Positions 1 through 64,000 of a stretch of DNA of 64,000 nt are shown here, in pieces. Both the position numbers and the translations under genes were made by a program. Location: positions 1 to 64,000 of the IMG/VR virus record IMGVR_UViG_3300031159_000070; one strand, given 5' to 3'. Source of the DNA: a virus. The notes below the pieces were generated by a model. That model saw only the letters and a list, made by a program, of their open reading frames with translations. It made no database searches and was not told the DNA's origin. The stretch's first letter is position 1. Each line of letters opens with the position of its first letter.

Positions 1-1119
1 CTACTTTTGTTCCCTTCTGGCCTTGAGCGGCACCAGCTTCTGACGTCCAGCGCGCCGCATTTCGTCGGCCTGACGCACCACCTGCAGCTGGGTCGGGGAG
101 TACGTTCCGAAGATCGCGTTCGACTGAGCGAGCGTGTTGGCCAGCTTGGCGGCGAGCTGCGTCGGCTGCGCACCACCTGCAATGGCCTCTACGTTGCCTG
201 TGCGGCGCAGGTCCATCATTCGCCGGGTGTCGCCCGGAAAGAGAACATTGCGCACGGCGCGGAAGTCATCGCCCAGGGTGTCCTTCGAGTAGATGTGGCC
301 CGACCGGTTGCGAATGAACGGCTGGTCGTCCGGCACCGCGAACGGCAGCTCGGCGAGATAGCAGTTCAGGTGCTCCTCCGTCTCTTTCGAGAGCGTGGCA
401 TAGACATCTCTTTCCGTCTTCCCGCGCTTCGTCTCGAACCACACGCCGTTCTCGTCCCGGCGCTTCATGGCCAAGGTGAGCTGGCGGACGTCAACGGGCT
501 GCATCTGTGTGTCGTAGGCGATCGCGATGGCTAGGGCGAGCCCGCGATAGCCCAGCTCCTTCGCTTTTGCGATCAGCGCTTTGACCTCCGGCTCGTACCA
601 GATCTCTTTGCGCCCCGCCGGCGCCGAGTTGGCGATTCGGTGGGTTGGGTTCTCTTTGATGAGCTTGAACGCGATCCCGATCTCGAGTAGCGCCCTCAGG
701 ATCTTGAACACCCTGTGCTTCTTGTGCAGGCTGAAGCTTCGGTCGAGCTCGGCATAGAACGCATCGCAGGTCGGATAATCGATGCTCGCGACTGGTATGT
801 CTGCGAAGACCGGCTCGATCACCTTCCAGGCGAGATCCCACTCTTCGCGGGTGCGCGGCTTCTTGCGCGCCCATTCGTTTGTCTTGCGGTACTGGTCGAA
901 TAGCCAGCCGAGTGTGCCGTCTGGCCATGTGCGCTTGGCGGCTTGCCCCTTGCGCTCAGCATCCCACTGAGCGTTCAGCTTTTCGGCCTTCTCCCAGGCT
1001 TCCGGCCCATCCGGTCCAAGCGGCAGCACTCGGAAGCCTCTGGCCTTCATGGCCGGCGTAGGCTCCCAATACCCACGGCCGTTCTTGACACGGTAGTGCC
1101 TAATTCGCACGTTCCCCAT
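1..1119 (-). CDS. int: Tyrosine recombinase / phage integrase
   Basis: 372 aa; YDTQMQPVDVRQL, KRGKT, MMDLRRTG and a C-terminal Tyr (FGTYSP) fit a diverged alphaproteobacterial phage integrase. Confidence 0.85.
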   Translation of the reverse strand: MGNVRIRHYRVKNGRGYWEPTPAMKARGFRVLPLGPDGPEAWEKAEKLNAQWDAERKGQAAKRTWPDGTLGWLFDQYRKTNEWARKKPRTREEWDLAWKVIEPVFADIPVASIDYPTCDAFYAELDRSFSLHKKHRVFKILRALLEIGIAFKLIKENPTHRIANSAPAGRKEIWYEPEVKALIAKAKELGYRGLALAIAIAYDTQMQPVDVRQLTLAMKRRDENGVWFETKRGKTERDVYATLSKETEEHLNCYLAELPFAVPDDQPFIRNRSGHIYSKDTLGDDFRAVRNVLFPGDTRRMMDLRRTGNVEAIAGGAQPTQLAAKLANTLAQSNAIFGTYSPTQLQVVRQADEMRRAGRQKLVPLKARREQK

Positions 1120-1387
1120 CCCTTAGCGACCCCATTCTCGATCGTATCAGGTCGCTGAGATTAGTCGGTTTTCCTGCCGCGCCGAAGAGCTTGTCCAACC
1201 ATTGGTCAATGGCGAAGCGGTCTCTCCTGCCGAGTACAGGATGGGCTTTTGGGAGTCCGAGCTTTGTTTCGAGCTCTTCTGAGCGTCGCGAAAACTCATA
1301 GATGGACATGCCGAGGTAGTGAGCGGTCTCGGTCTCATTGATGAGCCGTGGCGGCTCTACGTCCGTCAGTCTAATGCGCTTTGCCAT
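1100..1387 (-). CDS. Excisionase-like DNA-binding protein
   Basis: Small HTH (PRLINETETAHYLGMS...DRFAIDQWLD) overlapping the integrase start. Confidence 0.7.
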   Translation of the reverse strand: MAKRIRLTDVEPPRLINETETAHYLGMSIYEFSRRSEELETKLGLPKAHPVLGRRDRFAIDQWLDKLFGAAGKPTNLSDLIRSRMGSLRDGERAN

Positions 1388-1405
1388 GATCGTGGCTGTG
1401 CTCTC

Positions 1406-1444
1406 AAAAAAAAGCGGCCGGGATGACTACCCCCCATCCCGGCC
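1406..1444 (-). terminator. Intrinsic terminator after the porin gene
   Basis: Stem GGCCGGGATG/CATCCCGGCC followed on the minus strand by a run of 8 T. Confidence 0.8.
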
Positions 1445-1484
1445 TCTGCCACCTCGGTTTCCCGATGGTTCCCTCTCTGGCAGA

Positions 1485-2717
1485 TCAGAAGCGGATGATC
1501 GCGCCACCCACTACGGTGCTGGCGTTTACGCCTTCGACGTCGAGATCGTAGTTGCGGTAGCCGACATAGAGATCAGTGGCCGCATTATCGATCGACTGCA
1601 CAACGCCGAGGCCCCAGAAGTCGAGCCGATAGTCACCGTCACCATCTTCACAGTCGCAAAGGCTGCTCTCGAGGCGGGCCCACTCGCCATAGAGGGTCGT
1701 ATTGCCCCAGCCGAAGAAGTTCCTTTCGATGCCCCCCTGGACGTGAACCGCCTTCGGATCGACGAACCAGAACGGCGCGCTGAAGTCCACGACAGGCACC
1801 GAGAGAAGAATGCCGCTGGTTGCAACACCTTCCACCTTGCCGGCAGCTCCGCTGACAAACAGACCGGAGGGAACGTGCATCACGGATGCCGATCCGGCGA
1901 TGGTCTCGACGCCAGTATCGAAATCGCTGTCTGCCTTCCGATAACCGATGCCAGCCGCCAGCTTGATATCGCCCAGCTCGCCGGCATAGCGCAGCGCCAC
2001 GTCCCAGCTGTCCTCGGCGTTGCCCATCCAGGCAGCCGAGACAGAGAAACCGGCAAACGTCGGCGAGATCCACCGCACAACGTCGGTTCGACCGCCATCG
2101 AACGGTGTATTGACGCCACCCAACCATGCGCTCGACAGCGGCTCAAATGACAGCAGCGTGCTGGCGACCGCCGTATTGGCGACAGAGATTTCCGCGATGC
2201 CGTCGGTTGCGGTGCTGGTCTGGCCAAGCCACACCGTGCCGAGCTGCGCATGCTGCAAGTAAAGAGCCGAATGACGGACAACGAGATCGCTGTTGATCTT
2301 GCCGCCACTGCCGAGCGATACGTCGAACGGCGCCACGTCGATTCCGATTGCTGGCTCAGCCGCACCGATGCCGAGCTCGATCAAGAAGCCAGCCGACCAG
2401 TCCGGTGAAATCTTGGCATCACCCTTGAAGCCGAACCGAGTCTGCGAGTTCGGGTTATTGGTGATCGTCGTCTCAGAAATGCCCACACCATCGAATGGAG
2501 TGTCGATCTCAGTGTGGAGGATCGCATAATTGACCTGTCCGTAGACCGTCAGCGATACCTTGCGGTTGTCCTTGCGCGCGGCCGTCGCCTCGAGCTCGGC
2601 AATCCGCTCCTCAAGATCCTGGCAGCATGCCCCGCCGTAATCAGCAGCGAGCGCACCGCTCGAGAATAGTGCTGCGATACCTACAAGGCATGCAGTCTTC
2701 CTTACTTTCTTCATCAT
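1485..2717 (-). CDS. Outer-membrane porin (Hyphomicrobiales type)
   Basis: Signal peptide, ADYGGACCQDLEERIAELEATAARKDNRKVSLTVYGQVN N-terminus, TRFGFKG strand, C-terminal Phe. Confidence 0.85.
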   Translation of the reverse strand: MMKKVRKTACLVGIAALFSSGALAADYGGACCQDLEERIAELEATAARKDNRKVSLTVYGQVNYAILHTEIDTPFDGVGISETTITNNPNSQTRFGFKGDAKISPDWSAGFLIELGIGAAEPAIGIDVAPFDVSLGSGGKINSDLVVRHSALYLQHAQLGTVWLGQTSTATDGIAEISVANTAVASTLLSFEPLSSAWLGGVNTPFDGGRTDVVRWISPTFAGFSVSAAWMGNAEDSWDVALRYAGELGDIKLAAGIGYRKADSDFDTGVETIAGSASVMHVPSGLFVSGAAGKVEGVATSGILLSVPVVDFSAPFWFVDPKAVHVQGGIERNFFGWGNTTLYGEWARLESSLCDCEDGDGDYRLDFWGLGVVQSIDNAATDLYVGYRNYDLDVEGVNASTVVGGAIIRF

Positions 2718-2835
2718 GGCTGTCCTTCTTCCATGGAACCAGGGCGATGGTCGCGAAGAACGCCGCTTACTGAACCAGGGGAAGCCGCCCGGGCCGCAAC
2801 CCTGCATCCCGCCCTCTCATAAGACAAGACCAATT

Positions 2836-2852
2836 GGCTAGTCACACTAGAC
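2836..2852. promoter_or_regulatory. 17-bp palindromic operator-like site
   Basis: GGCTAG-TCACA-CTAGAC, upstream of the porin. Confidence 0.6.
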
Positions 2853-2904
2853 GATGCTGTGACCTTGTGTTCTCCAGGCAACATACCGATCAGCCGGAAA
2901 CTGC

Positions 2905-3002
2905 GATTGTCGAGGTGGCCGCCAGACTAGGGAGGGCAGGCGGCCACCTCACGGGGGAGGCTGCATTCCGACGTCAGATGGGGGGGGCAGTCGGGTGCAG
3001 CG
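2905..3002 (-). ncRNA. Candidate two-hairpin sRNA with C-rich (anti-SD) loops
   Basis: TTGACG-17-TAGTCT promoter at 3037-3009; hairpins 2960-3001 and 2912-2950 with loops containing CCCCCCCC and CCCUCCC. Confidence 0.5.
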
Positions 3003-3032
3003 CGTTTGAGACTAATCACATGAGTATTGACC

Positions 3033-3049
3033 GTCAAGTTATACTTAAC
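3033..3049. promoter_or_regulatory. 17-bp palindromic operator-like site overlapping a -35 box
   Basis: GTCAAG-TTATA-CTTAAC. Confidence 0.5.
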
Positions 3050-3722
3050 CGTTTGCCGGTTCCGGTGTAGATTCCGTGCCACCATCTGCTTTGATGGTGA
3101 GGCCTGGCGTGCCTGCTGTTGCGGCCCTGGATCGCTGTGACTTCAGCTTTCTGCTCAGGCTCAAGAGATGGTGCGCGTGCCGCTCCGGGTCGAATTTTTC
3201 ATCAGGAGCGAGTCTGCTCACAATCGTGCGTATCTCCATGATGAACTTGAACTTTTGGATCACCGGCAGATTGTCGAGCAGCGCATTGCAGGCCTTGTGT
3301 GCCAGGGCCAGATTGGCCGGCACGTGAATCCCACCGTGGTCTTGTGACAGCCAGTGCTCGATCGTCTCATCGCCATCGAGCGCCTGACCACATACGCAGC
3401 ACCATTCGCCGTCGCGAAGTTTGAGTATCGTGCGCAGATCGTGCCGTCGGCTTCCTGACAGCTTCGATTTGCGTTTGACCTCCCCGATCGGCTCTTCTGG
3501 CTCAATGAACCTGCCGCGCTTGAAGGCCATGAAATGCTTGCTTGCCGCCGGCGGGATCGTCAGCTCGCCGCGCGCATTCGTGTAGATGACGATCGTGCCG
3601 ACGCGCGGCATGCGATAGCGCAGGACCTCCCATTGATTGGTCGGCTCCTCGATCGTCGCCCCGTTGAAGGTGAGATAGCGCGCGAAGTCATCGAGATCCG
3701 CGCGCCGCATGGACACCGACAC
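3045..3722 (-). CDS. HNH endonuclease-domain protein
   Basis: RDGEWCCVCG...TIEHW...NLALAHKACN HNH motif in the C-terminal half. Confidence 0.8.
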   Translation of the reverse strand: MSVSMRRADLDDFARYLTFNGATIEEPTNQWEVLRYRMPRVGTIVIYTNARGELTIPPAASKHFMAFKRGRFIEPEEPIGEVKRKSKLSGSRRHDLRTILKLRDGEWCCVCGQALDGDETIEHWLSQDHGGIHVPANLALAHKACNALLDNLPVIQKFKFIMEIRTIVSRLAPDEKFDPERHAHHLLSLSRKLKSQRSRAATAGTPGLTIKADGGTESTPEPANG

Positions 3723-3726
3723 GGGT

Positions 3727-5682
3727 TCAGGCCTCCGGTGCCTTGCGCACTGGCGGCCACGTCATGCCGGCGAGCTTGCGAAGGTCCTTCTGACCATCCC
3801 ACAACGGCGGCTTTTCCATCTCGGGTGGCGGCGAGATGGAGGACGTGATCTGACGGAAAACCGCCACCGGATCACCGACATCACGACCAAGCACCGGCCA
3901 CAACACGAGCGCCCGCTTCATCCCTTCCATCAGCTGGCGGAGCAGAGAAGGGGATGATGCGTAGGTCAGATCAACGAGCAAATCGGTGTCTTCGTCGGTC
4001 AGCTCGAACGGCTCGGCATAGCGTCGAAGAATGGCAAAGCGCTCGTCCTCGCCCGGCAGGCCCATTTCAACCTGCATGTCAAATCGGCGCCATAAGGCAC
4101 TGTCGATATTTTCCTTTTTGTTCGTCGCCGCGAGACACAATCCCTGGAACTGCTCGATCCGGCGCAGCATCACCGTGAGATAAGCCGAGCGCTCTTTGTC
4201 GGAGGCTTGCGAGCCTGAGCGATGCGGAGCGATGGCATCGATCTCGTCGAACAGGACCACGCACTTGTCGGCTGCTTGGTCGAGCAGGCGGAATACCTCG
4301 CCCAGGTTGCGCCCGGTCTCGCCAACCCACTGGCTGATAACGTCCTCGCTCTGGATTGCAACGAGCGGCAATCCAAGACGCGCTGCGAAGTGGTGCGCGA
4401 ATGTGGTGTTGTGCGTAACCACATAGTTGTTGGTGATATAAGTCTCACTCGGATGTGAAACCTTGATGCATGACATTTCCTCGAATCTGCCTGTTCGCTC
4501 CACGTGTTCGATAGTGCGCCGCGCCTGCGATGCTCCCTGCTGTTCCGGCAGCTTGCTATTATGGCGAGGCAGAGACATCAGGTCTCGTCCGAAAGGATGA
4601 TGCACGTGGACAACCCACGCCGGCCTTCCGTTGCGCTTTTCTCCCCGATACGTGTAAGTCGGCTGTTTTGGCGATATGGTAGCGATTCCGCCGAGGCTAT
4701 TCACGACGTCGACGATATCGCGAGCGAGAACCTCTGAGGTGGTCGATATCTGAACGTTGTTGCAACGCTGAGCGTAACCGTCAGTGTCGAGAATGCCTTG
4801 CAGCACCTTTAGTCTGGCTGATTTCGATGCAAGCTTGTAGAGATCCGGGATGAACTTCTCATAGCTGTGAAGGCCAGACAGTCCAAGCCGAACAAGGGCA
4901 TCACGCAGTGATGTGATTTTTCCGCTGCGCTCCTTATTGACGATTCGGTAGTCGTAGCGGTCAATCCACCGCAATTCCATTTCATCCGGAAGAGCTGCCT
5001 TGATGCGCTCGATTACATCTGAATCGGCTGCGGTGAATCTAATCGATTCCTTTTCCCGCAGGCTGCCATCTCCGATCAGCGCTCCAAGCAAATACGGGTC
5101 AATGGGCAGCTCATTCGTATGACCGAAGTCACCAGTAACCAGCGGAACAGTTAGTCGGCACTGGTTCGACTTCCTTTTCAGTTTTTCGGCAATAGTTTTG
5201 GTTTCGAGCACGCGTTGACTGTGCCAGTCTTTGTGCTTCAGCAACCACAAATGTTCCGCGCAACACTCGACAATACTGCCGTCGCTGAAGTGAACTCTCC
5301 AAACCTCGCGTTCGCCTTGCGGAAACACCCCCACGACCATAGATGGCGCACCATCTATAGACGCGATCTGATCTCCGACTTTTAAGTCACCGAGTTTTGA
5401 CCAACCCGATAGCGTTTTAACCAACGAAGTGTTGGGCTGGGCTTTTCCTGTACCTGGCGGCCCGAACAGCATCGCGGTGCGCCGCGGCTTGAGGCCAACT
5501 TCCGCCAGCTTGTCGCGATGGTTGATCTCGCGCATCCATTCGATCAAGGCGCTGCGCACTGGTGGCGTCAGGATCGGTTCGTCGACCTCGTGTGGCTCGA
5601 GGATTTTCCCGAATCTCTCGAGCCCCCTTAGAGCCGAACGCGTGTCGTCGGAATACATAAGAGTTGCTGAGGCGCGTCGCAT
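3727..5682 (-). CDS. AAA+ ATPase interrupted by an intein
   Basis: Walker A GPPGTGK|T split by an insert; Walker B VLFDEID; sensor ATN; ALWRRFD. Confidence 0.9.
   Translation of the reverse strand: MRRASATLMYSDDTRSALRGLERFGKILEPHEVDEPILTPPVRSALIEWMREINHRDKLAEVGLKPRRTAMLFGPPGTGKAQPNTSLVKTLSGWSKLGDLKVGDQIASIDGAPSMVVGVFPQGEREVWRVHFSDGSIVECCAEHLWLLKHKDWHSQRVLETKTIAEKLKRKSNQCRLTVPLVTGDFGHTNELPIDPYLLGALIGDGSLREKESIRFTAADSDVIERIKAALPDEMELRWIDRYDYRIVNKERSGKITSLRDALVRLGLSGLHSYEKFIPDLYKLASKSARLKVLQGILDTDGYAQRCNNVQISTTSEVLARDIVDVVNSLGGIATISPKQPTYTYRGEKRNGRPAWVVHVHHPFGRDLMSLPRHNSKLPEQQGASQARRTIEHVERTGRFEEMSCIKVSHPSETYITNNYVVTHNTTFAHHFAARLGLPLVAIQSEDVISQWVGETGRNLGEVFRLLDQAADKCVVLFDEIDAIAPHRSGSQASDKERSAYLTVMLRRIEQFQGLCLAATNKKENIDSALWRRFDMQVEMGLPGEDERFAILRRYAEPFELTDEDTDLLVDLTYASSPSLLRQLMEGMKRALVLWPVLGRDVGDPVAVFRQITSSISPPPEMEKPPLWDGQKDLRKLAGMTWPPVRKAPEA
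4408..5442 (-). mobile_element. 345-aa intein with LAGLIDADG homing endonuclease, class 3 signature
   Basis: Begins AQP, ends VVTHN|T; block B CAEHLW; block F MSCIKV; LLGALIGDG and LQGILDTDG motifs; visibly more AT-rich than flanks. Confidence 0.9.
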
Positions 5683-5690
5683 TTAATCTC

Positions 5691-6341
5691 CTATTCAGCT
5701 GGCGGTGGCGCCGGCGGCTGTTCACCTGGCTTGCTGTCCGGCTCGTCTTCCGGCTTCTTCTCTTTCGGCTTGCGCCGCCATGCCTCGGGAATTTCCAATC
5801 CGTCGGTGCCCGTTTCCTGACACCATCCCTCATCCCAGGCGGCACGCCGCTCGTCGTTGGCGGGATAGGGGTTTTCCGTGATCTTCTTGCCGGCACGCGC
5901 TGCCTCGCGCCCCTTTTCACGTGCCTCTTCGATGGTCTCCTTCGGCTCCGTCAGCGCGTCGATCTCGTCAGGCTCCTCTTGCTCTGGCGGACGCAGATCA
6001 AGCTCTGGCTCATTCTCTCCGGACAGCTTCTTGACCGTCGGCGGCGACAGTGGCCTTCCGCCGAGCATTCCGAGAGCTGCTTTATAGAGCTCTATTATAG
6101 TCTCGTGCTCCTGACGGTCGGCCTCGGTCATTTTCCTGAGCCGCAAGATCACGCGCATGGCCTTAGGATCGAAGCCCATCGCCTTGGCTTCTTTGAACTT
6201 GCTCGAAATGTCGTCGGCGATGGCCTTCTTTTCCTCGTCAAGCCGCTCGAGTTGCTCGATGAATTGCCTCAGGTGCTCTGCGGCCGTCGAATTGCTACCA
6301 GGGCCGCTGCCATGGCCGTTACCATGCCCGTTGCCGCTCAT
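5691..6341 (-). CDS. GapR/DUF2312-like nucleoid protein with a C-terminal RMF-like motif
   Basis: LRQFIEQLERLDEEKKAIADDISSKFKEAKAMGFD...LYKAALGM; C-terminal GREAARAG..NPY..RRAAWDEGW. Confidence 0.8.
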   Translation of the reverse strand: MSGNGHGNGHGSGPGSNSTAAEHLRQFIEQLERLDEEKKAIADDISSKFKEAKAMGFDPKAMRVILRLRKMTEADRQEHETIIELYKAALGMLGGRPLSPPTVKKLSGENEPELDLRPPEQEEPDEIDALTEPKETIEEAREKGREAARAGKKITENPYPANDERRAAWDEGWCQETGTDGLEIPEAWRRKPKEKKPEDEPDSKPGEQPPAPPPAE

Positions 6342-6395
6342 AGGGATCTCCAGATGCTTTGAAGCTCATCAAAGTAGACCCCATGAGTGCATAAC

Positions 6396-6412
6396 GTCAA
6401 GCGACACTAGAC
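6396..6412. promoter_or_regulatory. 17-bp palindromic operator-like site overlapping a -35 box
   Basis: GTCAAG-CGACA-CTAGAC upstream of the GapR-like gene. Confidence 0.7.
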
Positions 6413-6823
6413 TTTTCGCACACGACAAATCCGCTCCATCTCGGCCTCAATTGTTGCGAGAGCGGTTTCGGTCTCTGTCATCACCTCGGCGAGACGATCG
6501 CGCCAGGACGCAAGCTCATTGCGGACCTTCTGAACTTGCTGCAGCATGAGGTCGGCTTTGATCTCGCGGTGCACCGGGCCGAACAGCTCGGCACGGATGG
6601 CCTTGATCTCGGCCAGCTCGACAGCGATGCCTGACTTGCGCAGCGCGCGCTGCACGCTCGTGTCGGACTGGCCGGCGCGGTATCCGGCCTGGGGGTTGAT
6701 GTAGGCTTTGTCGAGAGCGCGCACGATGGCGCGGCGCTTCTCCCACAGCGGCGCCTGCAGGGCGAGGGCGGCGTCGAGCGATCGCCCGGCGCCGGTCCTC
6801 TTCGGAGCTGCTTTCCTGCCCAT
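6407..6823 (-). CDS. Hypothetical protein (coiled-coil C-terminus)
   Basis: ORF coupled to the upstream HTH gene. Confidence 0.55.
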   Translation of the reverse strand: MGRKAAPKRTGAGRSLDAALALQAPLWEKRRAIVRALDKAYINPQAGYRAGQSDTSVQRALRKSGIAVELAEIKAIRAELFGPVHREIKADLMLQQVQKVRNELASWRDRLAEVMTETETALATIEAEMERICRVRKV

Positions 6824-7116
6824 CAGTTGAGCGCGATGCGCGCCTCGCTGCTGATGCTTGGCCGCTTCGTTTGCGTCGCCGGCTCGTGGATGGGCACCAG
6901 CTCCAGCTTCATTCCGGCGACGCGCGCGACGCTGGCGAGCGTGTTGACGCGCGGATAGAGCGTCGTGCCGTTGCGCCAATTGTAGATCGTGCCGACCGAT
7001 ACGCCGGATTTTTGGGAGATTTCCTGAGCAGACAGATGCCGTACAGCTCGCAATACCTGAAAAATGATGCGGTCCCGCTCAGGCTTATGGACGCGTTGGC
7101 GCTTGAATCTAGCCAC
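6823..7116 (-). CDS. XRE-family HTH regulator
   Basis: LSAQEISQKSGVSVGTIYNWRNG..PRVNTL. Confidence 0.8.
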   Translation of the reverse strand: MARFKRQRVHKPERDRIIFQVLRAVRHLSAQEISQKSGVSVGTIYNWRNGTTLYPRVNTLASVARVAGMKLELVPIHEPATQTKRPSISSEARIALN

Positions 7117-7191
7117 GATTAACTCTCCTTCAGCTTCACGAAAAACTGGGGCGGCGTGGAATGCTCCGCGCCGCGATGATCATGCAGGAAC

Positions 7192-7953
7192 TCAGCTGCC
7201 GAAGCGATAGTTCACTCCGACGCGGAAGATATCGAACTCAAGTGTAGTGTCGGTGATGGAGTCGGTTGCAACCGGCTTGTCGAATTGCTGGTTCTGGCTC
7301 CACTGCATACCGACGGCATGATATCTCGCCTCGCCGAGATTGACGTGCAGCCACTCGCCCCGCACGGTCCAGTTGTCAGCTACAGCAAACTCGGTGCCGG
7401 CGCCTGCGACCCAGCCGAGATGGTACTCGTCAGCCGATGCTTTGACTGTAATGCCTGGGTTATTTTTGGGATTGTCAACGACTGTGTGGTTCAGGTCGGC
7501 TTTTGCCCATGCCAGACCACCTGTCCCGTATAGCAACAGACGAGGTGTAACAAGAAAGCCAAGACGACCACGCACTGTACCGAAGGCGTCGACTGAAAAG
7601 TTGTCGATCCAGCTCACGGCTTTTGTTTTCGTGAAGACTTCCTTGCTTCCTTCCAGATCACCCCAGGAGGCATCAGCCTCTATGCCCCACACCAGCGAAC
7701 CGTGCTGTCGATTTGCCCCGATCTGTAGACCGCCCAGCCATCCATTAAAGCCATAGCTCTGGTTCGGATTGTCCCAGATGTCCTCCGATTTTGATCCGGC
7801 AGTGTGCAGAGTGCCCTGCCAATCGCCGTCGGCGTATCCCACGTGGCCACCGACATAGAGCCCGGACCAGTTGTGGATTGGCTCATCGGCCTGCGCCGGC
7901 ATCGCAAATGCAGCCGCCAGCACGGCCGCAGAGAATGCAGTCGAGAGTTTCAT
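7192..7953 (-). CDS. Omp25/RopB-family outer-membrane beta-barrel protein
   Basis: Signal peptide, NWSGLYVGGHVGY, GTVRGRLG, LYGTGGLA, GWVAGAG.E, RVGVNYRF. Confidence 0.9.
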   Translation of the reverse strand: MKLSTAFSAAVLAAAFAMPAQADEPIHNWSGLYVGGHVGYADGDWQGTLHTAGSKSEDIWDNPNQSYGFNGWLGGLQIGANRQHGSLVWGIEADASWGDLEGSKEVFTKTKAVSWIDNFSVDAFGTVRGRLGFLVTPRLLLYGTGGLAWAKADLNHTVVDNPKNNPGITVKASADEYHLGWVAGAGTEFAVADNWTVRGEWLHVNLGEARYHAVGMQWSQNQQFDKPVATDSITDTTLEFDIFRVGVNYRFGS

Positions 7954-8010
7954 GCCCAATCTCCTGTCTGACGTCGAACTGATAATTTAGGACCGGCCTT
8001 TCGCTCAGGC

Positions 8011-8454
8011 TCAGGCCTGGGGCGATACGCGCGTACCGGTTTCCATTGATTTCGCCAGCGTGCTCAATCCGCTGACGAAGCTGTTGCGCTGACCCTCCGG
8101 GACAGCATCGAGGATCATTCGGTCGACTTCCTCCGCGGCAACTCGAACCTCATTAAGCAGACCCCTACCGAGCTCGGTGAGCCTCACATCATAGGCACGC
8201 ATGTCGCTGCGGTTACGCCTTCTGGTGATCAGCCTCTTGCCAATCAGTCGACGGATCACATCAGCCAGCGTCGAGCGATCGATACCCGTTCTGCGCACCA
8301 GATCGGTCTGCGATGCGGTTCCCAGTTTCTGCAGTGTGTCGAGCACCACGAATTGCCGCGGCGTCAGGCCTTTGGCTTTTTCTCCAAACAGCGCGTCGGT
8401 GTTCTGCGCCGCGCGATGCATCAAGTGAACGATCGAAAAGTTTGTGATACGCAT
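8011..8454 (-). CDS. MarR-family transcriptional regulator
   Basis: HLMHRA..LTPRQFVVL..SQTDLVRRTGIDRSTLADVIRRL..RRR..DMRAYDVRLT. Confidence 0.88.
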   Translation of the reverse strand: MRITNFSIVHLMHRAAQNTDALFGEKAKGLTPRQFVVLDTLQKLGTASQTDLVRRTGIDRSTLADVIRRLIGKRLITRRRNRSDMRAYDVRLTELGRGLLNEVRVAAEEVDRMILDAVPEGQRNSFVSGLSTLAKSMETGTRVSPQA

Positions 8455-8491
8455 TTTCTCAAGCCCTCTGGTTTGGTACGCCACTCGCCAG

Positions 8492-8773
8492 CTACGACGG
8501 TCTTATCTGCCGCCATCCTTCATCGTGCTCTTCGAAACCAAGCTCGCTCATCACCCGACGAATGAGCGCCATAGCGCCGGATTCTGCCTGCTCAAGCTCT
8601 GCTTCCGCACACGATCGGCACAACACGACCGGGCCCTGGCCGACATTGATCCGCCAGGGTCGCACCATCGGTTTGGAGCAGCCAGGACAGCCGGGCGCGC
8701 CTGCCGGCGGCTCGATCATCAGATCATGAAGGTCGAGTTGTCCGCCGCCGGCTGTCTTGCCGCTGCGTCTCAT
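8492..8773 (-). CDS. Small CxxC...CxxC zinc-ribbon protein
   Basis: CPGC and CRSC motifs; coupled ORF. Confidence 0.5.
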   Translation of the reverse strand: MRRSGKTAGGGQLDLHDLMIEPPAGAPGCPGCSKPMVRPWRINVGQGPVVLCRSCAEAELEQAESGAMALIRRVMSELGFEEHDEGWRQIRPS

Positions 8774-9033
8774 GCCCTGTCTCGAGCCCGATCTCGGATG
8801 CCTCCCAGGTCAAGGCTCTGCATGAAATCGATGTGTCGCAGCAGTTCTCTGAGCTGCGAGACAGACATGATCAGCTTGCATTGAACCTCGTCGCCCGGGA
8901 TGTGGAACTCGCGCGTGATTGCGTCGACATCCGCCACGATGTTGCGCATCCAGTTCGGGATATTGGTCGCGCCCGGCGGGATCTCAATCACTTCCAGCTG
9001 TGCCCGCATGACTTGTACCTCACATATCACCAC
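8770..9033 (-). CDS. Hypothetical protein
   Basis: Co-oriented ORF overlapping its neighbour. Confidence 0.45.
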   Translation of the reverse strand: MVICEVQVMRAQLEVIEIPPGATNIPNWMRNIVADVDAITREFHIPGDEVQCKLIMSVSQLRELLRHIDFMQSLDLGGIRDRARDRA

Positions 9034-9068
9034 ACTATACAGCGCGCCTAAGCCAAATCAATCGGCTA

Positions 9069-9085
9069 GTCAAGTTCTACTCGAC
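9069..9085. promoter_or_regulatory. 17-bp palindromic operator-like site
   Basis: GTCAAG-TTCTA-CTCGAC at a gene boundary. Confidence 0.55.
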
Positions 9086-9943
9086 TAATCCGACGTAGAC
9101 ATTCATTCTGTGAGCACCTTCGTTATGCCGCTGATGCCGAAAGCGCACAGTCCGGCCAATCAGATGTTCACGCTCTACCCACAGCCGGATGCGCTCACGA
9201 TGCTCGATGCCATGCTTGATCGTCAGCATTGTTTCAAACGATTGATGACGGAAAGCCACGACGATCGCTTCGGCTCGACCCATCGGCTGCGATCTTATGC
9301 CGTCGCGCTGAACTTCCTCGATAACGTCGATCAGCGTTCCGTAGGCGAGCTCCCATCTTTTCAGTTTGATCATGTGCTCGCGCATGCCGACGGTGCCGAA
9401 CTGGTAAGGCTCGCTCGGCGAGCGAAGGATCAGGCCGTCAAAGCCGCGCCCGACAGCAGTTCGCTCCAGCATCACAACCTGGCTGTAGGTCTGGCACAGC
9501 GTATGGCTTGCCACTTTCACGAACGGCAACTGCAGTTCCGCGACCTGCCGCTCTATCGCTGCCAATCGTTCCTCGAACGGTGCCGCGGCGATAGGCTCAG
9601 CAAACGTGTCGAACACCCAGTAGGTGAAGTCAGGCTCGCCCTCGCGTCGCATCAGGCCGCTCATGGCGCGGCCCCACACATCGCCCTCAGTGGCGCTGCC
9701 GATCGTGATCTCGCCGTCGAGCGCCGGCAGGCCGTTCAAGCTCTTGCGAACGTGATCGTTGATGATCGGCGTCATCATCTGACTTAACGGCTCGCCTGCA
9801 AAAATGAGGCAGCGAACCCCGTCGAGCTTTGCCGAGGCATAGATGGGGTATTTGAGCTTGCTGATCTTGGCAGCCGTTGTGGCGAGCATCGGCTCGAAAA
9901 TGGAGCTTCTGGCATGCGAAGTGAGTGCGAGAACGGCGCTCAT
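9077..9943 (-). CDS. ATP-dependent DNA ligase-like protein
   Basis: Motif I KLDGVR, III LDGEI, IIIa YWVFD, IV FDGLILR, V IKLK. Confidence 0.82.
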   Translation of the reverse strand: MSAVLALTSHARSSIFEPMLATTAAKISKLKYPIYASAKLDGVRCLIFAGEPLSQMMTPIINDHVRKSLNGLPALDGEITIGSATEGDVWGRAMSGLMRREGEPDFTYWVFDTFAEPIAAAPFEERLAAIERQVAELQLPFVKVASHTLCQTYSQVVMLERTAVGRGFDGLILRSPSEPYQFGTVGMREHMIKLKRWELAYGTLIDVIEEVQRDGIRSQPMGRAEAIVVAFRHQSFETMLTIKHGIEHRERIRLWVEREHLIGRTVRFRHQRHNEGAHRMNVYVGLVE

Positions 9944-10431
9944 GATGCTCTCCGGAATTGTCTCTTGGGTGGCGCCGACTGCGTGATCACTGGCTCGTAG
10001 CAGATGACATCGAGGCCTCGCACCGAGCCGAGCTGCTGCTCGAACTCCCTGCGGACCTCGCTCCAGCTCAGCTCACCGTGGCCACAGCCGACGGCAGGAA
10101 AGGCAACGATCTGAAGCCCGGCACGCTGCAGGATCACGGCCGACATCGACAGGCCGAAGCGGATCCACGAGATGAGACTGGGCTGACGCCAATCGTCTTT
10201 GGTGGCGAAGTGCAGGACGTGATGCCCGCGCTCCGGCCCGGTCAACATGACGAGGCCTGGCCGCATCAGCCCTTCCTTGCAAGCCTTCTGGTATTCGTCA
10301 GAGCACTGCGGAAACAGCTTCTTGAACTCTTTGGCAAGGCCCGCACCCATCACGCCCTGACAGTTGACCGGATTGACGAGGCATTGCGCGTCGGCTTCGA
10401 AGATGTTCCCTGATGTGTAGCGAATCGGCAT
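9940..10431 (-). CDS. Macrodomain protein (DarG-like ADP-ribosylglycohydrolase)
   Basis: GNIFEADAQCLVNPVNCQGVMGAGLAKEFK, FATKDDWRQPS, AFPAVGCGHG. Confidence 0.88.
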   Translation of the reverse strand: MPIRYTSGNIFEADAQCLVNPVNCQGVMGAGLAKEFKKLFPQCSDEYQKACKEGLMRPGLVMLTGPERGHHVLHFATKDDWRQPSLISWIRFGLSMSAVILQRAGLQIVAFPAVGCGHGELSWSEVRREFEQQLGSVRGLDVICYEPVITQSAPPKRQFRRAS

Positions 10432-10445
10432 GAATTTCTTTTATG

Positions 10446-10462
10446 GTCTAGCGACACTAGAC
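10446..10462. promoter_or_regulatory. 17-bp operator-like site with perfectly palindromic arms
   Basis: GTCTAG-CGACA-CTAGAC upstream of the macrodomain gene. Confidence 0.75.
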
Positions 10463-10499
10463 GCAATACGCGCACGCATTCAATGGACGGGAGCGATGC

Positions 10500-10901
10500 T
10501 TAGCTGCACCACCCCTTGCGCTTGGTGCGGCCGTCGTATCGGCGCGCGTAACCTTCACCGACCATGATGTCGGCGATATCGCGGCCGTTGATCATCAGCC
10601 GTGCGAGACCTCGCCCGTAGCGATCTTTCCGGCGCCAGTTGACGAGAAGACGCACATTCTCAGACGTCGAGATCAGTTCCTGCAGCCGCTCCTTGGCCTT
10701 GAGGCCCAGCATGCGCTCCGCAGGACACTTGGCGAAGATGGTTTCCGGCGTGTCGTAGCCGAGTAGGCGATAGGTGACCGTCCCTGCCCGCACGGTGTCG
10801 CCGTCAACTGCCGTCAGGGTGCGCGACGGTAGATCAGCACTTGCCGACACCGTCAGGCTCACCAGAATCAGGCTGAGACTCAGCAGCTTCGTCTTCCACA
10901 T
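10500..10901 (-). CDS. Thermonuclease (SNase family) with signal peptide
   Basis: VDGDT, RLLGYDTPE, DRYGRGLA. Confidence 0.9.
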   Translation of the reverse strand: MWKTKLLSLSLILVSLTVSASADLPSRTLTAVDGDTVRAGTVTYRLLGYDTPETIFAKCPAERMLGLKAKERLQELISTSENVRLLVNWRRKDRYGRGLARLMINGRDIADIMVGEGYARRYDGRTKRKGWCS

Positions 10902-11268
10902 CGTCGTCTCCCCCGAGGACGTGTTTCGCGACCTCAACGGAGATCGCGGACAAAATACTCTCGTTGATCATTTTCAAAACCATCGTCCAGGCGAGAACCG
11001 CTTCGTCCCGTGGCACCGCATTTATGGACATCGTCAGCGCGAGCGATGTCGATATGCTGGCGATGTGTTGCAACATCGTTCCGATTGAAATGTCTGTCTG
11101 TTGGCGCTCGTGAAGCCATCCGATCGCGATAGGCATCAGCTTGCGCATGAGCTCGGTAACGTCCTTGACCCGCGGATCGTCGTGGTTAAGCAGGTCGGAC
11201 AAAACCTCATCAAGATTGCCGAAGTCCGTGTTGACCAATCTCTCTTCCGCGATACCAATGCTCGCCAT
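10834..11268 (-). CDS. Hypothetical helical protein (paralog of 11305-11661)
   Basis: Shares DxPR..K.MP...W pattern with its neighbour. Confidence 0.55.
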   Translation of the reverse strand: MASIGIAEERLVNTDFGNLDEVLSDLLNHDDPRVKDVTELMRKLMPIAIGWLHERQQTDISIGTMLQHIASISTSLALTMSINAVPRDEAVLAWTMVLKMINESILSAISVEVAKHVLGGDDDVEDEAAESQPDSGEPDGVGKC

Positions 11269-11304
11269 TTTAGTCAGCCATCTGTTGTTCAGGAAATTTG
11301 CAGA

Positions 11305-11661
11305 TCAGTTGAGATTCCCGGCGGGTCCAGGCTCACCATAGTTCTGCGCGATTCTGCTGAGTATGGTGGCGAGCTCCTGCGCCACATCCTTGATTGCAAT
11401 CTCAACCTGATGCGATGGTAGCGTGCTCAGGGCGATGCTGAGAATGATCGCGATGGCGATATTCATGGCATGAACCAGAATCGCATTCGCGCTGATGCTC
11501 TCGTCATCCATCAACCGCAAGTGCCATTGCATGATCTCTGGCATGATCTTGGCCAGGATCATGCCGAGCTCCCTCTCGCGCGGATTATCGCTTTTTTCCA
11601 TTTCCTCCAGCGTTTTACGGAAGTCGTCCATGCTGTTGCATTGTTTCAGCCAGACAATCAC
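11305..11661 (-). CDS. Hypothetical helical protein
   Basis: GTGA overlap with the upstream HNH gene; paralog of 10834-11268. Confidence 0.55.
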   Translation of the reverse strand: MIVWLKQCNSMDDFRKTLEEMEKSDNPRERELGMILAKIMPEIMQWHLRLMDDESISANAILVHAMNIAIAIILSIALSTLPSHQVEIAIKDVAQELATILSRIAQNYGEPGPAGNLN

Positions 11662-12164
11662 CGGTTGCCCCTTTCTTCTCTGCGCAGCCGTGCCGCGCGG
11701 CTCGTCGGAAACGGCCGCTTCGGCCAGCGCCATTTCTTGCGTTCCTTCTTCGGCACCTCGATCTCGAACTCGTCCGTGAGGTCGCCCGACGATCCAACGA
11801 GACCTGTTTTCTTCAGCATCTTGAGCTGATGCTCTTGGTGCGCCTCGCGCAGCCGCCGGCCGCGGTGAAACTCGTGGATGTCGGAGCCTCTTCTCATCGC
11901 GCGGCCGGCGCCATAGGTCTTGCGGGCATGACATTCCTTGCGCAGAGCCATGATGTACTCAGGGTCATTGGCCGGCGGTATGGTGTCCTCTTCCTTGTCA
12001 GACCACGGCCGCAGGGCGAGCGCCGGGTTGTGGTCGAACTGGGTATCCTTCCAGTGCTGCAGCTTTTGTCCGCAGCCGCAGCCACATTTGCCTTCCTGGC
12101 GAATGAGCACCTGGCCCTTCACCGACATCGGGATGGACGGGCGATATTTCTCAGGCCTCGGCAT
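11658..12164 (-). CDS. HNH-type nuclease
   Basis: CGCGCG..QFDHNPALALR..LRKECHARKT. Confidence 0.7.
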   Translation of the reverse strand: MPRPEKYRPSIPMSVKGQVLIRQEGKCGCGCGQKLQHWKDTQFDHNPALALRPWSDKEEDTIPPANDPEYIMALRKECHARKTYGAGRAMRRGSDIHEFHRGRRLREAHQEHQLKMLKKTGLVGSSGDLTDEFEIEVPKKERKKWRWPKRPFPTSRAARLRREERGNR

Positions 12165-12375
12165 TTCGCACCAACCTCTCACGCGCTCGGTTCACCAGCG
12201 GATCGATGAAATCGGGTCGCAGCGAATAGATCACACCGTCTTCCAGACCCTCGAACCGGGGTTCGCCGGCGAGATCGCACAGCCTGTCGATATTGTCCTT
12301 TACGAAACCGGCACGCGGCGTCCGGCAATGAATCTCGAAATAGTCGAGCCACTCCTCGTCGCTCATTACGGACAT
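12151..12375 (-). CDS. Hypothetical protein
   Basis: Small co-oriented ORF. Confidence 0.45.
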   Translation of the reverse strand: MSVMSDEEWLDYFEIHCRTPRAGFVKDNIDRLCDLAGEPRFEGLEDGVIYSLRPDFIDPLVNRARERLVRNAEA

Positions 12376-12391
12376 GCGCGCCCTCTCGATC

Positions 12392-13474
12392 TCACGCCCC
12401 GGCCTGCTCGCGTTGGCGCAGCTGCTCTGCCCGGGCGATGCGCTTGTTCGTGGCCTTCCAGGCGATTCTGGCGCGCTCGCGGTCCTCTTTGGTTTTGAGC
12501 TGCGACTTGAACTTCTTCGCCACCTGCATCGCCTCGTCCTTGGTCTCGCACTGCGAGAGCTCATCGCGCAGCTCAGCGATGACGTCGATCGAGCTCTCGC
12601 TGGCGAATGGATCCTCGTCTGCGTCGGATGCTTCGTCATGCTCAGGCTCGAGATCATCCGCCGCAACCTCTTCCTCGACCAGCTCATCCGGGGCGGCGAG
12701 CACGCGGATGTTGCCTTCCTCGTCGATATCGTCGAGCGTGATGTCGCTCATCTCCGACCGCGACGGAGTGATATCGGTCGCGCGGCCCTCAAGGAGCACA
12801 TAGTCGTCATCGGCATTGACGAGGCGAATGAAATCCTCATCCATCGTCGGCACGTTTTTCGCCGCGCGCCGGATGGCCGTCTTGATCGCCATCTGGTCGT
12901 ACCATTGCGTCCAGGCCGTGCTGGTCTTTGCTCGTGAGACGCTGCGGATCTTCTCGATCTCTTCGCGCGGCAGCACCGCGCGGCTCAGCGCCACGCCGCG
13001 CGCATCCTTGATGATGCAATAGGCAGCCGTCACCTTGCCGCGCGCGCCCGCAACTTTCGGCTTGTGATAGATGCGCGGATCATCGCCGAGCATGACGCTG
13101 AAGTCGTCGGCCTCGTAAACCGCCTCGCATTCGATCGAATAAGCCTTTGTCAGCTGGCGCAGACGCTTCAGGATCCCCTGTACCATCGGCAGGTATTGCG
13201 CGATTAGCTTTTTCGTTTCCGTGTCGCGAAACGGCACGATCGCGGCCTCGCGTCCGTCTGGCATGAGACCGTCGCGCGCGCATTTGAGCAGCGCGTCGTA
13301 CAGCGAGAGCCGATCAGCCTCCAGCAGCTTCGGGTTCTTCTGCAGGTAAATTTGCGTCGCGGCCAGGAAGCGCGGTTGCTTCATGGTGGTCGGCAACAGC
13401 TCTTTCACGCGCGGCTCGTACTCGGCCACGAACGCTTCGAAGAATTGCTGTGGAGTGACGAGTTGCGTCTTCAC
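12392..13474 (-). CDS. recT: RecT-family single-strand annealing protein
   Basis: CARDGLMPDGREAAIVPF, VYEADDF, W..WYDQMAIKTAIRRAAK; probable GTG start at 13474 with GAGGT RBS. Confidence 0.9.
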   Translation of the reverse strand: MKTQLVTPQQFFEAFVAEYEPRVKELLPTTMKQPRFLAATQIYLQKNPKLLEADRLSLYDALLKCARDGLMPDGREAAIVPFRDTETKKLIAQYLPMVQGILKRLRQLTKAYSIECEAVYEADDFSVMLGDDPRIYHKPKVAGARGKVTAAYCIIKDARGVALSRAVLPREEIEKIRSVSRAKTSTAWTQWYDQMAIKTAIRRAAKNVPTMDEDFIRLVNADDDYVLLEGRATDITPSRSEMSDITLDDIDEEGNIRVLAAPDELVEEEVAADDLEPEHDEASDADEDPFASESSIDVIAELRDELSQCETKDEAMQVAKKFKSQLKTKEDRERARIAWKATNKRIARAEQLRQREQAGA

Positions 13475-13632
13475 GGCTTTACCTCTGAGCGTGTCCGCTC
13501 TCGAGTCCATTTCGGTTTTTTGATTCTGCCAGCCGGATATCCATTGATTGCGAGTAGGGCTCTGACATCTCCGAACTCGCTAATTTCATAGATACCCTCG
13601 TAACCCGGCACCGGTCGCCACTGTATGCTCAT
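13471..13632 (-). pseudogene. Truncated NUMOD4 homing-endonuclease remnant (53 aa)
   Basis: MSIQWRPVPGYEGIYEISEFGDVR is a NUMOD4 motif; no HNH domain follows; overlaps the recE stop and recT start. Confidence 0.7.
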
Positions 13633-14753
13633 GTCGCCATCCATGATGGTAGATCTGATCCCGTGATAAGCTCGATTGGTTCATCGAGGATCCACATATC
13701 TGTGCCAAATTTCGCGAGGTTCTCGCGATAGCGATCGAGGGCCGCAAGGCGATGCTGTAGCGCCAAATCGAATGCACCATCTTGGCTAGAAAACTCATAG
13801 CCTTTTGCAATGGGCGCCCCAGTTTTACTGTAGAACACCCATATCCAAGTGTAACCATTTGCGGTATCGGATGCCTCGTTCTGCGGTCGCACTTTCGCGA
13901 ACGCCTTCAGCCACTTCTGCGGTGGTGTCTTTTCCTCTGTTCCGAACACCTTGCCTTCCTCGGCGAAGCGGCGCGCCATCTCGCGGCCGACCTGATAGTG
14001 CGCGGCCTGGATATCGTAGCGATAGTTCGCGATCGCGCTGCGAACGGCGTGATCGAACGCCTTCTGCATGGGATTGACGATGGACTTGAGATCGACCGTC
14101 TCAAGCAACCGCAGGTAGTCGATCCGCGCTTTGCACGGCACGCCATCCTCGCGCCAGAAGATCGACACCTCCGGATAGCCGCCGGTGAAGCTCTTGGCGA
14201 TTGACGGGTTTTTGACGATCATCTGTGCCGAGAGCACGATCTCGCGCCACACGTCAGGCTTGAGCAGAGTCTGGCCCGACGCGAGCGCATCGGCGATGAG
14301 GTCATCCCAGAACAGGGTGCCGGGTGCTGCCGCTCTCAGCCGCTCCATCAGCTCTTCCTTCTTGCCGGTGAGCGGCCCGATGCCGAGCTCTCGCATCCTG
14401 GCCTTGATGTCGTCGATCGTCTTGAGCGCGTTGGGATAGTCCTCGATCTGAGGCATCTGGGCATAGGCAGACTGAAACGCTTCCTCGCCCTCGAGCACGA
14501 ACTTGTGGAAGGCGCTGCCCCACACGAGCGCGTCCGCGTCGCGCGGCTTGCGCAGCGGGTTCATCCAGCTCTCCCACCAGTAATAGGGCGCGCCCGCAAA
14601 AAGCCGGATCACGTCATGCGATCCGAGCGATGGGTCGGCATGGTAGACGTCTTCAGGCAGCCCGAAGTAAACTCCCTCCGGCATCGGCTCGCGAGTGCCA
14701 TCTTCCTGCCGGGGGGCCTCGCTCATGTCGTTCATGATGAGCCCTTTGGTCAC
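13629..14753 (-). CDS. RecE/exonuclease VIII-like PD-(D/E)XK nuclease with SAP-like insertion
   Basis: YHADPSLGS, WGSAFH, PEVSIFW, CKARIDYL, VDLKS, YDIQAAHY. Confidence 0.85.
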   Translation of the reverse strand: MTKGLIMNDMSEAPRQEDGTREPMPEGVYFGLPEDVYHADPSLGSHDVIRLFAGAPYYWWESWMNPLRKPRDADALVWGSAFHKFVLEGEEAFQSAYAQMPQIEDYPNALKTIDDIKARMRELGIGPLTGKKEELMERLRAAAPGTLFWDDLIADALASGQTLLKPDVWREIVLSAQMIVKNPSIAKSFTGGYPEVSIFWREDGVPCKARIDYLRLLETVDLKSIVNPMQKAFDHAVRSAIANYRYDIQAAHYQVGREMARRFAEEGKVFGTEEKTPPQKWLKAFAKVRPQNEASDTANGYTWIWVFYSKTGAPIAKGYEFSSQDGAFDLALQHRLAALDRYRENLAKFGTDMWILDEPIELITGSDLPSWMAT

Positions 14754-14794
14754 GATCTTGTCGAGGAAGCATCATGCTACGAGACTCGATGACC

Positions 14795-14811
14795 GTCAAG
14801 GCACACTAGAC
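14795..14811. promoter_or_regulatory. 17-bp operator-like site on the leftward (recE) promoter
   Basis: GTCAAG-GCACA-CTAGAC; minus strand TTGACG-17-CATGAT. Confidence 0.72.
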
Positions 14812-14820
14812 TAATCGCAC

Positions 14821-14854
14821 AAGACAAAGCCGTCGTGCAGATCCGCACGACGGC
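14821..14854 (-). terminator. Terminator after the repressor gene
   Basis: GCCGTCGTGC/GCACGACGGC stem followed by TTTGTCTT on the minus strand. Confidence 0.65.
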
Positions 14855-14877
14855 CTGATGATTTTAGCGGCGATGGA

Positions 14878-15543
14878 TCATCGGCTGCCGATGATGACGT
14901 GCTCGATCATCGTCCCGAGAAACACCGGCTGATGTGCGAGCGTCACCAACTTCGGTTCGAAGAAACGGTTGTCAAACTCCAGCGTGAAGGGCGGCTGGCC
15001 GGCACGGGATTCAGGAGATGGCTTGTAGCGGCCGAATTTTATTTCCTGAGAGGAAAGAAGCGCGACCAGGATGCAATCACCGGGCTCTGGTATGCGCTCA
15101 GGATCGACAACGACGATGTGCCCGACCTCGAAGCGCGGCTCCATGGCCCGATCGAAGACATCGAAGCATAAAGCACGCGCAGAAACAGGCGATTGGGTAT
15201 AGCGGACCTTGTTTATGTCCTCCAGGTTCTTGCGCCCGGTCGCGACGTCGAGGATTTCTCCCGGATCGAGGTTCGGCACGGCAGTACCCTCCTGCAACTG
15301 CAACTTCACATTGCTTTCGCCAGACCCGATGCCGGTCAACAGCCACGTCACGTCGACGCCAACGATCTTCGCCACCTTGACCACATCGAACACTGTGATC
15401 TCCGAACGGCCGGTCTCCCAGTGGCTGACCAGCTGTTTCGACACGTCCATCAACCGGGCAATTTCTTGCTGGCTAATCTTCGCGTCCGTTCGCGCCTTGC
15501 GTAGCCTCTGCCCGAATTTAGTCCTCTGGTCTGACCTAGCCAT
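14878..15543 (-). CDS. CI-like repressor (XRE HTH plus S24-like domain)
   Basis: ISQQEIARLMDVSKQLVSHWETG..WLLTG; MEPRF..GHIVVVDP..PGD; divergent from a Cro-like gene. Confidence 0.88.
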   Translation of the reverse strand: MARSDQRTKFGQRLRKARTDAKISQQEIARLMDVSKQLVSHWETGRSEITVFDVVKVAKIVGVDVTWLLTGIGSGESNVKLQLQEGTAVPNLDPGEILDVATGRKNLEDINKVRYTQSPVSARALCFDVFDRAMEPRFEVGHIVVVDPERIPEPGDCILVALLSSQEIKFGRYKPSPESRAGQPPFTLEFDNRFFEPKLVTLAHQPVFLGTMIEHVIIGSR

Positions 15544-15580
15544 CTAACACCCCTGAATTAACGCTGCAGGCTGGTGCGCC

Positions 15581-15597
15581 GTCAAGCTCCACTCGAC
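15581..15597. promoter_or_regulatory. Operator-like palindrome in the cI/cro switch
   Basis: GTCAAG-CTCCA-CTCGAC; halves overlap back-to-back -35 boxes (plus TCGACT-17-TATATT; minus TTGACG). Confidence 0.65.
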
Positions 15598-15630
15598 TTT
15601 TTGAACAAGTGTGGTTATATTCCCGGCGCT

Positions 15631-15906
15631 ATGGGAACGAATGTTAAGCGTGCAAGGGACCCTGCTCTGGCGCAGGCAATCGCGAACATCGGCGGCGAAG
15701 CCGAGACGGCGCGGCGCATGGGTGTGTCCAAGCAGGCCGTGTGGTGGTGGTATCGGTGCCCGTCCCACCATGTCAAAGACATGGAGCGGGAATCCGGTGT
15801 GCCGCGCTGGCTTCTGCGTCCCGATCTGTTTGATCCTCCCGACTTCGAGCAGGAACATGATGCGTTCGATTCATCGTTAACCGATCCCCTGAAGGCGTCC
15901 GGCTAG
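15631..15906 (+). CDS. Cro/YdaS-like regulator
   Basis: AIANIGGEAETARRMGVSKQAVWWW..SGVPRWLLRPDLF. Confidence 0.85.
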   Translation: MGTNVKRARDPALAQAIANIGGEAETARRMGVSKQAVWWWYRCPSHHVKDMERESGVPRWLLRPDLFDPPDFEQEHDAFDSSLTDPLKASG

Positions 15907-16022
15907 TGTCTTGATGCGTCAAGACGGCGTACGAGAGTCATACCCTATCAAACCGGAATAGTCAGTGCTCGTGCAGTTACGCGCGTAGAATTTTTTCTTG
16001 ACCTCAAGGCGCGAGGGCTCTC

Positions 16023-16739
16023 GTGGCACAAGACAAGCTAGAACGCAAGGCTATCCATAGGGTTAACGGCTCAAACTCATGCGAAGCTGTCACTGGCGCA
16101 GCGTCGAGCTGGTCACCGTGGAATGAGGAGCGCACCAACAAGCTCATCGCGCTTTGGAACGCCGGCAAGTCCACTGACGCGTGTGCCGAAGCGCTTCGTG
16201 TCAGCAGGTCTGCCATCATCGGCAAGCTCAGTCGTCTACGTCGCGCCGGGGTGACGCTGCGGCCGACGCACGAGCGCGTCATCGTTGACGGAAAGCTGGT
16301 CGACGCGCGCGTGGCCCATGCCAAGGCGACGCTGCGCAAGAAACAGCGCCAGAAGGGCGAAGTCGCGCCGGCCAGAAAACCACGGCGGATCGTGCCAGAC
16401 CTTCCGAAGATCGAGAGCAAGCCGTGTCCGCCAAAGCCAGCGCGCCGAGATTCCCAGGCGCCGCGCGAGCGGATCGATCTCGATATGGTACTGTCGGAGG
16501 ATACCAGCGATCTCATTTTCGATGTGATCGAGCTCGAGCCTCACCACTGCCGCTGGGTCGTCGGCGATCCCGCTCTTGGCGTTGGTCACTTTGGATGGTG
16601 TAAGCGCCCTAAGGTCCCCGGGGGGCGCTGGTGCAAGGTTCACCAGAACGTCGTGGATCGTGCCTGGCGCCATGGGGATGAAGCCGCCGCTGATGATGAG
16701 GTCTCGTCTGCAGAGGTTCCGGAGCTCGAGCAGGTGTGA
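16023..16739 (+). CDS. GcrA-like cell-cycle regulator
   Basis: WNEERTNKLIALWNAGKS..SRSAIIGKLSRL; ELEPHHCRWVVGDP..WC..WCKVH. Confidence 0.85.
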   Translation: MAQDKLERKAIHRVNGSNSCEAVTGAASSWSPWNEERTNKLIALWNAGKSTDACAEALRVSRSAIIGKLSRLRRAGVTLRPTHERVIVDGKLVDARVAHAKATLRKKQRQKGEVAPARKPRRIVPDLPKIESKPCPPKPARRDSQAPRERIDLDMVLSEDTSDLIFDVIELEPHHCRWVVGDPALGVGHFGWCKRPKVPGGRWCKVHQNVVDRAWRHGDEAAADDEVSSAEVPELEQV

Positions 16740-17095
16740 TGGTGGGTCAGCGTCTTATCGCTGACGCGGTGCTGCCCAGACCACCGCTTTCGGTGCTCGA
16801 TCCGGCCGGCGATGTCGAGGCTTGGCGGTGCTGGAGTTTCGACGTGTTGCTGGCGCTGGCGCTTGCCGGCGCGCAGCGAACCTCTGGACCAGTACGCGTA
16901 ACCGTTGGCCTCCCCCAGTCGGGTACGCCTCAGAAGAACAAGCTGATCGTGAACGCCATCATGGCGCTGCTGGTCGGCGAAAGGATCGTCGAAAGCAAAG
17001 AGAGTGTCGTTGACGTGTGCGTGCGTCTGGTCGCTGACCAAGGTCTGCGGCTGGATCTTACGAGATGCGAGCTGAGGGAGCAGAGCGAGGAGTAA
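16739..17095 (+). CDS. Hypothetical protein, possibly degenerate RusA-like fold
   Basis: GPVRVTV..AIMALLV..IVE..VVDV resembles RusA, but the DxDN and DD catalytic motifs are absent. Confidence 0.4.
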   Translation: MVGQRLIADAVLPRPPLSVLDPAGDVEAWRCWSFDVLLALALAGAQRTSGPVRVTVGLPQSGTPQKNKLIVNAIMALLVGERIVESKESVVDVCVRLVADQGLRLDLTRCELREQSEE

Positions 17096-17156
17096 GCCAA
17101 AGGTCTCGTGTGGCGCCGGCGAACGCTGCAACGGGCCCAGTTCTGGAGCACGCAAA

Positions 17157-18521
17157 ATGCGAACAAAAACAAAGCCGCAGGGGTCCTATCCTCTGGCCGT
17201 GTTCGCCTTCCTTGTCGGGCTGGCGATTGCGGCTCTCGTCCTCTTCGCGAATTGGCAGTTCGGCCACACGTTGGGGTTGTCAGAAGCCGGGAAGTGGACT
17301 CAGTCTGGTCTCACCGTTGGCATCGATGTCGGCTTTGCCGTCGCCGCCGCGGCAACAGGCTGGCTGCTCAGGCGACGGATGCCGATGTGCATCGTGACAG
17401 GGCTCGTTGCATTCGCGTTCGGGCTTTTCACCTTCACCTCTCTCGTCGGCTGGAGTGCATCCGAGCGTGTAGCTAAGGCCGACATCGCCTTGGCCGAAGC
17501 CAAGGCAGAGCATGCTCTCGCTCAGGAGACCAACGACCTCATCAAGAGCGAGCGAAAGGAGCTGCTCGACTGGGCGCGCTCGACGACCGCCAAACGTATG
17601 CCGACGGCCCGTCGGCGCGAGATCCTGACGACGTTGAAGGACGTCATGGATCAGCCGCCGAAGCTGCAGAAGGTCATCGATGTCGAGAGCGTCGCCTTCG
17701 ATGCGCAGGCTGACGTGCTCGTCAAGACCTTGGCTCTCTTCGGGTTCGATCTCGACAAGCGCGATGTCCTGCTCGTCATGATCGTCTGGCTCGCCGGCCT
17801 GGGGATCATCGGCAAGGGCTTTTTCCTTGCGCTCGGCGCTTACCTGTGGCCGTCGCGCGATTTCGCACGCCACGACGGAGATCGTGTCCGCGAGCTGAGC
17901 GAGGTTGCAGACCTTTCGACCGCGATGTCGCTGCCACGTCGGCCGGACAACGATGTCGAGCCTGCTGCGATGTCTACTGCAGACCTTTTGTCATCCGAGA
18001 GGTCGCAGGATGAAGAGATCGCGCATCCAGTCGAAAGGTCTACAGCCGAGGTCGCGCTCGCCGAAAGGTCTACAGTAGACATCTCGCGTGTCGAAAGGTC
18101 TACAGCAGACATCTCGCACACCGAAAGGTCTACAGCAGAGGTCGCACATGATGAGACGGATGCGAGCGAGGTCGCTGATCTCATTGTGAGCGCTATCGAG
18201 AGCGAGCATGCCGACAAGCCCAATCGCAAGTTGACGGCTGAACGGTCGTATCAGCTCGCTCTCGTCAAGCTCTTCCTTGCAGAGGAGACGCGGCCAGATC
18301 GCAACGCAAAGCATACTGCCACCTTCTTCCACGAGCGCTTCAAGCGCTGGGTTGCAGCCAAGGATCTCGGCATCGAGATGTCGCTCAATGCCTTCGGCGC
18401 ACGCTGCAACGAGCTTGGGGTGCAGAAGCTCGATAAAGGACGCTGCGTGCTCTATCTCGGCATGGCGCCCGTCAGCGATCTCCCGCCGGCTGAGGAGGTG
18501 CCGGGGGCCGCAGCGGCCTAA
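17157..18521 (+). CDS. Multi-pass membrane protein with repeat linker and C-terminal winged-helix-like domain
   Basis: About four hydrophobic helices, coiled coil, ERST repeats, C-terminal FLAEET..FHERFKRW..SLNAFG..LG..K..LYLG. Confidence 0.7.
   Translation: MRTKTKPQGSYPLAVFAFLVGLAIAALVLFANWQFGHTLGLSEAGKWTQSGLTVGIDVGFAVAAAATGWLLRRRMPMCIVTGLVAFAFGLFTFTSLVGWSASERVAKADIALAEAKAEHALAQETNDLIKSERKELLDWARSTTAKRMPTARRREILTTLKDVMDQPPKLQKVIDVESVAFDAQADVLVKTLALFGFDLDKRDVLLVMIVWLAGLGIIGKGFFLALGAYLWPSRDFARHDGDRVRELSEVADLSTAMSLPRRPDNDVEPAAMSTADLLSSERSQDEEIAHPVERSTAEVALAERSTVDISRVERSTADISHTERSTAEVAHDETDASEVADLIVSAIESEHADKPNRKLTAERSYQLALVKLFLAEETRPDRNAKHTATFFHERFKRWVAAKDLGIEMSLNAFGARCNELGVQKLDKGRCVLYLGMAPVSDLPPAEEVPGAAAA
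17906..18150. repeat. 30-bp tandem repeats (core CGAAAGGTCTACAG x4) plus two inverted copies
   Basis: Cores at 18032, 18062, 18092, 18122; inverted copies at 17906-17918 and 17969-17990. Confidence 0.9.
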
Positions 18522-18552
18522 GCCCGTCGGCTGGTCGGGCTGGTCCCGGGCC

Positions 18553-18885
18553 GGCGGGCGATTGCTGGTATGTTCGCAACACCAATGAGGCGCAACCCAT
18601 GATCCCTATCCGATCACCTTGACCCGACTCCGATTTTCGTCCAGCGTGGCTAGACCACGAAACGGGTGCAAGCGGTTGCGATGGCTGCTGCACCCGGGAG
18701 GATCGGGGCCAACGGATACGGAGAGATCTGATCCGCCCGGTTCTCGAGTGACGATGGCGCGGGCTCTCATGCCTTCCGACCCGCGCAAGTCTTGCGAAGG
18801 CGCCAGTCGCGTACCTAGCGACCCATGGCCGGCGGGCTCCCGACCGGCCATGACATTTGCCAGTCGCCCGTTCGCAAGCGTTTTT
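18553..18885 (+). ncRNA. Candidate large structured RNA
   Basis: Closing helix 18553-18564/18861-18872 encloses many nested hairpins; no convincing ORF. Confidence 0.5.
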
Positions 18886-18914
18886 CCCAGCTCCGTTGCT
18901 GTAGCAGTCAGTCC

Positions 18915-19012
18915 AAAAGACTTCAGGCTCGCCCCCGACGGTGAGCGAGCCTGAAATCCGGTCTGTAACATCAGTCGTGATGCTGAAAGCCGGGGAAGCG
19001 TCTGGCATCACG
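18915..19012 (-). ncRNA. Candidate antisense RNA in the dnaB leader, ending in a terminator
   Basis: Hairpins 18976-19012 and 18922-18955, the latter followed by TCTTTT on the minus strand; weak TTGATC-17-TACTAG upstream. Confidence 0.35.
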
Positions 19013-19091
19013 GAAGGTCTAGTAACACGAGTTTTCGTGCCGATCAAGCGTCTATCAGCAATTTTTCCAGCAACTCTCCACAGAGCCGGGG

Positions 19092-20498
19092 ATGATGGAC
19101 AAACCGCAGGAAATCGGATCGGCAGAGCCGCACAATGCGGAAGCCGAGCAGGCTGTTCTGGGCGCGGTGCTGGCGGACAATTCCGTCTTCGACCGCCTGG
19201 CCGGAACGATCAAGCCGGAAGACTTCTACGAGGAGCTGCACGGCGATCTTTTCAAGGCGATCAGCGATCTCATCAACGATGGCCGGCGTGCCGATATCGT
19301 CACGCTCTCGCCGGTGCTCAAAGGGCGCAAGATCGGCGAGGTTGATGCCGCCTCATACGTCTATGCGCTGCCCGACATGGCGCCGGCCGCGCCGGAACAG
19401 CTCTGGGATTATGCGCAGGAGATTGCCCGCTACGCCGCACAGCGCTCAATCTTGGCGGCCTCGCGCGATCTCGCGCGGGGTGCTGCGAAGATCGGCGCCG
19501 ATCTCGCTGACGCGACATCGCGAGCTGTCGAGCGCATCGATCGCGCACTCGATCGCACCCGGGCCCAAGAGGAAACAGCAAAGCCGGCCGGCGCCTTTGG
19601 CTTTGATGCGATCGAAGCCTACGACGCTGAAGGGCAAAGCCTCTCGACCGGGCTGAAAAGCCTCGACGACATCACCGGCGGCCTTTTCCTGCAGGAGCTG
19701 TCGATCATCGGCGGACGCCCCGGCATGGGGAAGTCAACCTTTGCGACCACGCTCGCCTTCAACATCGCGAACGCGGGGACCGGGGTCTATTACCTGTCGC
19801 TGGAGATGGCCGGCGTGCCGCTCGCGCAGCGCATCCTGTCATCGATGTGCTACGTGAGTCCCACCAACTGCATCCCTTACGAGAAGTTTCGCAAGCGGCA
19901 ATTGCAGCCGAGCGAGATCGCGGCGCTGAAAACCGCCGCGCGCGATCTCGAGCGCCTGCCGTTCATCATCGAGACCAAGGCGGGGTTGAACCTTCTGCAG
20001 ATCCGCGCCTCCGTGCGCAAGGCGCAAGCGGAGATCGAGGCGCGCGGCAAGCATCTGCGCTTCATCGTCGTCGACTACCTGGGTCTGGTCGAGCCGTCGC
20101 ATCAGTGGCGCGACAACCGCGTGCAGCAGCTCGCTGAGCTGACGAAAGGGTTCCGCGAGATGGCGAAGGCGATGAACGCGCATGTGTGCCTGCTCGTGCA
20201 GCTCAACCGCGAGGTCGAGAAGCGCGAGGACAAGCGCCCCCAGTTGCACGACCTGAGAGAGTCAGGCGCCATCGAGCAGGACGCCGATCTCGTGATGCTC
20301 TGCTACCGCCAGGAATACTACGTCCAGCGCGAAGGCGAGTACAAGGACCCGGTCAAGGAGCAAGACCGCCAGGACCGGCTCCACGCCTGCGAGAACAAGC
20401 TCGACATCATCATTCCGAAGCAGCGCATGGGCGAGGTCGGCGTGCGCACGCTCTTCTGCTCGGTTGCCAATAACCGCATCGATGATCTGACGTTCTAA
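19092..20498 (+). CDS. dnaB: Replicative DNA helicase DnaB-like
   Basis: PHNAEAEQAVLG, GGRPGMGKS, SLEM, VVDYLGL, QLNREVE, LRESGAIEQDAD. Confidence 0.95.
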   Translation: MMDKPQEIGSAEPHNAEAEQAVLGAVLADNSVFDRLAGTIKPEDFYEELHGDLFKAISDLINDGRRADIVTLSPVLKGRKIGEVDAASYVYALPDMAPAAPEQLWDYAQEIARYAAQRSILAASRDLARGAAKIGADLADATSRAVERIDRALDRTRAQEETAKPAGAFGFDAIEAYDAEGQSLSTGLKSLDDITGGLFLQELSIIGGRPGMGKSTFATTLAFNIANAGTGVYYLSLEMAGVPLAQRILSSMCYVSPTNCIPYEKFRKRQLQPSEIAALKTAARDLERLPFIIETKAGLNLLQIRASVRKAQAEIEARGKHLRFIVVDYLGLVEPSHQWRDNRVQQLAELTKGFREMAKAMNAHVCLLVQLNREVEKREDKRPQLHDLRESGAIEQDADLVMLCYRQEYYVQREGEYKDPVKEQDRQDRLHACENKLDIIIPKQRMGEVGVRTLFCSVANNRIDDLTF

Positions 20499-20508
20499 GG
20501 GGGAAGCC

Positions 20509-21624
20509 ATGGCAGGGATCGGTCACAACTCTGGCATAAGCCTCGACGCGGTGGTCGAGGAAAATCTCAGGCGTGGCTTGTACCTTGTTCAGCGCGACGT
20601 GCTGATCGCAGCTACCCGCGATCCGCGGCTCGGACATCGGCACCGGGTCGTGCTTTGCGAGATTATCGAGCGCATGAACTCAGAGACCGGTCTCGCCTAT
20701 CCCGGTCGCAAGCTGCTCGCCGAAGACTCGTCGCGGTGGCTCGTGAGCAGAGAGCGCGATACCTATTCGGAAAGCGGCATTGCGAAGACGATCTCCGAAC
20801 TGATCAATTTCGGCTACCTTGTTTCCGAGCGTCGATCGCCGCCTGGCAGCCGGCGGGCAATCGCGCACTACACGATTGCCAAGCCGAGTATCGAGGAGCT
20901 GCAGGAGCAGATCACGATCGCCATTCAGCAAATCCGGCGCAAGGACGGCAGCCGAAGGCCTCAGATCCAGGGTCAGCTCGACCTTTCGCTGCCGCCCGAA
21001 AGCGATACGAGAAGACGTAACGTTACCCCCTCAGGTAACGATACCCCCCAAGCACGTAACGATATGCCCCAGAGAGGTAACGTTACGTGGAAGGCTGATG
21101 TTACCCCCGTCGCGGGTGCTGACGTTACCACAGGTCCGGAGGCTAACGTTACCCCAGGTACGGCGACAGGAACTAGTATAGGAACTAGTCTAGGAACTAG
21201 TTCTCTCTCTCCCCCTACCCCCTCTCAGCGCGAGCCGGCGCGAGCGAGCGAGCAGCGTCATAACCACATCGATCTTGGTCATGGGGTGAGCTTCGATGGA
21301 GAGACGATCAAGCACGCATGCTTCGCGATCCACGTTCCGTCTATCGAATACCGGGTCATGGGAGTCGCCGTGAGCAAGGAACGCGTGCTTGCGACGGCAA
21401 AGGCATCCGCTCTGCAGTGGGCAGTGGAAATCGAGAACGGCAAGTCTCCAAGTCATGTGGTGCCCCAGTACATTCCGGGGGCGATCGCATCGACTCTCAT
21501 TCGCGAAGCGAGATACGCAGAGGCGCATTCAGCCAGCATAGAGCGCCGGCGATCCGCGCAATCGAGTGATCATCGTGGCCGCGTTCGTTTTTCGAGCAAT
21601 GGAGGAAACCATGGACGCAGATAG
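20509..21624 (+). CDS. Phage replication initiator (N-terminal wHTH)
   Basis: AYPGRKLLA..I..LINFGYL; internal iteron-like repeats; follows dnaB. Confidence 0.75.
   Translation: MAGIGHNSGISLDAVVEENLRRGLYLVQRDVLIAATRDPRLGHRHRVVLCEIIERMNSETGLAYPGRKLLAEDSSRWLVSRERDTYSESGIAKTISELINFGYLVSERRSPPGSRRAIAHYTIAKPSIEELQEQITIAIQQIRRKDGSRRPQIQGQLDLSLPPESDTRRRNVTPSGNDTPQARNDMPQRGNVTWKADVTPVAGADVTTGPEANVTPGTATGTSIGTSLGTSSLSPPTPSQREPARASEQRHNHIDLGHGVSFDGETIKHACFAIHVPSIEYRVMGVAVSKERVLATAKASALQWAVEIENGKSPSHVVPQYIPGAIASTLIREARYAEAHSASIERRRSAQSSDHRGRVRFSSNGGNHGRR
21017..21201. repeat. Probable origin: seven GTAACGTTAC-like iterons then three 12-bp GGAACTAGT repeats
   Basis: Iterons at 21017, 21035, 21056, 21077, 21095, 21119, 21143; GGAACTAGT at 21169, 21181, 21193. 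Confidence 0.8.
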
Positions 21625-22318
21625 GACAGATCTCAATGGAAAGCCTGTCGATCCAGAAGCTGCCGATCGTGCAATTGAGTGCTTCATCGAACCCATGCTC
21701 GACGTGTTTCGTCTGGTGCGTGACGAGAACACGCAGAACCGCGTGATACGGGCCTACGCGCTGCATCTTGCGCGTTTTGATGAGCATACGCTGGCGCGTG
21801 CTCTCGAGTGGTTCGAAGCCAACCGCAAGGACCCGTTCATGCCGACGATTGCGGAATGCATTGAGTGCTGCGAACGTATTTATTCGCAGACTGACGAAGC
21901 CAAGCTCGAAACGGCATTCGGGCGGCTTTACCCGCTTGGCGGTGGCCCGCGTGAGATGTGGGACCAGAACCTCGGCGAACCGCCAGGGCATCCGGCATGC
22001 AAGCTTTCCCGTGCGATCCAGGCGCGGAAGTGGCGCGAGCGTTTGGAGTGGTTCCGCAACCTGGCCCTCGGCAAAATTGGTGGCGTGCCGCGGGGCTTCA
22101 AACCCCCACAGAGCGCTGCAAGCCTTGGATATGGTCTCCACCGCCTCCTGCTCAACTACTACGACATCGACACCACGAATCGCGACACATGCCCGGTTCC
22201 CATTGAGCTGCTGGAGGAGTTCGATGTTCCGGTTACGAGTGAAGAGGTCGAGCTTCGCATTCGACTTGAGTGCCAAGAGCGTGCTGCCGCGGTGGATCAA
22301 GCCAATACTCGGCATTGA
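21611..22318 (+). CDS. Hypothetical replication protein (possible helicase loader/inhibitor)
   Basis: L..AL......F.PTIAE motif; directly after the initiator. Confidence 0.5.
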   Translation: MDADRTDLNGKPVDPEAADRAIECFIEPMLDVFRLVRDENTQNRVIRAYALHLARFDEHTLARALEWFEANRKDPFMPTIAECIECCERIYSQTDEAKLETAFGRLYPLGGGPREMWDQNLGEPPGHPACKLSRAIQARKWRERLEWFRNLALGKIGGVPRGFKPPQSAASLGYGLHRLLLNYYDIDTTNRDTCPVPIELLEEFDVPVTSEEVELRIRLECQERAAAVDQANTRH

Positions 22319-22352
22319 CGAACCACGCGACGTCTCTCATTTTGCTTGGAAA

Positions 22353-22369
22353 GTCTAGCTACACTTGTC
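22353..22369. promoter_or_regulatory. 17-bp palindromic operator-like site
   Basis: GTCTAG-CTACA-CTTGTC, intergenic. Confidence 0.65.
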
Positions 22370-22420
22370 GTGCTGTTTCCCGTGAAACAATGTGGCTAGA
22401 CCGATGAAGGGGTGAGCGCG

Positions 22421-22963
22421 ATGATCATCAACAACCTTCTTACGCGGTGGTTGGCGACGATGCTTGCATCCTGCTGTGCCAAGGTGGTCGATCGGCGAAC
22501 TTATGACGTGGCGATTGGCGGTGACTTCGCGCCCTACCTGCTCAGATGGTATTTGATCCCGCGCAATCGGTTTCTCAACGTCTATCTGCATGTCTTCATG
22601 CGCGATGACGATGATCGCGCCCTACACGATCATCCTTGGTGGTCGGCGTCATTGCTGTTGGGTCAGCTCGTCAATTCCTTTGATGGCGGCGTAGCGGTCT
22701 GGCGCCAGTCCCACATGACGGAGATTTACCGCGACAAGAGCGGTGCCGATCTGGAGCGCGACGTCAAGTTTGGTGATCTCGTATTCCGTGGTGCCAGCTT
22801 TGCTCATCGCATGGTCGTGCCGAAATCACGGACGATGACGCTGTTCATCACGGGACCGCGCATCAGGACGTGGGGATTTCTTTGTCCGAATGGATGGCGC
22901 AACTGGCGTGAGTTCACCGCGACCGATGAGCATGGTCGCATGCGTGGATGCGGGGAGACCTGA
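22421..22963 (+). CDS. Cupin-like phage protein
   Basis: YLLRWYLIPRN..YLH..DDDRALHDHPW..HR..TLFITGP. Confidence 0.65.
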   Translation: MIINNLLTRWLATMLASCCAKVVDRRTYDVAIGGDFAPYLLRWYLIPRNRFLNVYLHVFMRDDDDRALHDHPWWSASLLLGQLVNSFDGGVAVWRQSHMTEIYRDKSGADLERDVKFGDLVFRGASFAHRMVVPKSRTMTLFITGPRIRTWGFLCPNGWRNWREFTATDEHGRMRGCGET

Positions 22964-22964
22964 G

Positions 22965-23312
22965 ATGTCCTCGCCCTCAACGCCGTGCCAGTTTCTTGAT
23001 GGTCGGGTCATTCTGCACGGTGGCGATTGCCGAGACGTTCTCGCGACTTTGCCGGATGAGTACGTCGATAGCGTCGTGACCCCGCCGGGTGGAACGGTTC
23101 TTGATCCTTTCGCCGGCACGGGAACGACTGGCGAAGCCGCATGGCGGGAAGGGATGCGCGCCATCCTGATTGAGCGTGAGCCGGAATATCAGGCCGATAT
23201 CGAGTGGCGTATGGAACTTGCTGTGAACCCCACCAAGCGCGCCGCGGTTGCGAAAACGAAGAACAATCTCGTTGATCCAGAGACGCTACCTCTGTTTTCC
23301 GGGGGAGGTTGA
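22965..23312 (+). pseudogene. N4/N6 DNA methyltransferase with large in-frame internal deletion
   Basis: GDCRDVL..VDSVVT joined directly to PPGGTVLDPFAGTGTT; catalytic DPPY and the middle region are missing. Confidence 0.8.
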
Positions 23313-23313
23313 C

Positions 23314-24201
23314 ATGCTCTCACCTGATCAGACCTACGAGGAAAAGGCGCGCTGGTACGTCGAAAAGCTCAACTGGCCCGTCTTTCCGCTGCATGACGTC
23401 TGGCGCGGCCGGTGCTCGTGTCGCGATGGCGAGAAGTGCGAGCGGCCTGGCAAGCATCCGCGCACGCGCAACGGCTTCAAGGATGCTTCCCGCGATCTCG
23501 AGCTTATCGAGCTGATCAGCGCCGAGGTCCCGCACGCCAATCTCGCAGTTCCGACCGGTGCGGCTTCGGGGATCGCTGTCGTCGACATCGATGGCGAGCG
23601 CGGCGAGCAGTCTGTTCAGGTGCTTGCCGAGCGCAATTTCATTTTCCCCGAGACGGCGACCGTGCGCACTGGCCGCGGCCGGCATCTCTACTACCGGCAC
23701 GTCTCCGGCCTGCGCAATTCGGCGTCCGTACTGATGCCAGGGATCGATATCCGCGGCGAGGGCGGGCAGGCGGTGCTGCCGCCATCGATGCACATCTCGG
23801 GTCGTGTCTATACCTGGGATCCCAGCCCGCTCGATTACAAGCCGCGCATCATGCCGCTCTGGGTGCTCAATCTGCTGGAGGACCTGCGCAAGAAGAAACA
23901 GGTCTCGCGTTATCACGATGAGGCGGCGGCCGGCTATCGCGGCGGGAAGTCACCTCTCGAGCGCGTGCGCTATTTCGCAGAGAGGGTCGCTTCTCTCGCT
24001 CGTGACAGCCAAAAGCGCAATGTCGAGCTCAACCGCAATGCGTTCATCGGTTTCCTGATCGCGAAAGAAACCGGGCTCAGCGATCGGGAGGTCGAGCATC
24101 ATTTCCTGGCTGCAGCGAAAGCCTGCGGTCTGCCGTTGTCCGAAGCGAGGGCGACAATCAACTCGGCGCGGCGTGGAGCTTTTTCTCAGGGGAGGCGATA
24201 G
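23314..24201 (+). CDS. Bifunctional DNA primase/polymerase (Prim-Pol domain)
   Basis: WPVFPL..GKHP..GFKDAS..ANLAVPTG..VVDID..TGRGRHLYY..DIRGEGG..PPS.H. Confidence 0.9.
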   Translation: MLSPDQTYEEKARWYVEKLNWPVFPLHDVWRGRCSCRDGEKCERPGKHPRTRNGFKDASRDLELIELISAEVPHANLAVPTGAASGIAVVDIDGERGEQSVQVLAERNFIFPETATVRTGRGRHLYYRHVSGLRNSASVLMPGIDIRGEGGQAVLPPSMHISGRVYTWDPSPLDYKPRIMPLWVLNLLEDLRKKKQVSRYHDEAAAGYRGGKSPLERVRYFAERVASLARDSQKRNVELNRNAFIGFLIAKETGLSDREVEHHFLAAAKACGLPLSEARATINSARRGAFSQGRR

Positions 24202-24378
24202 CGTTGCGCGGGTCTCTGCGGGAAGTGGTAAAGACCGAGATCAATCGAGTTCTTGAAGAGGCGTCAGAGCTGCTCGAAAGGGCCGAGCGGCTGAAGGATG
24301 AGTCCGTGGCGTATACGCGTGAAGCGATAACCATGATCAAAACAGCGCATCACCTCGAGCGCGTACTGCTGACGGACA

Positions 24379-24795
24379 ATGCAAAAGAGAAAAGCGCCAA
24401 AGCGCCAATCCATTAAGCGCAGAGAACAGGCGATCCAGAAGGCTGTTGCCGAGCTGCTGGACACAGCAGGGCGGCCAGGCCTCGTCTGGTTTCATGTCCC
24501 GAACGGCGGTGCCCGCAGTCCGGTCGAGGCGGCGATCTTCAAGGGTCTGGGCGTCAAACCGGGCGTTCCTGACATCTTCGCTTTCTATCAAAGCGCGCTC
24601 TACGTTCTCGAGCTCAAAACCGAGGACGGAACGCTTTCGGATGATCAGCGCATCATGCTGGAGCAGCTAGCCGCGGCCGGCGCGCACACTGCGGTTGCTT
24701 ATGGCGTCGATCAAGCGATAACCGTTCTGAAGAGCTGGGGCCTTGTTCGTGTTCACGACAGCCGGCCAACCTCTATCGCGGAGGCTGCCGAATGA
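24379..24795 (+). CDS. VRR-NUC domain nuclease
   Basis: WFHVPNGG..GVKPGVPDI..LELK..LSDDQ. Confidence 0.85.
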   Translation: MQKRKAPKRQSIKRREQAIQKAVAELLDTAGRPGLVWFHVPNGGARSPVEAAIFKGLGVKPGVPDIFAFYQSALYVLELKTEDGTLSDDQRIMLEQLAAAGAHTAVAYGVDQAITVLKSWGLVRVHDSRPTSIAEAAE

Positions 24796-25019
24796 CGGAG
24801 AATCAGCGCAGGGCGATCTGGGTCCACTCTGCTGCCATGGGGCTGGTCCTGCAGGCCTGGCGCATCGGCGTGCCGCCTGAGATGTTCTTTCCCTGGGCGA
24901 TGATGGTGATGGCTCTCGATGATGAGCAGCGCGCGCGTCGCTTACTGGCCGACATCGAGATCCGCATTCAGGATGCTGCAGAGGTCGCAGCACGCGATGA
25001 CGCGAGATCGCGGCCATGA
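24792..25019 (+). CDS. Hypothetical protein
   Basis: ATGA-coupled ORF. Confidence 0.45.
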   Translation: MTENQRRAIWVHSAAMGLVLQAWRIGVPPEMFFPWAMMVMALDDEQRARRLLADIEIRIQDAAEVAARDDARSRP

Positions 25020-25657
25020 CGAGCTTCATTCAGCCGAGTATGTTCAGCATCGGGCCGCAAAGCTGGCCGTTCGGCGATCTCGAGCCGCAGGCTTACTCGC
25101 TCATCATGTGCGACCCACCGTGGCTCTTCCGGAATTACAGCGATCTCGGTGATGAAAAAGGGCCGGCGCCGCATTACGACATGATGACGGACGAAGAGAT
25201 TTTCGCGCTGCCCGTTGGCGATCTCGCGCGCGACAACTGCATGCTGTGGCTCTGGGCGACATGGCCCAAGCTCGATACGGCGATGTCGGCAATCCAGGTG
25301 TGGGGCTTCGAATACAAAACAGGCGGCAGCTGGGACAAACTGAAATGGGGCACCGGCTATATCTGGCGATCTCGCTGCGAGCCGGTGCTGATTGCGACAA
25401 GAGGATCACCGCTCATCAAAGGCAGCGATATCGCGAACCTCTTTGCTGAGCGATCTCGCGAGCACTCGCGCAAACCGCAATGCGCTTACGAGATCGCGGA
25501 GCGGATGATGCCGAACGCGCGTCGTGTCAGCCTTTTCGAGCGTCCGGTGCGTCCGGGCTGGGAAGCCTGGGGCAATCAACTCGGCAAAGCGCCAGGCCGG
25601 CAACGGCCGAAGCGGGTGAAAGTGGATCCGCCGCTGCTCACGATCATGGAGGTGTGA
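25016..25657 (+). CDS. MT-A70-family adenine methyltransferase
   Basis: CDPPW, HYDMM, LWLWAT, WGFEYKT, GTGY, REHSRKP. Confidence 0.9.
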   Translation: MTSFIQPSMFSIGPQSWPFGDLEPQAYSLIMCDPPWLFRNYSDLGDEKGPAPHYDMMTDEEIFALPVGDLARDNCMLWLWATWPKLDTAMSAIQVWGFEYKTGGSWDKLKWGTGYIWRSRCEPVLIATRGSPLIKGSDIANLFAERSREHSRKPQCAYEIAERMMPNARRVSLFERPVRPGWEAWGNQLGKAPGRQRPKRVKVDPPLLTIMEV

Positions 25658-26266
25658 TTGAGCGCAGACGATACCGTTCTCGAGCTCCGCGCCGGGCCAA
25701 AGCGCAAGCGGCGCGTGATCCGTCTTCCCTCGGAAGCTTGGATGATCGCCCACGACGTAACGCTTGAGCGCGTCGAGGAGCGGCTGCATCGTGCGTTCCG
25801 GACCATGGACGCGATGGTCGATTCGGACGCGCGCTTCCGGCGTGGCTTCAAGACGGCATGGCCGGATTATCCGCCGGAATATTGGGAATCATGGAGCCAG
25901 TACGGCTCAGAGGATCTGCAGCAGTCACAGGTCGCTCAGGCCTATAGCTTCAAGCCAACGGCGCATGATGTTTCCGATGCGCTGGGCGAGTTCAAGACGA
26001 GGCCGTTCGACTGGCTGAAGGTGCTCGAGCGGGACGAGGTGAGATTGATCCGTCTGCGAGCGATGGGCTTTGGCGCGAGCTTTCTTGCGGCGCGCTGGGG
26101 CATGAGCAAGCAGCTGGTTTCGAAGCGATATCGCGATGCATTGGTGAGGGCGTGGAATGCGGCAATCGAACAAGCCAAAGCGGCCAACGAGACAGATGTC
26201 GCGACTCATGAAAGAAGCCGAGGCGGAGCTCGATCTGGTGTCAATCTACGTCATCGGTCCGGATGA
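25658..26266 (+). CDS. Phage transcription regulator-like protein (DUF6362-like)
   Basis: VEERLHRAF..WPDY..WL..L..C-terminal HTH; end of the replication operon. Confidence 0.5.
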   Translation: MSADDTVLELRAGPKRKRRVIRLPSEAWMIAHDVTLERVEERLHRAFRTMDAMVDSDARFRRGFKTAWPDYPPEYWESWSQYGSEDLQQSQVAQAYSFKPTAHDVSDALGEFKTRPFDWLKVLERDEVRLIRLRAMGFGASFLAARWGMSKQLVSKRYRDALVRAWNAAIEQAKAANETDVATHERSRGGARSGVNLRHRSG

Positions 26267-26642
26267 AGGTCCGGTCCGTATCGGCGTTTCCAGAGATCCC
26301 GACGAGCGATTCCGTGTTGCCCGGGTCAATTGTGTTCTGGAATCGAAGCTGCAGTTCCGCGATTCCCTTCAGGGCAGCGAGAAGGCGCATGAGATCGTCG
26401 ACGCCATCATAAAGGGCTGCGAGGCGCGCGGCCTGCACATCAAAGCGGATTGGGTCCAGCTCAGCGCCAAGACCGCGATTGAAACGATCCGGCGCACCGC
26501 GAAGATGTTCGGCGTCAAGCTGCTATCGCCGGATCAGAGCACGATGTTGGTCAAGACCCAAGTCGAGGCTGCGCTCGGCAAGGTCGTGCCGATGAACCTA
26601 TTCAAGGATCTGCGGAACCGTACAGGACAGCGCGGCTGCTGA
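26208..26642 (+). CDS. GIY-YIG (T5orf172-like) domain protein
   Basis: IYVIG..PVRIGVSRDPDER. Confidence 0.6.
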   Translation: MKEAEAELDLVSIYVIGPDEGPVRIGVSRDPDERFRVARVNCVLESKLQFRDSLQGSEKAHEIVDAIIKGCEARGLHIKADWVQLSAKTAIETIRRTAKMFGVKLLSPDQSTMLVKTQVEAALGKVVPMNLFKDLRNRTGQRGC

Positions 26643-26644
26643 GC

Positions 26645-26896
26645 ATGGACCAGGGTGATCGGATTCCGTGCGTCGTTCCGTTCTGCCGGCGGACAATTGC
26701 GCGATCTCGTCTACCAGATTGCTACGAGTGGATCTGCGGCAAGCATTGGACGGCCGTCCCGCGCCATCTCAGACGCCGCAAGAGCCAGGCCGAACGCATC
26801 GCCAAGCGGAGCAACCGGCCGTCGGCGTGGCGTCTTGCTGGTCTGATCTGGGAGCACTGCAAGCGCGAGGCGATAGAGCGCGCTATGGGGATTTAG
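26645..26896 (+). CDS. Small Cys/His protein
   Basis: CVVPFC..WICGKHW. Confidence 0.55.
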   Translation: MDQGDRIPCVVPFCRRTIARSRLPDCYEWICGKHWTAVPRHLRRRKSQAERIAKRSNRPSAWRLAGLIWEHCKREAIERAMGI

Positions 26897-27291
26897 CACG
26901 CACGAGCGCAGCCAGTCGCTCGATCTCTTTGATGGCATCGCTTATGTGGTCGACGAACACTTCGTCTTCACCGAAGGTCTCGCGTGACTCGCGCAAGTAT
27001 CTGAGCACGCGTTGTGTTTGGGCTAGAGGGTGATCGGATCTTGAGCATAGCGGCTCTCTTACGGCAAGGCCGATGACTTCGCCCTTTCTAATAGGGCCAC
27101 CTAGCAGATGTCTTTCGACGCCGATGACCTCAAATTCCTCGCCATCGATCTTGACGATGGTGCCGATTGGAAAGGGGTTTTGCCGGTCACGCACTCTATC
27201 GCACGGAACAGCTGCCGCCCATCCGACTCCCCTGAGGCGATACCAGCCTTGGCTTGTGAAGAATGGCATTTCCGACATGTAGTTCTCCCGT

Positions 27292-27792
27292 TCAAGACAG
27301 CCAATCCATTTGGTCCGGTTGCTTCGGATCTGGCTTTTTCGCGACAGGCCTCATCCATTTCGCCGGCGGCGGAACGATAGATCGATCGGCTGGCTCCCAC
27401 TCGAAATAGCCGAGCTTGCCGATGGCCGGGATGAACTTGCAAGGCTTCGGGTCCTTCAGCACGAGCCCGTAGAGACCGAAGAACCAGGGGCTCGTGTGCT
27501 TCTTCACCACGTCGACCACTTCGACGCTGCCGATGATTCCGCCTCTCAAGAGATCGGCCGGCTCAGGGCAATCGATACCGATCTTGCGTTGCATGAAGTC
27601 GCGCGCGGCAGCGTACTCATGCTTCGTCATTCCCTTCGCGGCGTGAATCGCGATGCGACCGCGCCGGGTCTTCAGGCCATGGCGCACGGCGGCAGCGGAC
27701 CTGTTCTCGACGTCCTTGCCGCCGTGAATGATCGCCCAGGCCCACGGCTGGCGCACAGATAGCGCGATGCGAGGCAAGCCATTGTCATTCAT
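27292..27792 (-). CDS. ASCH-domain protein
   Basis: ALSVRQPWAWAIIHGGKDVENR..IAIHA..GGIIG. Confidence 0.85.
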   Translation of the reverse strand: MNDNGLPRIALSVRQPWAWAIIHGGKDVENRSAAAVRHGLKTRRGRIAIHAAKGMTKHEYAAARDFMQRKIGIDCPEPADLLRGGIIGSVEVVDVVKKHTSPWFFGLYGLVLKDPKPCKFIPAIGKLGYFEWEPADRSIVPPPAKWMRPVAKKPDPKQPDQMDWLS

Positions 27793-28084
27793 CGCTGGCT
27801 TCCTCGATTGGCGCGCGGCCACTTTCTATGGCCGACAGTTCGGCTGGAGAGATTCCCGCCTCCTCGGCTGCCTCTAGCAGCGTCAACCCTCTTGCAATGC
27901 GCTCTGCTCGTAGAGAGGCACCATGTCGGATGGCAGCCATGCGACCGTCGGAAATCCGCCCTTCCCCTTTGCAGGTCTCGCAGGTGATAGTTTCGAGGCT
28001 GTGTTTGCGGATATCCGGACCGCGATTGATGAAGGCCTGAAGCGAACCCTCGCCGCGGCAGGTCGGACATTCATGCATGGTCAT
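27785..28084 (-). CDS. CxxCxGxG zinc finger plus HTH protein
   Basis: CPTCRGEG, CETCKGEG, then LTLLEAAEEAGISPAELSAIESG. Confidence 0.7.
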   Translation of the reverse strand: MTMHECPTCRGEGSLQAFINRGPDIRKHSLETITCETCKGEGRISDGRMAAIRHGASLRAERIARGLTLLEAAEEAGISPAELSAIESGRAPIEEASDE

Positions 28085-29527
28085 TGCCCGTCATCTTGCG
28101 ATAGTTCTTCTCGAACTCCTGATAGCACTCCTCGGTGCGCTCGAATCCAGGGCAGAGCGATGAAAGATCAGCTGAGCACTTTTCAGCCATGTCGACGCTA
28201 TTGGCGCCGCATTGAGGGCAGCGCCAGTCGAACATGCGGCCGGCTGTGTACCAGGCCCGGGCGAATGCGCGTCTCTCGAACTGCTTTTTCTTCGAGCTCA
28301 TTTGGTGATCTCTGCCGATTGCCTCAGCTCATCGAGCAAAGGCTTGAGATGCTGCAAAGCGTTCTCAACGATCGTTGATGCTTTGCGGTGAGCCTGCTGC
28401 CAGTCCTTGAATGGGCCCAACCTGGCGCAGTGTTCCTGATTGACGAAGACGTTGACAGAGACACAGTCTTCGGGGCCGGCAACTTCGGCGTTGATGGTGA
28501 TCGTTGGCATTAGCGTGACCTTGGTTCGTGACGCCAGACTTCCCTGGGTTCAACGTCCGTATCTGCGTCAAGCTGAACTCGGTAGATGACGTAGTTGCGC
28601 TTGACCATATCCTCTTCTTCGATCAGCCTCTGCGCAAATGCGATTGCTTTCTCCAGTGTTGAAGCGACGCCTTTCGTCCACTGGCCTTCAAATCTTTCCT
28701 CAGCGTTGATAATGAAGACGTGCGGTGATGAATCTGAGGTCGTCGTCATTCGAGCCTTCCTTCGAGTCTCACGCGTTGCGGTTCCGGATTGTTCTGCGTG
28801 TTGCAGGACTCAAGAATGTCTGCAAGTCCGGCGAGGGAAGCGTGCATGATGTGGGCCTGAAGGTCGTGTAGCTTCGCTTCGGCGGATCCTCTGGGCAAAA
28901 GCCGAAGAGCCTCGCGAAGCTGCATAGCGAGATGGAAGGCATCGTCGCCGCGGATGAACACACCCGGCCAGTCGTTACCTTCCTGAACGACACCTGTTTC
29001 AAGGCGCATGGGACCTCCACCTTGCTCTACAGTTCGCCGATGTAGAGCAGATCAGCAGACCAAAAGCCAATGCTGGCGATCAGGATCGTCATTGCAAGGA
29101 CCTGGATTTGGCGTGCCGTCGCGGAATGGATTCTCGCTCACCTTCCATCCATGGTCGAGGCCGGTCGGATGCTTAGCATTGACCCGCGCTTCAACGACCT
29201 CGCGCTGCATCGACTTCGGCGCACATACCGACAAGTGCACAAAGCCCTTTGCGTAGATCTCGACGTCCTCGTTTGCGTTCATCTCTTCGACCTCGCGTAG
29301 AACTCAGGCCGGCGCTTCTTGTCGAGACGAAGTGCGTGAACGTCAAAGCTCTTCGTCGCGCACTTCAGTGAGTGCAGCGCGATCTCAAGTGCAGGACCTT
29401 CTGCCGTCGCAACATCGCGCATCGCGTTCTCCATTCGGTCCGCGGCTGTGTGCATCTGCTCGGTCCAGTCGGCTGATCTCTGCAGGCGGAACATCGTCGT
29501 CTCGCGGTGAATCAATCCGAACGTCTC

Positions 29528-29695
29528 TTATTGTGGGTTGCTCGTGCTGGCTCGCTTCTTCTCAGGCTCCTTCATCACCTCGCGCCACGTTTTGATTCGC
29601 GGCTGCTCTGGCCGCGTCACTCCGCAATTGCGGCACTTCTTGCGCAGGATGAAGTTCGACCACCCACACCAGCACTCCCACTGGTCACCCCACAT
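29528..29695 (-). CDS. 55-aa RanBP2-type zinc-finger-like microprotein (absent from the ORF track)
   Basis: MWGDQWECWCGWSNFILRKKCRNCGVTRP; GAAGGAAGG RBS. Confidence 0.65.
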   Translation of the reverse strand: MWGDQWECWCGWSNFILRKKCRNCGVTRPEQPRIKTWREVMKEPEKKRASTSNPQ

Positions 29696-30419
29696 CGTCG
29701 CCTTCCTTCAGTTCGCCGCGCCGCCTGGAATCACCTCGATCTCCTCGCGCGTCGTCAGCTTGATGATTTTGATCTGCCGCTTCGTCACCTGAGCGATCCT
29801 GCGTGCTGTCGCGATGATCTGCTCCAGTCGTGCCTCATCAGCTGCAACAAGCGGCATCCACATGCCATTGATCTCGGCTGCGCACACGCCTTCGTTGCCG
29901 TTCTCGTCGACGCTGATCGCCATCCACACGGCATCGATGCGGAGGGTGTTCTCAGGCTCAAGCAGCACGGTGCTCATCGTGTTTTCCCAAAGTCTTTGCG
30001 CTCATCGAGGATAGGCTCTTTCGTGGCGTCCATCATCTTCTCGAGCGTGGCTCGAAGGGACTCGACGATCTCATCCTCGGTCTCACCGTCCTCGACTGTT
30101 TCGGCCGGCGTGAGCAGCTTGTCGGCGAACGCGATCGGCTTACCGTTCTGGTAGTGCACCTCGGTGATCTCGAGCCAGACTTGACCGTGACGGTTATAGC
30201 GCCGGACGATCCGGAAGTTCCAATGGCGATCAGGACCGGTCATCGCGAGATTCTTCTTTCACCGCCTGCCCATTCATCGCCGGCGTCATTTCCTCGGATG
30301 AGTCGAGTGCTGCGCGCAGATACAGGCCTGCCTCAAGGACAGCTGCGGTAGCTCCGCCAAGCGGTACGTCGGCGATGTCGTTGAGCCGACCAGACGCTTT
30401 TCTGATCCCCTCGCGCATG

Positions 30420-31293
30420 CGGCGGTTCTCTGCCTCTAGCTCGGAGATGCGCTGCGCTAAATCTCGCTCGCGCTGCATCACGTCCCTTCCTGCTCGCCAT
30501 ATCGCATGCGCCACTGTCGCGTGCACTCCTTGATCCAGACCTCGTGCAGGTCGATAAGTGTGCCGCGTGCATCGCCCGGTGGTGCTATCTTCAAGCCCCA
30601 CAATAGGAACTGCAGCGCTACCCGCCAGCGCACCTCGGTCCACCACGTGTCGCCCATCGTGCGCTGCATCACTTCTTCCCCTTGCGCTCGCGGCGGTCGG
30701 CCAGGTCAAGTATTTGCTTGATGGCAGCCTTGGCCTCATCCGGGGTGTGCGTCTCCGGAGATATGAGATCGAGCGGGCAATGCCGCCCCGAGTGGTAGGG
30801 CTCGTTGTCACGAAGCTGAGGGCATTTCCGCCAGTCGCACTCGCCATCAGAGTCGGCTTGACATGCTGAGCTGCTACGCCAGTTCGGCATCACTTCTATC
30901 TCCTGCCTCACCCGCTCCTCCCCGATGCCAAGCGCCCAAGCGGCAGACTCAGTGACGACCCATCCCCCGTCCACTTCCCTGCACCATCCGTTGCGCCACA
31001 ACTTCCCAACGTCAACATCGGCCGGCGGTGGCGGCAGATGGCCGTCCTCGTCTCGGCTGCGGAGCCAGGCCATGTCGGGGGTGATGTTCATGGCTTCTCC
31101 TCCTGGCTCAGGGCGGCGCGGGCGCGAACAGCATCTTCATAACGCAATCCGACTGCCCTAGCTGACGCCTCGTAATTCTTGGCCACGCCAGGCGCTTTGG
31201 CCCGAACCAGATCGATCTTGTCGGCCATCTTAGCCAAGGGATACAGCGCCTCCCGGAGCCGGCGGTTCTCTGCCTCTAGCTCGGCGATGCGCT
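30420..31293. repeat. 34-bp direct repeat pair (1 mismatch) encoding RI(S/A)ELEAENRR in two different genes
   Basis: 30420-30453 and 31260-31293. Confidence 0.85.
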
Positions 31294-32185
31294 CATACGG
31301 CTCCCTGATCTTGGCGATGTCTTTCTGTGCCGATTCAGCGTAGAGCTGCGAGAACTCCTTGTTCGAGATCATTCGTTGCTCCTCAATCCCCCGAATCCAG
31401 CTCGTCAGCACATTCCTGCAGATCGGTGCCGTGAAAGTGCTCGCAGGCGGCAACGGCGATCTGCCAGCACAGCTGCTCTTGTGGATGTGTGGCCTTGTCG
31501 AACCGATAGTCTTCTGGGACTATGTACCCCATCAGCTTGTAGCATTCGCGAGCGAACTCGTTTCCCCAGCGCACCAATTCGCGAGCTTCACAGCTGCTCT
31601 CTGCTTCGCGTTTCTGCGCGCTTGCCTCGACAGCCTCTTCGATAAGCTGAACGTGCATCCGGCAGAGCTTACCGACGTATCCGGTGCCGACCTTCTCGAG
31701 TTGGCAACTGCATTTCTCAGTCATTTCAGATCTAGCTCCTGGCTCTTGCCCACAGCGGATTGATGCGATCTCCGCCGGCCCCCTTTTCCTTGATCCACGG
31801 TCCAGGCGGATCACCCTTGCCATTCCAGAGCTGTAGAGCAGCAAAGCAGTCGGGCGCAGTCTCGTAGCAAAAGCGCGTCTTGTATCCCACGCGATCAATC
31901 CCGACGAACAGACCGGTGGTATACAGAAGCCGCCCCATAGCGATCCAGCGGCCGTCGGGCAACTGCCGCGGATGCTCGTAGCCGAGCGCGATAATCTTTT
32001 CTGCGGTCAGCTCTTTTTCCATCTCCGGATTTCCGCGTTTAGATATCCTGCAGCGAATGAGGCGGGAGCTGTCGTGGCCCACCCAAAAGCCAGCCGTATC
32101 TCTATGACGCCAAGTTCCACAAGGGCGTAGCTGAGGATAACGACAGTTGCGGTGAACGCGAGCGTGGCGACAAGCAGATGGCCGA

Positions 32186-33160
32186 TCATGTCAGGCTTCC
32201 CTCTGGCGTCAGCATGTGCCTGTACTGGCGAAACCCGATGAAGTTGCCGTGCTGGTGCCGCTGCTTCCAGCCTATGCGATAGCCGCCGTGATAGATCACA
32301 TCATCAGCCATGGCGACGTGCTCGGCTGGCGAGGCGTGAATCGGCTTTGCGCTCACGAGCTTGTCGTGCAGCTGAATGGCGCGCTCTAGCGTCATGTCGA
32401 AGCCATCGACCGTCTTGTACGATGTCGAGGCGCAGCGGGCGACGGAGAGCTTGATGAGATCGGTCAGCCCGTACCAACGCCACGCCGGCACGTTGCTAGA
32501 GGCGCGGCGCATCTCCTCGCCGTCATCCCAGCGGTCCCTCACGACGGCCTGCTTATCTTCCTCCGTCACGAACGGCAGATGCCAGTCGCCCGGCTGCAGC
32601 GTCTGGATCGTGCTTTCGTCTTCCAGGCACTTGCGGATCTCTCGCGCCAGCATCTGAATGTGCGGCTCGGCGTCGGGATGATCTCGCAGCTCGAGAAAGT
32701 TGTCCCACTCGGTCGCGCTGACCAGCACGGTGATGTGGGCGAAGGGCTCAAGCATGCGGTTGACCAGCTGCTTGTGATAGCCGGCTTCAGCGAATGATCT
32801 GGCCAACTCAACCGCGCGATCTCGCGCGAGGAGCCAGGCATTCTCACGCGGCTCCTTCCATCCTGTTACGCGCTTGCGATCGTCGTAGATAATGACCGGA
32901 GCGTTGCACTCCTCGCTCGCCTGCATTCCCTTCTGGTTCTTGCCCCAGAAGAGCGGCACGGCTGGATTGTCGATCACGTCCTGGATCAGCTTCTCGACGG
33001 GGATCGCGCGCGAGCTGGCCGCGTTTCTGCTGAAGACGCGGTGCGTCATGAACTCTGCGTGGATCCACCGCGGATAGCGCAGCAGCAGCGTCGACAGCAC
33101 CTTGCTTGGTTGCACAGCGTTGCGAGATCGCAGGATCGTTTTTGCCGAGATCGTGGTCAT
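32186..33160 (-). CDS. thyX: ThyX/Thy1-like flavin-dependent thymidylate synthase
   Basis: YPRWIHAEFMTHRVFSRNAASSRAIP, HKQLVNR.LEP, NFLELR.H..A. Confidence 0.8.
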   Translation of the reverse strand: MTTISAKTILRSRNAVQPSKVLSTLLLRYPRWIHAEFMTHRVFSRNAASSRAIPVEKLIQDVIDNPAVPLFWGKNQKGMQASEECNAPVIIYDDRKRVTGWKEPRENAWLLARDRAVELARSFAEAGYHKQLVNRMLEPFAHITVLVSATEWDNFLELRDHPDAEPHIQMLAREIRKCLEDESTIQTLQPGDWHLPFVTEEDKQAVVRDRWDDGEEMRRASSNVPAWRWYGLTDLIKLSVARCASTSYKTVDGFDMTLERAIQLHDKLVSAKPIHASPAEHVAMADDVIYHGGYRIGWKQRHQHGNFIGFRQYRHMLTPEGSLT

Positions 33161-33471
33161 TTCGATTGCGCCTCCTCGAGCTTCGCGATCTCGCGGTCGA
33201 GATACCAGCGCGCCTTGCGCAGGTCGGTCAGAAGGTCTCCCTTCTTGCCGGCGCGCGCGATGTACTTGATCGTGTTGCCAAGGCAGAAACTCTTGTCGAG
33301 ACCCCAGGCCTCGAGCACTTTGATCACTTCATACGGATTGTTGGCGCCGCCGTAATGCGCAGGGTGATCAACCAACTCTTGTTCCGGGTGCAACGGTGGC
33401 AGCTTTCCTCTCAGCGCGAGGTCGCTTGTTGGTGATGTCGGCTGCCAGTCGAAATCTGACGTTTCGCTCAT
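33157..33471 (-). CDS. DUF3310 protein (T7 gp1.7-like nucleotide kinase family)
   Basis: VDHPAHY..FCLGNTIKYIARAGKK..DLRKARWYL. Confidence 0.85.
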   Translation of the reverse strand: MSETSDFDWQPTSPTSDLALRGKLPPLHPEQELVDHPAHYGGANNPYEVIKVLEAWGLDKSFCLGNTIKYIARAGKKGDLLTDLRKARWYLDREIAKLEEAQSK

Positions 33472-33808
33472 CTTCCAATCCTCAATCTTCGTCGTCCTCA
33501 CGCTCACGAAACACCCACCAGCAACGAAACGCTGCGATCAGTAGCAAATAGGGGGTCACCCATGCCGGCAACTGCGCAATTCCGATCAGCGTCGCGATCA
33601 GCGCCGCGACGCATAACCCGGTGATTGCTCCTGCCTCGAAATCCAACATGGCGCTCTAGCCGGCCCAGCCGAGCAGCACCGCAAACAGGACGCCCCACGC
33701 AAATCCTGAGCTGAACCACATGAACTGCGATCGGCCTGAGCCCTTCTTCAGTCGCTCAAGCTCGCTCTGCGGCACATAGATCAGTTCCTCGGGGTGCATG
33801 GCGTGTCC

Positions 33809-34207
33809 CTATTTCTGTCTTGTCTGAGACACGATGCGTAAACCTTTCGGGAGCGTGTCGAGGCGCATGAAGGCCAGCACGCCGGGGGGCAAATAGGTGC
33901 GGCAGAACGCGACGCAGCCGGCCCAGTAGTCGATCGTTTTCGCGACTTCCATGAAGCTCTGGCCGGTGGTCCACACGTCATCCACGATCAGTGTGACCTG
34001 GGCGTCAGGCGTGATATGCGGCTCGAACGCGCGCGCCAGCGGGATGCCACCGCGCGGGACCGGCACGACGGCTTTGAATTTCGGCAGGTTCGGCAGGCAG
34101 GCGCGCGCGATGCAATCCCAGTCATCGTTGGTCAGCGCGTCGCACTCGATCTTGAAATCGAGATCGAGGCCAGCTGCGGATTTGAACCTGCCCCACTGAA
34201 ACAGCAT
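33809..34207 (-). CDS. Type I phosphoribosyltransferase (PyrE-like, short)
   Basis: VPRGG and PRPP loop LIVDDVWTTGQS. Confidence 0.8.
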   Translation of the reverse strand: MLFQWGRFKSAAGLDLDFKIECDALTNDDWDCIARACLPNLPKFKAVVPVPRGGIPLARAFEPHITPDAQVTLIVDDVWTTGQSFMEVAKTIDYWAGCVAFCRTYLPPGVLAFMRLDTLPKGLRIVSQTRQK

Positions 34208-34225
34208 CGCGTGTTCTCCGGCGGT

Positions 34226-34510
34226 TTAGCTGTCGGCCTTCTCCAGAAACGAGAGTCGCGGCAACGAGACGGAAGGCTTCTCTCGCGCAGGCTTTGGCGG
34301 ATCGATGTATTTTCCCGCACCGGTCTTTTGTCGCTGTAGCTGCTCAGCACGAGGGCAGGGGATCTTGCCGGGGTATCCTTCGCGCGTTCGCAGGAATCGC
34401 TCGACCGCGTCGGCCGGAAAGCCAATGTGCTTGGCAATCTCCTTGATCGACCAGCCTCTGTTATGCAGGCGGGTGATGACGGAGCGTTTTCCTCTCGGCA
34501 GAACGGTCAT
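34226..34510 (-). CDS. Small HTH protein
   Basis: LHNRGWSIKEIAKHIG. Confidence 0.55.
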   Translation of the reverse strand: MTVLPRGKRSVITRLHNRGWSIKEIAKHIGFPADAVERFLRTREGYPGKIPCPRAEQLQRQKTGAGKYIDPPKPAREKPSVSLPRLSFLEKADS

Positions 34511-35138
34511 TGCCCCCTCCCGCCAATCAATTCGGCCGTGGCCCAGGTGAGCGATAGAACGGCAACCCATTGGAATGGATTGCTGGCCGCCTCTGGATTG
34601 CTGATGATCCCGGTGGCAAGCGATAGGGCGAAGATGAAGCACATCGCTCCTGCGGCGTTATCGAAGATCATTTTGAGCCGACGGCGTAGCATTTGAAGCC
34701 TCTCAAACAGCTCCGACAATCCGTAGCGCGAGCCAGCCGCCAAGGGCGAGAAGAGCGCCGGCGATCAGCCGCCGCAGGGCCCAGCCCAGCGACCACGCAG
34801 CGAGGATCTGCGCCGTCTTGAGCTTGATGGCGCGGTCCTCCGCCTCCCACTTCTCGTAGACGTTCATTTCCGGGCCCGCTCGTCAGTTGATGTTCTCGCC
34901 AAAGACGACGCGTCGGAACTGTCGCTCGGTCGTCGCCTCGTCCTTCATGGCGCAATCGAAGCAGATCCACTCGCCCTTTGGGCCGTAGGGGCGGAGCTCC
35001 CGATCGCCGGCACCGCACAGCTCGCACGTGCCTGTTGGGGTTTCGGTGCGGTCAAGGATGACCACGTTGCCTTGGCGTTTCGCCTTCAGTCGCTCCAGCC
35101 ATTCTTTCGTGGTCATCAGATGTCCCCATTGTCTGCAA

Positions 35139-36323
35139 TCAGATGTGGCAATCGACGATCGAAAACCACTTGTCGTCAGGCGTGTCGTGGATCAACTCGA
35201 GGAAGTGGCGATCCCACTCCTCGCGCGACTTCTCGTCAGTCACGATGCCCCACCAGCCCATCTCGCCGCGCTCGTACCACTTGCCGTCCTTGATCACGGC
35301 GAAGGTCGTGAATGGCAGAGCCGCGTCGATCCATTTCTGAATCGGAATGTCCTCATCGGTCGTGATTGGACCGAAAAAGCCATCGAACACATCGCGGAGT
35401 TTGTAGAGCCTCTCCGGCATGAACTGCTTGAAATGATCGGGTCGGTTCGGGCGAGGGCTTTTCGAGAGCCACAACTCGTGCTCGGCGTTTTTCGCCCGGA
35501 TGTACTCGCGCCGCAGATCATCGAGCTCGGCCTCGCAGAGCTTGATGTTGCGCACATTGGCCTTGGCGATTACCTCTTCCCACTGCGCACGCCGCTCTGC
35601 GACGGCGACGTTTTTCATGGCCTCAATATCAAGATCGCCCTTGCGGCACACGTCGACACCACCGCGTTCGGACGTCGTGCCCAGCAGGCCTGGCTGACCG
35701 CGGATCGTGCCCTCGGCTCGAGCCTTGGGAATCAGCAAACCTTGCCAGCGCCCACCGAGCTTCCACCAGTCCCACTTCGCGTTCTCGTTCGTGCGCCTGA
35801 CGATCTTGGTGACGTTGCCGTCGGCGTCGACCAGCGCGTAGCCGAACATATGGCGTCCGGCAAGATCGGGAGAGGAGCCGTAGGGGACAACCTTGGCGCC
35901 AATCCAGTCACGGACAAACTCGGCGAAGGTCTTGAGCTCCTTTGCTGGAACCTCGATCTCTTCATAGCCTTCCGGCACGAGACGGATTTTCGCGCGGTAT
36001 CCTTGGCCGTCGCGCCAATCTTTCGAGTACCACGAGAGACCGTTGCTGGAACCAGACCCGTGAAACGGGCCGTGCTCATCGATCTCTTGTGGCGTCGGAT
36101 CGCGATAGAATCGGTCCGCGTAGGGATCGTGCAGCGAGCCATCGGGCGCGCGCAGGCGGGTGTAGGTCTCTTTCTCGTATTCGGCTCTCGTTTCCTCGGT
36201 GACATCGACATCCTTCACGTATTGGTCGACGATGCCCGTGCATTCGAACTCGTGATACGGCTGCAGCGCGGCGTCGACATCATTCGGATCATCAGTGATC
36301 ACGAGTACGCTGAAATGGCTCAT
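35139..36323 (-). CDS. Phage hypothetical protein
   Basis: MSHFSVLVI..NENAKWDWWKLGGRW..GKWYERGEMGWWG..VDCHI; 394 aa. Confidence 0.7.
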   Translation of the reverse strand: MSHFSVLVITDDPNDVDAALQPYHEFECTGIVDQYVKDVDVTEETRAEYEKETYTRLRAPDGSLHDPYADRFYRDPTPQEIDEHGPFHGSGSSNGLSWYSKDWRDGQGYRAKIRLVPEGYEEIEVPAKELKTFAEFVRDWIGAKVVPYGSSPDLAGRHMFGYALVDADGNVTKIVRRTNENAKWDWWKLGGRWQGLLIPKARAEGTIRGQPGLLGTTSERGGVDVCRKGDLDIEAMKNVAVAERRAQWEEVIAKANVRNIKLCEAELDDLRREYIRAKNAEHELWLSKSPRPNRPDHFKQFMPERLYKLRDVFDGFFGPITTDEDIPIQKWIDAALPFTTFAVIKDGKWYERGEMGWWGIVTDEKSREEWDRHFLELIHDTPDDKWFSIVDCHI

Positions 36324-36586
36324 CTTCTTCCCCGTTTACGTGGATTTGCTCAGGTTTTCGCATCATGTTTGATGATAGGAGCTGGGTTGCGGGCCATCCA
36401 ATCCGGCCTCCTTCTCCTCACCAGAGCTTTCGAGATCGCCACCACGTCCAGGCGATAAGCGGCGCCACCAGCGCAATGGCCAGGATCCACAACGATCCTT
36501 CGTCGATCTGCATGCTCTCGAGCTGCGCGCGCGCGGCATCGAAGAGCGCAAAGGGGTCCAGTCGTTCGTCTGCCGAGTGCATGCTC

Positions 36587-37018
36587 TCAGTCCAGATAAC
36601 CGCGGCCTTCACACCGGCCGCAAATGAGACCGGCGCCGCTCAATCTATCACGCATGGCGCCGTTGCCTTTGCAGTCAGGGCATGGATTCGCCGGCTCGTA
36701 GGTCTCGCGGAAAATGGCGTCTTTGATCGGATAGTGCTCGCCTTGGACGCCGGTGATGATCCAATCGCCAGGGCACACGACGTGGCCGCCTTCGAGCGTG
36801 TCGATCCAGCCGTGTTCATTCATGGGGCGCTGGCAATTCGCATGCCAGCAGAGCTTTTCGCCCGGAACGTCAGGACGCCGGAAACGACGCACAACGAGGC
36901 CTTCACGCCTCATCGCGCCGTCTGCATTGTCGCGATCCGAGAAGTCATGCGGGTGGTCGCCGTTCTTGAACCAGCGGTGTGCTTCAATCACGACAGGCTT
37001 TTTGCGGAATAGGGGCAT
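36587..37018 (-). CDS. PGDYG-like phage protein
   Basis: FRKKPVVIEA..IDTLEG..PGDWIITGVQGEHYP..IF.ETYE. Confidence 0.7.
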   Translation of the reverse strand: MPLFRKKPVVIEAHRWFKNGDHPHDFSDRDNADGAMRREGLVVRRFRRPDVPGEKLCWHANCQRPMNEHGWIDTLEGGHVVCPGDWIITGVQGEHYPIKDAIFRETYEPANPCPDCKGNGAMRDRLSGAGLICGRCEGRGYLD

Positions 37019-37928
37019 GTCATTCCTCGACCGGTGATGGTGCGCGATTTGGCCTTATGATCCTTTCTGGCTTGTCCCCGATGGCTCCCTCGATCTCCTC
37101 AGGGCTGACGTTCCACAGCGGAGGAATCGTGCTCTCCTGCCGCTCGGTCTCATCCTTCTTCGGTCTCAGGCAGATGATCGTGCTGTCGTCATCCATTCTG
37201 GTGCCGTAGGGATTGGTGTAGGCGAGGCCGAAGCGGTTCCAGCCACCAGCGCATTTGAAAAAACTGCCGCGATGAAACGAGATCTCGCGGTCGCCAGCTT
37301 CAGAGATCATGTCGAGGAGCTTCTCTTCAGCTTCGCTCTCTGGCGTCAGAACGAACTGTTGTTCGTCGCCGGTAACTACGAGCGCGATTTTCATGGTTCG
37401 TCTCTCATATTGAAGGTCCAGCACGTGCGGCCGTCCTCGCGCCGATGGCAGAACCAGAACTTGAAAGGCTTCGCCATTTTCGGGATGTAGTAGCGAGCGC
37501 CGCAGCGCCGGCAGATGACGACGGCGCGATAGCCTTCCGGCAACGTCGTCATGGCTCAGTGCTTTCGGTTCGGTCCGATACGAGGATGCTGGCCACGCGC
37601 GTGAAACTCGGCGACGGCCTGGCCCAAGTGTTTTGCCGCTCCCGTTAAGATCCGCCGGTGCTCGCTCGGCGGATGGGCTGCGATGAATTGCGCGACAACC
37701 TCGAGCAGACTGCAGATGACGAACTGAGATTCCCACACCTGCTCGCCCGTTTGTGGATCGATGCGGCCGGTGTCGTCGTGATACTGCTCGATCGCCGCCC
37801 ACAGATAGCAGTGCAGGCAGGGCCCCTGATCATTGTCAGCTTCGAGGTCTTCAAATTCGTCTTGTGTACTCATCAGCCAAGATACTCCTGTGCGTGGTCC
37901 AGTCAGGCTGCACCACGGCTCAGGTCTT

Positions 37929-37945
37929 GTCTAGTGTCACTATGC
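37929..37945. promoter_or_regulatory. 17-bp operator-like site (reverse orientation)
   Basis: GTCTAG-TGTCA-CTATGC, intergenic. Confidence 0.5.
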
Positions 37946-37957
37946 TATTTGCGCACG

Positions 37958-38755
37958 CTAATCTCGTGCGATCTCGCGGATGCTGTCGCCTTCGTGCACC
38001 GGCCGATCGAAGCGGGCCTTGTCGCCGAGCCGCACGCCGTCGAGCATGGCGTCCATGTCGGCCGCCGTGCGCTCGAGTTGTTCCTGCGCCAGGACGATGT
38101 CTCGCCGCTTCATCTCCTGGGCGACCAGGGCCGTCTTGTCGATCGGCACGAGATCGCGGCCGGTCGATTGCTGGGCTTGCTTGCGCTTCTTCGCTTCGGC
38201 AAGCAGCCGGTGCCGGATGCGCCGGGCGGTGCCGATGATGAAGCTCAGGCGCTTGATCTCGATATCGTCCTCGCTGAGATCCGGGAACCTTGCTTTGTCG
38301 CGCCTGAGCTCTTCGACGTAGTTTCCAGCGCCGCGGAGGATGAAGTTCTCGAGCGCTTTGATCAGCCACACCGCAAACATAACGTCGCCGGCGCAACCGA
38401 AGAACACATGCCGTCCGGCGCGTCCGGCGCGTCCGGTCGTCTTGTCGTCGGGATCGTCAGCTGTCGGCCGAGTCTCGATCCAGCTGATGGTGTCGGTGAA
38501 TTGCGCAACGCCGAGCCATAGCTCCTGATAGATCAGCTCAGCTTCAGGATCTGCAGGCGTCGTCTCGACTTCCTCAAAGCCTTCGTTGACGAGCTCCGCC
38601 TCGCCGATGTCGATCGCGTAGCGGTCCATCAGCTCCTTGGCCTTGAGCGCGGCGGCGATCGCTTCTCCTTCGGTCGCGCCATTCTCGGTCGTCTTGGCGA
38701 GCAGGGCGGCGACGCGCTGCGCTGCCTTCTTGCGCTCTTGCGGTGATAAGGTCAT
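37958..38755 (-). CDS. DUF2786-domain protein
   Basis: RVAALLAKTTENGATEGEAIAAALKAKELMDRYAI. Confidence 0.75.
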   Translation of the reverse strand: MTLSPQERKKAAQRVAALLAKTTENGATEGEAIAAALKAKELMDRYAIDIGEAELVNEGFEEVETTPADPEAELIYQELWLGVAQFTDTISWIETRPTADDPDDKTTGRAGRAGRHVFFGCAGDVMFAVWLIKALENFILRGAGNYVEELRRDKARFPDLSEDDIEIKRLSFIIGTARRIRHRLLAEAKKRKQAQQSTGRDLVPIDKTALVAQEMKRRDIVLAQEQLERTAADMDAMLDGVRLGDKARFDRPVHEGDSIREIARD

Positions 38756-38950
38756 GGTTGCTCTCTCCGTTGTGAGAGCAACTGTAGCACAAACGGGGCT
38801 GTCCATCCACGCTATACAGCGCGGTCATGCTATACGGCTCGGAATGTATAGCGGGATCTCGCTATAAAAGCCTAAAGACGATGGCGCTCAGGAAGGCGAG
38901 CGAGGCCGCTGTCATCGCGACATAGATCGCGCTGGTGATGGTGCGCGTCG

Positions 38951-39151
38951 TCATTTATAGATCTGCGCACGAACGGCGCAATCCTTGGCTTCAAGCAGTT
39001 TTCGCAGTCCCGCTGTCCGCTCAGGGTTTTTCGGCAGCGTCTTGACCATGTGCTCCGCCAGCTCGCCGAACGGCTTGCTGATCACCTGCAGATGGGGCGG
39101 CAAGTGCGCGTAGGCAAAGAACTGCAGCATGGGTTCATCTTGGGTGCTCAT
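38951..39151 (-). CDS. Small helical-hairpin phage protein
   Basis: QFFAYAHLPPHLQ..LP.NPERTAGLRKLLEAKDCAVRA. Confidence 0.7.
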   Translation of the reverse strand: MSTQDEPMLQFFAYAHLPPHLQVISKPFGELAEHMVKTLPKNPERTAGLRKLLEAKDCAVRAQIYK

Positions 39152-39453
39152 GGTTTCGTCCTTCTTATTTGCTCTGCGGATTGGCGAACTCTGCCGTGTA
39201 GGGCAGGCGATCTTGTGTCAGCTCGTCGTAGCTTTTGAGCTCCACCTGGATCTCGTAGCCTTCGCCGTCTGCGACGTAGGCCTCTGCGCTTCCTGCGCCT
39301 GTTTCCAGAGCGCGCGTGATCGCATCGCGCAAAGCTTCAAGCGCTGGCTTGTTGCCGCGGATGATGACCTCGTCGTGCCAGAGATACTGGCCGTGGATGT
39401 GTAACCACGGATGACGTTTGAATCTCTGTTCGGCGTCGTCCATAGGAGATACC

Positions 39454-39972
39454 TCAGTCCAGGTTCAGCAGCGCGCGATAATCGTTTTCGTGTCGCGCTG
39501 AGAGCCAGTTTCCATCTTCGTCGCAGTAGAGCCGGGAGAACGCATCGATCGGGCAGTGCCGCCCGGACCGCATCGGCTCACCGTCCCGCTCTTGCGGGCA
39601 GTGCTTCCAAGTGCACTCGCCGTCGCGGCCGGCGCGGCAGAAAGGCGGAAGCGGGGTCGGATTTGCTTTCCTGGGCGGCATCTCTGCTGCTTGCCACTGC
39701 ATCCAATTGGCTTTCTGGAACCTGTCATCGAAGGGAGACCAGTCGTCAGGTTTCTCGGCCACGAACCGCCACTCGAGATCAACCGGTCGCGGCTCGTCAT
39801 GAGCATCGATGATGATGCGCTTGGCCGCCTCCTCATCTTCCGCGCGAACCGCGGCACAGATCACTTCGTGCTCATCGTCGACACGGAGACCAGAGATCCA
39901 CCAAGGCCAATGCAACTCGAATTTGCCCATGAGATGGGGCGGGCAATACCAGCTGAGCCAGTAATTCTTCAC
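39454..39972 (-). CDS. Hypothetical protein with a C-terminal Cys module shared with 30669-31091
   Basis: C.A..DGEC.W..CPQ.RD.EP..SGRHCP.D occurs in both. Confidence 0.6.
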   Translation of the reverse strand: MKNYWLSWYCPPHLMGKFELHWPWWISGLRVDDEHEVICAAVRAEDEEAAKRIIIDAHDEPRPVDLEWRFVAEKPDDWSPFDDRFQKANWMQWQAAEMPPRKANPTPLPPFCRAGRDGECTWKHCPQERDGEPMRSGRHCPIDAFSRLYCDEDGNWLSARHENDYRALLNLD

Positions 39973-41317
39973 TTGGGCGCCCCGTCAGTTGGGATTTTTG
40001 TGTTCCGGCAGGATAATGTCGTCTGTCAGGTGGTAGCGCATCTTGAGGTGTTCCCGGAACAGCAGGATCTCGGCGGCGATGAGATCAAGCCGTTTCTCAT
40101 CGGCTGACGTCGCGTCATCGCCTTCGTCCAATCCTTCCATGAGCGACCCGAACAGATGGGTGGCGCCGGCGAAAAAGGCATCGCGCAGCTGGTCATGCTG
40201 GTCTTTGTTTATGCCCTGGGGATAGACGAGCTTCGCAAAAAGGAGCCAGCCAAATTCGATGATGCAGCCTTTATCCATCGCTTCCTTTGTGATGGCGATG
40301 CCGGCTTCTTCGAGCTTCCGGCGCATTGCCTCGCGGTCCATGATGTGCTCCTAGTCTGATTTCTCTGGCGCCTTGTGCTCCGGAAAGGCGCATGTCGAAC
40401 GCAAGCTCGATCACTCGCTATGGGCACGATCCTCATGCAGTGGTCTCGGTTGCGGCTTCAGGCTCTTTGCGCGCTGCCTCGCGCTTCATGAAATAGAGGG
40501 CGCAAGGGCCGTCCTCGGTATGGATTTTTCCGACAAGCCGCCGGTCATCGAACTCAGGCGGCTGCCATTCTTTCAAAACCCGGGACTCGCCTTTGCAGAA
40601 GTCCTCGAACAGCGGGTGGTCCTCGTCGGCCACCTCATCGAAGTAGACCCAGCGAAGATTAAAGCCGTGGTGGGCGGCGATCGCCTCAGCGTCGCACGAC
40701 TCGCTGGCGTAGTGGAACATCGCCGGCATGAACTCGCCCGTCTCAGGATCGTGCACGATCGCGTCCGGCGCCGGCATTTGTGAGCTGAGAAGCGAGGCCA
40801 TCAGTCGTCATCTCCATAACGCGGGTCTTCGGGATCAAGCGTGACTTCGACCTTAATCCGTTCCTCGCGGCCGTCGATATACAGGGTGCCCGTCATCGAC
40901 ATCGAGGGCGATACGAGGTGGGTGTCTAACCCCATCTCCTCGAGAGCCTTGCGGAGCTGCGGCACGCATTCCAGCGCGGCTTTGACGAACAGCTCTTGGC
41001 TGATCTTCATTTCGGTCATTTCGGAAAATCCTCGGGGTCAAGACGTTCGCGCGTTTTGAGCGCTGCCCTCGCGCCTTCAGGTGTGAGCACGAACACGTCG
41101 CCCACCATCCACCTCACCTTGTGCTTTCGAGCAGCGCCCTTCTGCACCATCTCCTCCCAGTCTGGCCGATCGCTGTGGCTCTCGTCGGCGACGAAGTGGT
41201 TCCGGTAGCTGCAGCGCCGTCTGTTCGGCAAACCGAGCGCGTGCCGGGCTAATTCGATCTGTCGCGTCGTGAGTTCCACGGTGGCGGGCCTGCATTATCG
41301 TGTGACTGGCCAAGGTA

Positions 41318-41334
41318 GTCTAGTGTGGGTTGAC
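41318..41334. promoter_or_regulatory. 17-bp operator-like site over a minus-strand promoter
   Basis: GTCTAG-TGTGG-GTTGAC; minus strand TAGACT-17-GATAAT. Confidence 0.65.
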
Positions 41335-41375
41335 CACGCGGACGCAGTCAACCCATTTCTTCTGGCTGATCCCAG

Positions 41376-42929
41376 CTATTCGGCGAGGCCGTTGCGCAGG
41401 ATGTCGAACGATCTCTTCGAATAATCGGCAGCGGTTTTCGACGCCGTCGCGCTGGCCGCGGACATCATGCTGACCTGATTAAGGTTATCCTGCATTCCGG
41501 CCACGCGTCTGATGATCTTGTTGCGCGCGTCGAGCAGTTCATAGCTGGTCGCGGCTTCCGAGTTGATATCGAGGCCTCCTTCCAGCAGGCCAATGAACCC
41601 CTCGGCGAACAGCTCGGCCGGCGTCTTCCCTTTGGGCTTGGGCTCGAGCAATTCCATGTGCCGCTTCATGCCGATCGCCGACACATAGAGATTGTCCGCC
41701 GAGATCTTTTCCCTGCCTTCCATCAGCATCGCCATCTTGGCGCGCTCGACCACCTCGCGGATCGTCGCCGGGACGGCGCCGGCCAGCGCTTCGCCGACGC
41801 GGCTCAGGTCCTCCGTCTCATCGAGCAGATCGCGCGCATAAGCGCGGATCAATTCCACGGACGTCGTTTCATCCGGCGGCTGGATGGAGATGATCGCATC
41901 GAAGCGTCCTGGCCTGAGCAATGCCTGATCGATCTTTTCGATGAAGTTCGTCGTCAGGCAGATCATCATCTCCATGTCTTTCGTGACGACGCCGTCGAGC
42001 ATGTTGACGAGATCGTTCACGTTCTCATCCTCGCGGTCGGCTACACGATCGATGTCCTCTGCAAAGACGACGCACGGCTGATAGGTGCGCGCGAACTCGA
42101 TCGCTGCTCTGAGGCCCTGGGCCCGGTTCAGCATGATGAAGGTCCAGCCGTTGTCCGTCGCCACCTTCGCCGTAACCCGGGCCGTCAGCGATTTGCCGGT
42201 GCCATACCGGCCCTCGAGCAAGATGCCGCGTTTGAGCGGGATCTTGTGCTTGCGGCATGCCTCGGTGTGCTTCAACGGCGAGAAGATGTTCGTGCGGATG
42301 AGCGCGGCGGTCTCAGCCGTGTGGATCATGTCGCTCTCGGATACGGCACTCAGATCAATGAACTCGGGCTGCTTATTGATCACGAGGTTGCCGTCTTCGT
42401 CGACGTTGAAGATGACCGCCTTGCCCTTGTAGACGGAGGCTTCCCGCAGGAACCGGCGAGCGCAATTGGCGATCTCGACCAGGATGGCGCGGTCGCGGCG
42501 TCGGACTGTGCCGCGGATGACGACGCCTTCAGGGGTCATGTGCACCTGAACCGGATTTGATACGTTCGGCAGCCGCATCTGGCCCATCGGCACCTGCACG
42601 CGATCGTGCTCGCCGCAGCCGGTGACCACGGTGATGAAGTCTGGCCTGATCTCGCCGAACCAGGTCTGCTGGTTTTCAGCGATGACCACGCCGTAGATCT
42701 CCTGCATGGCGCGATAGACGGCAACCGCGGCATCCCAAGGCGCGCCGGCGACAAGCTCGACAACGTCGTATTCTTGCGATTCCTGATCGCGCACGCGCTC
42801 CAGGGTTTCGATAGCGACGTCGTAATCCATCGGTGCCGGCGTGTCCGGCAGCACGATTTTCTTTCCGCGATGCTCGACCTTGGTGTCGATCTGAGTCCAG
42901 TCTATGCGCGGCTTTTCCTGAATACCCAT
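41376..42929 (-). CDS. AAA+ ATPase
   Basis: RGILLEGRYGTGKS, VVFAEDID, TTN, ALLRPGRFD. Confidence 0.9.
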   Translation of the reverse strand: MGIQEKPRIDWTQIDTKVEHRGKKIVLPDTPAPMDYDVAIETLERVRDQESQEYDVVELVAGAPWDAAVAVYRAMQEIYGVVIAENQQTWFGEIRPDFITVVTGCGEHDRVQVPMGQMRLPNVSNPVQVHMTPEGVVIRGTVRRRDRAILVEIANCARRFLREASVYKGKAVIFNVDEDGNLVINKQPEFIDLSAVSESDMIHTAETAALIRTNIFSPLKHTEACRKHKIPLKRGILLEGRYGTGKSLTARVTAKVATDNGWTFIMLNRAQGLRAAIEFARTYQPCVVFAEDIDRVADREDENVNDLVNMLDGVVTKDMEMMICLTTNFIEKIDQALLRPGRFDAIISIQPPDETTSVELIRAYARDLLDETEDLSRVGEALAGAVPATIREVVERAKMAMLMEGREKISADNLYVSAIGMKRHMELLEPKPKGKTPAELFAEGFIGLLEGGLDINSEAATSYELLDARNKIIRRVAGMQDNLNQVSMMSAASATASKTAADYSKRSFDILRNGLAE

Positions 42930-44453
42930 TTATTCCTCGTGTTTTGCGGCTTTCGATTTGATTATTGACTGCGAAACGATTGCAGCCATCAATGCAGGCT
43001 CGTTTCCTCCTTTCTCGTCATGAAGTTATCTGCTTTTGTTCCTTACGCTGCTCTCGGACATCCCAGATGTATCCGAGGTACTTGCGGCAGTTGGAACAGT
43101 AGGCGTCATGGCCGCTTGTGTAATACGTCTTGTGCGGGCACCGTGACTGGCGGCGCTCAAGTCTCCAGCCAGCGATGGCGGCGTAGACGAAGAGGGCGAT
43201 CAAAAGCAGCGCGATCACCAGGAGCGGCGCGACGATATTCCAGCCGATCCAGGCCCAAACGGCATTCCACATCCACTGCATTTAGTTCTGCCTCAGCTTC
43301 CAGGTTGCGATGGCCGCGTAAATGATGAGCCCGACAACCAAGATGATCGGAAGCGAAAGCAGAGCGATCACGTCCCAGGTGAGCCAGAACCAGATCCAAT
43401 CCATGATCCTTCCCTTCCGCGCGTTGTGCCGGCGGGTGCCTGGCGGATAGGCGCCCGCCGGCTTCGGCAGGCGGATCGAGGGGAAAACGCCTGCCGGTCA
43501 CCGCCTTGCGGCGGGACCTCTACTGGATCGTGCGCTGTTTGAGTGCCGCCTTGCGGGTCTTGCGCACGACCTTCTCGTCGAGTTTCATGATCTCTTCGTC
43601 GCCGATATCGTGCGGCATGTCGTCGGCGCTCTCGTAGGGATAGGCGATTTTGTTGATCTCGTTGAGTTTCTCATTCAGAGACTTGAATTTCTCCACCTGC
43701 TCGCGCACGAATTTGCTGCGACCCTGTTTTTTCCAGTGACCGATGGCATATGTGACGGCTTCTTGCGCCAGTGCGATGTCATTGCCTGTCAGTTTCATGG
43801 GTCACCTCTTTTCGATCTCAGTCTCATCAGACTTGCTGTCACCATGGAGCGCCTTGTGCGCCTTTCTCATCGCCGCTTCCCACGCCGCGGCGTCGCGCAT
43901 GAGCGGTGGTCCGTTTTGCACGGCCATCAGCTCCTCGAGCGCCTCCTTGAGTTCAAGGACGGCGTTGAGAACCAGGAAATCTTCTGCTTTGCCGCGATTG
44001 GTCAGGGTTTCTTCGGGCACGCGGCGCGCGCGGAACTTCACGCGATACCTGGGCGATTGCATCTCTTCGTAGGCGTATGATCCGTCAGGCAAATGCCTCA
44101 ACGTCCGAAATACCTGGAACTGCAGCTCGTGCACCAGGCCACAGTCGCAGCACACCATGGTGTAAGACGACATTTCCGGCTGGATCCATTCCGTCCAGTC
44201 GGCCTCGTTTTCGACGTCGTGCTTCATTCCTCGAATCCCGCCAGCTCTCGGGAGCGCCGCACGGCGTAGTCATCCGGCTTGCCGCCGCTGTTTTCGTAGA
44301 GACGGCCGCACTGTTCCTCGCGAAGGCAAAACGGCGGTGATTGCCAGATGCCGATCATCTCGGTGCGCGCGCAGATCTCAGTGACCGGAAAGCCGTTGAT
44401 GCAGTAGCCGTTGACGAGCGCGCTGCAGGGGATGAAGCGTTCCTGCCGGTTCA

Positions 44454-44735
44454 TCACTTGACCTCGAAAACGTGCATCACCAGCTTGCCGCCGAACAGCA
44501 GACCAGTGCCGATGTAGCGGCCCTCAGGCGCCGGCTCGCCGGTGCCACAGATCTCGATCTTGCGTTTCGTCCTCGGGGCATAGGGATCGCAGAGATACCA
44601 GACAGCCAGCGTATTGCCCTGCTCACGTGCGCACAGAAACTCCGCGCCGTCCGGCGCTTCGATCTCCTGGTATCGCTCCGGCGTCAGGAGCGATTTCCAG
44701 ACCGTTTTCAGCGGTTCAGACTTGCCGGTGCTCAT
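44454..44735 (-). CDS. Small phage protein
   Basis: VWK..P.GAEFL..Q..VW..GTG..YIGT..LVMHVFE. Confidence 0.6.
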   Translation of the reverse strand: MSTGKSEPLKTVWKSLLTPERYQEIEAPDGAEFLCAREQGNTLAVWYLCDPYAPRTKRKIEICGTGEPAPEGRYIGTGLLFGGKLVMHVFEVK

Positions 44736-45284
44736 TCTATGGTCACGCCGAGCGCGGCGAGCTCCTGATTGACGTCAGCGAGTTCGGCGTCGACCAATAC
44801 TGTGAGCTGCTCTTGCGCTGTTGCGTGGCGCTCTGTGCTCAACAGCGTGGCGAGGCCGCGAGAGGTGCCCTGCACCTGCTCCACACTGATGATGCAGGTG
44901 CCCGCGAGAACAGTCTTCACCGCGAGCAGCTCTTCGCGCTTTTCCTTCAGTTTTGTGACCTTTTGCAAATCCGATAGCTTCATCGTTCAACCCTGAGACT
45001 TGAGTTTATCAACCAGCGCGCGCCGTCGCGCATCGGCCTGGAACGCGCGCACCTTTATCTGATACGGTGCCTTTGCCCGCGCCCATTCGAGCACGGCGAT
45101 GAGATCGGGATGCTCAAGGTACATCTGGACTTGCTGGCGAAGGTTCGCTGCTGGCATGGGCGGTTTGGCCCGGGCCTGCTTACGGCGCGCCTCAGCCTGG
45201 CGCCGGCGCAGCTCCAGCTGCAACGAGTCAGGCGGAAAGAACAAGTCGTGCGTTGATCGTGAAGTGGCGCGAACCATTGCAGGT

Positions 45285-45611
45285 CTATAGATGGTGGTTG
45301 GCGACGTCGTTGATCGCGTATTCCCAGAGCGCGTGGAGCTTCGGCGTGAACCTTTGCATCGATGGCGCCGTCTTGTCCGGTGGCGTCACATTTACGAACG
45401 CGGTTGTGAGTATACTGATCGATGCTCCTGCGCTTGCCAGGAGCATATGGTACGGATCAGTCCCGCGGTTCTTCTCGTCGTCGAACCACTTGAAGAACGC
45501 ATTCATCACTTCCTTTGCGCACCGGCCCTGAGCAGCCGTGATCGGGTCTTTGCTCATGGATGCGTCGTGAATCTTCTCCAGCGACTCGATTAAATCGCCT
45601 CTGATGGTCAT
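45285..45611 (-). CDS. Hypothetical helical protein (possible distant paralog of 10834/11305)
   Basis: S.DP....G...K..M....W pattern. Confidence 0.5.
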   Translation of the reverse strand: MTIRGDLIESLEKIHDASMSKDPITAAQGRCAKEVMNAFFKWFDDEKNRGTDPYHMLLASAGASISILTTAFVNVTPPDKTAPSMQRFTPKLHALWEYAINDVANHHL

Positions 45612-45643
45612 CGCCCGGCCTCCGTCTAGCTTCGTGAGAAGCA

Positions 45644-45660
45644 GCCTAGTTGCACTAGAC
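45644..45660. promoter_or_regulatory. 17-bp palindromic operator-like site
   Basis: GCCTAG-TTGCA-CTAGAC, intergenic. Confidence 0.65.
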
Positions 45661-46689
45661 AATGTTGTCACACAAAAGCCATTACGTTTCCACCGCGATC
45701 TCGCGCTCGATCTCGGCGACATCACGCAGCGGCACGGATGGATCGTGAGGTAACGGCTTGAACCACAGGCATTGCTGCCAGCCTTCTTCGCGCGGGAACG
45801 TGCCGAAGGCCTGCCATTCATTAGGCGCCGCGCGATAGCGATAGCACTTGGCGCGGCTCGGGCAGTCGTGGTCTCGGCACAGCGAGATGTCGGGCATTAT
45901 CACCTCACGTCGTAGTAAACCCGCTTCAGCGGCACGCCATAGGCTGCGCCCTCCAAGCGGACGGCCGCGGTGCAGGCGACGTACTGATCCGTGTTTCCGT
46001 CGCGCCTGAAAACCCAGGTGTCGAAAATGATGACGTCGGGCAGCTCGCCCGATTCATCGAGCACGATCTCGAATCCTACCACGCAAGGATGTTCGGGCGT
46101 TTCGCGCAGTTTGACGATGACGCGCTTGGAGTCGAGGATCGTCATGGGTTTACTCTCCCGTTGCCCATTCTGGCGTGATGTCGATTTCGAGCGAGCGGTC
46201 GCGGTGCCATTCGAGCGAGCGGATATTGCCGTTTTCGTCAGTCTCAAAGCGGCGCCAATATTGGAGCACCTGGCGCGGCTCGGAGTTCATGGTCGGTCCG
46301 GCAGGGCAACAGCCGATGTTCGGCGGATCCCCGTAGTGGAGACACTTCTCGCGAATGGAATCGGCGAGCGTCCGCTTCCATGCGCGATTGAGCACCTCCT
46401 TGCGCATGGCCTCGAGTTCTTCCTTGGTCTGCGGCAGTCGCTTTTCGATCTCGATCAGAAGCAGGCGTTCTATGCTGCTTATCTTCTCCGAGGGGCCGAA
46501 AGAGAACGCCACTCGGAACTCGTGCCCGCAGCCTTGGCAGGTGATGAGCACGAGCGCCGCTTCCTCGGCGTAGATATCGGCGAGATCGTTCGGGCGGAAA
46601 CTCCTATAGCGCGGCACGCCATGCTCATCCCACCATATCGGGCGCTGGGCGATGCGTGAGCGGATGTCGTCATAGTCATGCAGCATGGC

Positions 46690-48039
46690 TCAGTCCTTCC
46701 AGGGATCTACTTCGCCGCTGCCGGCCATCACGACAACGAACGGCCGCAGCCGGTGCAGCACGCGCACAGATGCGTGGTGATGGGAGAGCACCGAGTCCAA
46801 TCTGCGATAGGCCATCGGGCTTTCGTCGAGATCGCCGCCGATCAGCGTCACCCCGCGGCCCCTCAGCCAGGCCTCCATCTCTTCGCGCTGGAAGCGGCGC
46901 TTGGCTTCCTTGCGGCCCATCACGCGGCCAGCGCCGTGCACCGTGGAGTAAAGGCCGGCTTTTGCTTCCGGGCTGTCGATGCCTTCGAGGATCACGGCAT
47001 CGTCGCCCATGCTGCCGCCGACAAAGCCACGCTGGCCAGGGAAGGCGGGTGTTGCACCTTTGCGCACCACCCACAGGTTTCTGCCGCCGTGCGATTCTCT
47101 GAAGGCCCAGTTGTGATGATTGTGCACGCTGTCGATGATCCTGCCGCCGATGATCTGGCGCACGCGATCGACCACCCACTCGCGGCCGGCATAGGCGTAG
47201 CGGCCGGCGAGCGTCATGGCTGCGATGTATCGCTGGCCGATCTCGCTGCGCTCATCAACGACCGTGGGCGGCACGTTGATGCCATCCTTCCCGCCGGCGA
47301 GCTTCAGATAGCGCGTCGCCGTCGTGTGACCGAGACCGCGGCTGCCGAAGTGCACGCCGATCCAGACGTGGCCAGCCTCATCCTCGAACAGATCGACGTA
47401 ATGATTGCCGGATCCCACCGTGCCGAGCTGGGCCCACGCCTTCTGGCGATAGTCCTCCATGCCAGAGGCTTTCCAGGCGTCGTCATCGTCGAATAGCTCA
47501 TGCGCGACGCGCTCATTATTGGCGCGGCCGACGCCGAAAGAGATCGTCTTTGCGATGTCCTGGGCGATGGGTTGAACGCGGTCCTTGATGTCGGCAAAGC
47601 GCGTATCGAGCTTTACGGCCATGTTCCCGCAGCCGATATCGAATCCCACCCCGCTGATGGAGATCTGACCTTCGTAAGCGATCACGCCGCCGACGGGCTG
47701 GGCATACCCAAGATGGCCGTCTGCGCACAGGACGCCGGCGACGGTGTTGCCGACCTTCATGCAATTGCGCATCTGCTGGATCGTGCCATGCTCGTGCTGG
47801 CCTAGCACGGTGAGCGGGCTGTTCTGGTATTCCGGGCGCTGCTCGAGCGTCCTGCCCAAGGCTTCCGCCTCGCGTGCGTTGTGCTCCTCGCGGGCAGCTT
47901 GCCGATAAAGGCACCACGCCGGCATGGTGCGGTGGCTGCCCGGCATCGGCACGCGATCGTCCGGGTTCTTTCCATCGGCAATGGCGAGTTCTCGCGCGCG
48001 AGCTTCGAACGGATCGGCGCGGCGGCCTTTCTTTGTCAT
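46690..48039 (-). CDS. rtcB: RtcB-family RNA ligase
   Basis: ADGHLG, VGFDIGCG, GSGNHY, HFGSRG, HNHHN, RKGA, HGAGR, DESPMAYR. Confidence 0.93.
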   Translation of the reverse strand: MTKKGRRADPFEARARELAIADGKNPDDRVPMPGSHRTMPAWCLYRQAAREEHNAREAEALGRTLEQRPEYQNSPLTVLGQHEHGTIQQMRNCMKVGNTVAGVLCADGHLGYAQPVGGVIAYEGQISISGVGFDIGCGNMAVKLDTRFADIKDRVQPIAQDIAKTISFGVGRANNERVAHELFDDDDAWKASGMEDYRQKAWAQLGTVGSGNHYVDLFEDEAGHVWIGVHFGSRGLGHTTATRYLKLAGGKDGINVPPTVVDERSEIGQRYIAAMTLAGRYAYAGREWVVDRVRQIIGGRIIDSVHNHHNWAFRESHGGRNLWVVRKGATPAFPGQRGFVGGSMGDDAVILEGIDSPEAKAGLYSTVHGAGRVMGRKEAKRRFQREEMEAWLRGRGVTLIGGDLDESPMAYRRLDSVLSHHHASVRVLHRLRPFVVVMAGSGEVDPWKD

Positions 48040-51000
48040 GGCTCCAGTCCGTTTGAATTAAGCTGGTGTCGGCTCAGCCTTCGCGAAGCCGATGATGCCG
48101 GTGCCGTCGTCGTCGAGCTGGCCGTCGAGATAGTGCTTGCCCTCGTCGCAAATGACGTAGAGTCCGTGCTCATCCTCGCGCACCTTGCACCGTCCGTTCT
48201 CGGTAAGGCAGGTAAAGCCGCCGTCGGCGATCAGCACGTCGCCCGGTTTCACGTCTTCCAGTCTCGTCATAGTGGTCTCCTCAGAAGATCCAGCTCAAGA
48301 AGATCAGAAGGCCGTGGAACCATCCAATCGGTGGAACAACCAGGCCGAAGATCAGGATGGCGAGCATGATCGCGCGTTCGGCCATCAGGCAGTAGGCGAT
48401 GTGCAGCAGGAACGGGCCGAAGATGATCGTCGGCACGATGATGATGAAACTCCAGACGATGAGCGCATCTCTCCAGGTGCGCACGTTGCTGGCGCGATAT
48501 TTCACCTCGCTGAACCAGCGCCGGGCCTTGCGGAGGATGCGCTTGTGCCAGGGGAAAGTGTCGTCGTAGTCGAGGGTCTGGACCATTTCTGGCTCCGCTC
48601 AAAGCAATTCGATGAGGTGCTCGTAAACCTTCTCGCGCTGCGCATAGTCTTCGAAGAACCAGATCGCCGATGGCACGCCAACGAACTCGATCGCCGGCAA
48701 GGCTTTCACATCGCCTGAGACACAGCGCAGCTCCTGTGTCGTGCGCCGAAACGTGACAAAGCGGGCAGGGTTCACCGGCGTGTTATCGACTGGCACGCCG
48801 GCGATTTTCGGCTGAACCGGGCAGGAAATGAATCGGTGCATCGGTCCCTCACGTTCTATAGGGGCTCATGAAAAGGCAGTAGGTGCGGCCTTCGATTTCG
48901 ACGGTTTCGAACGGGCCGTCGCCGGGAAAGGCCTCGTCTGGGAAAAGATCAGCGATTGCCTCGACAGGCACCTGCTCAGTCGTCGTCGGCACATAGCCAA
49001 GCTCGCGCGCACGTCCTGGCGAAACGGCAAGCTCCGTCTCGAGCATCTCGACCTGATAAGCTTCGAGGTGATGGTGCACACCGCCGATTGTCAGCGTGGC
49101 GATGAGCTTGGCTTTGGGGTCATCATCGGGCCCGCACGGACTCCAAGTGATCCGATCAAGAGAGATTTTGACCGGGGTCTCATATTCACGGTGATCAGGC
49201 GCGATGGGCATCAGATCTCGTCTCCTCTCCGGCGGGCGATGTCCTTGGCGCCGGAAACCCAAAGATTGAGGGCAGCCCACAGCGGCATCGCCTGTTTCAT
49301 GGTTTCGCGTGCCTCTCGTGTTTCAAAGCTTTGCGCCGCATCGTCCTCGCGCTCGATCTCTTTCATGCGGTGCTCGGCGTATCCGAGCAGCAGCTCGAGC
49401 GCGCGGACCTGACGGGCAGAGAGCGGGATGTCGAGGCGGTAGCGGTAGGTCCTCGCCGGATCAAGCATCGGCTTCCTCGTTGATCCGCGTGATTTCGAGC
49501 AGGTCGGAGCCGGCCACCTCGCCATTGCGATATGGATGCGGCTCACCTTCGCCTTCGCAGAACTTCTCCCAAGCTTCGTCTTCGTTGGCCGCTTCGACGG
49601 TGCGCACCACGTGAACGTGCTGCAGCTCACGGATCAGGAATTTAGGCATCGCCCGGCTCCTCCTCTTCATCGGGGATGCCGAACAGTTCGCGTGCCTGCT
49701 GCGTCAGCGTGGGATGGTTCTTCAGGCTGTCTCTGTGGTCGCCGGTCTCGCGCAGGTAATCGACCTCGTTGATCAGTCGAGCGATGATGTCCCACGTCTC
49801 CCGGTCGCCAGAGCTGATGCGGTCGCACAGAGCATCGATTTCGACGTTGACCATCTCCTCGAACTCGCCATTGCCGGTGGCGATGTTCGTTATGTGCTCT
49901 GGTTCGAAGCTGCTCAGTCCACGGACCTGTCGCAGCCGCAGCCCGGCAAGAACCGTTGCGAGTTCGCGGCGGTTGAGGCGAATGGTGGTGATCTCACGCA
50001 TCGGCCGGCTCCTCATGATACCACTCGGTCGTGCCTTCCTCTGGCTTGACGCCGATCTCGCGCAGTGCAGCGCGGACTTTCTCGGCCGCGTGATAGAGAC
50101 CGGCGTCATAGGCCAGCGACTCGTATTGATCTGGATCGAGATCCGGCATGTCCTCGAGCTCCGGCACTTCCGGTTTCGGCGCCATGCGGCTCACTTCCTG
50201 GCAGGCTTTGATCAGGCGCTCAAGCTCCGGCGGCTTCAGGCCTTTCCAGATCTCGAGCATGCCATCGCAGCAAACGTCGTTTTTCGAGAGAACCGGCTCG
50301 TCTGATGCGTAGTGTTCGCCATCCTCGTAGCGAAAGACTTCGTGCGCGAAGACGTTCTCGCTCGGATCGTTTGCCTCATGGAGAAAATCGATCCCTGGTC
50401 CGTAGTTCCCGAACCTTTCGATCTTCTCGCAGGCGTCTTCCGGCGTGTTGGCGTCGACGTTGTAGACGCGGCAGCCGACGTAATACTGGTAGACTCGGTA
50501 TTTGGGCATGGTTTACCTCGCTGCCTCGACCGCGAGGGCCTCAATCATGTCGCCAACAACGGTGCCTTCCTGATCTTCGTCGAGCTGGTAGCCCTCAAAG
50601 CTCAGAATGCCGACCGTCAGATCGCCCGGGTCTCGCCTGTAGGAGATCCGGCAAAACGGCTTGTCGAACCATTCCTCGGGAATGCCTGGGGTGTGGAAGT
50701 CTTCTGGCAGGGTCACCTCGCGCTCGCGCGCCAGCGCGTTTTCGATAGCGTCGCTAACCCCGTTGGTGCGTTCCATTTCGCGCGCGAAATACTCTTCGTT
50801 GGTCAGAATTTCGATGTGCAGCGGCTCAGGCGCGCAACCGCGCGCAATGCTTGCGTTCGTGTTCCAGCCTTGCAGCGCGCGCTCGACGATCTGTCGGAAA
50901 TTGACGTCGTTGCGATCGCACCAGTGGCCGATGCATTCGATTAGATCCTCGGCCGCATCAGCGATGTTCTCGCCGCCGACCGCATGAAGAAAGCTCTGCA

Positions 51001-51273
51001 GGGTGTCTTCGGCATACCCGGCGCGCTGCTTTGGCGTGATAACGCGCGCTAAGTCTTCAACGGCCATGGCATCTCTCTCCGTACACAGGGAAATGGGGCA
51101 CTCCGCAACCTGCAGCCTCAATGGAGTGCCCCGCCTGGATTTCTTCCTATGTCGATCAGTTGCTACTTCATGGCTCGCCTCCTGGTTCGATGATGTCTCG
51201 TCAACCTATTGGCGAGGAGTATAGTAGCACTGGTCTCCTGGGACACAAAGCCGCCTGTCCGGCTCGTCAACCG

Positions 51274-51897
51274 TTAGCTGATGATGGTGTAGCCGATATT
51301 CTGCAGCCCTTTGACGCGGTAGAGCGCGCCGTTCTGGCCAACGAACACGCGCAGGTTCCGGCCGCGCCGGTTGATCGTCCTGGCCGTGAACGTGTCGCCC
51401 ACGTAGCCGTCCGTGAAGCGTACCGGGCGATTGAGCTTGATCTTTGCGCCGTCGGACAAAGCGTTCCTCTTGGCCTTAGCTGCCGATTTCTTTTCCACGT
51501 TCTCAAGGCAGCGCCGCCGCCACTCGCCGGCATAGCCTTGGGTTTCATCGCGCAGGGGCGAGGCGGCAGCGATGATGCGCTTCGGGCAATCACACTCGAT
51601 CGGACCCATGGTTTCGTCCAGGTCCTTGTAGCCGAAGTTGTAATCCGAGCCTGAGCTGAGCTTCGTCAGGAACACGGCAATCCAGCGGATTGTGCCGTCG
51701 GGATCATTGACGTAGGTGTGGTGGGGTTCCCACGCGACACCTGGCTTCGGCTTGCGCTCGACCAGCATGTAAACCGTGCTGCCAGCCTCGGAGTGATCGA
51801 TCACCCGTTGCGTGATGCTCTCCGTCTCGTACTCGACTTCTTTTCTGACGATATCGATGCGCGAACGGCTCGCAGTCCGGAGGAATGTCCAACCCAT
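51274..51897 (-). CDS. DUF6927-like protein
   Basis: MGW..FGYKDLDETMGP..CP..I..WRRRC. Confidence 0.7.
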   Translation of the reverse strand: MGWTFLRTASRSRIDIVRKEVEYETESITQRVIDHSEAGSTVYMLVERKPKPGVAWEPHHTYVNDPDGTIRWIAVFLTKLSSGSDYNFGYKDLDETMGPIECDCPKRIIAAASPLRDETQGYAGEWRRRCLENVEKKSAAKAKRNALSDGAKIKLNRPVRFTDGYVGDTFTARTINRRGRNLRVFVGQNGALYRVKGLQNIGYTIIS

Positions 51898-51993
51898 TGC
51901 TCGTACTCCAATCTGTAAGGGGTAAAGCCCCGCGACAGCAGGCTGGGGGGTTACCGCTGGCGCGGGGCAGGGCCGGGTGCCACGGAGAGAAAG

Positions 51994-52425
51994 CTACCCG
52001 GCATCGTTCCTGACGAAGCGCTTCCAGCCTTCGCCAGTGAATTTGCCGTCGAGCTCGTGCTCGATCTGTCGGGCGACGAGATCTGAGATGTCGTGCCATC
52101 CCCATGCCTTCTCGTCGTCGCACAGCACGTAGATCTGAGACGCGGGCACCGGGCTGTTCTTCAGATCGCCGTCTTCGGCATAGTCGCCGATGAGCGCAAT
52201 GCGATCGCCGGCCCAACGGCCGATTACCTGCTCATTCAGGCTCGGCAGTGGATTAAGATCGCCGCCACCGCGCGGCTCCGGCATCGCCGCGCACAGGATC
52301 AGCAACGCTGCACCGGTGCCTGGGTGATTGGCGACCTGCTCCCACAGCTTCAGACCGGCGCCGAGCTTGTGTGGATGGATGTACTCCCGGCGATCGAGGT
52401 TCACGACTTTCCAGTATTGGCCCAT
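51994..52425 (-). CDS. Phage hypothetical protein
   Basis: MGQYWKVVNLDRREY..GRWAGDRIALIGDY. Confidence 0.7.
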   Translation of the reverse strand: MGQYWKVVNLDRREYIHPHKLGAGLKLWEQVANHPGTGAALLILCAAMPEPRGGGDLNPLPSLNEQVIGRWAGDRIALIGDYAEDGDLKNSPVPASQIYVLCDDEKAWGWHDISDLVARQIEHELDGKFTGEGWKRFVRNDAG

Positions 52426-52605
52426 GACCACTCTCCGTACTTGGTGCCTCTTGACAAGAGACTCAGGTGTCGTCATCTTCCAGCCCAGCTTCGCTCTTTC
52501 CAAAAGGTGTCGTCGCCGGGCACCAAAGTTCGCAATGAAGGTCGGTCAAAAGCCGGCCTTCTCTCGTTTCGAGTGTCGTGATGATAGGTCGGAACGAGGC
52601 TGTCC

Positions 52606-52622
52606 GTCCAGTGACACTAGAC
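52606..52622. promoter_or_regulatory. 17-bp operator-like site over a minus-strand promoter
   Basis: GTCCAG-TGACA-CTAGAC; minus strand TGGACG-18-TATCAT. Confidence 0.68.
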
Positions 52623-53310
52623 CAGATCGGCTATGAAAAAGGCCGGCTGGGAGCCGGCCATCGGGGCTTGCGGAGGCGGAAGAGCTAGCAGATTGGATCT
52701 GCTAGCGTCCAGCCGTTGCCATTGCATCGCGGGCATAAATCGCCAGAACGGCTGATCATCTCGATTGTTTTCGGCTTGCTTCTCTTCTTGTAGACAGTGC
52801 GGATCGTTCGGATCGGTGCTCCTGTTACCCGGCCGATGCCTCGGCAGCACACGCACGTCCTGGCCGGCACTTCCACCGGTCCATCTGCTGTCCTGATGCA
52901 CGCAACGAATCTGGCCATCACACTCAACCACCGCAGAAACGTGGCTAGTCAGCATGACTAGCCAGGATAAATCTACTCTCACCAAGCACAATTTGACAAT
53001 GCGCAAGGCTAGAGGCGAGAGTGTGGCCAGATTGTGAAAAAGCTCAGGAGTCGAGTTTCTGTGGTCGGATAAAAACCACACCGTCCTCCACGCTCGTGAC
53101 CTCGAGCTGGCCGGACTTGATAAGCTCAGTCACGGCGAAGTCGCATGGCGTCTGCCGCAACTCGTCGACATCCTCGATCCGGATCACGGCAGCGTTGATG
53201 GGGCCGGTTACTTCGATGATGACGTTTTCTGGCACCCCTGCATCGATGAGCATGCGTTTCGCCATACCTTTACTCTCCCCTAGAGCGCGCACACACACAA
53301 AGAAAATGCT

Positions 53311-53778
53311 TCATTCGGAAGTGAAGAGCCCGTCGGGCTCTGCCTCGATCACATCGGCGATCGTTTCAAAGGAGACCCCTGCATCGTTGAGGGTTGCGAG
53401 CGACACGTCGCTGGTCTGAATCAGGAATTTCGCGTCATCGCTTTGCGTGCTGTCAATAATCCGTTTGGCGAGGTGCGGCGCTTTTTTCTCCAGCGATGCC
53501 CAAGAGAACGAGCCGATATCGTCGTTCAACCCAAGGGCGACCCGACCACCTTCCGTAAGGACATCTGAGCTGTAGTCTTCTTCTCCGCGGACGCGGCAGC
53601 GCATCACGCCGCGGGTTTGCGAGGGGATGATTTCTGTATCCGGAATGACTGTGTAGGCGAGTCCCAGGCAGCAATAGTGGCGGTTTCCGTCCTGCTCTGA
53701 GATAAGGGCACCGATCCCTTGCCGATGCCGGCCAGAGCGCAACTTTGCAACCCATGCTCTTGCGATCTGGTTCATCAT
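53311..53778 (-). CDS. Phage hypothetical protein
   Basis: WVAKLRSG..Q..L..YCCLG..LND.G.SF..IAD.IE. Confidence 0.65.
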   Translation of the reverse strand: MMNQIARAWVAKLRSGRHRQGIGALISEQDGNRHYCCLGLAYTVIPDTEIIPSQTRGVMRCRVRGEEDYSSDVLTEGGRVALGLNDDIGSFSWASLEKKAPHLAKRIIDSTQSDDAKFLIQTSDVSLATLNDAGVSFETIADVIEAEPDGLFTSE

Positions 53779-53859
53779 GAACCTGCCCAGCTTGACTTGA
53801 CTACAGTATTCTACCTCGGATGATCCGGGCAATTGGTATGTGGCATGATCGTCATGCGG

Positions 53860-54468
53860 CTAAGAAGTCGCGGTTGGCAGATCGCCGATCTTGACGGTTC
53901 GCGGTTCAGCAAAGGCTACAGCCCAAACCCACGGGTTTTGGTGCCAGGCCTCGCGGCCGTGAAGGTTCGTCCAAATGCGGATGAAATCATCTATGTCCTT
54001 CGCACCTTCGAGCTTGGCGTCGTGCTCGTTGATGAACTGCAGTCGCTCCGCTATCACGGCATTGCACTCCATCGCGATGCGCGAGGCATTCTTCGGCATG
54101 AAACGGGTCGGCACCACGCCGAGCGGCCAGCGCTCAGGCGTTGGCGTTTCGATTTCACACGCCACCTCTTCACCATCGGCAGCATAGCGCCACTTGCGCG
54201 CCGCCAAATCGTATCTCAGAGTCTCTTTCACCCACAGCAGGTCGCCCGGGCGATAGGGCGCGGTGACCGGTCCGAAAACCCGCTTCTGACCTTTCGCCAG
54301 AAACTCGAACTTGCCGTGGAACTTGCCGTCGTCGTCCAAAACGATTGGCGCCGCGAGGGCTTCCGGCGGCGGCTGGTCCTTCAGGATGCGGCGCGTCATG
54401 CGCTTGCGGCCGTCGAGCAGCGCGCGCACCATCTCACCGCTGAACGGAATCCCGATCGTCCTCGCCAT
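53860..54468 (-). CDS. ASCH/PUA-like phage protein
   Basis: FSGEMVRALLDGRKRMTRR..PGDLLWVKET..FMP..ASRI..ERLQ..W..NPWVW. Confidence 0.75.
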   Translation of the reverse strand: MARTIGIPFSGEMVRALLDGRKRMTRRILKDQPPPEALAAPIVLDDDGKFHGKFEFLAKGQKRVFGPVTAPYRPGDLLWVKETLRYDLAARKWRYAADGEEVACEIETPTPERWPLGVVPTRFMPKNASRIAMECNAVIAERLQFINEHDAKLEGAKDIDDFIRIWTNLHGREAWHQNPWVWAVAFAEPRTVKIGDLPTATS

Positions 54469-54845
54469 TGCTTTTTTCCTCGTCAGCGTCTGCGATGGCT
54501 TCGATCGCCGCCCGGGCGCGCCGCGTCAGGTAGTGGTCAGGGCCCAGCCCGAAGGCGAGCTCGGCAACGTCGTCCTCGCTGATCTCGATCGTGGCCCGCT
54601 TCATGCGGGATCGATTTCCTTGCCTTGGCGGATCATCTCACGGACACGGGCTTCGAGCTCCAAGCCGCGCTTTTCATAGGCCCTCAGTTCTTCCATTAAG
54701 CCGTCCCACCACGCTTCGCTTTTGGCGCGCTCTTCGCGGAACTTCCTTTTGCTGTATTCGGCCAGCATGTAGCAAACGAGCCAAACGACGAGTAATCCGA
54801 CCTGAAAGGCGACCAGCCAGGTCGCCACTTCCTTGCACGTCATGC

Positions 54846-55664
54846 CTACCTCACGACGGCACTGGTGCTTTCGAAGATGCGCGCACCTTTGAGCTCCCGC
54901 CCGCCAGCGCGGATGTAAAGCCGGATCGCCTTCTCGATCTCAGTCCTCGCCAGATATGGACGGAGGACTTCGAGGTCGATCTCGCCGATATTCGTGATCT
55001 CGAACATCCATTCCGATCTCAGCGTCGAGGTGCCGGCCGACGTCCGCGTGCGGGCGAGATCGGCCGGCTTGGCTTGCGCGGCGGCTTCGGCGCGGGCGGC
55101 TTGCTGTGCGGCGACATTGGCCTGCGCCTGCAGCTGCTGCGCATTGGCTGTGTGCTTCATTGCCTTCGCGAGCTGCTTGGCGTTCTCAGCCTTTGCCGCT
55201 TCGATCGCAGCCTTTGTCTGCGCTTCCTGTGCGCGTTTGCGTTCGGCCTCGGCAGTCTTCTCACGGGCGATGCGCTCGGCTTCCGCCTTGGCGTCGAGAT
55301 AGACCCTGATCCGACCAAGGAGGACATCGATCGCTTTGTCGAGCCGGCCTTTGATGTCACCAAAGAACTCGTCGACTGCCCTGCCGCGGGCGAGATGCGG
55401 TTCTTTCTCCTCCTTGCGCGCGGCCTCGGCGGCTTTCAGCTCCTCACGAAGTTTCTTGACGATCTCGACGCTGGCGTTATGCGCCTTATCGTCCTCGATC
55501 TTCTTCGGCAGGACCCGGGCCTCATTGAGCAAGCCGGAAACCTTCAGGTTGAAGTCCTGATAGTTCTTCGCGAGGTGCTCGCGAACTTCCTCGGCAAGAT
55601 CGACCGGTCCTTTATTGTGGCCCATACCGGCCGGCGCCGGCGCGGTGGCGGTTGCCATGGTCAT
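54846..55664 (-). CDS. Coiled-coil phage protein
   Basis: GMGHN N-terminus, RKEEKEP..VDEFF, Ala-rich coil, GGRELKGARIF. Confidence 0.65.
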   Translation of the reverse strand: MTMATATAPAPAGMGHNKGPVDLAEEVREHLAKNYQDFNLKVSGLLNEARVLPKKIEDDKAHNASVEIVKKLREELKAAEAARKEEKEPHLARGRAVDEFFGDIKGRLDKAIDVLLGRIRVYLDAKAEAERIAREKTAEAERKRAQEAQTKAAIEAAKAENAKQLAKAMKHTANAQQLQAQANVAAQQAARAEAAAQAKPADLARTRTSAGTSTLRSEWMFEITNIGEIDLEVLRPYLARTEIEKAIRLYIRAGGRELKGARIFESTSAVVR

Positions 55665-56204
55665 TGCTGCTGCTCCTGTGCTGTCGCGTTTTGTTTCTCG
55701 GTCTCCGCGACGCGATCTTTCTCGTGCTCAGCCTCGGCCCAGGCGACGGCCTGATTGGTCAGATCGTCGATAGTTTCCGCGTAAATCCAGTTCGTGCGGT
55801 AGTGACCCCACGAGAACGTGTAGCCCCTGTCCTTGTGATTGGACGTGACGGGCGTTGCGATCTTGGCGAGGAAGCCGTTGCGCCGATTGAAGGCAAAGCG
55901 CGAGGCAAGCTCTTCGGCGAAGTCGGACCTGTTCAGGTTCTCTTCCGCCGCCAGCTCAAGCGTCGTTTTCAGCTCAGGAAGGTTCTCAATCTCGACTGAT
56001 TCATAATCGAAAACCTCTTCGATGAACTCCTCGAATGACGGCACGTCGAGATGAGTGTCAGTCGTAACGAGACCTGGCAGCCAGATCAGATGATCGATCC
56101 GGACGGTGGCATTATCCAGCTCCTCGGCGTAGTCACGCGGCTTGTCTGTCATTGGGATCACCCTGAAGATCTGATTGGTTATGATCTCATAAGGCAATCC
56201 TTTG

Positions 56205-56221
56205 GACAAGCTACACTAGAC
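56205..56221. promoter_or_regulatory. 17-bp operator-like site
   Basis: GACAAG-CTACA-CTAGAC, identical to 59712-59728. Confidence 0.7.
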
Positions 56222-56989
56222 CATTCGTGCACGCAAAAACCAGTCGGGCACCGGGAAGCCTCTGGCCTTCAGGACATCGACGGCGACCTTCTCGGGCTCG
56301 CGCTCGAACACATCGGCCACGAGCTGCGTGCTGATGAGCGTGGCGATAACCTCCGGGTCGCGTTCCTCCGGCTCATCGTTGAGCGCGATCCACTGCACGG
56401 CCATCGTGTAGTGGTTCGGTCGCCGCTTAGGCGGCGGGAGCGTCTGCAGCATTCGCTTCCTCCATGAGCTTTACGTCTTCGAACGGGATGAGGTAGCCAG
56501 TTCCCTTGCCGGCTTGGTCCGGCAGCTCGGCCAGGAATTTGTCCGTTGCCACGATGTATTGCGCGAGTTCGGGATTGATGCCGACGATGGGGCCGACACC
56601 CACGTGCGGCGTCGACACGACGTCGCCGATCTTGAGCTTCGGCGTGATGCCGCTGGCTTTTACCCAGGCGCGCACGAGATTTTCGTGCTCCAGATAGACA
56701 AGATAGTCCGCACGGTCGAGCATCTCGCACAACTCGAAATCGCAGGCCCAGCCTTTGCGCTCGAGATAGCGGGCGATGTGATAGCCGTCGCGCTCGTCGC
56801 AATTCTCGATTGCCTCGGCGAGATCGTCGAGCACCCTTGCTTCGTCATGCCTGCTGCCGTCCTGTTTGAGCCAGTCCATCACTTCGGGCAGCAGCTTGCG
56901 GGCGACGTCGCAATAGATCGTCTCGGCCGTCCGCGATGGCCGCGGCGGCGGGTTCGGTTGCTCGATAGGTGCAAAGGGCAGCTCGTCCG

Positions 56990-57226
56990 TCATGGCGTCC
57001 TCCGATAAGGATCGAACTTCTCAAAGCGGCCGTCGTCGAACTCGGCTTCGGGGCGCACCCACACGAGCCCGTCGCTGCTCTGGTAGATGACGACGGGCGT
57101 CAGGTCCTTTTCCATGCAGCCGCGATGCAGCTCGCGATAGAGGCCGCCGGTCTTCACGTGGCGATGCGTCGGCTGATAATCGCTGCGCCAGGGCGTGCTC
57201 CAAAAGCCGTCGTGCTCGTTACTCAT
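56990..57226 (-). CDS. DUF1653-like protein
   Basis: HVKTGGLY..VVIYQS..VWVRP..EF..GRF. Confidence 0.7.
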   Translation of the reverse strand: MSNEHDGFWSTPWRSDYQPTHRHVKTGGLYRELHRGCMEKDLTPVVIYQSSDGLVWVRPEAEFDDGRFEKFDPYRRTP

Positions 57227-57459
57227 GTGCGTTTGTTCCAGTGCTCAACAGCGCGCTCTTCGCACCAACTCATATCCTCCCGCACCGCTGCCACCGTCAT
57301 ACCCTTGCAGCATCCGCGCGTTCTGCAGCGCACGGTGACTTCGCGAGTTTCCGTGTGATCGTTTCCCCGGTGTATCAGGCCAGCTTGCCCGCCGCAGAAT
57401 GGGCAAGGCTTCAATTCGTCAAGCGGTTCGCCTGACCATTTCTTTTCTGCGTAGTACAT
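57223..57459 (-). CDS. Lar-family restriction-alleviation-like protein
   Basis: ELKPCPFCGG..V.C...C..A...WNKR. Confidence 0.75.
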   Translation of the reverse strand: MYYAEKKWSGEPLDELKPCPFCGGQAGLIHRGNDHTETREVTVRCRTRGCCKGMTVAAVREDMSWCEERAVEHWNKRT

Positions 57460-57475
57460 GCTCTTCCTCTTCCTC

Positions 57476-58096
57476 TCAGTTCACCAAACTTGCCACATGC
57501 GCCGTGATCTGGCTGCCGAACGCAACCGCGGCCGGCGCGTCGAGCCAGAAGGCATGGATCGTCGACACAGCGCCGGCGAGCCCTATGAGACCGCTCGCCG
57601 TCAGCAGCAGCTTGCGGCTGGACACGATCGCGACTGATGCCAGCACGATCGCGATCTGCAGCAAGCCTTGCCCCTGATCGAACAGCGGGTCCTGTGAGCG
57701 CGCGAGATCGCGGCGCGCTTCGGCCGCCTTGCCTCTGGTGAACAGCTCAGTGATACCTTCGCCGGTGTCCGGCTCGCTCGTCAGCTCATCGGCCTTGGCG
57801 CGATATCGCGTGAGCCTGTCGAGGATCTGCTCGCGCGCTGCGCTCATGCCTTCGAGGGCGAGCTGCGTCTCGAGCTCCTCGATCTTGATGCTCAACACGT
57901 CGCGGCGGATGTTTTTGGCCTGGAACCAGGCCCACGTGTTGGCCGCTTCGATGCCGGCGCTGTTGGCGATTTTGGCCGCGCGATCGTCGCCGATGCTGGC
58001 GATGGCGAGGATCAGAGATAGCCCGCCGATGTAGGCCGCGATCCAGCGATCGCGCGGCGAGCTGTTTTCCATGACGGCCTCGCGCAGCTTAGACAC
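57476..58096 (-). CDS. DUF4337-like membrane protein
   Basis: AANTWAWFQAKNIR..LLQIAIVLASVAIV. Confidence 0.75.
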   Translation of the reverse strand: MSKLREAVMENSSPRDRWIAAYIGGLSLILAIASIGDDRAAKIANSAGIEAANTWAWFQAKNIRRDVLSIKIEELETQLALEGMSAAREQILDRLTRYRAKADELTSEPDTGEGITELFTRGKAAEARRDLARSQDPLFDQGQGLLQIAIVLASVAIVSSRKLLLTASGLIGLAGAVSTIHAFWLDAPAAVAFGSQITAHVASLVN

Positions 58097-58361
58097 TTGC
58101 TCCTCCGGTCTCGAGCCGCGCGATCTCGGCGTCGAACTGTCGGCACAACTCGTGCGCTTCCTCGGGCTCGAGCCAGTTGGACATCTGCGGAAAGATTGTT
58201 TTCCAGATCCTGACGAGCCGCGGCTCGAATGGCATGGTTTCAGCTGAGCGCAGCTGATCGAGGACCTTCTGCATGGTGCGCCGCACGTCCGCCGGGTCCG
58301 GCGTCAAGATGGGCGGCGTCGGTGCGCCAAAGAGATCGGGCTGATTGTGATGGTGTCTCAT
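58089..58361 (-). CDS. Hypothetical protein
   Basis: QPDLF..PDP..VR..FPQMSNWL..EEA. Confidence 0.6.
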   Translation of the reverse strand: MRHHHNQPDLFGAPTPPILTPDPADVRRTMQKVLDQLRSAETMPFEPRLVRIWKTIFPQMSNWLEPEEAHELCRQFDAEIARLETGGASV

Positions 58362-59251
58362 CGTGGATTAGGAGCGTGCTGGTCGTAACAAGCGCAAAGC
58401 TCGCTGAGCTTCTTTTGGTAATGCTCTACTCTCTCGCGATCACCACGATCTGCCCAAAATCTCAGCCAATGCTTGGTTCGCCCAATATCGACTTTGAGCT
58501 TGAACGCTTTGTCGCGATGCAACCTGATCATGCGTTTTCGCCCGCGCTCTTTGTGTTCCATCAAGAATCTTGGGTCCGCATCTCTTCTTTTGATCCCTTT
58601 GGCGAGAGCTTCTCGATAGTCTGGTCTGATGATAGTTCTTGTTCTGGCTGCGTCTTGAGCTGCTCTGAACGACGGATCGCGATTTAGAGCTGCCATCGTT
58701 CTGCTAGCGGCTCGAGATTGTGCGATAGCGAACTCAGGCTTTTGCCGCATGAGCTGAAACCGCAGACGACTTTCTCGCTTGTAGTCTGGGTCAATACGAA
58801 GTGCTTCGCGCGCTTTTCGAAGGCGCTCGCGAGTAGCGGCTGCGAACTCTGGCTGCTGGTGAAGCTGCTTCATTCGTTCGCTGGCATGCCTGTAGGCTGC
58901 CGCTCTTTTCATCGGGTCGATAAGAAGTACACCATCTCCTCCAGCAGTTGCATTATAGAGATGGCATTTTTTCCGCAGCTGACTTATGAACTTCTTCTCT
59001 TCTTGCTTTGCCTGATCGGCCGTTAGATTGCTTGCCAGAACAACGAACTCAAAGGCTTCGAACCCATACTTGCGAATGGCTCTGTAAAACGGCCAATCGA
59101 CGTTGTTCTTGGCGGCTTGTTGATGATCGCGGTTCCGCCTTTTCGGCCGACAAGTGATGCCCACGTACTTGATGTGACCGAAGTCAGGATGAGCTTTTTG
59201 CACCATCCGGTAGCCATAAACGATCCAGTTTTGGACGATCTTCTGGCTCAT
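58358..59251 (-). CDS. GIY-YIG homing endonuclease with repeated C-terminal helices
   Basis: IVYGY..KYVGIT..R..H..FYRAIRKYG..F..E..YN; visibly more AT-rich. Confidence 0.85.
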   Translation of the reverse strand: MSQKIVQNWIVYGYRMVQKAHPDFGHIKYVGITCRPKRRNRDHQQAAKNNVDWPFYRAIRKYGFEAFEFVVLASNLTADQAKQEEKKFISQLRKKCHLYNATAGGDGVLLIDPMKRAAAYRHASERMKQLHQQPEFAAATRERLRKAREALRIDPDYKRESRLRFQLMRQKPEFAIAQSRAASRTMAALNRDPSFRAAQDAARTRTIIRPDYREALAKGIKRRDADPRFLMEHKERGRKRMIRLHRDKAFKLKVDIGRTKHWLRFWADRGDRERVEHYQKKLSELCACYDQHAPNPR

Positions 59252-59711
59252 GGCCTACTCCAGCGCCGGCTCGTAGATCGAGAACGTGTAGACTTCCTCG
59301 ATCAGCGGCTCGTCGTAGATGTACTCTGTCGTCGGCGTCTGATCGCCGATGTAGCGGCCCCACTTGTGCCAGCGCCAGCCGTCCCGGGCCGGCTGCTCAT
59401 CGCGTCGAATACGCACAAAGCTGGCGAAGACCTTCTCGGGAGAATCCCGCAGCCCCAGCCGCTCGACAGCCTGTTCCGGCGTGTCGCAGACGCCGTGATC
59501 TATGGCGAGACGGTGCTTGACCGGCACGAGGTCTTCGAGCGACCAGTGCGTTGCAAGGTACATGCCCTGGCCGATGCGCTTCGGGATAATGATGTCGTCG
59601 GCCGGATCGATGAGCTTTCCGGTCGACACCGCGCCAAGGATCATGGCGAGGAACGGATCTGGTTTCTTGAATGTCACGTCGACAAGCATCGTCATACTCC
59701 TGATCGCAGTA

Positions 59712-59728
59712 GACAAGCTACACTAGAC
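59712..59728. promoter_or_regulatory. 17-bp operator-like site
   Basis: GACAAG-CTACA-CTAGAC, intergenic. Confidence 0.7.
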
Positions 59729-62700
59729 ATCGCAGTCATGCAAATTGAAGCTCGTGGGCCGAAGCCCCGGCAGCATGTTGGTCGTCTCTAGTTCGTAGAG
59801 GATAAGGGGCTCCAGGCCCCAGGTTTGCGCTACAGGTAGCGCGCGACGTATTCGCCCGACAGCATTGTATCATGAATGCGCCGTGCGTCGTCTGTGCACC
59901 CCATCTCCCGCACACGACGGAGAGCGTCATCGCGGGTCAGATCCTCCACGCGGGGAGTATGGTGCTGAAACGCGCCGCGACGCCCGCCATTACTGATGGC
60001 GCGGGACCAGCGGCTGCCCGACCAAACGATGTACTCGGTCTCGAACGCCAGTTGGTTTACCCAGTACATGGTAGCGGGGAACAGCCTTTCGACGGCATCG
60101 CTTTCGCCCCATGCCAAGGCAAGCGCGGCAGCGTAATTCTCTGGTACTTCGCGCGTGCCGAACTCTGGTCCGCCGTCTCCCCATGCGCCGCGATAGCCGC
60201 CATTTCGCACAGAGTACCGCCACGTTCCGTCGCTCGTCATGGACAAGCGTTCGCAGTGGAACTCGTGCTCGCGGGTGATGCTGCGGGAGCCGCGTCCTGG
60301 ATGATTGACCATTTCCATTCTCCTGCCCCTGATCCCCGAGGCGCGGGTTGACGATAAGATGTTACCACTCCGCACACTGGTTATCCAAGCGGGTCGATTC
60401 ACGCTGCCGCCTGCTTCAGCATCTCCTGCGCCTCATCCTGCAGGATGTTACGTCCCTCATTCACGGTGTGGAAGGTCCACTTCTTGCCGGTGCGCCGCTC
60501 GTAGTCAGTCGATCGCCAGAAGGCGACCTGCTTGATGCGGAACAGCTTGCACACGGCAACGAGCTGGTCGCCGGGATCGCGAGCCTCTTCCTTCTGCAGC
60601 TTGCGGTAGATTTTGTCGAGAGTGCGCACCATCAGCTTGCAGGTCTGGCTATCGACGCAGTATGGGTAATACTCCCAGTCGCTCCAGATGATGCAGCGGT
60701 TGTGATCGCTGTAGAAGCCGCGCATCTGAAGAGAATCGAGGACCAGCCCGTCGAGATGATGGGGCGCGTCCCAAATGATGCTCTCGCCTTCGCTGCGCAG
60801 GCCAAGCACTTTCTCAGGTTCAAGGCTCGACCGTTTGCCGAACCCGACCATCAGGTATTCGGTGCTGTAGATGAAGTCGCGCTTGATGGTGGCGACGTAG
60901 TTATAGATCGGCTTTGTCATCGTCACCTCACGAGCACTTGCCGCGGCACCGCCGTTTCCTCGGCCGGCACCTTCTCCCCTTCGAGCTTGTCGGCGATCCT
61001 GTGGGCCCGACCCATGATGTCATTGAGCGAGGAGCGCCGTTCGTCGTTCCATTCGGCAATGAAGGTCTGGCGCTTTTCCGGGTCATCGATCTTCGAGACC
61101 GCGGACTCGTAAAGCTTCAGGTCGGACGGCTCTCCCAGCATGACGGTGCGCAGCGATGAGATCACCTCGTCGCGGTTGCGATCGATTGCGCCGTCCGGGC
61201 TTTCCTCGCCGGTTACGTGTTTCCAGAACTCTTTGAAACCGCCGAACATGAAGAACGGCACGTCCTGGTCCTCGAGGCGATCGCCATCGTCGCTATAGGC
61301 TTCGCCGCTGTACTGGCCGCCGCCGATCAGCACGAGCACGAGCGCTGCGATCTTGCGGCTCGGCGCTCGCATGGCAATCGGATCGGACGGATTGATGACT
61401 CGGTAGAGCATGAGTTTCCTCGCTATTTCGAGTTGCGATTGTCGCTCTCTTCGATGGCAACCGTCCAATCGCGTTTCTCGGCGTACTGCTTCACCCAGAG
61501 CGGGATCGCTTCTTTCGGCGTCGGCCGACCGCGGTTGCTCGCCTTCCGGCCGGCATCTTTCGGGACGAAGTGATAGCCGTCCTCGCGCTGCTCGACATGG
61601 CCGAGCATGACCTTCTTCTCGGGCTTGTAGGGATCGAACGCGATGACCTTCATGTCAGTTGCTCCGTGGTGCGCTTTTCCATCCGCTCCCATACGCCACG
61701 TTCGATGCGGGCGGAGCGGCCGGTCGCTGTCTCGCGGATCTTCACCCACTTGCGGCCTACAGATTCGATTGTGATGCCGCGGAAGCCCATACCGATTGCT
61801 GGCGCTTCGCCCTGTAGGAAGACGTGACAGTCGGGCCGCGGCCGTTTTCTGGGCATGTCGCTGCTCCGGTCAATCTGGCGTCATCACCACACAGAGCGCA
61901 GTCAGCTCCGCAAGCTTCATCCTGCGGAGCATCCGTGCTGCGGATCGCTCCTCTCTGGTCCCGCTGATCTCGAGGCTTGATGACAGGCAGCCGGCAATGA
62001 TGCTGGCGGTGTTTAGCCGGTCTCGTCCTGTTTTTTCGTGCAGCAGCGCGCCCATCCGAAGGACCCATTCGAGCTTTTCGGCATTGGTCGCGGCGACATA
62101 GTCCGCTCCGGTGCTTTCTCTAGTGAGCGAGCCGGCCACCGCCGGGCTCACCATGGCCGCCATTGCGGCAGCGAGTATCGCTCGTCTCATTTTTTCGATT
62201 TCCCTCAGTGAACACGATCCCGGACTCCGAGCGCATAGAACTTCTCGGCCAGCTCAGGGCAGAAGGCGGCATCGATTTTCGTTGGAGTGTCAGGGCGATC
62301 GTAGTAAGTCAGGCAGTGCTCAAGTGCGGCGCGAAAGTCTTCGTCGCTCTCGCACTTCTCAAGCGTCAAGTCGCCCTCGCAATAGGTGAAAATCTCGCGC
62401 TTGATCGGATTGCACCAGACGCCGAAGTAGGAGGCGTCCTGCCATGTATCGATCTGCGCCCAGCCTTCGCTGATGGTGAGCTTCTCATCGTATGTGAAGC
62501 GATCAGCGAACATCGATGCGGAGCCGCGCTCGAGCGTTGACATGGTCAGATCACTCCCGCATCGATTCTGGCCGCGACCTCGAGCATGCCTTTGCCGTCC
62601 AGCGGCCAATCCTCTGGATCAGTGTTTGGCCAAGCTTTCAGGGCGCAGCTTCGAGCACGATTTTCTGCTTGGAAGGCACGGTCAGCATAATGGCGCCGCT

Positions 62701-62811
62701 CGTCAGAGTCGGTCGCATTGTCGGCTCGTGATCGAAGATAGATCGCCTGAGCGCAGAACTGCTCGAAGTCCAGAACGGCTCTAGCACGTGCGATCGCGGC
62801 TTCTGATGAGC

Positions 62812-63162
62812 TCATCGTCTTGATCTCCTGACGTATGCCATCACCTCATCCGAAACGATGGCGAGCTGCGCCTCGACAAATCCGGTCGGCATTGTCTCGC
62901 TGGTGAGCTTGACGATGCCGGCTTTCTCCAGCGCTTCGGGCACGCCTTCGTTTTCTGACCAGCCCTTGAGCCAGACTTCGTTCTCGGCGAGTGGGCGGGA
63001 GCCGTAGGGCGCGAGGTTGACGGTGGCGACGTACTCGCGCTGTCCGGCGCGCTCGCAAATGAGAGCCAGGCCTCCGCCGGCGTCCGCCACATAGAAGCCG
63101 AACGCCAGCCGTCCGCCTTGTGAGTGCGTGCTCGGACCGATTCTGAATGGAGTGCGGTTCAT
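62812..63162 (-). CDS. DUF4313-like protein
   Basis: ATVNL..L.ENEV.LK.WSENEG..L...GIV..T......GFV. Confidence 0.5.
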   Translation of the reverse strand: MNRTPFRIGPSTHSQGGRLAFGFYVADAGGGLALICERAGQREYVATVNLAPYGSRPLAENEVWLKGWSENEGVPEALEKAGIVKLTSETMPTGFVEAQLAIVSDEVMAYVRRSRR

Positions 63163-63360
63163 CTCTTATTCGTGTCTCGCTTTTTCATTCCGTTTTCGAC
63201 AGCGGCCACGCAGACGAACCACCGTTCGAGCTCTCGGCTCAATCCGTGCTGATTGATGAATCGCGCGAGTTGAATCACGAGGGCTTTCTCGGTCCACCCC
63301 TGCTGTTCGATGATCTCAAGGCATCGTTTCGACAGGATGTTTTCGTAGGTCATTGTGGCT

Positions 63361-63723
63361 TCATCCATCCAGGTTCGCGGCTTCCAACTCGGCCTCGATC
63401 TTGAGCGGCTTGCCCATCCAGCGCTCGGGCTTGATCGCCCGGGCCCAGTCGGCAAAGGACGGAATGTGGCCAAGGTCCTCGATGACGTGCTGCTCGCCGA
63501 TCCAGCGCGTCGGGATCACGCGGCCAGTCGACAAGGTGATCGTGCGGCCGAAGATCGTCTCGGCCATGTAGATGCCTTCGGCGTGGTGGCGCAGAGCACG
63601 GTGCCGGAAGTCGGCGAGGATCTGTTTCGATTCATCGAACCACTCGTGAATGCGAACATAATCGTCGACCGTGCCGCCCCACTTCTTCACGCTTGAAAGG
63701 GCATGGTGATAGGGATGCGCCAT
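63361..63723 (-). CDS. DUF6915-like protein
   Basis: MAHPYHHALSSVKKWGG..HRALRHHAEG..GEQHV.EDLG.IP. Confidence 0.75.
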   Translation of the reverse strand: MAHPYHHALSSVKKWGGTVDDYVRIHEWFDESKQILADFRHRALRHHAEGIYMAETIFGRTITLSTGRVIPTRWIGEQHVIEDLGHIPSFADWARAIKPERWMGKPLKIEAELEAANLDG

Positions 63724-63728
63724 TGCTC

Positions 63729-64000
63729 TCACCACTCGTGTGACGAGTGCTCCTCGTGTGTGAAATAGTCGACGTGATCCAGCTCGATCTTCAGCTCATC
63801 GCCGACGTAGAATGTGAAGGTCCCGCGGCCGCCGTCGTTGTTCTCCCAACCGGCATGCTCCTGCTCGAGCAGATCCCAGCAGAGCTCACGGATCACCTCG
63901 TCGACAGTGCTGGTGTATTCGCGCGTGCTGCCGTCCCAATTCGCAAGCTCGATCGTCACTGCTTCCTTCGGCAACGCGTACCCTCGGCCGGGACGCAGGC
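63729..64000 (-). CDS. DUF6878-like protein (probably 5'-truncated by the window edge)
   Basis: WDLLEQEHAGWENNDGGRGTFTF. Confidence 0.65.
   Translation of the reverse strand, partial: LRPGRGYALPKEAVTIELANWDGSTREYTSTVDEVIRELCWDLLEQEHAGWENNDGGRGTFTFYVGDELKIELDHVDYFTHEEHSSHEW

Follow-up and report, generated by a model that had tools for sequence, protein, structure and literature searches.

A non-coding gap upstream of a proviral dnaB gene carries stable local hairpins and may form a composite leader

The 570-bp gap in front of dnaB in this alphaproteobacterial-type provirus is non-coding and, according to our fold predictions, it is made up of several stable local hairpins and not of a single large branched RNA. 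The role of the gap is probably the control of replication genes, and we tentatively favour the possibility that it is a composite, cis-acting, untranslated intercistronic mRNA leader, which would gate the expression of dnaB. The window analysed here is the whole stretch of viral DNA presented, 64,000 nucleotides in length. The main value of the check is negative, as the large branched non-coding RNA (ncRNA) proposed for positions 18553-18885 in a preliminary description was unsupported. What remains is a sense-specific block of hairpins, 100 nt in length, together with a terminator-like hairpin on the antisense strand.

Genomic context of the gap

The gap extends over 18522-19091, from the stop codon of a 454-aa ORF (18521) to the start of dnaB (19092); the 467-aa database protein P0006 uses an alternative dnaB start at 19095. 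A gap of about 570 bp in a gene-dense operon had been described previously, and it was confirmed as the largest of the 49 inter-gene intervals in a codon-score gene map of 9-36 kb. The runner-up was 402 bp, and the other intervals of the rightward operon ranged from -59 to 284 bp. The gap sits in the rightward early/replication operon, in which a cI-like repressor on the minus strand is followed on the plus strand by genes for cro-like, GcrA-like, 119-aa and 454-aa proteins, the gap and dnaB. Downstream of dnaB, the plus-strand genes encode a 371-aa weak replication-initiator-like protein, Prim-Pol (PF09250; 23248-24201), VRR-NUC and MT-A70. The features flanking the gap are:

17157-18521, plus strand: upstream gene, ORF of the 454-aa protein, with iterons in a variable linker
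18030-18149: iterons within the 454-aa gene, four 30-bp direct repeats with the core CGAAAGGTCTACAG; 17905-17918 and 17977-17990: inverted copies
19092-20498, plus strand: dnaB-type replicative helicase gene (DnaB_C 8.6e-68, DnaB 1.4e-22, phrog_19 3.6e-90)
19001-19021, no strand assigned: isolated degenerate iteron copy, 76% identical to a 21-nt reference copy and ending in GGAAGGTCTA

The 454-aa protein had no Pfam or PHROG match. Both flanking genes belong to a very rare family, with four relatives of the 454-aa protein and two of the DnaB among 5.8 billion clusters. Identity to the 454-aa protein is 54-65% for its relatives P0002-P0005 and P0009, encoded on contigs of 2.2-9.1 kb, and identity to the DnaB is 88-90% for P0007 and P0008, on contigs of 2.7 and 1.6 kb. 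The iteron core gave 12 matches with up to 3 mismatches, against 3.69 +/- 1.85 expected; the degenerate copy at 19001-19021 is weak because it was not matched to the 14-nt core at this threshold. The lowest-GC stretch of the gap is at 19000-19074 (0.46-0.52).

The consensus scan identified no promoter-like site in the gap, and no acceptable -10 could be seen by eye near 18618 (CTTGAC) or upstream of dnaB. Scanning 17000-20000 for terminators gave two terminator-like sites in total; the only one on the plus strand was at 17965-17982, and none was called on this strand in the gap. With consensus motifs for DnaA, CtrA, IHF and boxA, nothing better than 2 mismatches was found.

Coding status of the gap

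Open frames of 111-191 aa are present in the gap, with translations rich in Arg, Ser, Pro and Gly, and one of them, the 178-aa minus-strand ORF P0010 (18472-19008), was called as a gene by the source annotation. The position-specific GC is flat across the gap. Codon log-odds were -0.17 for P0010, -0.18 for the plus-strand ORF 18619-18954 and -0.08 for a 121-aa minus-strand ORF; in-frame chunks of long ORFs gave 0.29 +/- 0.14. None of the gap ORFs had a Pfam or PHROG match. P0010 was a singleton at 90% identity, and its sole other match among 1.84 billion representatives covered 32 residues (E 2.9e-4), in a search where relatives more than 50% identical would be hidden in P0010's own cluster. 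For 18619-18954, 40 candidates with common words were retrieved and none scored, leaving this ORF with no homologue. The preliminary description had named a conserved ORF, such as 18619-18954, as something that could explain the region, and the codon log-odds and the homologue search revealed none.

It is therefore very improbable that the gap encodes a protein, either P0010 or the product of 18619-18954. P0010 is present as a called protein in a public collection and the frames are open, but the negative codon log-odds, the flat position-specific GC and the lack of Pfam, PHROG and plus-ORF matches all stand against it. The minus-strand gene call inside the gap is probably spurious.

Predicted folding of 18553-18885

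The plus strand of 18553-18885 folded better than its shuffles (z -3.25, 0 of 100 as good), and the minus strand folded equally well (-150.4 kcal/mol, z -2.98). The preliminary description had proposed one multi-branched domain, enclosed by a helix of 18553-18564 with 18861-18872. This helix formed (P 0.35-1.00) only if the RNA was cut at 18553-18885, and it had P 0.00 in the three wider contexts (18440-18900, 18400-19100 and 18300-19300; four contexts in all with 18553-18885), because its 5' arm pairs with 18473-18491. The latter pairing had P 0.82-1.00, apart from a single position left unpaired and the outermost pairs in the widest context. The proposed long stem 18601-18631/18697-18728 was found only when 18601-18730 was folded alone; its 3' arm otherwise lies in a local hairpin, 18698-18745, which replaced the long stem in all 4 contexts (P 0.77-0.98). 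As the closing helix and the long stem vanish with flanking sequence, a single domain of about 330 nt is unsupported. Pairing of TGGCGC with GCGCCA, described as a domain at 18755-18805, was absent from every minimum-free-energy structure. The expectation that folding would beat shuffles held in only some of the region, and not for the two 5' hairpins that had been proposed at 18566-18584 and 18585-18600, as the segment 18553-18605 had z +1.24 and 178 of 200 shuffles folded as well. A MITE whose terminal inverted repeats would be the closing helix was also considered, and was rejected, as there is a single copy and no visible target duplication.

The other four hairpins that had been described, 18645-18659, 18663-18696, 18806-18822 and 18824-18852, were recovered with P 0.77-1.00 in all four contexts. 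In total, six local hairpins persist in 18645-18852, and a seventh is located at 18923-18954, just past 18553-18885. The T-run noted earlier is also present. The elements in this part of the gap are:

18645-18659, plus strand: hairpin Ha, 5-bp stem with the loop CUAGA (P 0.77-0.97)
18663-18696, plus strand: hairpin Hb, 8 bp, a bulged A and 6 bp, with G-U in 3 of the 6 inner pairs (P 0.93-0.97, all contexts)
18698-18745, plus strand: hairpin Hc, 10 + 5 + 4 bp including three G-U pairs, an internal loop of 5 nt, and GAGA as a tetraloop of the GNRA type (P 0.77-0.98)
18757-18786, no strand assigned: GC-rich hairpin, 7-bp stem GCGCGGG/CCCGCGC with a 16-nt loop, similar on both strands (P 0.65-0.99)
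18806-18822, no strand assigned: hairpin GTCGC-N7-GCGAC (P 0.97-1.00)
18824-18852, no strand assigned: perfect 9-bp palindromic hairpin CATGGCCGG-N11-CCGGCCATG (P 1.00)
18881-18885, plus strand: TTTTT run with no adjoining stem

In the terminator scan of 17000-20000 no plus-strand intrinsic terminator was called at the TTTTT run.

Ha, Hb and Hc together are a plus-strand-specific block at 18640-18750. Folded as RNA, its plus strand had z -4.52 (0 of 200 shuffles as good) versus z -0.39 (69 of 200) for the minus strand. With DNA parameters the plus strand gave the same structure with z -2.91 (0 of 200 as good), and the minus strand had z -1.79. The strand contrast depends on G-U pairs, six of which are in Hb and Hc, and is therefore more pronounced with RNA than with DNA parameters. 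The earlier remark that G-U pairs favour the plus strand is therefore correct for 18640-18750 only; it does not apply to 18553-18885 as a whole, given how well the minus strand folds. In a scan of both strands of 1-52745, using 958 windows of 110 nt with 20 shuffles each, z of -4 or lower was reached in only 5 plus-strand and 5 minus-strand windows, two of which are inside the gap. The window 18646-18755 (plus-strand z -5.83) had the largest plus-biased asymmetry of all 958 (-4.86; sd 1.12), and the block ties for the lowest plus-strand z among them. Longer windows of 333 nt from the gap ranked 2nd, 3rd and 5th of 51 plus-strand windows in 14553-23235. Single-sequence z-scores such as these are weak evidence of function, and GC-rich sequence easily makes stable hairpins. 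The hairpins in 18757-18852 could act as DNA, since they are about equally good on both strands. A likeness of Hc to domain V of group II introns was rejected, as there was no Rfam match and the bulge appears to be on the wrong side for that domain.

Other elements in and beside the gap

Further elements were found around the hairpin block:

18472-18568, plus strand: long hairpin spanning the stop codon of the 454-aa ORF, with arms 18472-18491 and 18549-18568, which takes up the 5' arm of the proposed closing helix
18565-18652, plus strand: C-rich, G-poor, poorly structured, rut-like tract, from composition and folding
18911-18958, minus strand: terminator-like element, the minus-strand one of the two sites called in 17000-20000; the arms of its hairpin are 14 nt long, and TCTTTTGG comes next on this strand; within the gap and outside 18553-18885
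18976-19012, minus strand: second hairpin, 8-bp stem CGUGAUGC/GCAUCACG
19075-19092, plus strand: small hairpin in which UCUCC is paired with GGGGA, the Shine-Dalgarno-like sequence of dnaB (P 0.63-0.88)

The stop-codon hairpin is an inverted repeat with 18-nt arms that are 89% complementary, and it had P 0.82-1.00 in the three wider contexts; folded alone it was unexceptional (z -1.78 on the plus strand and -2.20 on the minus strand). On the minus strand, RNA running from 19050 to 18905 had z -4.52, and the window 18866-18975 reached a minus-strand z of -5.53 in the 958-window scan. No promoter for an antisense RNA was found in the consensus scan.

The rut-like tract contains 28 C versus 14 G in 78 nt, which is at the 98.6th percentile of all 78-nt windows on both strands. 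It is the third-highest C-rich peak in the plus-strand operon (15574-25657); the two stronger tracts, at 21197 and 22099, are both within coding sequence. Its GC skew was -0.43 and -0.29, with a fold z of +1.1 to +2.0, and the sole GANTC site in the gap (18626-18630) lies within it. In Rho-dependent terminators of the lambda tR1 type, pause hairpins come after about 70-80 nt of untranslated sequence that is rich in C, poor in G and unstructured. By these permissive criteria the gap resembles such a terminator, having an untranslated, C-rich, unstructured tract with hairpins from 18645 onwards.

Searches for relatives

Searching 17000-20000 against Rfam 15 gave four chance-level matches (E 0.11-6.5), which were eukaryotic or archaeal miRNA/snoRNA or sRNA fragments, none of them within 18553-18885. 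There was no match at gathering score in the whole 64-kb window, and no tRNA or tmRNA was found in it, in agreement with the earlier statement that no RNase P, tmRNA, tRNA or group I/II intron signature could be seen. The gap DNA had no match in phages or plasmids by distant blastn, and among 301 alphaproteobacterial genomes there were 18 with only chance-level matches of 20-38 nt (E 3.6e-4 to 0.0096). No dispersed, MITE-like or REP-like repeat was recognised in these collections, and the gap was single-copy in the 137-kb record; the three-hairpin block likewise had no second copy in this record. A single-sequence covariance model of the block gave two chance-level matches in 151 alphaproteobacterial genomes (per-genome E 0.005 and 0.027). 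Of two hairpin patterns searched in viral contigs, that of the 18824-18852 palindrome matched 2 loci and the other 6, none of them related. The iteron-pair pattern matched one locus, of 49% GC, which we read as a chance match: nothing else in it was similar, and the matched stretch falls within a long ORF, across a recurring MKGL peptide.

The flanking proteins did not lead to related gaps either. The 454-aa protein had no tblastn match in phages or plasmids, and searching viral, genome and metagenome contigs with its alignment gave pattern matches, none of which was confirmed. The DnaB matched 972 phage records, all below 60% identity (best 36%), and three alignment searches with DnaB identified 23, 3 and 1 loci at 25-36% identity, none of them gap-like. 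Four sequencing runs yielded 21 contig pieces, and the four of these on the gap (18576-18833, 18821-18971, 18970-19120 and 18988-19188) had 0 differences, therefore giving no variants for covariation. In the literature search, no paper describing this element was found.

A possible leader of dnaB

Of the functions suggested in the preliminary description, a complex leader is favoured, because the gap is non-coding, lies within a plus-strand operon with no terminator-like site upstream of it and no promoter-like site identified, and has sense-specific structure. The leader would begin with the stop-codon hairpin, followed by the C-rich tract of about 85 nt, the three-hairpin block (18645-18745) and the three GC-rich palindromic hairpins (18757-18852). 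Its 3' part would consist of the convergent minus-strand hairpin with its U-run (18958-18911) and a weakly sequestered dnaB ribosome-binding site. If the gap is transcribed, ribosomes would leave at 18521 and the naked C-rich tract could load Rho, while the downstream hairpins could be pause or termination points, or signals for RNA stabilisation or processing. The minus-strand hairpin could end a short antisense RNA, which would pair with the leader about 80-180 nt before dnaB. The combined effect could be to gate how much transcription from an immunity-proximal promoter reaches the dnaB, initiator-like and Prim-Pol genes. Several observations weigh against a leader of this kind: the two stronger C-rich tracts in the same operon, the lack of a boxA-like match better than 2 mismatches, the lack of a recognised antiterminator among the proteins scanned, the single-copy block, the near-equal folding of 18757-18852 on both strands and the lack of an antisense promoter in the consensus scan.

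In lambda, an untranslated stretch, the nutR-tR1/oop region, precedes the replication genes O and P and includes the oop antisense RNA. The gap is similar in being an untranslated stretch of a rightward early operon between immunity-proximal and replication genes, in having a C-rich unstructured tract and then hairpins, with a convergent hairpin and U-run just upstream of the replication genes, and in having iterons inside the preceding or adjacent coding sequence. However, no sequence similarity, boxA/boxB or N-like protein was recognised, the GC content of the gap is far higher and its length several times greater, and here Rho dependence and the antisense transcript are only predicted. Sites of the lambda nut and HK022 put types occur as pairs. 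No lambda-type nut site was recognised in the gap: there was no boxA with fewer than 2 mismatches, the block is single-copy, and none of the 18 proteins scanned, including 10 operon proteins, belonged to an antiterminator family.

The R sites of T7 are RNase III hairpins of about 60 nt, each standing alone between genes that are close together. Like such processing or stabilising sites, the gap separates cistrons of an early polycistronic mRNA and carries long, irregular hairpins that contain internal loops and are confined to the sense strand, but it is a 570-nt spacer and cleavage here is conjectural. The ssNA-helicase motif is a structured RNA or ssDNA candidate upstream of helicase genes, and the gap, too, has non-coding structure immediately in front of a helicase gene, with the same RNA/ssDNA ambiguity. 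No Rfam family matched 17000-20000 at E <= 10 beyond the four chance-level matches, which would set the gap apart from that motif if the searched Rfam copy contains it. In the literature search, the name ssNA-helicase was found only in an unrelated paper.

There is an outside chance that the block at 18645-18745, with its GNRA-capped 19-bp arm and six G-U pairs, represents a cis-acting phage RNA of a new class and determines the level of the replicative-helicase operon. Together with a convergent antisense RNA, it might then bind a protein or bring about processive antitermination, in an orphan replication module (membrane-anchored iteron-bearing protein, DnaB and Prim-Pol) with almost no public relatives. 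Should the leader indeed gate dnaB expression, the lambda early-operon control region would have a counterpart of unrelated sequence in alphaproteobacteria, and the leader would give a handle on the timing of a rare replication module after induction.

Alternative explanations

The gap could instead be inert, made of decayed or filler DNA such as what is left of a lost gene or a seam where modules recombined, with hairpins that are by-products of a GC composition of 62-78%; any importance might then be limited to the dnaB ribosome-binding site and the terminator-like hairpin of the minus strand. We regard this as less probable than a leader but as a serious alternative, because no homologue was found in searchable collections, half of the helices proposed earlier are context artefacts or chance-level, the z-scores of the entire region are moderate and do not differ between the strands, and the very rare family of the flanking genes is typical of mosaic junctions. 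However, 18640-18750 is the most strand-asymmetric fold of the 958 windows, and a by-product of composition should be strand-symmetric after dinucleotide shuffling. In addition, 570 bp of useless DNA is rarely kept in a phage operon as tightly packed as this one. The same sense-specific fold, with its GNRA tetraloop and well-defined helices, could belong to a discrete plus-strand ncRNA gene, either the domain of about 330 nt or the three hairpins at 18645-18745 as an RNA of roughly 100 nt. Such an RNA might work in trans or bind a protein or ligand, and it would be new as it matches no Rfam family. A discrete ncRNA gene is quite improbable, as no promoter-like site is located upstream and no terminator follows Hc or 18885, the 330-nt architecture collapses in wider contexts, the block is single-copy in the 137-kb record and its covariance model found only chance-level matches.

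It is also unlikely that the hairpins are signals of a single-stranded DNA origin, in which opening of the iteron array (17905-18149) would allow hairpins extruded on the displaced strands, a plus-strand set at 18645-18745 and a minus-strand set at 18911-19012, to act as sites of priming or helicase loading for Prim-Pol and DnaB. The iterons are 400-900 bp upstream, with the degenerate copy at 19001-19021, the operon encodes DnaB, the initiator-like protein and Prim-Pol, and strand-specific folds occur on opposite strands about 150 bp apart. The plus block also keeps its structure with DNA parameters, and the lowest GC of the gap is at 19000-19074. In the IncQ plasmid RSF1010, priming by RepB' is reported to take place within oriV at ssiA and ssiB, a pair of inverted repeats of 40 nt (PMC8567376), where, as here, iterons, a hexameric helicase and a dedicated primase occur together and hairpins lie on opposite strands near the iterons. 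However, ssiA and ssiB in that description are inverted copies of 40 nt (PMC8567376), whereas the plus and minus blocks here, of 100-140 nt, are unrelated and have no common sequence, and the protein encoded here is a Prim-Pol (PF09250) and not RepB'. The much stronger strand contrast with RNA than with DNA parameters rests on G-U pairs and favours RNA, the minus-strand element resembles an ordinary intrinsic terminator, the DnaA, CtrA and IHF matches were never better than 2 mismatches, and there is no marked AT-rich unwinding element. In the repeat search, 18645-18745 and 18911-19012 were not connected by any inverted pair; within 18553-18885, a single pair of this kind with a length of about 20 nt was present, 18791-18810 with 18859-18878 (75%).

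Gene neighbourhood of the gap

The region before dnaB that the preliminary description had presented as one multi-branched plus-strand structure (18553-18885) lies in a 570-bp gap (18522-19091). Of 49 inter-gene intervals in a gene map built from simple codon scores over 9-36 kb, it is the largest (runner-up 402 bp). The window comprises the opening 64 kb of an IMG/VR provirus record of 137 kb with a GC content of 60%. Downstream of the gap, a replication module (20509-25657) groups the initiator-like protein, Prim-Pol, nuclease and methyltransferase listed here with DnaB.

Genes around the gap
14878-15543, minus strand, cI-type repressor
15574-15906, plus strand, cro/YdaS-like gene, first in the operon
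16023-16739, plus strand, same operon, GcrA-like gene
between the GcrA-like gene and the 454-aa ORF, plus strand, same operon, 119-aa ORF
17157-18521, plus strand, same operon, 454-aa ORF directly 5' of the gap
19092-20498, plus strand, dnaB (DnaB_C, 8.6e-68), directly 3' of the gap
after dnaB, plus strand, 371-aa initiator-like protein with weak replication-initiator matches (HTH_36; phrog_270, 3.3e-4)
farther downstream of the 371-aa gene, plus strand, same operon, stand-alone Prim-Pol (317 aa)
farther downstream, plus strand, same operon, VRR-NUC nuclease
25016-25657, farther downstream, plus strand, same operon, MT-A70 methyltransferase

An iteron-like array (17905-18149) lies in a coding linker of the 454-aa gene and combines four direct repeats of 30 bp with two inverted CGAAAGGTCTACAG copies. 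When the protein was aligned with its four known relatives (alignment A1), the array-bearing linker differed greatly in length and sequence, whereas conservation was seen in the hydrophobic N-terminal part and in the C-terminal domain. Repeats and inverted copies in such a variable linker indicate that a replication origin is probably nearby, and the array is probably the phage origin itself.

Coding potential

The gap is non-coding. Position-specific GC was flat over 18530-19040, and the flanking genes had the genome-typical pattern (about 0.4 at the second codon position, about 0.75-0.8 at the third). The three long ORFs in the gap scored -0.08 to -0.18 log-odds per codon, against references of 0.29 +/- 0.14 for in-frame chunks of long ORFs and -0.22 +/- 0.12 for off-frame readings, and had no match in Pfam and PHROG searches. 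A plus-strand ORF had been raised as a possible explanation of the region; it had no homologue in a collection of 5.8 billion protein clusters (40 word-sharing candidates, none of which scored). For a 191-aa minus-strand ORF, an exhaustive HMMER search of 50%-identity representatives, in which closer relatives of P0010 would sit hidden in its cluster, returned only P0010 and one 32-residue match (E 2.9e-4). P0010, a 178-aa database protein, is identical to residues 14-191 of this ORF and is evidently the source annotation's own gene call across the gap (18472-19008, minus strand). It is a singleton at 90% identity with codon statistics that match non-coding sequence, and the call is probably spurious; that the gap encodes a protein is highly improbable.

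Folding of the gap

When cut exactly, 18553-18885 folded at -147.8 kcal/mol (z -3.25) as the plus strand and -150.4 kcal/mol (z -2.98) as the minus strand, and these similar z values show that the region as a whole is moderately structured, without strand specificity. Among 51 local controls (plus-strand 333-nt windows, 14553-23235), the three windows covering the gap ranked 2, 3 and 5 (z -3.94, -2.75 and -2.42), and the iteron array ranked first (z -4.68).

The described architecture was borne out only in part, and the layout hinged on the ends chosen. Seven local hairpins persisted in every context. The closing helix had pair probabilities of 0.35-1.00 in the RNA cut at 18553-18885 and 0.00 in three wider contexts (18440-18900, 18400-19100 and 18300-19300), in which 18473-18491, the closing part of the upstream gene, takes up its 5' arm (inverted repeat I6). 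The 5' segment (18553-18605) had a fold z of +1.24, with 178 of 200 shuffles equally good. The long stem (18601-18631/18697-18728) was seen solely when 18601-18730 was folded alone, its 3' arm going into the local hairpin 18698-18745 in every context tried.

Elements of the gap
18645-18659, 18663-18696, 18698-18745, 18757-18786, 18806-18822, 18824-18852, hairpins inside 18553-18885, kept in all contexts
18923-18954, hairpin outside it, kept in all contexts
19001-19021, weak iteron-like copy
19075-19092, dnaB ribosome-binding site, predicted by folding to be partly sequestered

Scanning both strands at finer resolution (100-nt windows, 60 shuffles), together with direct folding, singled out a block at 18640-18750 that holds three of these hairpins. 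As plus-strand RNA it folded at -56.0 kcal/mol (z -4.52; 0/200 shuffles equally good), versus -36.7 kcal/mol for its complement (z -0.39; 69/200). Six G-U pairs, located in hairpins two and three of the block, account for this bias, and hairpin three is capped by a GAGA tetraloop; with DNA parameters the contrast was smaller (z -2.91 plus vs -1.79 minus). In a wide, noisy scan of 958 windows (110 nt, 1-52745, both strands, 20 shuffles each), just five plus-strand and five minus-strand windows reached z <= -4. Window 18646-18755 had the joint-lowest plus-strand z (-5.83) and the largest plus-biased asymmetry (-4.86; sd 1.12), and no second copy of the block was found in the 137-kb record. The remaining windows with z <= -4 were 1376-1485 (strong on both strands), 7976-8085 (minus strand only, z -5.99), 43891-44000, 50326-50435, 51151-51260 and 52526-52745; terminators or some other kind of regulatory hairpin probably account for them.

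The least structured stretch of the gap adjoins the block on its upstream side and is C-rich and G-poor (28 C vs 14 G in 18565-18642). Ranked against all 78-nt windows it falls at the 98.6th percentile, and within the operon it is the third-highest such peak, the sole untranslated one among the top three. Window 18866-18975 was among the five minus-strand outliers (z -5.53). Its hairpin, which has 14-nt arms and is followed by TCTTTTGG on the minus strand, lies outside 18553-18885 and is one of two terminator-like sites identified by a consensus scan of 17000-20000. The minus strand of 18911-19047 (z -4.52) forms two or three hairpins, the final one with 14-nt arms followed by UCUUUUGG, and overlaps the degenerate iteron copy at 19001-19021. 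It is a candidate antisense RNA, for which a consensus scan found no promoter.

Known families and relatives

No known RNA family was recognised: up to E 10, Rfam had no relevant match in 17000-20000, no match anywhere in the window attained gathering score, and ARAGORN found no tRNA or tmRNA. The element is an orphan without family membership. The 5.8 billion protein clusters held four relatives of the 454-aa protein (54-65% identity) and two of DnaB (88-90%), all on short Logan contigs. Homologous DNA was found neither by phage or plasmid BLAST, nor in three contig collections probed with two protein alignments, nor by DNA pattern scans, nor in alphaproteobacteria (301 genomes by blastn, 151 by covariance model).

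Four sequencing runs (X3-X6; three studies, labelled phyllosphere, sludge or unlabelled) carried low-depth contig fragments identical to the prophage region over 17800-19600, with no variant seen. Of 21 contig pieces, 11 were free of differences along all or almost all of the contig; the remaining 10 comprised one 193-nt contig that differed at a single position and nine short partial matches (18-43 nt), of which eight had 1-7 other letters. This strain or prophage appears to occur widely. In L050, an IMG/VR contig of 49% GC, positions 2966-3005 match two iteron cores exactly and at the same spacing, but they lie inside a long ORF, perhaps a tape-measure gene, of an unrelated phage contig. The match spans a recurring MKGL peptide and was read as chance.

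Interpretation

The gap may be a composite untranslated leader instead of a single RNA domain, a reading we hold tentatively because each functional step is inferred. After the stop codon, a naked C-rich tract leads into strong sense-strand hairpins, a convergent terminator-like hairpin, the weak iteron-like copy (19001-19021), the partly sequestered ribosome-binding site (19075-19092) and dnaB. This order is as expected for a control point that would limit how much transcription passes from the immunity region on to the replication genes, with a logic analogous to that of lambda nutR-tR1 and oop. The earlier suggestion of a complex leader is thus supported in part, and that of a single domain is not.

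An inert GC-rich spacer is a less likely explanation; the extreme strand asymmetry speaks against composition effects alone. The iterons, the Prim-Pol gene and the placement of the blocks on opposite strands suggest a role in ssDNA priming or as an origin; RSF1010 is reported to prime on ssiA and ssiB, two inverted repeats of 40 nt (PMC8567376). However, the two strand-specific blocks here do not resemble each other in sequence and the strand bias is RNA-like, making this role rather unlikely. A discrete ncRNA, which lacks a recognisable promoter and terminator, is slightly more doubtful still.

Separately from the composite leader, GANTC, the CcrM-type methylation site, was strongly depleted in the whole window (124 vs 379 +/- 18 in shuffles), and a single one lies in the gap (18626-18630). 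The phage also encodes the GcrA-like protein (16023-16739) and the MT-A70 methyltransferase (25016-25657).
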